A DNA stretch of 32,000 nt from Nitrosotalea sp. (lineage in GTDB: Archaea > Thermoproteota > Nitrososphaeria > Nitrososphaerales > Nitrosopumilaceae). Within the stretch, counting starts at the first letter, position 1. Each line of letters begins with the position of its first letter. Of the stretch, positions 1-32,000 are shown one piece after another. The notes below the pieces were generated by a model. That model searched no databases. It was not told the DNA's origin and was given only the letters and a program-made list of their open reading frames with translations. Made by a program: the position numbers and the translations under genes. The stretch lies in the NCBI GenBank assembly GCA_050749285.1, contig JBOGQX010000014.1, forward strand, positions 126,397-158,396, in the 5' to 3' direction.

Positions 1-630
1 AAAAAACAAGAGATTCAAGATTATATGGCAGAGATTAAAATGCTGTTTAAGATTAATACACAGATACGAGATTTTGATATCATCAGTGAAAAGTTGGAAA
101 GACATGGTACTTCAAAATATTCTGAGCTAGTAAATTACCTGAAGAACAAACGAGAAATTGAGCTAAAACAGGCACATCGATTGGCTAATAAACTAAAAAA
201 TAAACCATTGCCAAAAATAAAGAAAAAAGACATTGTTGAGCCAAAATTGAATAAAAGATTTCAGAAAGTTTTTACTAAATTAATTATCGAAATACAGCAA
301 AACATACCTGTGGTTATTAACGATGAGAAAAAAATCGAGGAACTTCATAAATTGAGAAAAGATTTCAAAAAACTTCGATATTCGATCGAGTTAACATCAG
401 ATAAGATCACTTCCACATCGGTAAAAAGTCTTAAAAAAATTCAAGATTCATTAGGTGAAGTCCATGATTGTGATATCATGTTGGATTATCTAAGAGAAGT
501 TAAGGGTCCTAATGAATTGTCAGAGGTCATAAGGAATGAAATCTTGGAAAGACGAGAAAAATATCAAAAATTTGTTCAGTCAATTCATGATGAAGAATCT
601 AATCCTGAAGATTTGATTTTACAATTCTAA
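1..630 (+). CDS. CHAD-domain protein, C-terminal part. The frame is open to base 1, so the true 5' end is probably outside the window.
   Basis: ORF track 25..630, with the same frame free of stops back to base 1. The protein is helical and K/E-rich. The block LHKLRKDFKKLRYSIEL matches the H..R...K.LRY..E signature I associate with CHAD domains. It lies tail-to-tail with ppx, with a 12-nt overlap. Confidence 0.6.
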   Translation, partial: KKQEIQDYMAEIKMLFKINTQIRDFDIISEKLERHGTSKYSELVNYLKNKREIELKQAHRLANKLKNKPLPKIKKKDIVEPKLNKRFQKVFTKLIIEIQQNIPVVINDEKKIEELHKLRKDFKKLRYSIELTSDKITSTSVKSLKKIQDSLGEVHDCDIMLDYLREVKGPNELSEVIRNEILERREKYQKFVQSIHDEESNPEDLILQF

Positions 631-2130
631 CACAGAACTCTGAACGCTCTGTTCATCAGGACGTAACATGCAAATTACATGTATATCAAAGGCGGTTCCG
701 AATTTATTGAGAGCATTTCTTAACAGCAATTTTGGAAGTAACTTTGATTGAATGATGTTAAGTTCCACTATTCCTTCTGTAAATCTCTTTAATTCAATCT
801 TTGATCTTGTTATGTCAAGGACTCCTAATAATGTAATAAGGGATGAAATTTTTTTGATTGTTGTCTTGTCCTGTTGTGATAAAATTGATCTATATCTTGA
901 AAATAACCAATCTGATGTTTTGATATGTCTAGTGTGAACTAGAGATAATCCTAAGACAAGCTGATCAGCATGACTGAGTGACATATCCTCATCCATAATT
1001 GAATAGAACAAGCTCTGAGGATTGTTATATGATAATTTCTCTAAAATCTTCTTTTCAGCAAATGAAAGAATTTGATATTCACGTTTATTAATTAATTTCG
1101 AAGAGATCAGAGAATTGATGAAACCCTTTGAATTCTGAAATATCTGGGAAGGTTTTTCAATCCCAATTGTTTCTCGAATTTGTTCAGCAGTGATATTTTT
1201 TGCATGATATACTTTTGGATTTTCAAGGAATATGGAAAGCGCTCCTTCTCTGAGTCCATGATTACTTATCCAAAGATTGTCAAAACCAAACTTTTCCATA
1301 ATTGTATTTATGACACAAGATCCTGCGACCATCGTTTCAGCTCTACCGGAACCTATTACTGGTATCTTTGAAATGTCATCAGATCGCATCCTAGATAGGC
1401 ATCTAGATATGTTACTGACAGATTTTGAAGTTATTTTATAATTGTGAATTTCATCTAGTGGATATTTTGTAATTTTATGATCATATCTTGCCAATGCACG
1501 TAGTGCACCACCAACGCCAACGAATTTTGTATCATTACCAAGATCAAGTTCTCTCTTGTCAGGTAACATATCCCAAACATATCGTCTCATATTCTTGTAA
1601 CTCTTCTGAGTAAACGTACCATCTTTAGCATCAAATTGCTGGGTTAATCTCAGGGCACCTAGCGGTAACGATATGACTTTTTTTATCTTGAATCTCTCTG
1701 CATGCACAATTTCTATACTACCTCCCCCTATGTCGAAAAACAGAGCATCTGGAACTTGAAGGGACTTTATTGCACCCACATACGAATACAAGGCTTCTTC
1801 TCTTTCAGTTAAGACTTTGAATCGAAATCCCATCTCTTTGTAAACCTCATCAAGAAATTCATCCTTATTTTCTGCTTCTCGTACAGCACTTGTGGCTAGT
1901 GGTAAAACAGATTTTATCGGTTCTAGCTGAATAATTTCTTTGAATAGCTTTAGTGTCTCAATAGCACGTAGCATTGGCTTTTTTCCTAGGACACCTTTTT
2001 CATCCATGTCCTCACCAAGTCTAACTTTCACCCCTTCTTGCCTGTAAACATCGAATGAATCATCATCTTTTACGTTGTAGGTTACTAATTTGGCTGAGTT
2101 GTATCCTAGATCAATTACTGAGATTTTCAA
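619..2130 (-). CDS. ppx: Exopolyphosphatase, Ppx/GppA family
   Basis: 503 aa. It carries actin-like ATPase fold motifs (ISVIDLGYNSAKL, FFDIGGGSIEIV, FVGVGGALRALAR) followed by a long helical C-terminal domain, which is the typical Ppx/GppA architecture. Confidence 0.88.
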   Translation of the reverse strand: MKISVIDLGYNSAKLVTYNVKDDDSFDVYRQEGVKVRLGEDMDEKGVLGKKPMLRAIETLKLFKEIIQLEPIKSVLPLATSAVREAENKDEFLDEVYKEMGFRFKVLTEREEALYSYVGAIKSLQVPDALFFDIGGGSIEIVHAERFKIKKVISLPLGALRLTQQFDAKDGTFTQKSYKNMRRYVWDMLPDKRELDLGNDTKFVGVGGALRALARYDHKITKYPLDEIHNYKITSKSVSNISRCLSRMRSDDISKIPVIGSGRAETMVAGSCVINTIMEKFGFDNLWISNHGLREGALSIFLENPKVYHAKNITAEQIRETIGIEKPSQIFQNSKGFINSLISSKLINKREYQILSFAEKKILEKLSYNNPQSLFYSIMDEDMSLSHADQLVLGLSLVHTRHIKTSDWLFSRYRSILSQQDKTTIKKISSLITLLGVLDITRSKIELKRFTEGIVELNIIQSKLLPKLLLRNALNKFGTAFDIHVICMLRPDEQSVQSSVLEL

Positions 2131-2222
2131 CTAACATTACCTCGATTCGGTATCAACATATCACTATTAATCTAGATTGGATTTACATTTTTTTACTAAA
2201 TGAAAAATATGGGGAACATAGA

Positions 2223-2720
2223 TCATTTTGCTATTCTCTTTAGGTGTTTTGGAGTAAGCAACCACCTCAGCTCACCTTGAATCTTTGGCAGAAACGATAT
2301 TGTTCTTATTCTAACTAATCCTGCCTTTTTCAAGTCAATTCTAGAGCTTCCACCCGATATTGCTTCCCCTACTAATTCGCTCAGATAGGGCTCATGACCC
2401 ACAATAAGTATGGAGGAATCTTGTTTTAAAGTAGAGAGTTTTTTATAAAGTTGTAATTTATTCCCTTCAGGTTTTAATTCGTCCAATTCACTCATTGGAT
2501 TTTTGCATTTTATATTATTGAAAATAATTTCCGCAGTCTGCTTAGAACGTAATAAGGGACTTGTAAAAATATAATCAAGTTCTATTCCGAGGGCCAAAAG
2601 TCCCTTTGCGATTTCTCCGACTTCCTCTTTTCCATCTACTGTTAAAGGTCTTTTCGAATCATCCCTAAATGTCGCAGAACGTCTGCCGGCATCACCATGT
2701 CGCAAGATAAACAAATCCAT
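2223..2720 (-). CDS. sixA: SixA-like histidine phosphatase (phosphohistidine phosphatase family)
   Basis: 165 aa. It has an N-terminal RHG motif (FILRHGDAGRR) and a downstream catalytic His block (LIVGHEPYLSEL). Size and layout fit SixA. It is co-directional with ppx and lies 92 nt upstream of it. Confidence 0.78.
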   Translation of the reverse strand: MDLFILRHGDAGRRSATFRDDSKRPLTVDGKEEVGEIAKGLLALGIELDYIFTSPLLRSKQTAEIIFNNIKCKNPMSELDELKPEGNKLQLYKKLSTLKQDSSILIVGHEPYLSELVGEAISGGSSRIDLKKAGLVRIRTISFLPKIQGELRWLLTPKHLKRIAK

Positions 2721-3009
2721 TAGGAACTATCTCTTTTCCATCTATTCAGGGAACTTCTAAGTTCTTCGGTTTTCCAAACCATATACAACAGTATGATTTA
2801 GGTGGATATGAGATATACGACCATAATTTCTTATCCTTCATATTATTATGAATAATATATAGATCATAGTCATAATTTCCTAAAGATAGAGACTTTACGT
2901 TATTAACCATGGTTCTGAGAAAGAAATCCAAATTAGAAAGAAAAATGGAAAACCTAAAAGTGGATATAGGGATTCAGTATATCGGGCTGGAGATGTGAAT
3001 CAAAGCAAA

Positions 3010-3681
3010 ATGGATGGCAAGCTAATTGTTGTGGAGGGCATCGATGGCTCAGGAAAGTCAACTCAGATTCATCTTTTAGAAAAATGGCTTGCATACAAGG
3101 GTATCAACGTCTTTAAATCAGAATGGAATTCCTCTGAAACTGTTAAGCAAATTACTTCCAAGGGAAAGAAAAAAGGGTTACTCACACCAACAACATTTAG
3201 TCTCTTACATGCCACTGATTTTGCAGACAGATATGAAAGAAATATTTTGCCTTTGCTTCGTGCTGGATATTTTGTCTTGGCTGATAGGTATGTCTTTACT
3301 GCCTTTGCAAGAGATGTTGTAAGAGGTTGTAATCCAGAATGGGTAAGAAAGGTTTATGATTTTGCCATAAAACCTGATCTAGCTTTCTATTTCAAGGTTC
3401 CAGTGGACATTGCGGTTGATAGAATACTTGTAGGTAGACCTAAGCTAAAGTATTACGAGGCTGGGATGGATTTGAATTTGAGTAACGATCCCTATGAAAG
3501 TTATAGAATTTTCCAAGGAAGAATAATTGAACAATATGACACGATGGCCGAGTCTGAGGGCTTTACGGTAATAGATGGCACATTAAGCATAGAAGAACAA
3601 CAAAAAATTGTTAGAAAACAAATCATGTCGCTTCTCCCACATAAAACATCAGTTAAAAAAATTAAAAAGGCATTAGCATGA
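3010..3681 (+). CDS. Thymidylate-kinase-like P-loop kinase, paralogue A (canonical P-loop)
   Basis: P-loop is LIVVEGIDGSGKSTQ and the DRY block is VLADRYVFTAFARDVVRG. The ORF track starts at GTG 2995. I prefer ATG 3010 (MDGKLIVVEG), which gives the usual short N-terminus. The stop overlaps the next start as ATGA at 3678-3681. Confidence 0.8.
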   Translation: MDGKLIVVEGIDGSGKSTQIHLLEKWLAYKGINVFKSEWNSSETVKQITSKGKKKGLLTPTTFSLLHATDFADRYERNILPLLRAGYFVLADRYVFTAFARDVVRGCNPEWVRKVYDFAIKPDLAFYFKVPVDIAVDRILVGRPKLKYYEAGMDLNLSNDPYESYRIFQGRIIEQYDTMAESEGFTVIDGTLSIEEQQKIVRKQIMSLLPHKTSVKKIKKALA

Positions 3682-4403
3682 AACAAAAATTAAATAATCA
3701 CAGTTCTAGAAAGGTGGAATTTTACGGTCATGGCATTGCACACTTGCAAGATGCAGAAGTAAAAGGTCGCCTTATCGTAATTGAAGGACCTGATGCATCT
3801 GGCCGAAGTACCCAAATTGAATTAATTACCGCAAAGCTGGAGGCAAATGGTCATGCTGTTCTAAATACCGGTCTTAAGAGATCTGAATTGGTAAGTCAAG
3901 GAATCTTGGAGGCAAAAAGAGATTACATTGGAAGAAAAACTCTAGCTTTGTATTATGCCGCAGACTTTGCTGATCAGTTTGAATACAAGATTATGCCAGC
4001 ACTTCAAGCAGGTTATGTTGTACTCGCAGACAGGTACATTTACACACTCATTGCACGAAATGTGGTGCGAGGACTAGACAGAAGCTGGTCTCATAACTTG
4101 TATGGCTTTGCCATAAAGCCAGATCTGGTCTTTTACATAGATGTTGAACCATCTGTTCTCGTACACAGGGTTTTTCAAAAGAATTCCTTCTTGGATTACT
4201 ACGAATCAGGAACAGATCTTGGTCTTTCAGACGATATGTACGAGTCATTTTTAATTTATCAAAACAAAATTTCAAAAGAATTTCATGCCATGCAAAAGCG
4301 GTATAACCTGATACCTATTGATGGAAATAGAACCATTCCTGAAATTAACAGGGATTTGCAGGGAAGAATAGACAGATTCCTAAACATGACGATGCATGCT
4401 TAA
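3678..4403 (+). CDS. Thymidylate-kinase-like P-loop kinase, paralogue B (P-loop Lys replaced by Arg, ~30-aa N-terminal extension)
   Basis: P-loop is LIVIEGPDASGRSTQ and the DRY block is VLADRYIYTLIARNVVRG. It is colinear with paralogue A throughout (AADFADQ / ATDFADR, AIKPDLVFY / AIKPDLAFY, DYYESGTDLGLSDD / KYYEAGMDLNLSND). Confidence 0.75.
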   Translation: MKQKLNNHSSRKVEFYGHGIAHLQDAEVKGRLIVIEGPDASGRSTQIELITAKLEANGHAVLNTGLKRSELVSQGILEAKRDYIGRKTLALYYAADFADQFEYKIMPALQAGYVVLADRYIYTLIARNVVRGLDRSWSHNLYGFAIKPDLVFYIDVEPSVLVHRVFQKNSFLDYYESGTDLGLSDDMYESFLIYQNKISKEFHAMQKRYNLIPIDGNRTIPEINRDLQGRIDRFLNMTMHA

Positions 4404-4542
4404 CCATCTTAGAACTAGATTATAGAAAATAATTTTTCCCTCTTTATTTTTAAATCAAGTTTGCAATATTCATGTTCACAAGCATTCTATCTTCATATCG
4501 ATCAGGATCATCTTTTTAGACTATGCGCATATAACAAAAATT

Positions 4543-4932
4543 ATGTATTCAGCTACCAAATCTGTTAGACTGAACAAACTTTGCAAATCAATACTAGATT
4601 GTAATGATAACATTCGTTCTGTGGAGATAATAGGAAAATCTGGAACTACACTTGAAAAAATTGGTTCCGATGAGACTATTACATTAAACAAAGAATCTCA
4701 CAATGTGCGTTTTAATGAATGCCTTCTCGACATTGCACTTGGAAAAGAATTTGAAGAATTTTATGGACCAATCCGATACCACTTCTCAAAAGACAAATCC
4801 GTGATGTTTAGTTTTCCATTTGACGAAAATTTTGTCTTTGTGGCAGCTACAAAAAATATTGGTCCAATATGGCTGGCAACAAAAATTGCTCGTATTATTA
4901 ATAAATATACGGCTGTTATCAAAAACACATAG
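4543..4932 (+). CDS. Uncharacterised 129-aa protein, paralogue of 5562..5957. Possibly a roadblock/LC7-like small alpha/beta domain, which is a weak guess.
   Basis: It aligns by eye with the 131-aa ORF on the opposite strand: LCK.I......I..V.I....G; ..EC.L......KE....FG; ....SF......F...A.TK; KIA..I.NY. Confidence 0.5.
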   Translation: MYSATKSVRLNKLCKSILDCNDNIRSVEIIGKSGTTLEKIGSDETITLNKESHNVRFNECLLDIALGKEFEEFYGPIRYHFSKDKSVMFSFPFDENFVFVAATKNIGPIWLATKIARIINKYTAVIKNT

Positions 4933-5014
4933 AAGATTTTAGTATCTCAAAATATACACATTACAGTTTACAATTTTATTGTACTTACAAAAATTTGATT
5001 TTACATTTGTTTTG

Positions 5015-5149
5015 TTATTTTGTAGGATTGACAAATTTTATGTAAAGATCACTCGTTGTCCATTTTGCTGCAGGTAGACCTAAAAAAGGCTGTTGATAGT
5101 ATTTACCTTTAAAATCATTTTCTATTGTTTGTTTCTTTTTTACTTTCAT
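5015..5149 (-). CDS. Possible unannotated 44-codon ORF coupled to the upstream RAM-domain gene
   Basis: My own translation gives MKVKKKQTIENDFKGKYYQQPFLGLPAAKWTTSDLYIKFVNPTK. Its ATG overlaps the TAA stop of 5149..5397 (TAATG). It is too short for the supplied track, and there is no homology evidence. Confidence 0.2.
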   Translation of the reverse strand: MKVKKKQTIENDFKGKYYQQPFLGLPAAKWTTSDLYIKFVNPTK

Positions 5150-5397
5150 TATACAACAGCACACATAGATTTTCTCATGCACATTAAAGTAGTAACAGAT
5201 TCAATGTAGTCAGTAAAGATTTTCCATCGTATTACTTTTCTTAAAGATTCATAATCAATTGCTTCTACTTTAGCCAAGACATCAAATTCTCCAATGGTTC
5301 TGTGTATATTTTTAACCTCATTGATTTTTTCAAGATGTTCAATGACTCGGTCTTCCAAACCCGACCTACATTTTATGATAACGTGAGCAGTAGCCAT
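5149..5397 (-). CDS. Stand-alone Lrp/AsnC-type ligand-binding (RAM) domain protein with no HTH
   Basis: 82 aa. The sequence AHVIIKCRSGLEDRVIEHLEKINEVKNIHRTIGEFDVLAKVEA has the beta-alpha-beta-beta-alpha-beta pattern of AsnC/RAM domains (G.fD....v). Confidence 0.6.
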   Translation of the reverse strand: MATAHVIIKCRSGLEDRVIEHLEKINEVKNIHRTIGEFDVLAKVEAIDYESLRKVIRWKIFTDYIESVTTLMCMRKSMCAVV

Positions 5398-5561
5398 CTC
5401 ATGAGGGTACCTATTTCACCAATCTCTTGCATGATTTGGATCTAACATTGTTTATTTGAAAGGATTAGCCTAATGATTTACTTAGGACTACAAGACTTCA
5501 TAGGGTTCATAAAATTAGTTCTAAACTTGCGACTTTGTAGTTTCAATTATTAGAGTAATCA

Positions 5562-5957
5562 TTAGTTTGCTAGTCCAACATAGTTGAAAATTACTGCAGC
5601 TATTTTTTGTTGAAGTACTGTTGGGTTATTCACTGGTTTTGTTATGGCAAGCAGAAAATAATCATCAATTTGAAATGAAAAGGCAAGAATCTTTTCTCTT
5701 TGTATTATCGAACCTTTGACTTTGCCAAATTCATCATCATATTCTTTATGCATTGACGCCTGAAGTACACATTCCATGAAGAGCATTTCCCGCTTGTGTG
5801 CTGTAAGATCTCTATTTACCCCATCATCACGCGCTATCATATCTTCAACTCGACCTTTTTGATTTAAGATAGCAACTAGATCCATGTGGTCATCAATGCA
5901 AGAAATTTGTTTACAAATTAGATCTAGGGGCAGCCTGCGCTCAAGGGCTACTGTCAT
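5562..5957 (-). CDS. Uncharacterised 131-aa protein, paralogue of 4543..4932
   Basis: See 4543..4932. The conserved blocks are shared and the lengths are nearly equal. Confidence 0.5.
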   Translation of the reverse strand: MTVALERRLPLDLICKQISCIDDHMDLVAILNQKGRVEDMIARDDGVNRDLTAHKREMLFMECVLQASMHKEYDDEFGKVKGSIIQREKILAFSFQIDDYFLLAITKPVNNPTVLQQKIAAVIFNYVGLAN

Positions 5958-6094
5958 GGTATTAGGATTGTTTTTGGCGATGAAAAGGGTTCACCGTATA
6001 GAATGCTGCTATCTACGGCAATTACATAGTTCTATGAAATATACTAAAAACCATAGTGTATGCTTAGATAATTACAATGTGGAGAGAAATTAGT

Positions 6095-6138
6095 GGTCTA
6101 CCGTGGTCACTTTGCCTTCTTCCCGGATCAGGTAGACC
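6095..6138. other. 8-bp inverted repeat (GGTCTACC ... GGTAGACC) with a 28-nt GC-enriched spacer inside a 462-nt divergent intergenic region
   Basis: Read directly: GGTCTACC at 6095-6102 and GGTAGACC at 6131-6138. The surrounding sequence is visibly richer in G/C than the flanks. Confidence 0.3.
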
Positions 6139-6419
6139 TACTCCCCGCTTAATCACTAACTGTTTTATTTGGCCTTCAGGTGACTACAAAAGTCGAAAAT
6201 ATTGGATAATTGCAAAAACTGTGGGCATTCAAAAGAAGACCATAAGGGTACAGCTACGATATGTATGAAGCAAGTTGGAAATGAATCTGATCGTCTTTGT
6301 AACTGTAACTGGTTTGATGATGGCGAAATTCATGTACTGCCGATTAGGCGAGACTAGGTTTACAGTAAAATAATTTGCCTAATGATGGTTTTTTAAACAA
6401 GTAAAGTGAGATCTCGCTG

Positions 6420-6917
6420 ATGAATGGTCTTTTAATTGGAAGGTTTCAACCATTTCACAAAGGTCATCTCTCAGCTATAAGTTTTGGATTATCAAAAGTT
6501 GAGAATCTCTGGATAGGAATTGGAAGCTCTAACAAAAGCAACGAAAAGAAGAATCCTTTCACAGCAGATGAACGAAAAGAGATGATTGTGTCTTCATTAG
6601 ATTCAGAATCATTGGAGAGAATCAAGATCTTTTATGTTCCAGACATTGGTGATCATGAAAAATGGACCTATCACGTGGATTCTATCGTACCAAAGTATGG
6701 TGCGGTCTTTTCTAATGACGATTTTACTATATCACTTTACAAAAAAAGAGGGATGGATGTAATTGAGGTTCCCCTCTTTCAAAGAGATATGATCTCAGGC
6801 ACAAGAATTCGTGAATTATTGGTAACGGATCAGGATTGGTCAAGTCTTGTTCCTGAGGGCACCAAAAAGGTCTTGTTGAAGATAAATGCAAAAGATCGGC
6901 TATCAAAAATTATGTAA
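6420..6917 (+). CDS. nadM: Nicotinamide-nucleotide adenylyltransferase, archaeal type
   Basis: 165 aa. The N-terminal GRFQPFHKGH is the (H/T)xGH nucleotidyltransferase motif, and a C-terminal ISGTRIR motif is present. Size is typical of archaeal NMNAT. Confidence 0.85.
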   Translation: MNGLLIGRFQPFHKGHLSAISFGLSKVENLWIGIGSSNKSNEKKNPFTADERKEMIVSSLDSESLERIKIFYVPDIGDHEKWTYHVDSIVPKYGAVFSNDDFTISLYKKRGMDVIEVPLFQRDMISGTRIRELLVTDQDWSSLVPEGTKKVLLKINAKDRLSKIM

Positions 6918-6974
6918 TTATAAATAATGGGTGCTTTTCGTAAAGAATGGAGAATTTATTTGGAATATTTAGTA

Positions 6975-8102
6975 ATGCTGCCCGGACCAACAAATGTTCC
7001 GGAAAGAGTAACACGCGCAATGTTTACTCATATGATAAATCACAGAAGCAAAGATTTCGTAAAATTATACACCGATGTTGTTGAAAAAACTCAAAAAGTT
7101 TTTGATACAAAGGGTGACGTGGTAGCACTAAGCGCATCAGGTACGGGGGCAGTAGAAGCATCTGTTGTAAACATGATAAAAAAAGGTGACAAGGTAATAA
7201 TTCCAGTTAACGGGGAATTTAGTTCAAGACTTGCAACTATGTTAGAGTGGCAGGGAGCAAATGTGATACGACTTGCTACACCGTTTGGTCAAAACGCAAG
7301 CTTTGAACAAGTAAAGGAAGCATTTGACAACAATAAAGATGTAAAAGCATTCTATGTAGTGTGGAATGAGACCTCGACTGGTACCATGGTAAGATACCTC
7401 GATAAGGTCTCCAGCTTGACTTCTAGAAACGATTCCTTCTTTGTAGTTGATGGCGTCTCTATTCTTGGCGGAGAAGAATTCCATATGGACAAGTGGGGTG
7501 TTGATGTATGTGTTACAGGCGCACAAAAAGCACTTGCTGCACCACCCGGCATCTCTCCAATTGCTGTTAGTCCAAAGGCGAAAAAGTACATGATGGAAAA
7601 TCCCCCACCTACTTTCTACTTTAACATGGCAAGATACTTCAAGTATTATGATGAGAACAAAGAAACTCCATTTACTCCAGCACTGCCACTGTTGTATGCA
7701 TACAGAGAAGCACTTGATATTATTCTAGAGGAAGGAATGGAAAATAGAGTAAAAAGACATAGAATTTGCTCTGAGGCACTATACAGCGGCCTTAGTGCAA
7801 TAGGTCTAACACCATTTGCAAAAGAAGATGCACGTTCTACTGTTGTCATTGCACTAAACTATCTACAAGGACTTGATGACAAAACATTTCGAGGTACACT
7901 CTCTGAAAAGTTCCGGGTTCTAGTAGCTGGTGGATTTGGAGAATTGAAAGGCAAGGTATTTCGAGTTGGTTGCATGGGAGAGGTTCACAAATATCATGTC
8001 ATGAGAACAATTTCAGCAATCCACTCAACACTTGACATGATGGGATACAAGACAAATCCTGAAGCACTCAAAGTAGCTGAAGAGAAACTCAAAGCACTTT
8101 AG
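6975..8102 (+). CDS. Class V PLP-dependent aminotransferase (serine-glyoxylate / alanine-glyoxylate / serine-pyruvate type)
   Basis: N-terminus is MLPGPTNVPERV, with a SASGTGAVEA block and the PLP-lysine context TGAQKALAAPPG. The ORF track starts at 6927. Met at 6975 gives the canonical N-terminus, so the start is uncertain. Confidence 0.8.
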   Translation: MLPGPTNVPERVTRAMFTHMINHRSKDFVKLYTDVVEKTQKVFDTKGDVVALSASGTGAVEASVVNMIKKGDKVIIPVNGEFSSRLATMLEWQGANVIRLATPFGQNASFEQVKEAFDNNKDVKAFYVVWNETSTGTMVRYLDKVSSLTSRNDSFFVVDGVSILGGEEFHMDKWGVDVCVTGAQKALAAPPGISPIAVSPKAKKYMMENPPPTFYFNMARYFKYYDENKETPFTPALPLLYAYREALDIILEEGMENRVKRHRICSEALYSGLSAIGLTPFAKEDARSTVVIALNYLQGLDDKTFRGTLSEKFRVLVAGGFGELKGKVFRVGCMGEVHKYHVMRTISAIHSTLDMMGYKTNPEALKVAEEKLKAL

Positions 8103-8195
8103 TTTCATGTTAACTTAATCTAACATCCTAAAAAATGCGTTTTAACAGGGCAAGCCATTGGGGTGGCTACAAAACCCCTACAACAATTTTTTATT

Positions 8196-9254
8196 TTACA
8201 AAAAGACTTTCTGCGAAATGCCTTTTATCCAGTCAAGGTCCTTTTCGTTTTTTACTAATGTAGATATTTTTATCACATCCCGGACATCCCTACTCTTTAT
8301 ATCATGCCAAACAAAATTAACTATTTTTTTTGAGAGATCCAGACTTATTGCTTGTTTTTGAAGGATGAATTTGGTTATTTCTAAGAATTGTTCGTATGTG
8401 TATTCCTTGAATCTAACACGGAGAAACCTTGAGAGTAATTTTTTACTAAATCCTGATACGTTATTGCATGAGCCAATTATCCAAGTCTTCATCTCTTTGG
8501 TTCTTGTCCTTCCATACTTGGTCTCTGATAGCTGGCCTGTTTGCATGAAACTAAATAGCGCAGCCAAATCCTTTTGATTCATTTCCTCCATCTCGTCTAT
8601 GATCAGATATCGAATATCATAAGAAAACAGAAAATCGGTAAGTCCTGCACGGGTTATGTTTGCTCCATCCAAAAAGAATGCCCCTGAAAGTTTTTCCATC
8701 TCCATCTGAAAAAGGGTCTTTGCACTTGCAGGAGGACCCACAAGTAAAACATGCACTGGGTTTGGCGAAGAAATTACTCGGTTTAGTAGTTCTTTTACCT
8801 CGTGATACCCTACTATGCTGGCAAACAAATCATTTGGGATGACCAATTCTCCTGGGAGTTCTTTTGCAGTCCTTAGCTCCAGGCTATGTTGAAGTATCTT
8901 TTTGACGTATTCCCTGTTTACAAGATGGTATTCCGTATGCTTGTTCGACTTGTACTTTATCGTAACTAGGCCTAATCTGAGCAATCGCTGGACGTGAAAA
9001 TAGCTATTCGAGACATCATGCCACTCCCATCCGATTGAGGCAATTGCATGACCATTGCTGCAAGTCCATTGGTCAGGAATTTCCTCATTTTCTGTTAGAT
9101 CAGAATTTTTTTGAATTTGAAATTTTTCTCCGCAATAAAAACAACTTTTTTGTTTTCCTTTTGTTTTTTCAAACTCAATTGCATTGTGTAAGACATCCAA
9201 AAGACCCTTTTCTTCTATAACTTCTGTTACCATAAAGCTACCTTTTTTTATCAC
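8196..9254 (-). CDS. AAA+ ATPase (RuvB/clamp-loader-like core) with an N-terminal zinc-ribbon and a probable winged-helix segment
   Basis: Candidate zinc site CFYCGEKF...WTCSNGH. The Walker A is atypical (LLVGPPASAKT), Walker B is YLIIDEMEEM, the sensor-1-like block is IIGSCN, and the RuvB/RFC-like block is LLSRFLRVRF. Confidence 0.6.
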   Translation of the reverse strand: MIKKGSFMVTEVIEEKGLLDVLHNAIEFEKTKGKQKSCFYCGEKFQIQKNSDLTENEEIPDQWTCSNGHAIASIGWEWHDVSNSYFHVQRLLRLGLVTIKYKSNKHTEYHLVNREYVKKILQHSLELRTAKELPGELVIPNDLFASIVGYHEVKELLNRVISSPNPVHVLLVGPPASAKTLFQMEMEKLSGAFFLDGANITRAGLTDFLFSYDIRYLIIDEMEEMNQKDLAALFSFMQTGQLSETKYGRTRTKEMKTWIIGSCNNVSGFSKKLLSRFLRVRFKEYTYEQFLEITKFILQKQAISLDLSKKIVNFVWHDIKSRDVRDVIKISTLVKNEKDLDWIKGISQKVFL

Positions 9255-9301
9255 ATTATTTTCGTCAAAAAAATATATTAATTTGAATTAAAATGAATAT
9301 T

Positions 9302-9320
9302 GACAAACAAATTGTTTGTC
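9302..9320. promoter_or_regulatory. Perfect 9-1-9 palindrome GACAAACAA-A-TTGTTTGTC, 48 nt upstream of the AAA+ gene start
   Basis: Read directly. It lies in the divergent intergenic region 9255-9520. Its AT-rich composition weakens the statistical weight. Confidence 0.3.
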
Positions 9321-9520
9321 CCCTATGTACCCATCACGTTGGTAGTTTGCTAAAATGATCATCCATTTCACCTCTATAGTAGGGATCTAGGGGATTATAC
9401 CACCATCATGTACTATTTTGGACTCATTTATTCATAAAATCATGGTTGCGGGCCTTATAGAACTCAAGCTTTTAGGTTCAGACTTGTAAGAGATTTTTAT
9501 CGGAGTTCCCGCCATATGTA

Positions 9521-9754
9521 GTGCATATGTCAGAACGTTCTCAAGAACATTCACCAAATAATTCTCATAGCCTTAGAGATCTCGTTATTCTTCTTGCAAT
9601 GCTCTCTGGTATGATAATTCTTGTTTTTAGACCATTTGGTTATAGGATGTTCCAAATTGGTTTGCAACAGCATAATGTATTTGCGGTAATTCTAGTTTTA
9701 GGAATTGTAGGAGTCATTTTAGTGATACTACAGCGACTAGGAATATTTTTGTAG
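9521..9754 (+). CDS. Small two-helix membrane protein (hypothetical)
   Basis: 77 aa with two hydrophobic stretches (LVILLAMLSGMIILVF and VFAVILVLGIVGVILVIL). The start is GTG 9521 or ATG 9527. Confidence 0.4.
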   Translation: MHMSERSQEHSPNNSHSLRDLVILLAMLSGMIILVFRPFGYRMFQIGLQQHNVFAVILVLGIVGVILVILQRLGIFL

Positions 9755-9890
9755 ACATGAACAGATGATATTGTTTTACCCTTTGTATCTGAACTAGTTT
9801 GTACTAGAATTCAAAATAAAAAATAGAGAAGGAGTTTGCAGCTACTCCAGTGAGCTTACTACACATTTCCTGTAAGTTTTTCTTCACAAA

Positions 9891-9945
9891 ACCGTCGGTG
9901 CTCGGACTGACTGTCAGTTCAAAAACTGCAAGGGCTTGCTCAAGT
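9891..9945 (+). repeat. Possible degenerate third copy of the terminal block of the 11.1-kb and 13.7-kb elements
   Basis: A CTGAC core at 9907 is followed 20 nt later by TGCAAGGGCT (9927-9936). Copy 1 has the same pair with 19-nt spacing. Overall similarity is only about 60% by eye. Confidence 0.3.
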
Positions 9946-10946
9946 TAACCAGAATTTTTTGCCCAGCCTCTCTCTAATAATTTCGTGGCAGTAGCTGGCT
10001 TTACACAAGCAGGTGTACCATCCTCCGCCTTGATAACTAGTTCAAGACCTTGTTGACATTTTAGATCCTTTGCTGGTATTCCAGATTTGAATTGTTTGAG
10101 AGGATCTTGATAAATTGTTCCAATTGTACCAACTGTACTAGATTGAGACTGGTTAGCAAATGACTTTTCTGTAAAAGGGCATATGACAAACGAATAATTT
10201 GCCTGTAAATCAAGTAATACTTTTTTTTGATCGTCAGAAAACGATGTAATGAGATTTCCATTTGCGTCATATTTGCAAAGTTTTGATACATCTACGTTAC
10301 ATTCTGGACATTGAAAATGGGTAAGCATCAAACTGTAGTATTCTTCATCGGTATGTAACAAATATTCGCTAACATCGGATGAAAGTTGGTTTGCTTGTGA
10401 TAATATGGTTGGAGCTCCAACTAGTGAACAAGAATTAGAACCATACAAAAGATGCCCATTCAGGGAATATCCACAGATTGCGGGTAAATTATCTGCAGAA
10501 GCATAACTGGAACTGTTAGATGTGATCAAGGCCGTTGCCCTAAAGATCAGCTGCTGCGTATCCAAATATGGAGGCGGGAGTGTTCTGTCAATATACTCTG
10601 CTGTCACAGTATCACCTTCCGATACATGAAGTCTATTTCCTGATGATGGAAAATTGGTTGAAAAATAAACATTTCCAAGAAAGATTCCTGAATTAGGTGC
10701 TGTTTCCACCATTTCAAGTCTTATCCCACTAAGATCCGAATCAGACCATACGCTTGTCTGAAAAGTTGTAATTGTCATCGGATTAAGACTAAGATCCTTG
10801 TCTGTGATTTCTACCGTTCCAGAAGAATTTGGTGAATAAGTTGTACGATCCCAGCTTGTCTCATTTTGAGCATTCGCTAAGGGTAACAGACTTGCGCTAA
10901 TTACTATGCAAAAAAGGAATACAATTAGTCGGATGCCCTTCAACAT
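9945..10946 (-). CDS. Secreted protein of unknown function
   Basis: 333 aa. There is an N-terminal signal peptide (LIVFLFCIVISASLLPLANAQ) and many paired Cys. The C-terminal module is CQQGLELVIKAEDGTPACVKPATATKLLERGWA. Confidence 0.6.
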   Translation of the reverse strand: MLKGIRLIVFLFCIVISASLLPLANAQNETSWDRTTYSPNSSGTVEITDKDLSLNPMTITTFQTSVWSDSDLSGIRLEMVETAPNSGIFLGNVYFSTNFPSSGNRLHVSEGDTVTAEYIDRTLPPPYLDTQQLIFRATALITSNSSSYASADNLPAICGYSLNGHLLYGSNSCSLVGAPTILSQANQLSSDVSEYLLHTDEEYYSLMLTHFQCPECNVDVSKLCKYDANGNLITSFSDDQKKVLLDLQANYSFVICPFTEKSFANQSQSSTVGTIGTIYQDPLKQFKSGIPAKDLKCQQGLELVIKAEDGTPACVKPATATKLLERGWAKNSG

Positions 10947-11097
10947 AGATGATATTCACATTGTTCTAATTAAATTTGGAATTGTTGAATAAATCAGGTA
11001 AAAACCGTATTGTACAACAGATATCAAACTTTCACTGATGAGCCTACAGATTCCAATCCTGTAAGACCCAGCTACTATTTTGGAATAATTGAGCCCG

Positions 11098-11356
11098 TTA
11101 ATGGGAATTAATCAGTATTCCATTACATGAGAGGGGAGTTGGTAGGATACCTAGCACGATGTGTGAAAAATGCATAATACAGACACGTTTTGGCAATCTA
11201 CTGACGGTAAAAGTTATCATAACAGACAGAATTCTTGGTACATTCTGACGATAAAATTTGGTTTTCTAACTGTGTGTAAACTCATCCTGACTGATTCTTA
11301 GACCGAGTCTGACGGTAAATTGGTACAATGCAAGGGCTCAAAGTACGTAGAGCCCT
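11098..11356 (+). repeat. Non-coding composite element, copy 1: conserved leader, six 21-22-bp periodic units (core CTGACGGTAAA), and a terminal hairpin
   Basis: Leader blocks are TTAATGGGAATTA and GGATACCTAGCACG. Cores start at 11201, 11223, 11245, 11266, 11287 and 11309, giving spacings of 22, 22, 21, 21 and 22. The terminal hairpin is AGGGCTC-aaagtacgta-GAGCCCT at 11333-11356. The element is homologous to 13646-13986. The strand shown is only the orientation shared by both copies. Confidence 0.85.
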
Positions 11357-11459
11357 AGTACCAGCAAAAATTCGGATGACGTTGAATTATTCATTCTTCT
11401 CATTACAAAACTTTCCGTGTTTGGCACACGAAAAATCCAAGATTAGAGAACGTGTAGAG

Positions 11460-11534
11460 GCAAGGGTCAAGACTGGATAGCAACCTTGCAAGAACCAGAC
11501 TTCCAATCCTCGGACTGCAGTCCACCAACCTGGT
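11460..11534. other. GC-enriched stretch with two adjacent hairpins; candidate structured RNA of unknown strand
   Basis: Hairpin 1 is GCAAGG (11460-65) paired with CCTTGC (11484-89) around an 18-nt loop. Hairpin 2 is ACCAG (11494-98) paired with CTGGT (11530-34), enclosing the perfect 12-nt palindrome GGACTGCAGTCC (11512-23). I could not fold it as a tRNA. Confidence 0.3.
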
Positions 11535-11707
11535 GTAAGCGCAATGGTGTTTCTTCTCCTTGATTGCTACCCAAATAATATACGTTCCCATAAAATAAAA
11601 AGGTAATCCACAGAATAATTTTTCGGCATATGCCACAAGTCTAGTATGCTACCAGATTTGCGGCAAAGTTTTATACCACTAAAATCTGAAAACAAAAATG
11701 CAAACCA

Positions 11708-12283
11708 TTAGTCAGATTGTGCACTGGTTATTTTTTGATCCTTGTGCCTCTCAGTCAAAATCATGGTACTGTATATGCCAATAATTGCACCATAAATGAC
11801 ATGTAATACAATAGCTCCGCCCATTATTAGGGAGAGATTTGCCTTCATAACGTCTAACATACGAATCTCATCATTTGTACCAAAGTTAGCATTACTTGTG
11901 ATGGAATTGATATCTGGAACTATGATATACAATGTAATTGGCATGAAAAATATTGCATACACCTCCAGGCCGGTAACACCCCCTCCAAGAATTCCCTTCC
12001 ATACGGTATTTAGATGAAGAATTGGATGTAATGTAGAACAGATGCAAAATACTGCACCGATGGTCATGGCAGTGAGCATATGGGCCAAGACTCCAAAGAT
12101 GGTTGCAGAGATACCGTGCAGCCCAACTGCAATTCCTATCATTGTGTACAAATCCCAAGGATCTAACTTTATGAACTTATCAAAGGCGACAAATACCAAA
12201 AGAATCATTATTCCGCCCAGAAAACCGGCTGTTACTCCAACTTTACCTTTTTCGTAAATTTCATTACGGCTTATTCTTCCCAC
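11708..12283 (-). CDS. Integral membrane protein of unknown function with ~5 predicted helices
   Basis: 191 aa with repeated hydrophobic segments (VTAGFLGGIMILLVFVAF, MIGIAVGLHGISATIFGVLAHML, GAVFCICS, VYAIFFMPITLYIIV, IMGGAIVLHVIYGAIIGIY). Confidence 0.6.
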   Translation of the reverse strand: MGRISRNEIYEKGKVGVTAGFLGGIMILLVFVAFDKFIKLDPWDLYTMIGIAVGLHGISATIFGVLAHMLTAMTIGAVFCICSTLHPILHLNTVWKGILGGGVTGLEVYAIFFMPITLYIIVPDINSITSNANFGTNDEIRMLDVMKANLSLIMGGAIVLHVIYGAIIGIYSTMILTERHKDQKITSAQSD

Positions 12284-12434
12284 ACATATTTATCGTGGGC
12301 AAAATATTTACGCAGTTCGGTATCCTACTTGTCCATAACTCCTAGGTTCTAATGGATTGAAAACAGGTCATCTTAAAATGCATAGAAAATCAAGATACTA
12401 AAACTACAAAAGGAAACAAAACACCACAGAATAT

Positions 12435-13019
12435 GTGGCCAGAGCAAACTCAAACGCCATAGTATACGCTATTGCCAAAATCTTCAGAGAATACATTGTT
12501 GATGCCAACAGTTTAACTTCTGAATATTCTTACAAATCCGCATCATCAAAGCTTGAAAGGCTCAACTTTATCCTCAAGGATGTGTCAATTTTTGCAGGCT
12601 TGATAAGCGGAGAGTATTTCTCGAACAAGGCAAACTACTGGACCGCAGGTCTCTTCATCTCAGCTGCAATAAACAAGGTAATAAAAGAGGATGACACAGT
12701 GACATTGGATTTTGCTGGCCTAGGCTGCCCTTCTGATTGCATCGGCTACAGATTCAAACAGGGCAAAATCGTATTGCAAAGCAATGCAGGAGATTACATT
12801 GGAGAAGGCATGTCCGGAGGCGAGATCACAATCCAAGGCAATGCAGGGTATTACGCAGGATATAACATGTCAGGAGGACACATCACAATCCAAGGTAATG
12901 CGGCGGGTCACGTTGGCACGTACATGTCAGGAGGTGTGATCCAAATAGAAGGCCAAATTGGATCCATAGCCCAGTCTTGCAGGGGCAGAATCTATCACAG
13001 AGGAACATTACTACAGTAA
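12435..13019 (+). CDS. GXGXG-motif beta-helix protein (FwdC / glutamate-synthase C-terminal-domain-like) with an unrelated ~110-aa N-terminal part
   Basis: Three tandem coils are present: GDYIGEGMSGGEITIQGNAG, YYAGYNMSGGHITIQGNAAG and HVGTYMSGGVIQIEGQIG. It has a GTG start. No other glutamate synthase or formylmethanofuran dehydrogenase subunits are in the window. Confidence 0.7.
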   Translation: MARANSNAIVYAIAKIFREYIVDANSLTSEYSYKSASSKLERLNFILKDVSIFAGLISGEYFSNKANYWTAGLFISAAINKVIKEDDTVTLDFAGLGCPSDCIGYRFKQGKIVLQSNAGDYIGEGMSGGEITIQGNAGYYAGYNMSGGHITIQGNAAGHVGTYMSGGVIQIEGQIGSIAQSCRGRIYHRGTLLQ

Positions 13020-13247
13020 TTTGTACAACTAGATTCGGGTCTCAACAGATTCGAACATGAATTAATCTTGAATAACGATTCTTATTATTTCGAAATCATA
13101 TAGGAAATCTAATGGATCTCAAAATAAGATATACGGACTTGTATGTTGTTGTAATTACAAACACGTAGAAATCTAAATTCTACATGCATATCATTGATAC
13201 TATAATTCTATATTGGATATGCTTATCATTTGTAAATTAAACGAAAA

Positions 13248-13430
13248 GTGATGGAGTTGATGGAATTACAAATGCCAGATGAGTCTTGTAGAGGTTGTGG
13301 AGGTTTGTTGATCAAATATTCTGTATGTGCTGGATGTCGAGGAACAATCCAAAAAATATGCAATAACTGTTCGTCAAAGACCGATCAGCAAATCCATGAT
13401 CATTGCTTTAAAATGGAATTAATTCACTAG
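13248..13430 (+). CDS. Small Cys-rich zinc-ribbon protein (hypothetical)
   Basis: 60 aa with CRGC..(13)..CAGC..(8)..CNNC...HDHC spacing, which would fit two zinc knuckles. Confidence 0.4.
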   Translation: MMELMELQMPDESCRGCGGLLIKYSVCAGCRGTIQKICNNCSSKTDQQIHDHCFKMELIH

Positions 13431-13532
13431 AATGAGAATTTAATTACCACAATCATATTCTACGAGGTAATTTATGAAATGACAATAAAAACCATAGACA
13501 ACTCTTAGATAAGATAAAAGATATCATAATCA

Positions 13533-13593
13533 TGCGGCCTACAATTTTTAATTGTGGCGACGATCCTACTTCACTCAGGGCTAGTAGGCCGCA
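13533..13593. other. GC-rich perfect 10-bp inverted repeat (TGCGGCCTAC ... GTAGGCCGCA) with a 41-nt spacer and a competing inner pairing
   Basis: Read directly. CCTACT (13565-70) can alternatively pair with AGTAGG (13583-88), which overlaps the 3' arm. At 60 nt it is too short for a tRNA and has no T-arm. Confidence 0.4.
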
Positions 13594-13645
13594 CCTCATT
13601 CTCAATGGATTTGGATCTTACCAGGTCAGATACAATATTGTCTCA

Positions 13646-13986
13646 TTAATGGGAATTAAGGAGTAATCTAGACACGGTGGGGGAGTGCGTGGGATACCTA
13701 GCACGGTACATGAAAAAGCTTGTGACAGGAACACATTATCTCTTTACTGACTGTAAACCTACGCTGATTTCACGCCACAATCACGGTTCCCTGACAGAGA
13801 AATTCAATTCTTCTGACGGTAAATTTAGATCATCGTCCGGTGAATAACTATCTTCTGACAGTGAAACATCACATCCTGACGCTGAATAATTTTCTTCTGA
13901 CGGTAAATCAACTCGCTCAGACTGATTCTTGAACCGAGTCTGACCGTAAATTAGTACAATGCCACGGGCTCAAAGTACGTAGAGCC
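13646..13986 (+). repeat. Non-coding composite element, copy 2: same leader, ~9 periodic units, and the same terminal block and hairpin
   Basis: The same leader blocks (TTAATGGGAATTA, GGATACCTAGCACG) are present. CTGAC cores start at 13747, 13791, 13813, 13855, 13876, 13897 and 13940, with degenerate units at 13764, 13834 and 13922. The last ~64 nt are about 90% identical to copy 1. The element ends 54 nt before ATG 14040. Confidence 0.85.
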
Positions 13987-14039
13987 TGCATCGAAAGTGG
14001 GTCCGATTACCATATAATAAACAATAATGAAATGAAATC

Positions 14040-15257
14040 ATGTCTCATGATGAGGCTATGCAAAATGCAATCCAGACAAGATTAGCAACGTATGATTACA
14101 AATCTGCTAACTTCAGGCTTGCACTAGTTAAAGAGAACGACTTCTGGAAAGTTGCAATTGCCCGCATAATTCTAGATGTTTTAGAACCAAAAGGGCAAGA
14201 CATGCATCTTAAACAGGATGATTTTGTCTTGGTGGATTTCTCATTGTCAATTGATGAATTCAAACAATTTCTCGAATATCTAAAACATGTCTACGTAGGA
14301 AACATAACCATAAAGGGCAATACTATCGATTTTACAGATGATCTACTCTTCAAACTTGGTGATTACAAGTTATGTTTTGTAGGAAACTTTCCTAGCCCTG
14401 AACCATATTTTTATGGAAGAGAAGTAGCAAGAACATATCATGGGATAGACAAACCAGTTTTCCTTGCAGAATATGCGATTTCTGGCCTTGCCTCCTCCAA
14501 ATTACTATACCACATTCAACCCACTAGCAGTGAAGTTCCATTTAGAAATGTCATTGAAGCATTAAACTACTACTGGCACACAGATTATCAACAATACAGT
14601 ATGCCAATGAATTCAAATATCTACTTCCCCAACTACGACGCCAGTATAGAAAATTTCACGTGCGAAAAGAAACATGCGGTGTTACAAATTGATATTGATA
14701 CCAAAAGGGTTAAGATATCTGATTTGAGTGTGGGATTAATTTTAGAAGCCAAAACTGGCAAGTATAGAAAAAAACATTTTCCAAAAGATCACAAATTAGA
14801 ATTAAATCTTGATTTTGAACCAGATTATGGTACCATCTATTTGTATAAGAATGAAAAAAAGATAGACGAGCTAAACTATCAATCTAGCGCGCATAAAGCA
14901 TTCTTTGAAAAAATAACAGGTACTGTAGAAGTAGGTATCCCCACGGGCGAGGAAGGAGGTGTCGTGGAGGAAGTCTCATCCACAATAGAAGAAGAAAGAA
15001 TTTTTTCACATGAATTTGTAAAAGAACTGCCTGAACATATCCAATTATTGGTTTATGAAGCTGATGAAGCATACCGTCATAAACTGTATAGAGCAACTGC
15101 TATCTTATTGCGTACTACTCTTGAAGAAGGACTAACTATAGCAATTAAACACGCTGGTAGAGAGCCTGATAAACCAAGGATACAGGTTTGTTGGAGTACT
15201 GCCAAACGGAAAAGTGATAGTGCAAAAGTGATTAACCTACGAAAACGCGAACTTTAG
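14040..15257 (+). CDS. Orphan 405-aa protein whose C-terminal helix pair resembles the start of a DUF4145-type domain
   Basis: It is a long ORF with a TATA-like ATATAATAAA about 35 nt upstream. I recognised no motifs in the N-terminal ~330 aa. EADEAYRHKLYRATAILLRTTLEEGL resembles the DUF4145 opening helices, but the ORF ends soon afterwards. Confidence 0.55.
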   Translation: MSHDEAMQNAIQTRLATYDYKSANFRLALVKENDFWKVAIARIILDVLEPKGQDMHLKQDDFVLVDFSLSIDEFKQFLEYLKHVYVGNITIKGNTIDFTDDLLFKLGDYKLCFVGNFPSPEPYFYGREVARTYHGIDKPVFLAEYAISGLASSKLLYHIQPTSSEVPFRNVIEALNYYWHTDYQQYSMPMNSNIYFPNYDASIENFTCEKKHAVLQIDIDTKRVKISDLSVGLILEAKTGKYRKKHFPKDHKLELNLDFEPDYGTIYLYKNEKKIDELNYQSSAHKAFFEKITGTVEVGIPTGEEGGVVEEVSSTIEEERIFSHEFVKELPEHIQLLVYEADEAYRHKLYRATAILLRTTLEEGLTIAIKHAGREPDKPRIQVCWSTAKRKSDSAKVINLRKREL

Positions 15258-15283
15258 CTTAATATAAGGAATAAAAAGGATCG

Positions 15284-16039
15284 ATGACGTTGGTCTTCCA
15301 AAAAGGTACATTAATTCTGGTGGATTACACAGCAAAAGTAAAAGACACAAACGAAGTCTTTGAAACTACTAGAGAAGCTGATGCAAAAACAAACTCCATC
15401 TTTGATGCAAATGTAAAGTATCAACCAAGACTGATATCAGTGGGAGAGTCTTGGGTGCTCAAAGGATTAGATGATGCACTTTTAAATGCAAATACAAGTG
15501 ATAAACTTTCAGTTGAGGTACCACCCGAGAAGGGATTTGGAGCAAGAGATACAAGCAAAGTTAGAATGATTCCTCTGCGAAAATTAGGTGATGATGCAGA
15601 GAAAGTTTCTGTTGGCGATACAATCGAGCTTGATGACCGAACTGGAATTATCAGATTCATTGGTTCTGGACGAGTCCAAGTTGATTTCAATCACAGATTT
15701 GCAGGAAGAACAATCCTTTATGATGTAAATGTCATCAAATCGCTTGACACCGACCAAGATAAAATCATGGGTCTTCTCAAGAGAAGATTCCCACTAGATG
15801 AATCAAAACTGAAATTCGAGATAAAAGAAACACAACTTGATGTTACTATCCCAGAAGAGGCCATTATGATGGAAGGACTTCAGGTAGTAAAGCGGGCAAT
15901 AGCAAATGAGATCTTAAAATTCGTGACAAAACTCGACAAAATCAACTTTATAGAGACCTATAATAGGGCAAAGCCACAAGAAAAACCAGCAGAGCAAAAA
16001 GCAGCTGAGGCAAAACCTGTACAGCCAAAAGCTGCTTAA
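15284..16039 (+). CDS. FKBP-type peptidyl-prolyl cis-trans isomerase, long archaeal form with insert-in-flap and a C-terminal helical domain
   Basis: LVDYTAKVKDTNEVFETT, then SVGESWVLKGLDDAL, then VDFNHRFAGRTILYDVNV, which is the typical archaeal FKBP/SlyD-like order. It ends in an acidic/Lys-Ala-rich tail. Confidence 0.8.
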   Translation: MTLVFQKGTLILVDYTAKVKDTNEVFETTREADAKTNSIFDANVKYQPRLISVGESWVLKGLDDALLNANTSDKLSVEVPPEKGFGARDTSKVRMIPLRKLGDDAEKVSVGDTIELDDRTGIIRFIGSGRVQVDFNHRFAGRTILYDVNVIKSLDTDQDKIMGLLKRRFPLDESKLKFEIKETQLDVTIPEEAIMMEGLQVVKRAIANEILKFVTKLDKINFIETYNRAKPQEKPAEQKAAEAKPVQPKAA

Positions 16040-16040
16040 A

Positions 16041-17081
16041 CTATAAGATGCCAGTACTTTTTGCCAGAGCAATCGCTTTTTCTTCAGTCATTTTTACTTG
16101 GCTTAAAATTGTATATCTTTCTGGCCTCAAAGATTGAGCCATAGTTAATGCCTTTGCAAGAATTCTTGGTTCAAGACCAATCTCTTTTGCAGTTGTGGGC
16201 GCACCAACATTTTTCAGCATCCTGATTATCTTTTTCCAGTCTTGACCCTGAAGTTTTGCAATCAAAATTGCTCCTATGCCACATTTTTCACCATGTAAAC
16301 CAACTCCTGGCTCAAGATAGTCAACTGCATGAGAGAATAGGTGCTCTGCACCAGAACATGGTCTGCTACTTCCAGCAATACATGCTGCAACACCCGAGCT
16401 TATCAGAGCTTCTACTATCATTCTAACGTCAGGTTTCTTCTTAAAATTCTTTGAATTATCAATTACAATCTTGGCGCTCATAGAAGCCAAGTTTGCAGCA
16501 TAAGTTCCAAAGTATTCTCCCACCTTATCTCTTGCAAGCTCCCAATCTCTTACAGCTGTTACTTTTGCCATTAAATCACCGCATCCACTGGCAAGGAGTC
16601 TTCTTGGAGCTTTTTTCAAAATTTCAATGTCTACAAAAACCCCAAGTGGAGCTGTAGCTATAATCGAGTATGGTTTATCACCACGCAAGGAAACAAATGG
16701 ACTTGCAATTCCATCATGTGATGCAGAAGTTGGAATGCTGACAAATGGTATCTTCAAAGTAAAGGCAATCATTTTTGCAATATCTACAGAACGGCCGCCA
16801 CCAATCCCAATTATCAAATCACTCTTGTCTTTTTTTATTTCCTCGAGTATTCTTTTTGCAGACTCGATATCGTTACTTGTACTAAGATGCCAGACATTTT
16901 TTATCTTAGAGTCAATTAGTGACTTGACTACCTTGTTGTAAGTAATCTTTCTTACCTGTTCTCCTGAAACAAGAGAAACCTTTCTTGGTTTGCAAAGGCC
17001 TGTCAGGAAACTCCCTATATTACTAATGTTTTTCTCACCAACGACTATCTGTCTTGGGAGCTCCATAACATGAGAAGGCAT
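16041..17081 (-). CDS. egsA: sn-Glycerol-1-phosphate dehydrogenase (archaeal lipid backbone synthesis)
   Basis: 346 aa of the iron-ADH/DHQS-like fold. It has GIGGGRSVDIAK, SIPTSASHDGIASPF and HLFSH...GLHGEKCG metal-ligand blocks, and the N-terminus ELPRQIVVGEKNI is typical of EgsA. Confidence 0.85.
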   Translation of the reverse strand: MPSHVMELPRQIVVGEKNISNIGSFLTGLCKPRKVSLVSGEQVRKITYNKVVKSLIDSKIKNVWHLSTSNDIESAKRILEEIKKDKSDLIIGIGGGRSVDIAKMIAFTLKIPFVSIPTSASHDGIASPFVSLRGDKPYSIIATAPLGVFVDIEILKKAPRRLLASGCGDLMAKVTAVRDWELARDKVGEYFGTYAANLASMSAKIVIDNSKNFKKKPDVRMIVEALISSGVAACIAGSSRPCSGAEHLFSHAVDYLEPGVGLHGEKCGIGAILIAKLQGQDWKKIIRMLKNVGAPTTAKEIGLEPRILAKALTMAQSLRPERYTILSQVKMTEEKAIALAKSTGIL

Positions 17082-17187
17082 GAATTTTTCTTCAAACCTA
17101 GTTATTTATCGATATCCTATGACAATACAAAGTTATTTAAACCGGTGAAATCCTAATCGAAGGTATCTCTAGTTAGGAGAATGTTAT

Positions 17188-17820
17188 TTGTCAGACTATA
17201 TTGAACAACACACACTACATGGAACAACTACCGTCGGAATCGCATGTGCCGATGGGGTAGTCTTGTGCGCGGACATGAGAGCAAGCGCTGGCTATTTCAT
17301 AGCAAATAACAATACAATGAAAATTCAAAAGATAGATAATCATGCGGGTATGACGATGGCTGGTGGTGTTGCAGATGCACAGAACATCACTGACATTCTA
17401 CGATATCACTCCAACATTCATAGAATAGAAAAACAAGAGTATCTACCAATCAAATCAATTGCAAGACTTACCTCGCTTATCTTCTTCCAAAATAGATACT
17501 ATGGATTTATTGCAGATATTCTTGTAGGAGGATATGACAATAAAGGTCCATCTTTGTACAACATTGATCCTTTTGGATCTCTTGACAAGAAAAAGTTTGT
17601 AACCACAGGAAGCGGTTCACCCGTTGCCTATGGCCTGTTGGAAAGTGAATATCGTGACAATCTTACAGTCGATGAAGCTAAAGTAGTCGCGTTAAGAGCT
17701 GTCAAAGGTGCAATAACAAGAAACATTGGAACAGGAGACGGAATAAATGTCGCAATAATCGACAAACAGGGATTCCGACTCTTAACAAAAGAACAGAAGA
17801 AAGCTATCATTACGCTATAG
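17188..17820 (+). CDS. psmB: Proteasome subunit beta
   Basis: A short propeptide is followed by the active-site HG/TTTVGIA, with GSGS near the C-terminus. Only a TTG start at 17188 preserves the propeptide. Confidence 0.9.
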   Translation: MSDYIEQHTLHGTTTVGIACADGVVLCADMRASAGYFIANNNTMKIQKIDNHAGMTMAGGVADAQNITDILRYHSNIHRIEKQEYLPIKSIARLTSLIFFQNRYYGFIADILVGGYDNKGPSLYNIDPFGSLDKKKFVTTGSGSPVAYGLLESEYRDNLTVDEAKVVALRAVKGAITRNIGTGDGINVAIIDKQGFRLLTKEQKKAIITL

Positions 17821-17827
17821 TGATTTA

Positions 17828-19759
17828 ATGCAAAGAAATAAGCAACAACGTGAAGTGTCTCCACTACCCAATATCATGGGAACCATACTTCAAAGTATAC
17901 CAAAAGAGGCTGAGGTAACTAAGATAGAATATGAAGGTCCGAGAATTGCGATATACACAAAAAACCCTCGCTTTCTTATGGACCACAACGATGTAATCTC
18001 AAACATGGTTAACGTCATAAAAAAGAGAATTGTTGTCAGAACTGAGGAATCCATTAGGAAAAACGAGGAAGAAGCAAGACAGATACTGACTCAAATGCTT
18101 CCAAAAGATACTGATTTGCGTGGCACTTTCTTTGATACTGCAACTGGTGAGCTGACAGTAGAAGTGAAGCGACCTTGGCTGCTAAATAACAATGAAGCAT
18201 TCAACATTGCAGATCTTGTTGCAAAGACAGGTTGGCGTGTTCGAATAAGAAAATCAACTACCATTCAATCCCAGACTATTCAAACTATAAACTACAACCT
18301 CAAGATATCATCTGTTGAAAGAAGCAAGCATTTGCGACAAGTCGGAGAACAGATCTTCAGACCAAAACTTTCTGAAGACGCTGAAGTCTCTCTGATTACA
18401 CTTGGCGGATTCAGCCAAGTTGGTAGGTCTTGCATGTTACTTACAACACATGAAAGCAAAGTTCTAGTAGATTGTGGCATAAATCCTGGTACCAGAAGTC
18501 CATTGGAGGCATATCCGCGACTTGACTGGGCAAACATCACTCTTGATGAACTAGATGCGGTAGTTATCAGTCATGCTCACCTGGATCATACCGGGTTCCT
18601 ACCAGTCCTTTTCAAATATGGTTACAAGGGACCTGTTTATTGCACTGAACCTACCTTACCCATGATGAATTTAATCCAGCTTGATGCAATCAAGGTAGCA
18701 GCTGCTCAAGGTAAGATTCCAATATACTCTGAAAGAGATGTGAAACAGGTCATGAAACAGACTATTTCTCTTCCATATGGCACTGTTACAGATATTTCGC
18801 CTGACATTAAACTCGTTTTCTCTAATGCCGGCCATATCTTGGGTTCAGCATCATGTCACTTTCATATTGGAAATGGAAATCACAACTTTGTCTATACCGG
18901 AGATCTAAAGTATGGTAAATCTATGCTCTTTGAGAGCGCATCATGGAACTTTCCAAGAGTTGAGACACTTCTAATTGAGAGCACTTATGGTGCAAAAGAG
19001 GATATACAGCCTACAAGGGAAGAGGTAGAATCTGCATTTATCAAATCAGTAAATGAAACCCTACGAAATGGTGGCAAGGTCTTGATCCCAATTCCTGCCG
19101 TTGGTCGTGCGCAAGAACTGATGATGGTAATCAACCAATACATGAAAATAGGTCATCTCATGGAAGCTCCAGTCTTTACAGAAGGAATGATTTCAGAAGC
19201 GACTGCAATTCATGAATCTTATCCTGAATATCTTGCACGTGAGCTCAGACAAAAAATTCTGGAAACAGAAGAAAATCCATTTGACTCTGAATACTTTACA
19301 AACATAGAACACTCTGACGCACGAGAAGAGCCATTACGAGAGGGGCCTTGTATCATCATGGCAACTTCTGGTATGCTTGAAGGCGGTCCAGTGCTTGAGT
19401 ACTTTAAGAACATTGCACCAATACAGAAGAACAAAATTTTGTTCGTTTCATATCAGGTAAATGGAACAATGGGAAGAAGAGTGCTTGACGGCTCAAGGCA
19501 GGTGTCAGTTGTAGGAAAAGAAGGAAAGATAGAAGTAATAAACATAAATTGTTCTACTGAAAAACTTGATGGATTTAGCGGTCATAGTGACTATAACCAA
19601 CTAATGTCATATGTACACAAATTAAGACCGAAACTTCGCAGGGTGATCGTAAATCACGGCGAAAGAAGAAAGTGTGAGAATCTTGCCAGCTCAATTCATA
19701 GGATGTTTAGAATTGCAACAACCTGCCCACAAGTTCAAGAAGGCCTAAGATTACTTTAG
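17828..19759 (+). CDS. aCPSF1-type beta-CASP ribonuclease (N-terminal KH domains, metallo-beta-lactamase, beta-CASP)
   Basis: 643 aa. The HAHLDHTG motif, the later GDLKY and ESTYG blocks, and the C-terminal FSGHSD and NHGE motifs are all present. The N-terminal ~180 aa is KH-like. Confidence 0.9.
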   Translation: MQRNKQQREVSPLPNIMGTILQSIPKEAEVTKIEYEGPRIAIYTKNPRFLMDHNDVISNMVNVIKKRIVVRTEESIRKNEEEARQILTQMLPKDTDLRGTFFDTATGELTVEVKRPWLLNNNEAFNIADLVAKTGWRVRIRKSTTIQSQTIQTINYNLKISSVERSKHLRQVGEQIFRPKLSEDAEVSLITLGGFSQVGRSCMLLTTHESKVLVDCGINPGTRSPLEAYPRLDWANITLDELDAVVISHAHLDHTGFLPVLFKYGYKGPVYCTEPTLPMMNLIQLDAIKVAAAQGKIPIYSERDVKQVMKQTISLPYGTVTDISPDIKLVFSNAGHILGSASCHFHIGNGNHNFVYTGDLKYGKSMLFESASWNFPRVETLLIESTYGAKEDIQPTREEVESAFIKSVNETLRNGGKVLIPIPAVGRAQELMMVINQYMKIGHLMEAPVFTEGMISEATAIHESYPEYLARELRQKILETEENPFDSEYFTNIEHSDAREEPLREGPCIIMATSGMLEGGPVLEYFKNIAPIQKNKILFVSYQVNGTMGRRVLDGSRQVSVVGKEGKIEVININCSTEKLDGFSGHSDYNQLMSYVHKLRPKLRRVIVNHGERRKCENLASSIHRMFRIATTCPQVQEGLRLL

Positions 19760-20050
19760 ATCGTACTCTGCTCTCCAGATCTTTACCCCTGGAGGAGTCA
19801 CAATAATTCTTTCTTCTCCTAATCTTGCAATGTCGGCATCATTATTTTTTGCAATATTGTAGATTTCTTCCACAGCTTTTCTCAACTCCTCTACATTTTT
19901 TTGTGCAAGAGGAGTAACGCGAAGAACTAGAATCATTCCTTTTTTGATGTCTTCCTTAACAGTATGGACATCGCTGTAATCCCTTATCGTAATGGCCTTC
20001 AGATATGTCGGTGCCTTCTGCGTTTGCATCCTATTTGGTATGCCACTCAC
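19751..20050 (-). CDS. sepF: SepF-like (DUF552) small protein
   Basis: 99 aa. IRDYSDVHTVKEDIKKGMILVLRVTPLAQKNVEELRKAVEEIYNIAKNNDADIARLGEERIIVTPPGVKI matches the archaeal SepF core pattern. Its 3' end overlaps the aCPSF1 3' end by 9 nt (convergent). Confidence 0.55.
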   Translation of the reverse strand: MSGIPNRMQTQKAPTYLKAITIRDYSDVHTVKEDIKKGMILVLRVTPLAQKNVEELRKAVEEIYNIAKNNDADIARLGEERIIVTPPGVKIWRAEYDLK

Positions 20051-20102
20051 TCCCTCAAAAAGCCTTTCTAGTCAATTGCAATTCACAGTCTAGCTTGTCT
20101 GA

Positions 20103-21107
20103 CTAAATTCTGTATCTGAGGTAATCTGGCTCACCAATTGTACTAGTGACAACCTCTGATACTGTGTCATCTTTCTGTATTTTCATGGTACCGGGCACAT
20201 CTTTTGGTGCATCCGAATATCGCAAAGTAATAGCTGCAGCTAATTTTAAATTATTTTCAGAATCGTCTCCGCGTATTAATGAAATTGGTCCGACATGTTC
20301 CTTTGTTTCAAGTAATATATCTCCGGGAAGAGCAAGAGCTTTTAGCATCTCGTTTTCGTCATTGTTTCTTCCAACAACGAGTTTTGTTACATTATCAAAT
20401 CTGAAATGTCTTCCAATTTTTAAAAGATCAATGTCATTTGTTGTAGGAGTCTCAGTATGTCCAAAAAGATCTTTGGCTCTAATTGCAAATTTTGGATCTG
20501 TAAGAAGACATCCACCTCCAGCATTTGGAGGATTCTCAATCCCGAATTCCTTTGCCAGTTTCATCTGTTCTTTTCTTGATCGTCCACGAATCATTCCAAG
20601 GTCTTCTCTTTTTATCAATCCATTCTTTTCTGGTTCTGTTGGCGGAAGAAGAGCACCGGAGAGTGGTCTTACTATTTTTCCCTCAAGTCCAGATTCTTTT
20701 TCAATTGTTCGTAAAGCCGGACCATGTTGTGACATTGGTCTCTGACCCAGAACCTCACCTGAAATTATAAACTCTGCCCCGATATCTTCCATGACTTTTT
20801 TTCCAGCTTGGAACATCATTGCTCTGCAGTCAATACAAGGATTCATCCCGGAACCAAAGCCGTGCTTTGGGTGCTTTAGCATCTCGATGTACTCATCACC
20901 GAGATAAACAGTCTTCAAGTCTACACCCAGATTGTCTGCAGTCTCCCGTATCTCAAAACCGCAGCCTCTTCCACAATCAAAATCGCAAAACGGGGTCTTA
21001 ATTGCAACAGCAGTTACCTCAAACCCTTTGCTTTGCATCATTTTTACAGATAATCTGCTGTCTAGTCCTCCTGATAACAATGCTACAACTTTCTTTTTTT
21101 CTTCCAC
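20103..21107 (-). CDS. PP-loop ATP pyrophosphatase, ThiI/tRNA-thiolation-like, without a THUMP domain
   Basis: PP-loop is VVALLSGGLDSRLS. The Cys motifs are CDFDCGRGC and PCIDCR, and GEVLGQRPMSQ resembles the ThiI GE.LGQ..SQ block. Confidence 0.7.
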   Translation of the reverse strand: MEEKKKVVALLSGGLDSRLSVKMMQSKGFEVTAVAIKTPFCDFDCGRGCGFEIRETADNLGVDLKTVYLGDEYIEMLKHPKHGFGSGMNPCIDCRAMMFQAGKKVMEDIGAEFIISGEVLGQRPMSQHGPALRTIEKESGLEGKIVRPLSGALLPPTEPEKNGLIKREDLGMIRGRSRKEQMKLAKEFGIENPPNAGGGCLLTDPKFAIRAKDLFGHTETPTTNDIDLLKIGRHFRFDNVTKLVVGRNNDENEMLKALALPGDILLETKEHVGPISLIRGDDSENNLKLAAAITLRYSDAPKDVPGTMKIQKDDTVSEVVTSTIGEPDYLRYRI

Positions 21108-21162
21108 AAGACAAAAACTCTATCTCCAATATCTAAACCTTCCAGCAAACATAAATGCAGAC

Positions 21163-22242
21163 ATGCCAAAATCTGAAATAATGCAAAAGCGCAGAAAAAA
21201 TCTCTTAAAATTTTGCAACAAGCTAGAATGTGATACTCTTGTCACTTTTGAACCTGAGAACCTCTTTTACATGACCGGTTTTTGGGGTGAAGCAATAGGA
21301 GTCTTGGATAAAAATGGCGTAACTATCATCGCCCCAGAACTTGAGGCAGGCCGTGCTAAAGAAGAATCCATTGAATGCAAAATTGTAAAATCAGAACGTG
21401 GTAAGGGTTCCATTTTTAATCTAATTAATGTGATAAAAGGCAGAAAGATCTGCATTGATACTAACAGCTATGACGTGATTCAATCACTCAAGAAGAGCCT
21501 GCCACGAGTTAGATCATCAACAGAACCATTTTACCAAGCTCGCCAAGTAAAAGATCAAGACGAGATTATTCTTCTAAGAAAATGTTCCTCGATTCTTGAT
21601 GAAATGTATGAACTCTGCGTCGATGAAATAAAGATAGGCATGTCCGAGATGGAACTTCAAACAATTCTAATGTCTTATGCAATGGAAAGAGGAGCATTTG
21701 CAACGGGTTACAAATCTACACTAAACCCTTTGATCATAGCAGGGGGGCCTAATAGTGCTCTTCCTCACGCACAGGTAACAGAACGCAAATTCCAAGACGG
21801 CGATATGATAGTAGTTGACCTTACATTGCGTCATAAGGGATATGTCTCTGATGCTACAAGGACTTTTGGTCTTGGTTCAATTTCATCTGAGGCAAGAAAA
21901 GTGTATGAAATAGTTAAGGAATCACAAAAAGCAGGACTTCGAGCTGTAAAACCAAATGTTTCTTGCAAATCAGTCGATGATGCTTGTAGAAATCTTATTG
22001 CAAGAAAAGGATATAGCAAGTACTTTATCCATTCAACAGGACATGGCATTGGTCTTGAAGTTCATGAGCTTCCAAATCTTGGCCCATCAAGTAAGGCAAT
22101 TTTATCTAAAAATATGGTGATAACAGTGGAACCTGGAATTTATCTTCCAAAAAAGTTTGGAGTAAGAATTGAAGATTCTGTAATAGTTGGTAATAAAATT
22201 GATGTTATGCACAAATTTTCAAAAGATTTGATTGTGATTTGA
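21163..22242 (+). CDS. Xaa-Pro aminopeptidase/dipeptidase (M24B family)
   Basis: The pita-bread metal-ligand blocks are VVDLT...YVSDATRT, HSTGHGIGLEVHE, VEPGIY and RIEDSV. The track ORF begins at 20932, but its first 77 codons are antisense to the PP-loop gene. Met at 21163 (MPKSEIMQKR) is the plausible start. Confidence 0.85.
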   Translation: MPKSEIMQKRRKNLLKFCNKLECDTLVTFEPENLFYMTGFWGEAIGVLDKNGVTIIAPELEAGRAKEESIECKIVKSERGKGSIFNLINVIKGRKICIDTNSYDVIQSLKKSLPRVRSSTEPFYQARQVKDQDEIILLRKCSSILDEMYELCVDEIKIGMSEMELQTILMSYAMERGAFATGYKSTLNPLIIAGGPNSALPHAQVTERKFQDGDMIVVDLTLRHKGYVSDATRTFGLGSISSEARKVYEIVKESQKAGLRAVKPNVSCKSVDDACRNLIARKGYSKYFIHSTGHGIGLEVHELPNLGPSSKAILSKNMVITVEPGIYLPKKFGVRIEDSVIVGNKIDVMHKFSKDLIVI

Positions 22243-22500
22243 AAATTACAGTTTAGAATTTATTAGATTATAATGTATTGTTATCTCTACCTGTAATGAT
22301 ATACTGTCTACTCTTAAAGATCTTAAAAGATTCTAGGTAAATCTTACTTTTGTATAAAAAAGTAAATCTCTTTAACTGACGATTTTTGACAGGTTAAAGA
22401 ACCGACGTCAGCTTTACAGAACAATAATTTCAACCTTGTAATAAAATCAAAAAATCAGCCTATATAGTAACCAGATTTTTCAATCTATCCCTGATTTTAT

Positions 22501-22713
22501 TCATAATTTCCTACAGAATTCTAAACAACCCATCGTTCTTAATGCATAATATTGCTTGGAGGTCATCCACTCTTTAAATTCAGTAGAGTCTCTGAATTTG
22601 AAATGAACAAGAATTTTCTTCCTATTTGATGATTTTACCATGCTTTTGAGAAATTCTTCTGCAACTACTCCCTTGGTTGAATTTACATCGGCGGAAACTT
22701 CTTCTACGGTCAA
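22501..22713 (-). CDS. Hypothetical 70-aa protein
   Basis: This rests on the ORF track only. It has a TTG start and no recognisable motif. Confidence 0.25.
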   Translation of the reverse strand: MTVEEVSADVNSTKGVVAEEFLKSMVKSSNRKKILVHFKFRDSTEFKEWMTSKQYYALRTMGCLEFCRKL

Positions 22714-22807
22714 ACAGTGACATCTACTTTTAGAAATTATTTGTGCTGCAGTATGTCACATCTTATTGAGACAGATATGTCAAAGGTATATATTAAAATG
22801 AATAATT

Positions 22808-24043
22808 TTAGAAAAATTTCACAATTCTCCGCTCTATTTCATAGCGAATGATTCTTGCTATTTCCTCTTTGTTTTTCCATCCTGAGACTAATTCTTTTTG
22901 TAAATCAACTAAGATCACATTGTTTTGATTAGGATTCTTTTGATACTTTGAACCTATGTCATTTGCAATTATTAGATCAGCATGTGTTTCTTTTAACTTA
23001 TTACGAGCTATAGTGATCAATTTTTGTTTTGGCACGTTGGTTTCTGCCTTGAACCCAACTAAAAACACATCCCTCTGAATTTTCTTAATTTCGTTGATAA
23101 TTTTGGGGACTTTTTTTAATTTTAAAACAATTTTATCGACATCACTTTTGATCTTTGTCTTGCCTGGCGTTTCTATGGTATAATCAGATACTGCAGCAGC
23201 TAAAATAACAATATCGAATCTTTGTTTCATCTCCTTTCTAATAGCTTCTGACATCTCCTTACTAGTTTGAACTCTTACAATTTTGGAACCTTTAGGAGGA
23301 ATCTCTGTTCCAGGTCCATAGATGAATATCACCTTTGCACCAGCTGAAATGAATTCATTTGCAAGTAAAACACCAGTTTTACCAGAACTTTGATTGGTTA
23401 TAATACGGACAGGATCAATGTACTCAATAGTGGGACCGGCTGTTATGAGTATCCTCTTACCCCTTAAAACTGATGATGTTCCAAATTTTTCGAGCACAAA
23501 ATCAAGCACCATCTCAGGTTCAGCAGCCTTTGCTTTTCCCTCAATAAATCGAGGAGCTATGAAATCTACCTTGTTCTTTAGAAAATTGATATTCTTACTT
23601 ATTGCCGGATTCTCGTACATGGCTTGATGCATTGCAAGGGAAACTACAATAGGAATCTTTGAACCAAATCCCACACTCAACACAGTCGAGATTGGAGTAT
23701 CATCTATACCATTTGCTAACTTTCCAAGAGTATTTGCTGTACAGGGGTATACTACAATCAAATCGGATCTTTTGTAGTCAGCTACTTTGATATGTTCAAG
23801 ATTGCCAGTTAACTTGGTAATTACTTCGTTTCCTGTGGCCCATTTGAAGTAGCTTGGTTTTATCAAATCAGTTGCAGCTTTACTTGCAACACAGGTAACA
23901 TTGGCACCATGTCGCATAAACAATCTTGCAAGTTCAATTGATTTGTATGCTGCAACACTTCCTGTAATACATAATACAATTTTTTTTCCTGCAAGCTCTG
24001 TACCATCAGAGCTAACAATGTCAAATGATGGATGTTCACGCAA
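22808..24043 (-). CDS. coaBC: Bifunctional phosphopantothenoylcysteine decarboxylase / phosphopantothenate-cysteine ligase
   Basis: 411 aa. The N-terminal flavoprotein domain has KIVLCITGSVAAYKS and PCTANTLGKLANG. The C-terminal CoaB domain has ITAGPTIEYIDPVRIITNQSSGKTG and AAAVSDY. Confidence 0.9.
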   Translation of the reverse strand: MREHPSFDIVSSDGTELAGKKIVLCITGSVAAYKSIELARLFMRHGANVTCVASKAATDLIKPSYFKWATGNEVITKLTGNLEHIKVADYKRSDLIVVYPCTANTLGKLANGIDDTPISTVLSVGFGSKIPIVVSLAMHQAMYENPAISKNINFLKNKVDFIAPRFIEGKAKAAEPEMVLDFVLEKFGTSSVLRGKRILITAGPTIEYIDPVRIITNQSSGKTGVLLANEFISAGAKVIFIYGPGTEIPPKGSKIVRVQTSKEMSEAIRKEMKQRFDIVILAAAVSDYTIETPGKTKIKSDVDKIVLKLKKVPKIINEIKKIQRDVFLVGFKAETNVPKQKLITIARNKLKETHADLIIANDIGSKYQKNPNQNNVILVDLQKELVSGWKNKEEIARIIRYEIERRIVKFF

Positions 24044-24869
24044 TTTCCTTCTTCAACCTTTCAAGTTCTGTTTTGTCCATTGAAAACGAATGTTCCTGCG
24101 ATGGAAACTTGCCAGATGTCACATCATTTTTGTAAGACTCGACAGCTCTGATAATCTCTCCTGCAAGCTCGCGGTATCGCTTGGCAAATTTTGGTTTAAT
24201 TTTTTCATATAACCCCAAAACATCATGAACTACAAGCACCTGGCCATCGCATCCAGGACCAGAGCCAATTCCTATTGTTGGAATCTTAATTGATTCGGTT
24301 AATATCTTTGAGACTTCTCTTGTTACCATTTCTAGTGCTATGCTAAAAGCACCAGCTTGTTCCAAGGCCTTTGTGTTCTCAATTAGCTTAAGAGCAGAAT
24401 CCTTTGTCTTTGCCTGAACCCTGTATCCCTCCTGCAATGTAGTGGTCTGTGGCTGAAACCCAATATGACCCATGACGGGAATTCCAATCTCTACTATTGC
24501 ATGTACTGTATCTTTTATCTCAAGGCCACCCTCCAGCTTTACAGCGTCAGCGCCTACCTTGACAAGTCTTCCAGCATTCTCTATTGCCTGCGATTTGCTT
24601 GCTTGGTACGACATGAAAGGCATGTCTGCTACTACCATGGCATTTTGTCTGCCCCTGCTTACAGCCTCTGTGAAAAAACACATCTGTTCCATGGTAACAG
24701 GAATCGTATTATCGTAACCCAACATGACCATTCCGCCGCTGTCACCAACCAATAAAATATCCACACCAGCCTTGTCGCAAAGTTGTGCAGTGGTATAATC
24801 ATATGCAGTGATAACGGTAATTTTCTTGGAACCTTTCATTGAAAGTATGTCTCTGACAGATTTAGGCAT
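24036..24869 (-). CDS. panB: 3-Methyl-2-oxobutanoate hydroxymethyltransferase (ketopantoate hydroxymethyltransferase)
   Basis: KITVITAYDYTTAQL, LLVGDSGGMV, DMPF and VKLEGG blocks are present. I prefer ATG 24869 over the TTG at 24884 in the track. It overlaps coaBC by 8 nt. Confidence 0.9.
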   Translation of the reverse strand: MPKSVRDILSMKGSKKITVITAYDYTTAQLCDKAGVDILLVGDSGGMVMLGYDNTIPVTMEQMCFFTEAVSRGRQNAMVVADMPFMSYQASKSQAIENAGRLVKVGADAVKLEGGLEIKDTVHAIVEIGIPVMGHIGFQPQTTTLQEGYRVQAKTKDSALKLIENTKALEQAGAFSIALEMVTREVSKILTESIKIPTIGIGSGPGCDGQVLVVHDVLGLYEKIKPKFAKRYRELAGEIIRAVESYKNDVTSGKFPSQEHSFSMDKTELERLKKEIA

Positions 24870-25608
24870 GTGATAGCCTCCCAAGATTTTTTTTCATTTC
24901 AACAATGACACGGTTTAAATTTTTCTTATTGTCAAACTTGTACTCTCCAAGTTCTTTTTGTTTTAACTTCTTGCATGTCTTGATTAGGGCATGCATCGCT
25001 CTTACCACATTATCTACTATTGTAATATCAGCAACCTGTGCTGTTCTAGAAAGTGGATTAAGATCAAATGCTATTACTTTTTTTCCAATTTTTTTTAATG
25101 CGATAGTCCTGTCCCCATCTTCTAGTGGAACCAATACAACATCTGCAGCAAATATGCCTCTCTTGTCAACTACACGTCTTGCACTGTCAAGTTTTGGAAT
25201 CTTCGTTGAGAATTTTGTCTCCAACCCCAAAACTTGTTTTGCGCCATTTTTTACAAGAACCTTTGCTATTGCTTTTTTTCGCTTTTCACTTGCATAAAAC
25301 AGGTTGACCTCAATTTTTGACCCGGTTATTTTTGATAGCTGTACAATCTCTTTTGGACACAATGCTGCAAAGTTACCGTTAACAGAGATGACAGGAGATC
25401 TCGCCAAAAGTAGCTCTCTTGCAGCAGCCCAAATCGCATCCTGAGAGTATCTAGTTGTCTTTTCACCTATGAGATAATCGAACATCTCGCCCCTTCCATG
25501 TGCCATGAGGCCTTCCTCTACCACTAGACCATCTTTGTATCCATGGACTAGTTTTTCTCTAATATGCAGGGATGCAGCCCTGGGATGTGATTTTGGGATT
25601 ATTAACAC
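24862..25608 (-). CDS. Archaeal phosphopantothenate synthetase (4-phosphopantoate--beta-alanine ligase)
   Basis: 248 aa. The N-terminus IPKSHPRAASLHIREKLVHGYKDGLVVEEGLMAHGRGEMFDYLIGE matches my recollection of the archaeal PPS (COG1701) family. Its position between pantoate kinase and panB supports the call. Confidence 0.75.
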   Translation of the reverse strand: MLIIPKSHPRAASLHIREKLVHGYKDGLVVEEGLMAHGRGEMFDYLIGEKTTRYSQDAIWAAARELLLARSPVISVNGNFAALCPKEIVQLSKITGSKIEVNLFYASEKRKKAIAKVLVKNGAKQVLGLETKFSTKIPKLDSARRVVDKRGIFAADVVLVPLEDGDRTIALKKIGKKVIAFDLNPLSRTAQVADITIVDNVVRAMHALIKTCKKLKQKELGEYKFDNKKNLNRVIVEMKKNLGRLSHA

Positions 25609-26492
25609 TAGGAAACTCTAACCCCACTCTTATCGATCTCTGTTTTTATTATAATTCCGTGATATTTTTTCAAGATCTCCAGAATATCTGATTTTTTGGA
25701 TTTTGGAACCAACGTAAAGACAGTCTCTCCAAACATTGCAACACCACACTTGAATCCATGATCCCTAAGATCATCTATAACTTGATGCATAGTTGGGGTA
25801 ATCACATCAACATACTTTGCAAATTCAAGTGACATGTCAAGAAATTCCATCTGGTCTCTTGATTTTAGCAGTCTTGAGACCATCTTTCCACCAATACCAT
25901 TTATCTTGGATAGCTCAGTTCCAATGAATTTCTTGGTAGAAATGGGGGAAAAACAAATTACGATCGCCAAATAATCACTATGAATTTTTCGCAAGCTTCC
26001 AATTCCTGGTGCTCCGTGCTTTGTCCTGATCTCAAAGCCACCGTGATATGATGAAAGTACAGTACCAAGACCTGTCTTACAATGAATCTCCGCATTGTGA
26101 GCTATATGGCCCACCTGAGTTCGAGAAAGATTTGTACCAAGTGCTTTGTTTAGTGCAAATGCCAAGCTCAGTGCAACAGCTCCACTTGAACCAAGACCAT
26201 AGCCTACTGGAATGGCAACATCATGTACTATATCTAAAAAATAATTATGCGTTGCCAGCTTTAAGAATTCGTTTGCAACATATTCAGAAACCTGTGTGTT
26301 ATCTGACTTGTAACCAGTTACCGTGATCTTAAATCCTAGTTTATCAGAACTTGTAACCTTGACCTTTGTAGTAACACCCTCCTTGATAGAAAATCCTGCA
26401 CCAATGGAACCATTAAGCTCAGGCCGTGTCTGCTCTACCTCTGCTTTGAAAAAGCCAGTTATATGACCCGGGGCAAAGGCTACTGCCTGCAT
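25608..26492 (-). CDS. Pantoate kinase (GHMP kinase family, archaeal CoA route)
   Basis: It has the GHMP motif PVGYGLGSSGAVALSLA and the N-terminus AFAPGHITGFF. I prefer Met at 26492 over 26531. The stop-codon base at 25608 is shared with the first base of the downstream PPS start codon. Confidence 0.75.
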   Translation of the reverse strand: MQAVAFAPGHITGFFKAEVEQTRPELNGSIGAGFSIKEGVTTKVKVTSSDKLGFKITVTGYKSDNTQVSEYVANEFLKLATHNYFLDIVHDVAIPVGYGLGSSGAVALSLAFALNKALGTNLSRTQVGHIAHNAEIHCKTGLGTVLSSYHGGFEIRTKHGAPGIGSLRKIHSDYLAIVICFSPISTKKFIGTELSKINGIGGKMVSRLLKSRDQMEFLDMSLEFAKYVDVITPTMHQVIDDLRDHGFKCGVAMFGETVFTLVPKSKKSDILEILKKYHGIIIKTEIDKSGVRVS

Positions 26493-26554
26493 GAGGAGTT
26501 TAAATTTAGATAAAAATATAAAAATGATCATTATATTATTTATATTGATATAAA

Positions 26555-27529
26555 TTGACTAAATTCATCCGACGCCTACAGAAAATTGGCAGTAGTATGC
26601 TGGTCTCGTTACCAATTGAATGGGTTGAAGCAAACAAGCTTGAAAAAAGTGATGAGGTCGAGATTGAGACTGGAACCAACAGTGTTTCTATCACCCCTAC
26701 TGGAGGGAGCAAGCCTACAAAAGAGGTCACAATTGGATATCCCGTTTCAAAGGAGGAAAACATCAGCGCTGATGTTACGGGAGCCTATCTTCTTGGCTAT
26801 GATATAATCAAGATAAAAGGCAAGTCTCCCATTTCAATTGAAGACAGAGAAAGGATTCGCGGACTGATGCGACGATTGGTTGGAATGGAGATTGTAGATG
26901 AAGACGCGTCCAACGTTAATGTCCAATTTCTTTTGGATGCCACAACGCTTAGCCCAGACAAGATCTTAAAACGAATGAGCTCAATAGCGCTTGGACTGTT
27001 TCGTGATACAATAAACTCACTTACCTCCGAAGACAAAACTGTCTTGCAGACAATTCCAAACAGGGATGATGAAATAGACAGACAATATTTTTTGCTTGTG
27101 CGGTTGATCCGAAGTGCATTAGTGGACAAGAAACTTGCAACAGCATTAAACCTTGGAAACATTGACATCTTGGATTATAGAATTGCAGCAAACTTGCTTG
27201 AGACCGCAGGTGATACTATTGTTGAGCTTGCAAATTACATTCAAGATCTATCATCTACAAAAACGGATCTACAAAGATTTCACACCATGGCCACAGAAAT
27301 TGAAAACATCCATGAGAAAGCAATCACATCATTCATTGAGAACAATAGATTGCTTGCAATTGAGGCCATAAAATTACAACGAAGTTATCAAAAGAAGGTC
27401 TCTGATATTCGTTCCTCTCTTGAACCAAAGAAGCAGATATCGACACAACTAGATCTTGTTTATACACTTGAAAAGCTTGCAAGATGTTGGGCGGATGTTG
27501 CTGATCTAGTAAAGCCAGTCTATACATGA
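26555..27529 (+). CDS. phoU: PhoU-family phosphate-uptake regulator with an N-terminal AbrB/SpoVT-type DNA-binding domain
   Basis: [33 protein letters not shown] is the AbrB swapped-hairpin pattern. It is followed by two PhoU-like helical repeats ([13 protein letters not shown] and a later repeat). Confidence 0.78.
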
Positions 27530-28032
27530 TACTTTTTTTTCATTGCATATGTAAGTACTGCACAGATTGTCTTTGAATCAATAATTTTTCCTGATAAAAT
27601 CATTTTCAGTACTTTTTTCAAGTCAATCTTTACTACTGAAATTATCTCATCCTCGTCTAGATTCAAGCTAGATTTTTTTTTGATTCCAGATGCCAAAAAG
27701 CAATGGATTACTTCTGTGTTGTAGCCTATGGAAGGATAGTATTTCACAAGAGGCGTCATTTTTCGTGCCTCATAGCCTGTTTCCTCTTCGAGTTCCCTAA
27801 AGGCGCAGTGTAGTGGGCTCTCACCTCTTTCAAGTGTTCCTGCAGGAATTTCAAGTACAAAACCATGTGGAAATCTATGCTGTTTGACAAGCAATATCTT
27901 ACCATTCTCGATGGCAAGAACAGCCGCAGCACCACGATGTTCTATTATTTCTCTAGTAACTTTGCGTTTGTTAAGTGATAGTGTGTAAACACTTAACGAA
28001 AGAACCTTTCCTTCAAAAATTTTCTTTCTCAT
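27520..28032 (-). CDS. NUDIX hydrolase (ADP-ribose pyrophosphatase-like)
   Basis: The Nudix box is [23 protein letters not shown]. The start is either Met 28032 ([10 protein letters not shown]) or Met 28074. The latter would overlap the upstream Lrp gene by 17 nt. Confidence 0.8.
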
Positions 28033-28057
28033 GATAAAATCTTGATTTTTGCATATG

Positions 28058-28963
28058 TTATGAATGTATCCCATACATTAGGTGCAGTTTTTTAGATTTT
28101 TTTGTTTGCTCGATTGCATCTTTGACCCACTTTTGAGGAAATGTAATAGTCTTTGGTATGAAAAGATCCGCAGTTTTTATTCCTTCTACATCTTGAACTT
28201 TCTGAATGATATCATCAATCTTGAAGAGATTGTCACTATACATAAAGAGAACAATATAGCTCATGTGAACAAATGGTCTTTGCAAAAAGTATACAGAGAA
28301 TTCTTTTTTAAGTTTTTGGAGAGTTTTATCAATATCTCCTGGTACTGCAACAAGTATTGTAAAAGGAATGTATCCTCCCATCTCTCGTGGATTGTAAATC
28401 AAAGTAAATTGTATTGCTTCGTCATTTTGCAATTTTTCAATTGATCTAGCTACTGTCTTTGTTGAAAAATCAGACAGCTTGGCTATCTCTTCTATCTTTA
28501 ACCTAGGATCTTTTAATAATATGTCGATTATTTCGATATCAGTTTTAGTGAGGTCTGATCTTATTTCCGGATTTTTTGCTTCAAATATACTTAGCACTCT
28601 AACATCTTTTAGAAGATTTTTCGCAAGCTCCATCTTTTGTACTGGATCATCTTTTACTACAATACTACATACCGTTACTCCACCCACACAAGGTACTACA
28701 AAAAATGGTTCTCCAACCAATCTTATCTTGTTTAAAATATCATCAAGCTCTTTTCCTGTGACCACAAAATAGAGAACACTGTATCCTAGTACCGGAGGTT
28801 CAATTTTTAAAGCAAATTCTCCAATGATCTTTTTTTCCATCATTTTTTGAATTCTAGACCGTATACTTACGCCAGAAATTCCAATCTCTTTGCCGATTTG
28901 TCTATCTGGGGTCCTACAATTGTCTACTAGATGAGATAGAATCTGCATATCTAATTTGTCCAT
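28058..28963 (-). CDS. Tandem (internally duplicated) Lrp/AsnC-family transcriptional regulator
   Basis: There are two HTH_AsnC units, each followed by a RAM-like segment: [37 protein letters not shown] and [37 protein letters not shown]. Confidence 0.75.
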
Positions 28964-29080
28964 TATCTATGATATCATCTCGTTATTGTTAATAGATAGA
29001 ACATCTTATATATATAATTGTCTGATTCATTAAGAAATCTATCATTAAAGATTAAATATCAGACTAATCTTTAGTTATTC

Positions 29081-30280
29081 GTGGATTATAGAGCGCAGAT
29101 AGGCATTAGATTCATCACTAGACGTAAAGGCAGCTTAATTGCGGCATGTCTTGCAATAGCAATTGCCATACTGGTGGTCCAAGTAAATTCCGTAATCTTC
29201 CAAGGTTTGTATGATGCCATTGTCAGAGATCTAGTTAACTATCGATTCGGTCATGTTTTCATATCAAAAAGAGGAGATTTTATCACAAGATCAGATTTTA
29301 TGTTAGTCAACTGGCTTCAAAGAACTCCATGGGTTCAAGCAGCTGCACCAAGACTTGAATATTCAGCACTATCAATTAATTCAACTGTAAACGGTCAACT
29401 GATCCAAGATCAAAATGCTCCTGTTCCTGTACTTGGTGTCAAACCAGAATGGGATGTGGCGGCATCTACCTTATCTCAAACCGTAACAGGGCAGTATGTT
29501 TCGTACAGAGACTCGATAGTTTTGGGTCAGCTAGTTCAGAGAGATCTTGGATATCCACAAATTGGTGATACTGTAAAGATAAAGTTCAAAGACCAATTTG
29601 GCAGAGATGTCCTTAAAAGATTTACAATTGTTGGAATTTCTGCAACTGCCGGTAATCAAGGCAATGATAATGGTGTAATAATCAATATTGATACATTACG
29701 AGAAATTATGGATAGGCCATCCCAAAGCTCAGAAATTATTGTCAGATTAAATGATCCAACAAAAGCTACAGACGTCAGGGATCTATTTCTTAGTGCATTC
29801 CCATCAAGTGCAGATAAGTTCAAAGCTCAGACGATAGAAGATGCAGCAGAAGTGCAACTTGCTGGTTTCAGATCAGGCATAGCACTAATTAACCTAGTTG
29901 GATTTTTCGGAATGATATCATCTGCTTTCGGTGTAGTAACAATTCAGATGATGCAAGTAACAAGCAAGACACGTGATATTGGTGTAATGAGAGCAATTGG
30001 TTCAAAGAGAAAAGATATCCTATTGGTATTCATCTTCCAGGGAATTGTAATAGGTGTTATCGGTGCTGCTATGGGAACATGTCTAGCAATTGGTTACACC
30101 ACATATGCCAAGGAAACTCACATGACATTTAATGGAAGCTTGGCCTTAGAGGTCAAATACAACTGGATAGGTCTTATTCAAACTGATATCATGGCTTTTA
30201 CACTTGCTATCGTTGCATCGATATATCCCGCATTCAAGGCTACAAAGCTACAACCAGTGGAGGCTATGCGAACTGGCTGA
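29081..30280 (+). CDS. ABC transporter permease, FtsX/MacB-LolE type
   Basis: 399 aa. The layout is an N-terminal TM helix, a large extracytoplasmic domain, then three C-terminal TM helices ending in the typical IYPAFKATKLQPVEAMR. It has a GTG start. Confidence 0.85.
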   Translation: MDYRAQIGIRFITRRKGSLIAACLAIAIAILVVQVNSVIFQGLYDAIVRDLVNYRFGHVFISKRGDFITRSDFMLVNWLQRTPWVQAAAPRLEYSALSINSTVNGQLIQDQNAPVPVLGVKPEWDVAASTLSQTVTGQYVSYRDSIVLGQLVQRDLGYPQIGDTVKIKFKDQFGRDVLKRFTIVGISATAGNQGNDNGVIINIDTLREIMDRPSQSSEIIVRLNDPTKATDVRDLFLSAFPSSADKFKAQTIEDAAEVQLAGFRSGIALINLVGFFGMISSAFGVVTIQMMQVTSKTRDIGVMRAIGSKRKDILLVFIFQGIVIGVIGAAMGTCLAIGYTTYAKETHMTFNGSLALEVKYNWIGLIQTDIMAFTLAIVASIYPAFKATKLQPVEAMRTG

Positions 30281-30284
30281 TAAC

Positions 30285-30971
30285 GTGCTTGAAGTACACA
30301 ATGTGGAAAAGGTATACGGTGAAGGTGATACTGCAGTACACGCATTACAAAATATTAACTTCACTGTCAGAAGGGGAGAGTTTATCTTAATAGTGGGCAG
30401 TTCCGGTTCGGGCAAATCAACGCTGCTTAACATGATAGGACTTCTTGACAGACCTACAAGTGGCAAGGTCATAATCGATGGAGTAGACACCTCAACTCTC
30501 AATGATAACCAACTTTCATCATTTAGGAATTCTAAACTCGGATTCATATTTCAATTTTCAAATCTATTGTCCGACTTGACAGTTTTGGAAAATGTTCTTT
30601 TGCCAAGAATGATCCAAGGGACAGAAGAGAGTGCAGTAGGGGAGGCAAAGACACTTCTTAGGACTGTGGGCCTAGAACCACAACTTAATAAATTTGGAAA
30701 CAAAATATCAGGAGGCCAAGCTCAAAGAGTTGCTATTACACGAGCCTTGATAAACAAGCCAGCAATTGTTTTAGCTGATGAGCCAACTGGAAATCTGGAC
30801 TCTTTATCAGCTGAGACCACAGTACATCTTCTAAAATCATTGAATAGAAAACTTAATCAAACTTTTGTAATAGTTACACATGACAAACCACAATTTGGTG
30901 AAGTTGACAAAGTAATAACAATAAAAGATGGAAAAATTGTGGAAGGAGAATTGGAGGCAAGTGTAACATGA
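30285..30971 (+). CDS. ABC transporter ATP-binding protein (MacB/LolD-like)
   Basis: Walker A is GSSGSGKST, the signature is ISGGQAQRVAITRAL, Walker B is VLADEPTGNLD, and the H-loop is VTHD. I prefer the in-frame GTG at 30285, just after the permease stop, over ATG 30204, which would overlap the permease by 77 nt. Confidence 0.88.
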   Translation: MLEVHNVEKVYGEGDTAVHALQNINFTVRRGEFILIVGSSGSGKSTLLNMIGLLDRPTSGKVIIDGVDTSTLNDNQLSSFRNSKLGFIFQFSNLLSDLTVLENVLLPRMIQGTEESAVGEAKTLLRTVGLEPQLNKFGNKISGGQAQRVAITRALINKPAIVLADEPTGNLDSLSAETTVHLLKSLNRKLNQTFVIVTHDKPQFGEVDKVITIKDGKIVEGELEASVT

Positions 30972-32000
30972 ATTACAAGATTATTCTTTTAGCTGGTATA
31001 CTTCTCGTAGGTCAGCTAGTGATACCAAGCTTTGCACAAGTTTCTGACATTCCACCTCTGGGAGCAAGTCCATTTGAACATGGCTTTACCGATGTCAAAT
31101 TACTCAATGCCTACTTTGGATATCCAAATCAAAAGATCGAAGTACAACCAGGAGACCAAAATGTTCCGTTTACTATACTATTTTCAAATGTAGGTACAGA
31201 AGATATTTCTGGAATTCGTGGACTCCTTAGTCTTCCTTTGGGGTTCACCTCAGCTACTCCTTTAGTTGAGGGATTAATTGAGGCTGACAATTCACAGATT
31301 GCAACATCTGGTAGCTCCTTTACTCTTACCTTCTATGTCAACCTAGACAAGTCACTAGGTATTCAAGACTATCCTGGAACTGTCAAGCTTACATATGAGA
31401 GAGTGAGAGAAAATGGCCTTCGCCAAGAATTCTATGACTTTAACTTTAAGATTACAGGAAAAAGTGTTCTAAACATGAAAGCAGAAAATACATTCATACA
31501 GCCTGAGTCAAATAACCAAATTGTAGTTCAAATCTCCAATAACGGTACAGCACCCCTAAACAACGTAGACATTACATTAGCTACACAATCTAATTCCACT
31601 ACAGGTTCATCTAATCTACAAAATGTTGCAATAGACAAACGTCATTGGAACATAGGTACTGTTGATGCTCAAACAACAAAAACAATTTCATTTAATATTT
31701 TTGTACCACCGGATCTTGCAGGTCAAACTTTACACGTACCATTCACTGTAACATACCTTGATGCACAGGGAGACCAAGTAACAAATACAGGAGTAGGAGA
31801 TCTGATTGTAGGACCTGCCAGTACAAATTTCACTGTCAAGCTCTCAACTCCTTCTTATGTATCCATGGGAATTATGCAAAATCTCACTCTTGGATTACAG
31901 AATTTCTCTCCATCAAAAATTTCTGATATCTCAATTACACTTGTACCAAGTTCTTCCAATTTGAGGATTCTGCAGGATCCAAGATGGTTTATACAAGAAA
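30968..32000 (+). CDS. Secreted repeat-domain protein (CARDB / S-layer-domain-like), 3' end outside the window
   Basis: It is absent from the track because no stop is reached. My translation starts MNYKIILLAGILLVGQLVIPSFAQ, which is a signal peptide. The ATG overlaps the ABC ATPase stop (ATGA). It has repeated beta-rich modules with N.G..P..NV-type segments. Confidence 0.6.
   Translation, partial: MNYKIILLAGILLVGQLVIPSFAQVSDIPPLGASPFEHGFTDVKLLNAYFGYPNQKIEVQPGDQNVPFTILFSNVGTEDISGIRGLLSLPLGFTSATPLVEGLIEADNSQIATSGSSFTLTFYVNLDKSLGIQDYPGTVKLTYERVRENGLRQEFYDFNFKITGKSVLNMKAENTFIQPESNNQIVVQISNNGTAPLNNVDITLATQSNSTTGSSNLQNVAIDKRHWNIGTVDAQTTKTISFNIFVPPDLAGQTLHVPFTVTYLDAQGDQVTNTGVGDLIVGPASTNFTVKLSTPSYVSMGIMQNLTLGLQNFSPSKISDISITLVPSSSNLRILQDPRWFIQE

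Follow-up and report, generated by a model that had tools for sequence, protein, structure and literature searches.

A probable two-subunit, family-3 polyphosphate kinase encoded next to ppx in a Nitrosotalea-clade ammonia-oxidizing archaeon

INTRODUCTION

The 32-kb window analyzed here (the whole stretch of DNA under study) contains two adjacent genes for proteins of the thymidylate kinase (Tmk) fold close to an exopolyphosphatase gene, ppx, and the question raised by this locus is whether the two proteins are dTMP kinases or subunits of a polyphosphate (polyP) kinase. The earlier note favored a two-subunit polyP kinase and referred to a report of such an enzyme from Sulfolobus acidocaldarius. 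The published work agrees with that reference; there, Saci_2019 together with Saci_2020, both annotated as thymidylate kinases and encoded next to ppx, form the heteromeric polyP kinase PPK3 (Hofmann et al., JBC 2026, PMC12995831). Saci_2019 uses ATP to synthesize polyP and is inactive as a dTMP kinase, an activity that the separate Saci_0893 has; Saci_2020 is inactive alone and raises activity approximately 10-fold at a 1:1 ratio, and the complex behaves as an α2β2 tetramer that strongly favors the direction polyP + ADP → ATP (PMC12995831). PPK3 is also predicted in Nitrososphaeraceae, and multiple dTMPK paralogues occur in all PPK3 genomes (PMC12995831).

On the grounds of homology, phylogeny, and synteny, the pair in the window is placed in the PPK3 family and very probably encodes the two subunits of this enzyme in a Nitrosotalea-clade ammonia-oxidizing archaeon. 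The PPK3 interpretation is thus supported, but PPK3 itself has been described before, and the assignment for the lineage has largely been made because PMC12995831 names Nitrososphaeraceae. Our literature searches on polyP or tmk in ammonia-oxidizing archaea returned nothing useful. What is new here is a signature of the partner subunit, as read from aligned sequences: the Walker-A Lys is replaced by Arg, the basic residues of the LID are lost, an FYGxGIP extension is present, and the DRY motif is kept.

RESULTS

Two overlapping, paralogous kinase genes

The gene pair comprises the following features.

2995..3681, + strand: putative cPPK3 gene (ORF A), 228 amino acids, GTG start; relatives are annotated as dTMP kinase
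3678..4403, + strand: putative rPPK3 gene (ORF B), 241 amino acids
3678..3681, + strand: ATGA, overlap of the A stop with the B start, read from the sequence

Both ORFs are present where adjacent Tmk-fold paralogues had been proposed, and their alignment, which spans 214 residues at 41% identity and needs a single gap (E = 7e-55), shows a similarity far beyond chance. Each matches PF02223 (Thymidylate_kin), with E values of 1.9e-22 for A and 4.4e-20 for B, and B is longer by a 22-residue N-terminal extension. An alternative in-frame ATG is located at 3010 of ORF A; the GTG start is preferred because the N-terminal length then equals that of the Nitrosotalea devaniterrae orthologue. The ATGA overlap, which is in the sequence as previously read, is compatible with translational coupling; of 77 related pairs, 31 allow a 4-nt stop/start overlap, and the genes of another 35 are within −30 to +20 nt of each other. 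The shared motif after DRY had also been quoted exactly (residues 96 to 111 of A, ADRYVFTAFARDVVRG; residues 117 to 132 of B, ADRYIYTLIARNVVRG).

Loss of the dTMP-binding residues

The fold, the P-loop, the DRY motif, and the lid of canonical Tmks (PF02223/TIGR00041) are common to A and B. Both proteins are well above the PF02223 cut-off of 27 bits (A, 80.3; B, 72.6) and pass that of TIGR00041 (dTMP kinase, NCBIfam; 83.25 bits) marginally, with 88.3 and 84.9 bits, respectively. In textbook Tmks, TREPGG/FPxR is the dTMP segment; its position is taken by EWNSS in A (residues 43 to 47) and GLKRS in B. In place of the thymine-stacking Phe, A has His and B has Tyr, and T-x-x-A-R-[DN] is found at the position of S-x-x-A-Y-Q (T-A-F-A-R-D in A). 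When A is aligned with the Plasmodium falciparum TMK, FPNR corresponds to EWNS, the Phe of LLFSA to His72, and YSGVAYS to FTAFARD. From this alignment, the dTMP-binding residues are not conserved in A. The proposal that neither protein is an ordinary dTMP kinase thus holds at the sequence level, where these residues are replaced and the cPPK3 structure described below is far closer to A. Membership of A and B in the PPK2 family was likewise rejected, as PF03976 (PPK2) matched neither protein at an E value of ≤0.01; the 15.9-bit match to TIGR03708 is at the level of the P-loop only.

Division of the family into catalytic and partner subunits

The loci compared are the best 80 of 567 tblastn-confirmed relatives from a genome scan, all 57 to 90% identical to A; the 567 relatives are not taken as a count of PPK3s because the pattern EG[IL]DGSGK probably matches canonical Tmks too. 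In two loci (L055 and L080) the pair is listed in reverse order, and the c and r labels were assigned there by type instead of position. In a neighbor-joining (NJ) tree of 160 sequences, the c and r types are separated by a bipartition with a bootstrap of 200/200; Saci_2019 groups with the c types and Saci_2020 with the r types. HMM cross-scores assign the two Sulfolobus proteins in the same way (for Saci_2020, 138 bits with the r-HMM versus 88 with the c-HMM). A is in the c clade (380 bits with the c-HMM versus 237 with the r-HMM) and B is in the r clade with Saci_2020 (322 bits with the r-HMM versus 201 with the c-HMM), both at 200/200.

The PPK3 family further extends to Nitrosopumilaceae-type ammonia-oxidizing archaea and to bacteria of at least 12 phyla, including Verrucomicrobiota, Acidobacteriota, Chloroflexota, and Planctomycetota. 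Natural fusions occur as c-r and as c-r-Ppx domain III/HD (Rosetta stone type), and the c-r fusions suggest hetero-oligomerization of the c and r subunits. Fusions with Ppx domain III and with pyrophosphatase were seen as well, and Tmk-like domains closely related to B are fused to MFS transporters and APH/DUF2252 domains.

Protein A as the probable catalytic subunit

The best sequence match of A is PDB 2plr/5h70 (ST1543 of Sulfurisphaera tokodaii; E = 9.8e-65, residues 8 to 214), while canonical dTMP kinases follow at 4.6e-15 or weaker, i.e., approximately 50 orders of magnitude behind. A is approximately 50% identical to Saci_2019. Its Walker A (G15-IDGSGK21-ST) has an intact Lys (K21), a basic run extends from K56 to K60 (K56-GKKK60), and further key residues are R79, D97-R98-Y99, R106/R110, and R143/R148/K152 of the LID. 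Among the c-type subunits, K21, K58, R79, D97-R98-Y99, R106, R110, R143, R148, and K152 are each conserved in 74 to 77 of 77. Every catalytic or basic position checked among the 60 that are at least 95% conserved in this type (all numbered on A) is kept in A. Its assignment as a cPPK3 orthologue is supported by these comparisons.

Protein B and the signature of the partner subunit

The P-loop of B reads GPDASGRST (G37-PDASGR43-ST); i.e., the Walker-A Lys is replaced by Arg. R148 and K152 of the c-type LID correspond to N169 and D173, and D118-R119-Y120 and R127/R131 are kept. The pattern GxDxSGR[ST] together with DRY is found in 120 of 120 close homologues of B, and the r-type states G65, Y93, Q100, and D173 are common to B and Saci_2020. 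B matches 2plr/5h70 with an E value of 1e-37. The AF2 model of the monomer (pLDDT 88.7, pTM 0.87) takes the Tmk fold, and its closest structure is 5h70_A (TM score of 0.93 normalized to the target, rmsd of 1.9 Å). The N-terminal extension, which contains an FYGHGI motif at residues 15 to 20, is modeled with a pLDDT of approximately 90. Protein B is supported as an rPPK3 orthologue, and the Walker-A substitution with the loss of the LID basic residues suggests that it is catalytically inactive.

These features are common in the family. The Walker-A Lys is replaced by Arg in r-type subunits of 76 of 77 pairs after the two reversed pairs are relabeled, the LID position R148 has another residue in 66 of 77, and K152 is changed to Asp in 61 of 77. 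Of 76 r subunits, 61 have the FYGxGIP motif, which is found in none of 76 c subunits; the r subunits of Sulfolobaceae lack it. In the main text of PMC12995831 and in the preprint, the Walker-A Arg of r subunits is not mentioned. The hallmark given for rPPK3s there is the replacement of the Arg of the DRX motif (PMC12995831), and B has D118-R119-Y120 at this position. Of 77 r-type subunits, 76 have the DRX Arg, and its loss (DGY) was seen only in the r subunits of the four Sulfolobaceae examined; therefore, its loss defines the r subunits of Sulfolobaceae and not those of the family.

In mainstream r-type subunits from archaea and from bacteria of at least 12 phyla, conservation reaches at least 95% at 37 positions, among them D39, R43, R68, D118-R119-Y120, R127, R131, R164, E176, and D180; the r subunits of Sulfolobaceae have lost D39, R68, R119, R127, and E176. 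Conserved basic residues were gained in the r type at R68, at position 67 (Lys or Arg), and at the position of the c-type P65 (Arg, Lys, or His). In Nitrososphaerota the r subunits are nearly as conserved as the c subunits (mean identity of 0.69 versus 0.73), whereas in Sulfolobaceae they are relaxed (0.51 versus 0.71).

The polyP-related neighborhood

Upstream of the kinase pair, the window contains the following features.

25..630, + strand: CHAD-domain gene (polyP-granule associated), PF05235, E = 4.8e-16
619..2130, − strand: ppx exopolyphosphatase gene, PF02541, E = 8.5e-55; TIGR03706, E = 2.7e-77, below the model cut-off
2223..2720, − strand: sixA histidine phosphatase gene, TIGR00249, E = 4.7e-26, 91.5 bits versus a cut-off of 74.5
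2818..2878, no strand: conserved block between sixA and the cPPK3 gene, CGACCATAATTTC...TTCATA...ATATATAGATCATAGTCAT

The TIGR00249, PF02541, and PF05235 matches bear out the description of a sixA-ppx pair with a CHAD gene alongside; sixA is transcribed divergently from the kinase genes, and all three genes are within 3 kb of the cPPK3 gene. The 3' end of the CHAD gene overlaps that of ppx by 12 nt. The CHAD gene is probably 5' truncated, with its start to the left of the window edge, because only positions 93 to 227 of PF05235 are matched; the orthologue in N. devaniterrae has 268 amino acids. The intergenic block at 2818..2878 is near-invariant in four Nitrosotalea-clade loci, in which the surrounding intergenic sequence diverges, and is a candidate shared promoter or regulator site. 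The 32-kb window has no PPK1 or PPK2, as previously observed, nor a further Tmk-like ORF, among the larger ORFs in a Pfam scan that covered all ORFs of at least 100 amino acids from 8196 rightwards and eight genes at the left end.

The c-then-r tandem on one strand was found in 79 of the 83 related loci analyzed, and two others are cut by contig ends. The co-occurrence with ppx that had been put forward for checking is seen in 57 of 83, where PPX is encoded within 6 kb (58 before de-duplication against the kinase matches). A SixA homologue is within the same distance in 37 and CHAD in 34 of the 83, and at least one of the three is near the kinase pair in 63, which come from two domains of life. 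The same context is found in N. devaniterrae and S. acidocaldarius, and other neighbors at the related loci are a Pst permease, a PhoU regulator, PPK2, and a ROK kinase.

DISCUSSION

Comparison with known systems

The closest system is the S. acidocaldarius PPK3 (SaPPK3). Like the window, its locus has adjacent Tmk-fold paralogues in the c-then-r order with overlapping ends, together with sixA, ppx, and CHAD; the five genes are codirectional there, whereas in the window sixA-ppx runs divergently from the pair, with CHAD on the far side of ppx. All catalytic motifs of Saci_2019 are shared by A. On the other hand, B and Saci_2020 are only 32% identical, and the DRY motif, the P-loop Asp, R127, and E176 are retained in B but lost in Saci_2020, where DGY is found and Trp takes the place of R127. 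B has the Walker-A Arg and the N-terminal FYGxGIP extension; Saci_2020 has no such extension and, unusually, keeps the Walker-A Lys, which is Arg in the three other Sulfolobaceae r subunits. The role of B may therefore differ from that of Saci_2020.

ST1543 (STK_15430; PDB 2plr, 4nzy, 4rzx, and 5h70) was deposited as a dTMP kinase, was described as an unusual thymidylate kinase by Biswas et al. 2017, as cited in the PPK3 preprint, and is now regarded as a cPPK3 homologue. Both the sequence search with A and the structure search with the B model rank it first. The ST1543 crystal structure is of the c subunit alone, and the PDB copy searched contained no structure of an r subunit or a heteromer.

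The two-domain class II PPK2 (e.g., Pseudomonas aeruginosa PA3455) similarly joins an active P-loop kinase module to an inactive paralogue that serves oligomerization or activation, and, like PPK3, it prefers polyP-driven nucleotide phosphorylation. The natural c-r fusions mimic this architecture. However, PPK3 is a different family, in which the nucleotide and polyP sites have changed places and ADP, not AMP, serves as the substrate (PMC12995831).

Proposed model and alternatives

In the scheme that we infer for the enzymatic activity, stoichiometry, coupling, and in vivo flux direction of the window pair, A would be a Tmk-fold P-loop kinase with ATP/ADP in the usual nucleotide site and with the former dTMP pocket rebuilt as a basic polyP cleft (K56-K60, R79, R106, R110, R143, R148, and K152), and it would catalyze the reversible reaction ATP + polyP(n) ↔ ADP + polyP(n+1). 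B, made from the same transcript through the overlapping stop and start, would be a noncatalytic partner that assembles with A, probably as an α2β2 tetramer, and boosts its activity. The kinase pair, the divergent sixA-ppx, and CHAD would then form a module for polyP storage and mobilization. The two-subunit polyP kinase suggested in the earlier note is accordingly upheld by homology, phylogeny, and synteny, except that the subunits are not equivalent, one being the predicted catalytic subunit and the other a predicted noncatalytic partner. Its description as the missing polyP-synthesis step is only half the story, since the Sulfolobus enzyme strongly favors ATP formation from polyP and ADP.

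That A and B are ordinary or merely duplicated dTMP kinases, adjacent to ppx by coincidence, is extremely improbable even though PF02223 and TIGR00041 are both above cut-off, relatives are named dTMP kinase in public genomes, and the 32-kb window has no other visible tmk. The orthologue Saci_2019 is without dTMP kinase activity, which Saci_0893 has; the thymine-stacking Phe, TREPGG/FPxR, and S-x-x-A-Y-Q are all replaced; A is closer to the cPPK3 structure (1e-64) than to canonical Tmks (5e-15 or weaker); and the link with ppx, sixA, or CHAD recurs in those 63 of 83 loci from two domains. A could instead be a polyP-independent kinase of the Tmk superfamily that acts on a nucleotide or another small molecule as a new substrate and is coregulated with phosphate genes. 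The MFS and APH/DUF2252 fusions of B-related domains do show that the fold is used in other contexts; however, these fusions are single-domain and score below the c/r pair, A shares approximately 50% identity and the conserved basic residues with the characterized cPPK3, and the Ppx domain III and pyrophosphatase fusions point to polyP/PPi chemistry, which makes this reading very unlikely.

A further question is how passive B would be within a PPK3. It is conceivable, though we regard it as doubtful, that B binds a phosphate ligand and gates or feeds A, maybe with some catalysis of its own. Its site would tentatively consist of Arg43, Arg68, DRY, and R127/R131 with FYGxGIP, and the ligand would be polyP, or ADP/ATP as a sensor of energy charge. 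The 37 r positions conserved at ≥95% across archaea and bacteria, several of which are lost in Sulfolobaceae, argue for such a role, as do the near-equal conservation of r and c in Nitrososphaerota against the relaxed r of Sulfolobaceae, the gained basic residues (R68, position 67, and the c-type P65 position), and FYGxGIP, an r-type feature (61 of 76, versus 0 of 76 in c) that is modeled with confidence in B. Against it, P-loop kinases usually lose phosphoryl transfer when Arg replaces the Walker-A Lys, the basic residues of the LID are lost in r, and the conservation could stem simply from constraints of the interface or fold. The polyP-cleft residues are also not conserved in rPPK3s (PMC12995831). 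By extension, Sulfolobus PPK3 may be atypical or degenerate, and the mainstream partner (that of the window, of other Nitrososphaerota, and of bacteria from at least 12 phyla) may be a conserved ligand-binding pseudokinase that controls the catalytic subunit, a possibility that we likewise consider less probable than not. Such a partner would combine a universal P-loop Lys-to-Arg change, retained DRY and lid arginines, and FYGxGIP as a dedicated element, and it would bind polyP or an adenine nucleotide. If this were true, the regulation of PPK3 would differ mechanistically from that by the inactive oligomerization scaffold described for Saci_2020.

Significance

Under the preferred reading as a PPK3 with a catalytic subunit and a noncatalytic partner, acid-soil ammonia oxidizers of the Nitrosotalea clade would carry a PPK3 route between ATP and polyP, encoded by genes that in relatives are annotated only as "dTMP kinase," which bears on how oligotrophic nitrifiers buffer phosphate and energy. 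Of wider importance than the assignment of the locus is the comparative result on the partner subunit: the published account of the inactivity of this subunit rests on a Sulfolobaceae-specific change, and the family-wide r signature is the Walker-A Lys-to-Arg replacement in an otherwise preserved site. The PPK3 family also extends to far more uncultured bacteria than "a few," which affects the annotation of polyP metabolism in metagenomes.

Gene pair and subunit assignment

The two same-strand open reading frames singled out in the earlier note, A and B, lie exactly at the positions it gave and share an ATGA overlap at 3678-3681 of the window sequence, and their neighbours are arranged as it had described, with a divergent sixA-ppx pair and an adjoining CHAD gene.

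25..630, + strand, CHAD gene, convergent with ppx
619..2130, - strand, ppx, divergent from the A/B pair
2223..2720, - strand, sixA, divergent from the A/B pair
2995..3681, + strand, A (228 aa, GTG start)
3678..4403, + strand, B (241 aa)

The 5' end of the CHAD gene is probably cut off by the window edge. A and B are colinear paralogues, and their identity of 41% over 214 residues, with one gap and an E value of 7e-55, places the relationship beyond chance. After the DRY motif, A reads TAFARDVVRG and B reads TLIARNVVRG, exactly as in the motif T-[AL]-[FI]-A-R-[DN]-V-V-R-G that the earlier note gave. Both proteins match Pfam Thymidylate_kin (PF02223), neither matches the PPK2 Pfam model, and both score narrowly above the cut-off of the NCBIfam dTMP kinase model (A, 88.3 bits; B, 84.9 bits; cut-off, 83.25).

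The study of Sulfolobus acidocaldarius to which the earlier note refers is that of Hofmann et al. (J Biol Chem 2026, PMC12995831; preprint 10.1101/2024.08.28.610084), who described SaPPK3 as a heteromeric polyphosphate kinase encoded in the ppx operon sixA-ppx-saci_2019-saci_2020-CHAD. Saci_2019 (cPPK3), the catalytic subunit, synthesises polyP from ATP and lacks dTMP kinase activity, the complex with Saci_2020 (rPPK3) behaves as α2-β2, and the reaction is reversible with a strong preference for polyP + ADP → ATP; the real dTMP kinase is encoded by a separate gene, saci_0893. PPK3 was explicitly predicted for ammonia-oxidising archaea, and both subunits were encoded in all predicted PPK3 operons according to the authors.

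The comparison set consisted of the Sulfolobus locus and the best 80 related loci from species-representative genomes, and separate c-type and r-type HMMs were built from related loci with Sulfolobus and the window left out. The c/r scores are 380/237 bits for A, 201/322 for B, 265/198 for Saci_2019 and 88/138 for Saci_2020. In a neighbour-joining analysis of 160 sequences, A and Saci_2019 are separated from B and Saci_2020 in 200 of 200 bootstraps. A matches the S. tokodaii cPPK3 homologue of known crystal structure (2plr/5h70) with an E value of 9.8e-65 (B, 1e-37), while the canonical Tmks all match A at 4.6e-15 or weaker. Judged from these comparisons, A is the cPPK3 orthologue and B is the rPPK3 orthologue, and the sequences indicate that the c and r subunits descend from a single ancient duplication. 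The PPK3 family has already been published (2024-2026), and the window pair is a further member of it, not a new family.

Oligo-T tracts (TTTTT, then TTTATTTTT) occur at 4433-4451, 30-48 nt past the rPPK3 stop codon, and resemble an intrinsic terminator of the archaeal type at the end of the two-gene unit.

Catalytic residues

A retains the Walker-A Lys21, Asp97-Arg98-Tyr99, the post-DRY Arg106 and Arg110, the basic LID residues Arg143, Arg148 and Lys152, Arg79 and the basic run Lys56-Lys60; apart from this less conserved run, each is conserved in 74-77 of the 77 c-type subunits. In the alignment, the canonical dTMP-binding residues are replaced, i.e., the stacking Phe by His72 and S-x-x-A-Y-Q by T-A-F-A-R-D. 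These replacements, with the weak matches to canonical Tmks, uphold the view that A is not an ordinary dTMP kinase, and together with the retained basic residues they fit the published cPPK3 model (PMC12995831), in which the former dTMP site has become a basic cleft for polyP.

The Walker-A Lys is replaced by Arg in B, as in all 120 close homologues and 76 of the 77 r-type subunits (counted after two loci were relabelled by c/r type). The basic LID residues are also lost in the r-type, in which Arg148 is replaced in 66/77 and Lys152 is Asp in 61/77; read from the residue states, these are two family-wide catalytic defects in B. With A intact and B so altered, we infer that A would catalyse the polyP kinase reaction and B would be a non-catalytic activating partner, presumably co-produced stoichiometrically from the same mRNA by translational coupling.

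Distribution and gene neighbourhood

B is 95% identical to metagenome proteins and 80% identical to the Nitrosotalea devaniterrae protein, and A is 88-90% identical to the matching region in two Nitrosotalea-clade MAGs. These identities and the shared layout described next assign the window to a Nitrosotalea-like ammonia oxidiser among the archaea; the NCBI taxonomy places Nitrosotalea in the family Nitrosotaleaceae. The N. devaniterrae layout is that of the window (CHAD> ppx< sixA< tmkA> tmkB>), with pst/phoU/PHO4 genes before it. Within the sixA-cPPK3 divergent spacer, a stretch of some 60 nt (2818-2878; CGACCATAATTTC..TTCATA..ATATATAGATCATAGTCAT) is near-invariant in four Nitrosotalea-clade loci, whereas the flanking spacer diverges, and may be a candidate shared promoter or phosphate-regulator site.

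The best 80 loci include archaea (Nitrosotalea, Nitrosotenuis, Nitrosopumilus, Nitrosocosmicus and Nitrososphaera) and 61 bacterial genomes (Verrucomicrobiota, Acidobacteriota, Armatimonadota, Chloroflexota, Planctomycetota, Gemmatimonadota, Sumerlaeota, Dormiibacterota and others). Even the 80th locus shares 62% identity with A, so the true number exceeds 80; an exhaustive representative search gave 153 clusters (50% identity) at E <= 1e-30. The narrower distribution in PMC12995831 probably stems from the November 2023 GenBank genomes that made up its dataset.

The c-then-r tandem was seen directly in 77 of 83 loci. Of six apparent singles, two do have an r gene (masked by Ns), two are cut by contig ends, and two are sixA-ppx-cPPK3 loci (L007 3500-4240 and L014 4246-4938) with no rPPK3 gene downstream, the sole c-only cases among the 83; both come from GS_HAYS_MAG_00077, which appears to carry two such copies. 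The 4-nt stop/start overlap is available in 31/77 pairs, and 35 more lie within -30 to +20 nt. The association with ppx and CHAD recurs outside the window: within 6 kb of the pair, PPX is found in 57/83 loci, CHAD in 34/83, SixA in 37/83 and any of the three in 63/83. A ROK-family sugar kinase, which may be a candidate polyphosphate glucokinase coupled to PPK3, immediately follows the r gene in 14 bacterial loci (L020-L054, e.g., L035 7412-8410), often overlapping it and mostly in Verrucomicrobiota. A PPK2 gene adjoins the pair in 8 other bacterial loci (e.g., L071 4909-5829). A Pst permease is among the neighbours in 7 loci, and a MazE-PhoU regulator adjoins the PPK3 cluster in 6, all archaeal.

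Natural c-r fusion proteins occur, and in metagenome proteins P0249, P0270 and P0289 (650-696 aa) cPPK3-rPPK3 is further fused to Ppx/GppA domain III (HD); by the Rosetta-stone argument, these fusions independently support a physical association of the subunits and a polyP role. Other metagenome fusions join inorganic pyrophosphatase to a Tmk-like domain (P0366), or an MFS transporter, a Tmk-like domain and APH/DUF2252 in giants of 1000-1200 aa (P0368, P0376 and P0386). The proposal of a candidate two-subunit polyphosphate kinase is thus supported by orthology to Saci_2019 and Saci_2020, synteny and fusions.

Further genes of the window are as follows.

4543-4932, + strand, small protein of about 130 aa, just downstream of A/B
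5149-5397, AsnC-type ligand-domain gene, between the two small proteins
5562-5957, - strand, small protein of about 130 aa
8196-9254, - strand, 352-aa protein, weakly matching MCM P-loop/AAA_5, with a Cys-rich segment at its N terminus, unrelated to PPK3
26555-27529, + strand, MazE-PhoU phosphate-uptake-regulator-like gene, some 22 kb away from the PPK3 pair, as are the next two
27520-28074, - strand, NUDIX hydrolase
28058-28963, - strand, double-HTH AsnC-type regulator

NUDIX is among the PPK-associated genes listed by Hofmann et al. (PMC12995831). One of the small proteins has a weak DUF6659 match and the other is paralogue-like by eye; a DUF6659 gene likewise lies near the N. devaniterrae PPK3 locus (L002, right end). 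The remaining genes are ordinary archaeal housekeeping genes (FttA/aCPSF1, a proteasome subunit, archaeal CoA-pathway genes and similar), and the GC content is 33-40% across the window. Among the window ORFs scanned against Pfam (those of at least 100 aa from 8196 rightwards and eight genes at the left end), neither PPK1 nor PPK2 nor another Tmk-like gene was found, which bears out the remark that neither PPK1 nor PPK2 was visible.

Partner subunit

The inactivity of rPPK3 was attributed to a replaced DRX arginine (PMC12995831). This replacement (DGY), along with Trp at the Arg127 position, is present in all four Sulfolobaceae r subunits examined, whereas B keeps DRY, as do 76/77 r-type subunits overall. 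Saci_2020 (L001 5621-6253) is itself atypical at Walker A, where it has Lys (GIMSSGKTT), because the other three Sulfolobaceae r subunits, from Metallosphaera sedula, S. tokodaii and another Sulfolobaceae-type genome (L083, L084 and L085), carry Arg (GSGR[ST]) like the family. In the mainstream r subunits, 37 positions are at least 95% conserved, including Asp39, Arg43, Arg68, Asp118-Arg119-Tyr120, Arg127, Arg131, Arg164, Glu176 and Asp180, of which Asp39, Arg68, Arg119, Arg127 and Glu176 are lost in Sulfolobaceae. The mean identity of r is almost that of c in Nitrososphaerota (0.69 versus 0.73), whereas r is relaxed in Sulfolobaceae (0.51 versus 0.71). An N-terminal extension with [RK]-F-Y-G-x-G-[IL]-P is found in 61/76 r subunits and 0/76 c subunits, and is absent from the Sulfolobaceae r subunits examined. 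AF2 modelling of B (pLDDT 88.7, pTM 0.87; best structural match, 5h70) confidently predicts an ordered extension. The main texts of PMC12995831 and the preprint mention neither the Walker-A Arg nor the extension of r. Because DRY is kept, the r sites are conserved and the FYGxGIP-type extension is present, B may do more than Saci_2020, e.g., bind a ligand, although we consider this less likely than not. The residual interest of the pair lies in the atypical versus mainstream partner subunit and in the wider distribution of the family.

Follow-up and report, generated by a model that had tools for sequence, protein, structure and literature searches.

Two homologous non-coding elements, whose arrays lie 2.5 kb apart, occur in chromosomal sequence of a MAG of Nitrosotalea, an archaeon that oxidises ammonia in acid soils. 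Each comprises an upstream module, a conserved leader, an array of short units phased at 21-22 nt and a terminal hairpin, and all 16 units as well as every conserved block have a single orientation in both copies. The pair is a real, lineage-restricted element, for which we can only infer a function. The reading we tentatively place first, without holding it to be established, is that the two copies are paralogous non-coding RNA genes on the + strand, whose transcript would provide a multi-site platform for one trans-encoded protein.

Anatomy and distribution of the elements

Copy 1 (~11047-11356, +) and copy 2 (~13607-13988, +) are homologues with a mean column identity of 76% in the pairwise alignment. 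The earlier note had described two direct-orientation homologues with a leader, a phased array and a terminal hairpin, and this anatomy is correct. It had placed the start of the homology at the box; the core region stands, but the homology runs ~50 nt further upstream, to ~11047 and ~13607. The features are the following, with positions counted in the window, that is the whole stretch of 32,000 nucleotides analysed; L001 is a sister contig.

11047..11097, + strand: copy 1 upstream module, from a three-way alignment (weakly homologous to its counterparts in copy 2 and L001)
11098..11111, + strand: copy 1 box TTAATGGGAATTAA, an exact 14-mer common to both copies and to L001 (4179)
11133..11170, + strand: copy 1 conserved leader (GGGGAGT, mini-hairpin UAGG-AUA-CCUA within GGATACCTAGCACG, TGAAAAA; 82% identity over 38 nt)
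11201..11330, + strand: copy 1 array, 6 units of 21-22 nt (11201, 11223, 11245, 11266, 11287, 11309)
11333..11356, + strand: copy 1 terminal hairpin, AGGGCTC-AAAGTACGTA-GAGCCCT, 7 bp
13607..13645, + strand: copy 2 upstream module GGATTTGGATCTTACCAGGTCAGATACAATATTGTCTCA; its homologue at L001 4130-4178 precedes an Endonuclease V gene
13646..13659, + strand: copy 2 box TTAATGGGAATTAA, the exact 14-mer shared with copy 1
13679..13717, + strand: copy 2 conserved leader (G-run/GGGGAGT, UGGG-AUA-CCUA within GGATACCTAGCACG, TGAAAAA)
13747..13961, + strand: copy 2 array, 10 units of 21-22 nt
13791, 13834, 13876, 13918, + strand: copy 2 A-flavour units (CTGACGnTGAATAA or CWGACWGATTCTT)
13813, 13855, 13897, 13940, + strand: copy 2 B-flavour units (TCTTCTGACGGTAAAT-like)
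13965..13988, + strand: copy 2 terminal hairpin, CGGGCTC-AAAGTACGTA-GAGCCTG, 7 bp

The alignment of the two copies is mosaic, with exact 14-mers embedded in diverged sequence. The box TTAATGGGAATTAA is one of them, a block that had been given as a 13-mer, while the second exact block reported at that time, GGATACCTAGCACG, is indeed shared exactly, at 11145 and 13692. A terminal stretch of ~64 nt had been put at ~90% identity; the identity is high, and measures 88.6% over the last 70 aligned columns.

Searches with nhmmer and BLAST over the window and ~14 kb of extra flank matched copies 1 and 2 only. No homologue was found in 185k genomes (one exact leader pattern searched, chance matches only), in JGI metagenomes (one exact pattern, the second leader pattern, with 1 chance coding match) or in IMG/VR viral contigs, where five patterns returned phage iterons, coding heptad repeats or no match; blastn against phage and plasmid records gave no similarity to the elements. 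The genes around the elements code for housekeeping functions, a secreted protein, a membrane protein and a GXGXG protein, with no Rep, ParA/ParR or integrase among them. The GXGXG gene, located between the copies, is conserved across Nitrosotalea and its neighbourhood is not: the element is absent from each of six related loci. A scan of the whole window with Rfam, which had been suggested as a check, matched no known RNA family, with 0 matches at the gathering threshold and no relevant family at E <= 10; two permissive matches (E of 3 and 6) elsewhere in 10950-14050 are due to chance. The tRNA scan found no tRNA, and Tandem Repeats Finder did not detect the arrays. The ORF search gave no ORF through the arrays, in agreement with the earlier non-coding claim, and any frame is broken by the mix of 21- and 22-nt spacings.

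Phased arrays and constraint within the unit

A unit begins with a ~11-nt core (C-UG-N4-URA-A), and ~10-11 variable nt complete it. Positions 1-5 and 7 carry a high information content and 8-11 a moderate one, which falls to about zero at 12-21; this profile matches the conserved core of ~11 nt and ~10 variable nt proposed previously. Exact CTGAC occurs 11 times in the 602 nt of the elements, for 0.31 expected (Poisson P = 4e-14), and TCTGACGGTAAA with <= 2 mismatches has 11 matches for 2.5 expected, 8 of them within the elements, these all on the + strand. Moreover, every exact CTGAC of the elements falls on the 21-22-nt lattice, for which the chance is 0.003 in copy 1 and 1.5e-5 in copy 2; the mean period is 21.6 nt and 21.4 nt, respectively. 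In copy 2, autocorrelation reaches z = 5.2-5.5 at a shift of 21 and 4.1-4.3 at one of 42 (99th percentile of the largest z in shuffles, 3.7); in copy 1 it is not significant (z = 1.7). The periodicity described in the earlier note holds against shuffles in copy 2, and by lattice placement in both copies.

Other details of that description had to be revised. The six lattice positions listed for copy 1 are right, but only 4/6 carry an exact CTGAC, 11223 being CAGAC and 11266 CTAAC; degenerate units (CAGAC, CTAAC, CGTCC, TTCAC) exist in the arrays. The number of units, 6 in copy 1, also stands, while copy 2 has 10 and not ~9. The statement that there is no repeat/spacer alternation was wrong, as the ~11-nt core alternates with the ~10-11 variable nt, and copy 2 has two flavours in addition. 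Its A and B units alternate from 13791 to 13940 with a super-period of 42-43 nt, an order that is broken in copy 1 and at the 5' end of copy 2.

The folding energy of the arrays shows no excess over shuffles (z = -0.1 and +1.2) and there is no global RNA fold, and therefore the cores would be single-stranded and accessible. The variable segments have 22 matches to targets in the window for 12.3 +/- 4.1 in shuffles, an excess driven by low-complexity spacers; within the window the matches are near chance and no target is convincing.

We consider it improbable that the elements are a decaying tandem repeat devoid of function, or the locally duplicated remnant of a mobile element. Their restriction to one lineage, their location where synteny is poor and a strain or assembly junction is close by, and the degeneracy of some units would fit such an origin. 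However, constraint differs between positions 1-11 and 12-21 of the unit, and is therefore not what neutral decay of a tandem duplication would leave. Array phase is preserved across unit gain and loss, the paralogues keep exact 14-mers inside diverged sequence, the hairpin is kept by a compensatory change, and terminal inverted repeats, transposase and integrase are all absent. A MITE or integrated element was also rejected, with no terminal inverted repeats, target-site duplication or integrase.

Possible transcript or DNA-level binding array

The ~50 nt upstream of copy 2, together with the box, recur in the same orientation before the Endonuclease V gene of L001. As this module also fronts a protein gene, it behaves like a movable promoter or 5' module. 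In copy 1 the module includes the TATA-like TACTATTTTG and has an insertion of 10 nt. The box has inverted-repeat arms TTAAT/ATTAA (TTAAT-N4-ATTAA), and its TATA-like 3' end, AATTAA, stands 21-23 nt before the conserved G-run, which is the spacing between TATA-like box and start codon at the neighbouring genes. Start of transcription at this G-run would yield RNAs of roughly 225 and 310 nt, and the genes would be laid out as a promoter-like module, a ~70-nt leader, an unstructured array and a 3' domain with the 7-bp hairpin.

In the leader, the pairs of the mini-hairpin (54-57 with 61-64) are kept between copies, with an A-U changed to G.U. The terminal hairpin begins 13-14 nt after the last core, and 7/7 pairs are kept from copy 1 to copy 2, with one compensatory change (A-U to C-G) and one G-C to G.U; this covariation concerns two sequences and has no statistical power, the shuffle control (259/500) being uninformative. 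The hairpin and its G-U pair had been recognised earlier, but copy 2 differs by the compensatory pair too and not by a single arm change. The G.U changes in both hairpins favour the + strand, because the - strand would have A.C mismatches. A predicted leader-tail helix with one compensatory pair was not relied on, as it is drawn from two sequences and may lie upstream of the transcription start.

The upstream module, the spacing from TATA-like box to G-run and the G.U-compatible hairpin changes are thus our reasons for favouring a + strand transcript. The analysis demonstrates the anatomy, the strand bias, the constraint on core as against spacer and the conserved hairpin; transcription, protein binding and any guide function are inferred. 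In the likeliest mechanism, the same trans-encoded protein would bind each exposed core, and the size of the bound protein or oligomer would set the even spacing of the cores. Several points speak against RNA genes, namely the degenerate units, the presence of only 3 variable segments flanked by both URA and UG, the absence of oligo-T 3' of the terminal hairpin, of a nearby Nop/Tas ORF, of a convincing spacer target and of a homologue elsewhere, and a mean period of 21.4-21.6 nt that equals two DNA turns and equally suits an action at the DNA level.

The elements could then be phased binding arrays read as DNA, which we regard as rather unlikely while giving it real weight. Both ideas, a multi-site RNA and phased sites in DNA, had been put forward in the earlier note. 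The cores would be direct-repeat sites presented on one helix face every two turns, as in plasmid or phage iterons, ParR-type centromeres or the sites of a cooperative regulator, and the palindromic TTAAT-N4-ATTAA box and GGGCTC-N10-GAGCCC would be extra dimer sites. Indeed, the mean periods are close to 2 x 10.5-10.7 bp on a significant lattice, the repeats have the same orientation and a variable copy number, as in iteron and ParR arrays, and both flanking conserved blocks are inverted repeats; the compensatory change (A-T to C-G in DNA) maintains dyad symmetry as well. Phage origin iterons with a CTGACAGTAAAA core, matched by a search pattern (L020-L025), look similar, with four copies of TGTCTATTCTGACAGTAAAAC at 21-26 bp. 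On the other hand, these two arrays lie 2.5 kb from each other within a chromosome, with no initiator, partition or integrase gene nearby according to Pfam, NCBIfam and PADLOC. Conservation covers only 11 of the 21 bp of a unit, and dyad symmetry is lacking in the core, in contrast to the phage iterons. The G.U-type changes expected of RNA hairpins break the symmetry of the DNA, and the upstream module also fronts a protein gene. If the elements do act as DNA, this would be a case of an iteron- or centromere-like array on the chromosome of an archaeon, for which no binder is known. A replication origin with ORB elements was rejected, there being no orc1/cdc6 gene. An AAA+ ORF (8196-9254) is weakly MCM/RFC-like, and another assembly of the population has this ORF and the elements on different contigs.

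It is very unlikely that the elements are cis-acting 5' leaders or regulatory regions of adjacent genes, for instance copy 2 for a 405-aa DUF4145-family gene. Copy 2 does end 51 nt before the ATG at 14040, with no oligo-T terminator between, but the 405-aa gene is preceded by a separate TATA-like box (-29) and its homologue at another locus (L012) has no element upstream, and copy 1 faces the 3' ends of convergent genes, with no same-strand gene downstream. This gene was also discarded as the array effector: it belongs to the DUF4145 family, is truncated here, and the locus of its homologue lacks an array. Its product has no relatives in GTDB genomes and no PDB sequence match.

Comparison with sponge RNAs and guide arrays

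Within the RNA-gene reading, we prefer an RNP resembling the guide arrays of TIGR or box C/D, with the variable segments as functional payload, to a pure protein sponge. The elements resemble the CsrB/RsmZ sponges in their many copies of a short motif, a copy number that varies between paralogues and a terminal hairpin. In the sponges, however, GGA motifs are displayed irregularly in hairpin loops, whereas the motif is here 11 nt long, unstructured and strictly phased; no CsrA-like partner is known in archaea. The elements are not CRISPR arrays either, as the 11-nt core and 10-11-nt spacers compare with near-identical repeats of ~23-50 nt and spacers about as long, and the annotation contains no cas genes.

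Archaeal box C/D sRNAs guide 2'-O-methylation within Nop5-fibrillarin-L7Ae RNPs, with a geometry in which a C' box ending in UGA is followed, after 10-12 nt, by the CUGA of a D box. CUGA, the D-box consensus, recurs 11 times in the elements; the variable segments lie between ...URA(A) and CUGA, 11-12 nt apart, like a guide between C/C' and D'/D, and CUGA-N3-UGA looks like a D'-loop-C' module. However, only URA(A) stands for the C box, and the tandem G.A pairs of a K-turn or K-loop are out of reach for most modules. The pattern TGATGA-N9-14-CTGA-N2-12-TGANGA has 0 matches in the window, the elements have no canonical RUGAUGA C box, and the units stand head to tail, in contrast to single RNAs of ~55 nt. 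One form of the RNA-gene reading, in our opinion a doubtful one, has tandem guide arrays of box C/D type that are located in the chromosome, independent of Tas and served by a trans-encoded Nop-family protein, possibly the cell's Nop5-fibrillarin-L7Ae; they would consist of 42-43-nt dual units with CUGA and URA boxes and 11-12-nt guides. If true, they would supply a missing link that joins the single C/D sRNAs of archaea to the TIGR arrays carried by mobile elements.

TIGR arrays are the tandem interspaced guide RNA arrays of TIGR-Tas (Faure et al. 2025, PMC12045711; Xu et al. 2026, bioRxiv 10.64898/2026.09.09.750476). They have 8-12-nt alternating repeats, 9-nt (exceptionally up to 12) spacers and an end hairpin, and are found in archaea (PMC12045711). 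The published rule is a 14-nt interval (box C 3, spacer 9, box D 2) which, with 4-nt gaps, makes an 18-nt half-unit and a 36-nt unit, and TIGRFinder requires a minimum of 4 perfect intervals. Box D (UG/YG) opens each repeat and box C (CCA/CNA) closes it, edge and loop repeats alternate, and a truncated repeat before a terminator hairpin concludes the array.

The chance that the present elements are bona fide TIGR-Tas arrays, that is dual-repeat tigRNA precursors with a Tas effector located elsewhere or lost, seems to us slight. They share with them a small size, a non-coding nature, very short repeats and spacers (the latter among the longest of the published lengths), an initial UG with a 4-nt gap after it in the repeats, and invisibility to ordinary tandem-repeat finders. 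The likeness is partial in two further features: a hairpin comes after the last repeat but no T-run after the hairpin, and the two flavours, which make a 42-43-nt double unit, alternate in copy 2 from 13791 to 13940, an order broken in copy 1 and at the 5' end of copy 2. Yet the published arrays are strictly regular, the real TaTIGR array having a strict 18 nt with a hairpin and T6, whereas the half-unit is here 21-22 nt (42-44 nt for the double), many units are degenerate and there is no T-run. UG is present in 11/16 units and the 3' box, in the place of box C, is UAA or UGA (URA) in 10/16 and CNA in none, unlike the CCA/CNA of TIGR. Only 3 intervals, from 13834 to 13897, have both box flanks, none of them in copy 1, which is below the TIGRFinder minimum. 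The context is chromosomal and housekeeping rather than a mobile element, and no Nop-domain Tas gene adjoins the arrays. A profile of 24 Tas/Nop sequences (Data S1) and TaTasR, searched against the six-frame ORFs of the window, L001, L035 and L037 (~46 kb), found no Tas/Nop ORF (best E-values of 0.08-0.6, at the level of noise), and the Pfam annotation contains no Nop domain. Among 5.8 billion proteins TaTasR has only 15 relatives, and no Nitrosotalea label occurs among them. The earlier claim that no element of this form has been described should thus be qualified: the TIGR and box C/D layouts come closest, with a leader, short repeats that alternate with short spacers, and a hairpin at the end, although by the tests above the elements belong to neither class.

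If transcribed and bound by protein, the elements would be the first phased RNA arrays with short repeats and short spacers described in ammonia-oxidising archaea, and the first such arrays that do not adjoin an effector gene. Arrays set apart from their effector in this way would bear directly on the kinship of box C/D guides, IS110 bridge RNAs and TIGR arrays. Elements of this kind are missed by TRF, Rfam and CRISPR finders, and further examples could be revealed by simply testing whether short cores fall on a lattice.

Two homologous elements with a phased array of cores

The analysis bears on two related non-coding elements, each made up of an upstream module, the box TTAATGGGAATTAA, a leader with a G-run, an array of 21-22-nt units and a terminal hairpin:

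Copy 1, ~11047-11356, plus strand, six units
Copy 2, ~13607-13988, plus strand, ten units

The elements are real and unannotated, and the observation reported in the earlier note is confirmed with small corrections. The copies align in direct orientation with 76% identity, exact blocks forming a mosaic with diverged stretches, which bears out the homology claimed for them, while the exact block described as a 13-mer is exact but is a 14-mer. No ORF runs through either array, in agreement with the proposed lack of coding potential.

Blocks conserved between copies 1 and 2
TTAATGGGAATTAA, 14-mer, exact
GGGGAGT, exact
GGATACCTAGCACG, exact
TGAAAAA, exact
3' block, 70 columns, 88.6% identity

The last two units are ~90% identical between copies, and the interior units show no one-to-one matching. 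The terminal hairpin contains seven pairs in each copy. Its outermost pair is A-U in one copy and C-G in the other, a compensatory change, the adjacent pair changes from G-C to G.U, and a 4-bp mini-hairpin within GGATACCTAGC changes from A-U to G.U. Folding of the whole elements is no better than that of shuffled sequence (z = -0.1 and +1.2).

Allowing up to two mismatches, TCTGACGGTAAA yields 11 matches against 2.5 expected, eight of them within the elements and every one of these on the plus strand. In 602 nt there are 11 exact CTGAC sites (0.31 expected; P = 4e-14); for all of these to sit on a 21-22-nt lattice by chance, the probability is 0.003 in copy 1 and 1.5e-5 in copy 2. Four of the six CTGAC cores previously named in copy 1 are exact; the other two are not. 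The periodicity withstands shuffled controls in copy 2, where the autocorrelation z is 5.2-5.5 for a shift of 21 and 4.1-4.3 for a shift of 42, both above 3.7, the 99th percentile of maximal z among shuffles; in copy 1 the autocorrelation is weak. No phased CTGAC chain was found in the rest of the window, ~14 kb of extra flank or ~100 kb of other Nitrosotalea loci. The array is no chance feature.

Every one of the 16 units can be parsed as C-UG-N4-URA-A plus 10-11 variable nt. Within a unit, positions 1-5 and 7 carry much information and positions 8-11 a moderate amount, while positions 12-21 carry almost none; thus conserved cores and variable segments take turns along the array, at variance with the earlier statement that it has no repeat/spacer alternation. 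Moreover, two core flavours alternate in copy 2, giving a 42-43-nt double unit, with lower regularity in copy 1 and in the first units of copy 2.

Core flavours in copy 2
A flavour, CTGACGnTGAATAA or CWGACWGATTCTT: 13791, 13834, 13876, 13918
B flavour, TCTTCTGACGGTAAAT-like: 13813, 13855, 13897, 13940

Genomic setting and upstream module

The window is chromosomal DNA from a MAG of Nitrosotalea sp., an acidophilic ammonia-oxidising archaeon. Window 14040-15257 encodes a 405-aa product identical to the NCBI entry 'MAG: hypothetical protein ACREA3_03170 [Nitrosotalea sp.]', and contigs of GCA_975255945.1 and of Logan run SRR27067722 match window 9939-25257 at 99.98-100% identity. Nearby genes are ordinary, among them Ppx, thymidylate kinases, an aminotransferase, FKBP26, G1P dehydrogenase and a proteasome subunit, as well as aCPSF1, SepF, ThiI and CoA biosynthesis genes.

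Order of genes and elements
1. Secreted 333-aa protein with a WING-49 domain, minus strand
2. Copy 1
3. 191-aa membrane protein, minus strand
4. 194-aa GXGXG protein, plus strand
5. 60-aa zinc-ribbon ORF, plus strand
6. Copy 2
7. 405-aa gene, plus strand

Homology between the copies reaches ~50 nt upstream of the box. A module of ~50 nt ending in the same box is also found at 4130-4192 of L001, a sister contig of GCA_975255945.1, where it precedes an Endonuclease V gene by 65 nt and has the same orientation; it has the exact 29-mer TACAATATTGTCTCATTAATGGGAATTAA in common with the sequence upstream of copy 2, and its similarity to the elements stops immediately after the box. The box end AATTAA lies 21-23 nt ahead of the conserved G-run, and AT-rich boxes of this type at neighbouring genes, TTTAATTA and ATATAATAAA, stand at about equal distance from the start codons. 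From these sequence relationships we infer that module and box may be portable, serving as a promoter or as a 5' regulatory module; on this reading the elements would be transcribed from the plus strand. A role of the elements as a cis-leader has, in our estimate, a slim probability.

Several features were observed around the elements. Directly following the stop codon of the 333-aa gene, window 9939-10020 is a junction of two variants or contigs: window 1-10020 is the end of contig CDHSYA010000017, and the window from 9939 on is contig CDHSYA010000074, whose own upstream is wholly different (SlaA-like, EndoV and hypothetical genes). This reflects strain heterogeneity or else a join in the assembly. 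The 690 nt at window 9255-9944 are nearly gene-free, the sole ORF (9521-9754) encoding a hydrophobic 77-aa product, and 30 nt at 9907-9936 are 73% similar to copy 1 at its last unit and hairpin arm, probably by chance. Upstream of copy 2, intergenic window 13533-13593 contains a 10-bp stem, GCGGCCUACA...UGUAGGCCGC, around ~40 nt (folding z-score -2.5), with no match in Rfam or to tRNA. The GXGXG-domain gene carries three internal repeats of 57 nt (19 aa) at window 12762-12932.

RNA and DNA readings of the array

We tentatively propose, at somewhat less than an even chance, that the elements are plus-strand non-coding RNAs that would present evenly spaced protein-binding cores. Of the forms that such an RNA could take, we favour an RNP resembling a guide array, of the TIGR or box C/D kind, over a sponge.

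A phased binding array acting at the DNA level, which we consider unlikely yet the most serious alternative, would fit the period of 21.4-21.6 bp, equal to two helical turns, and the inverted-repeat form of the two conserved flanking blocks. The viral scan also returned genuine iterons of phage origins that have a CTGACAGTAAAA core and lie 21-26 bp apart within a replication gene; we treat these as an analogue of the elements and not as homologues. Nevertheless, initiator, partition and integrase genes are absent and the setting is chromosomal; half of each unit is conserved, with a core devoid of dyad symmetry, the G.U-type hairpin changes disrupt DNA symmetry, and the promoter-like module is common to the elements and a protein gene. 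The phage loci are on IMG/VR contigs L020 and L022-L025, for example L024 6260-6360 with four iterons TGTCTATTCTGACAGTAAAAC 21-26 bp apart; they sit inside the replication-protein gene, are followed by an A-rich stretch and look like a lambdoid-type origin. The core CTGAC(A/G)GTAAA is common to these iterons and the elements by coincidence of the search pattern.

For the flanks of the variable segment, the geometry of archaeal C/D sRNAs served as comparison. As in box C/D guides, the segment lies between a 5' ...URA and a 3' CUGA, 11-12 nt apart, so that the flanks appear in fact closer to these guides than to TIGR arrays; the canonical C box is not found here, however, and K-turn formation is impossible for most modules.

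TIGR arrays contain two alternating 8-12-nt repeats of the form UG + 4 nt + CCA with spacers of 9 nt (12 at most, in exceptional cases); they close with a hairpin and lie next to a gene encoding a Tas protein with a Nop domain (PMC12045711; bioRxiv 10.64898/2026.09.09.750476); the TaTIGR array in Table S1 of the TIGR paper reads TGCGAGCCA-N9-TGAAACCCA-N9..., then a hairpin and a T-run. The elements resemble them in scale and in UG + N4 and, in part, in the end hairpin and the flavour alternation seen in copy 2, but fail on the features that define TIGR arrays: their period is 21-22 nt against a strict 18 nt, their 3' box URA against CNA, and both flanks are intact at only three spacers. An ORF for Tas or Nop is likewise lacking in ~46 kb (the window plus flanks), and TaTasR has only 15 relatives in a set of 5.8 billion proteins, none labelled Nitrosotalea. 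True TIGR-Tas membership is the least probable of the readings considered. That the elements are a decaying repeat also appears improbable to us.

Search for relatives and the downstream gene

No relative was detected in 185,579 GTDB genomes or in JGI metagenomes with one exact pattern each (a leader pattern in the former; a single chance coding match in the latter), in IMG/VR with five patterns, or in phage and plasmid records with blastn; the exact-pattern scans are insensitive, and absence of relatives is therefore unproven. The GXGXG gene is conserved throughout Nitrosotalea (55-82% identity), with different neighbours in every genome examined, and no element was found at the related Nitrosotalea GXGXG loci approached by synteny. 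The element is apparently lineage-restricted. In another Nitrosotalea MAG, L016 11415-11580 (minus strand), downstream of the GXGXG neighbourhood, holds by eye a putative intron-containing tRNA gene.

The 405-aa gene was considered as an effector candidate and rejected, since this copy is C-terminally truncated and the locus of a homologue has no array. It belongs to a rare family whose other members have 436-449 aa with a C-terminal DUF4145 domain and adjoin GmrSD, NERD or AAA genes, in what looks like a defence island. Similarity to the family is lost past residue ~375, the KWFGDKAxHE motif is missing, and the ORF may be a decaying gene.
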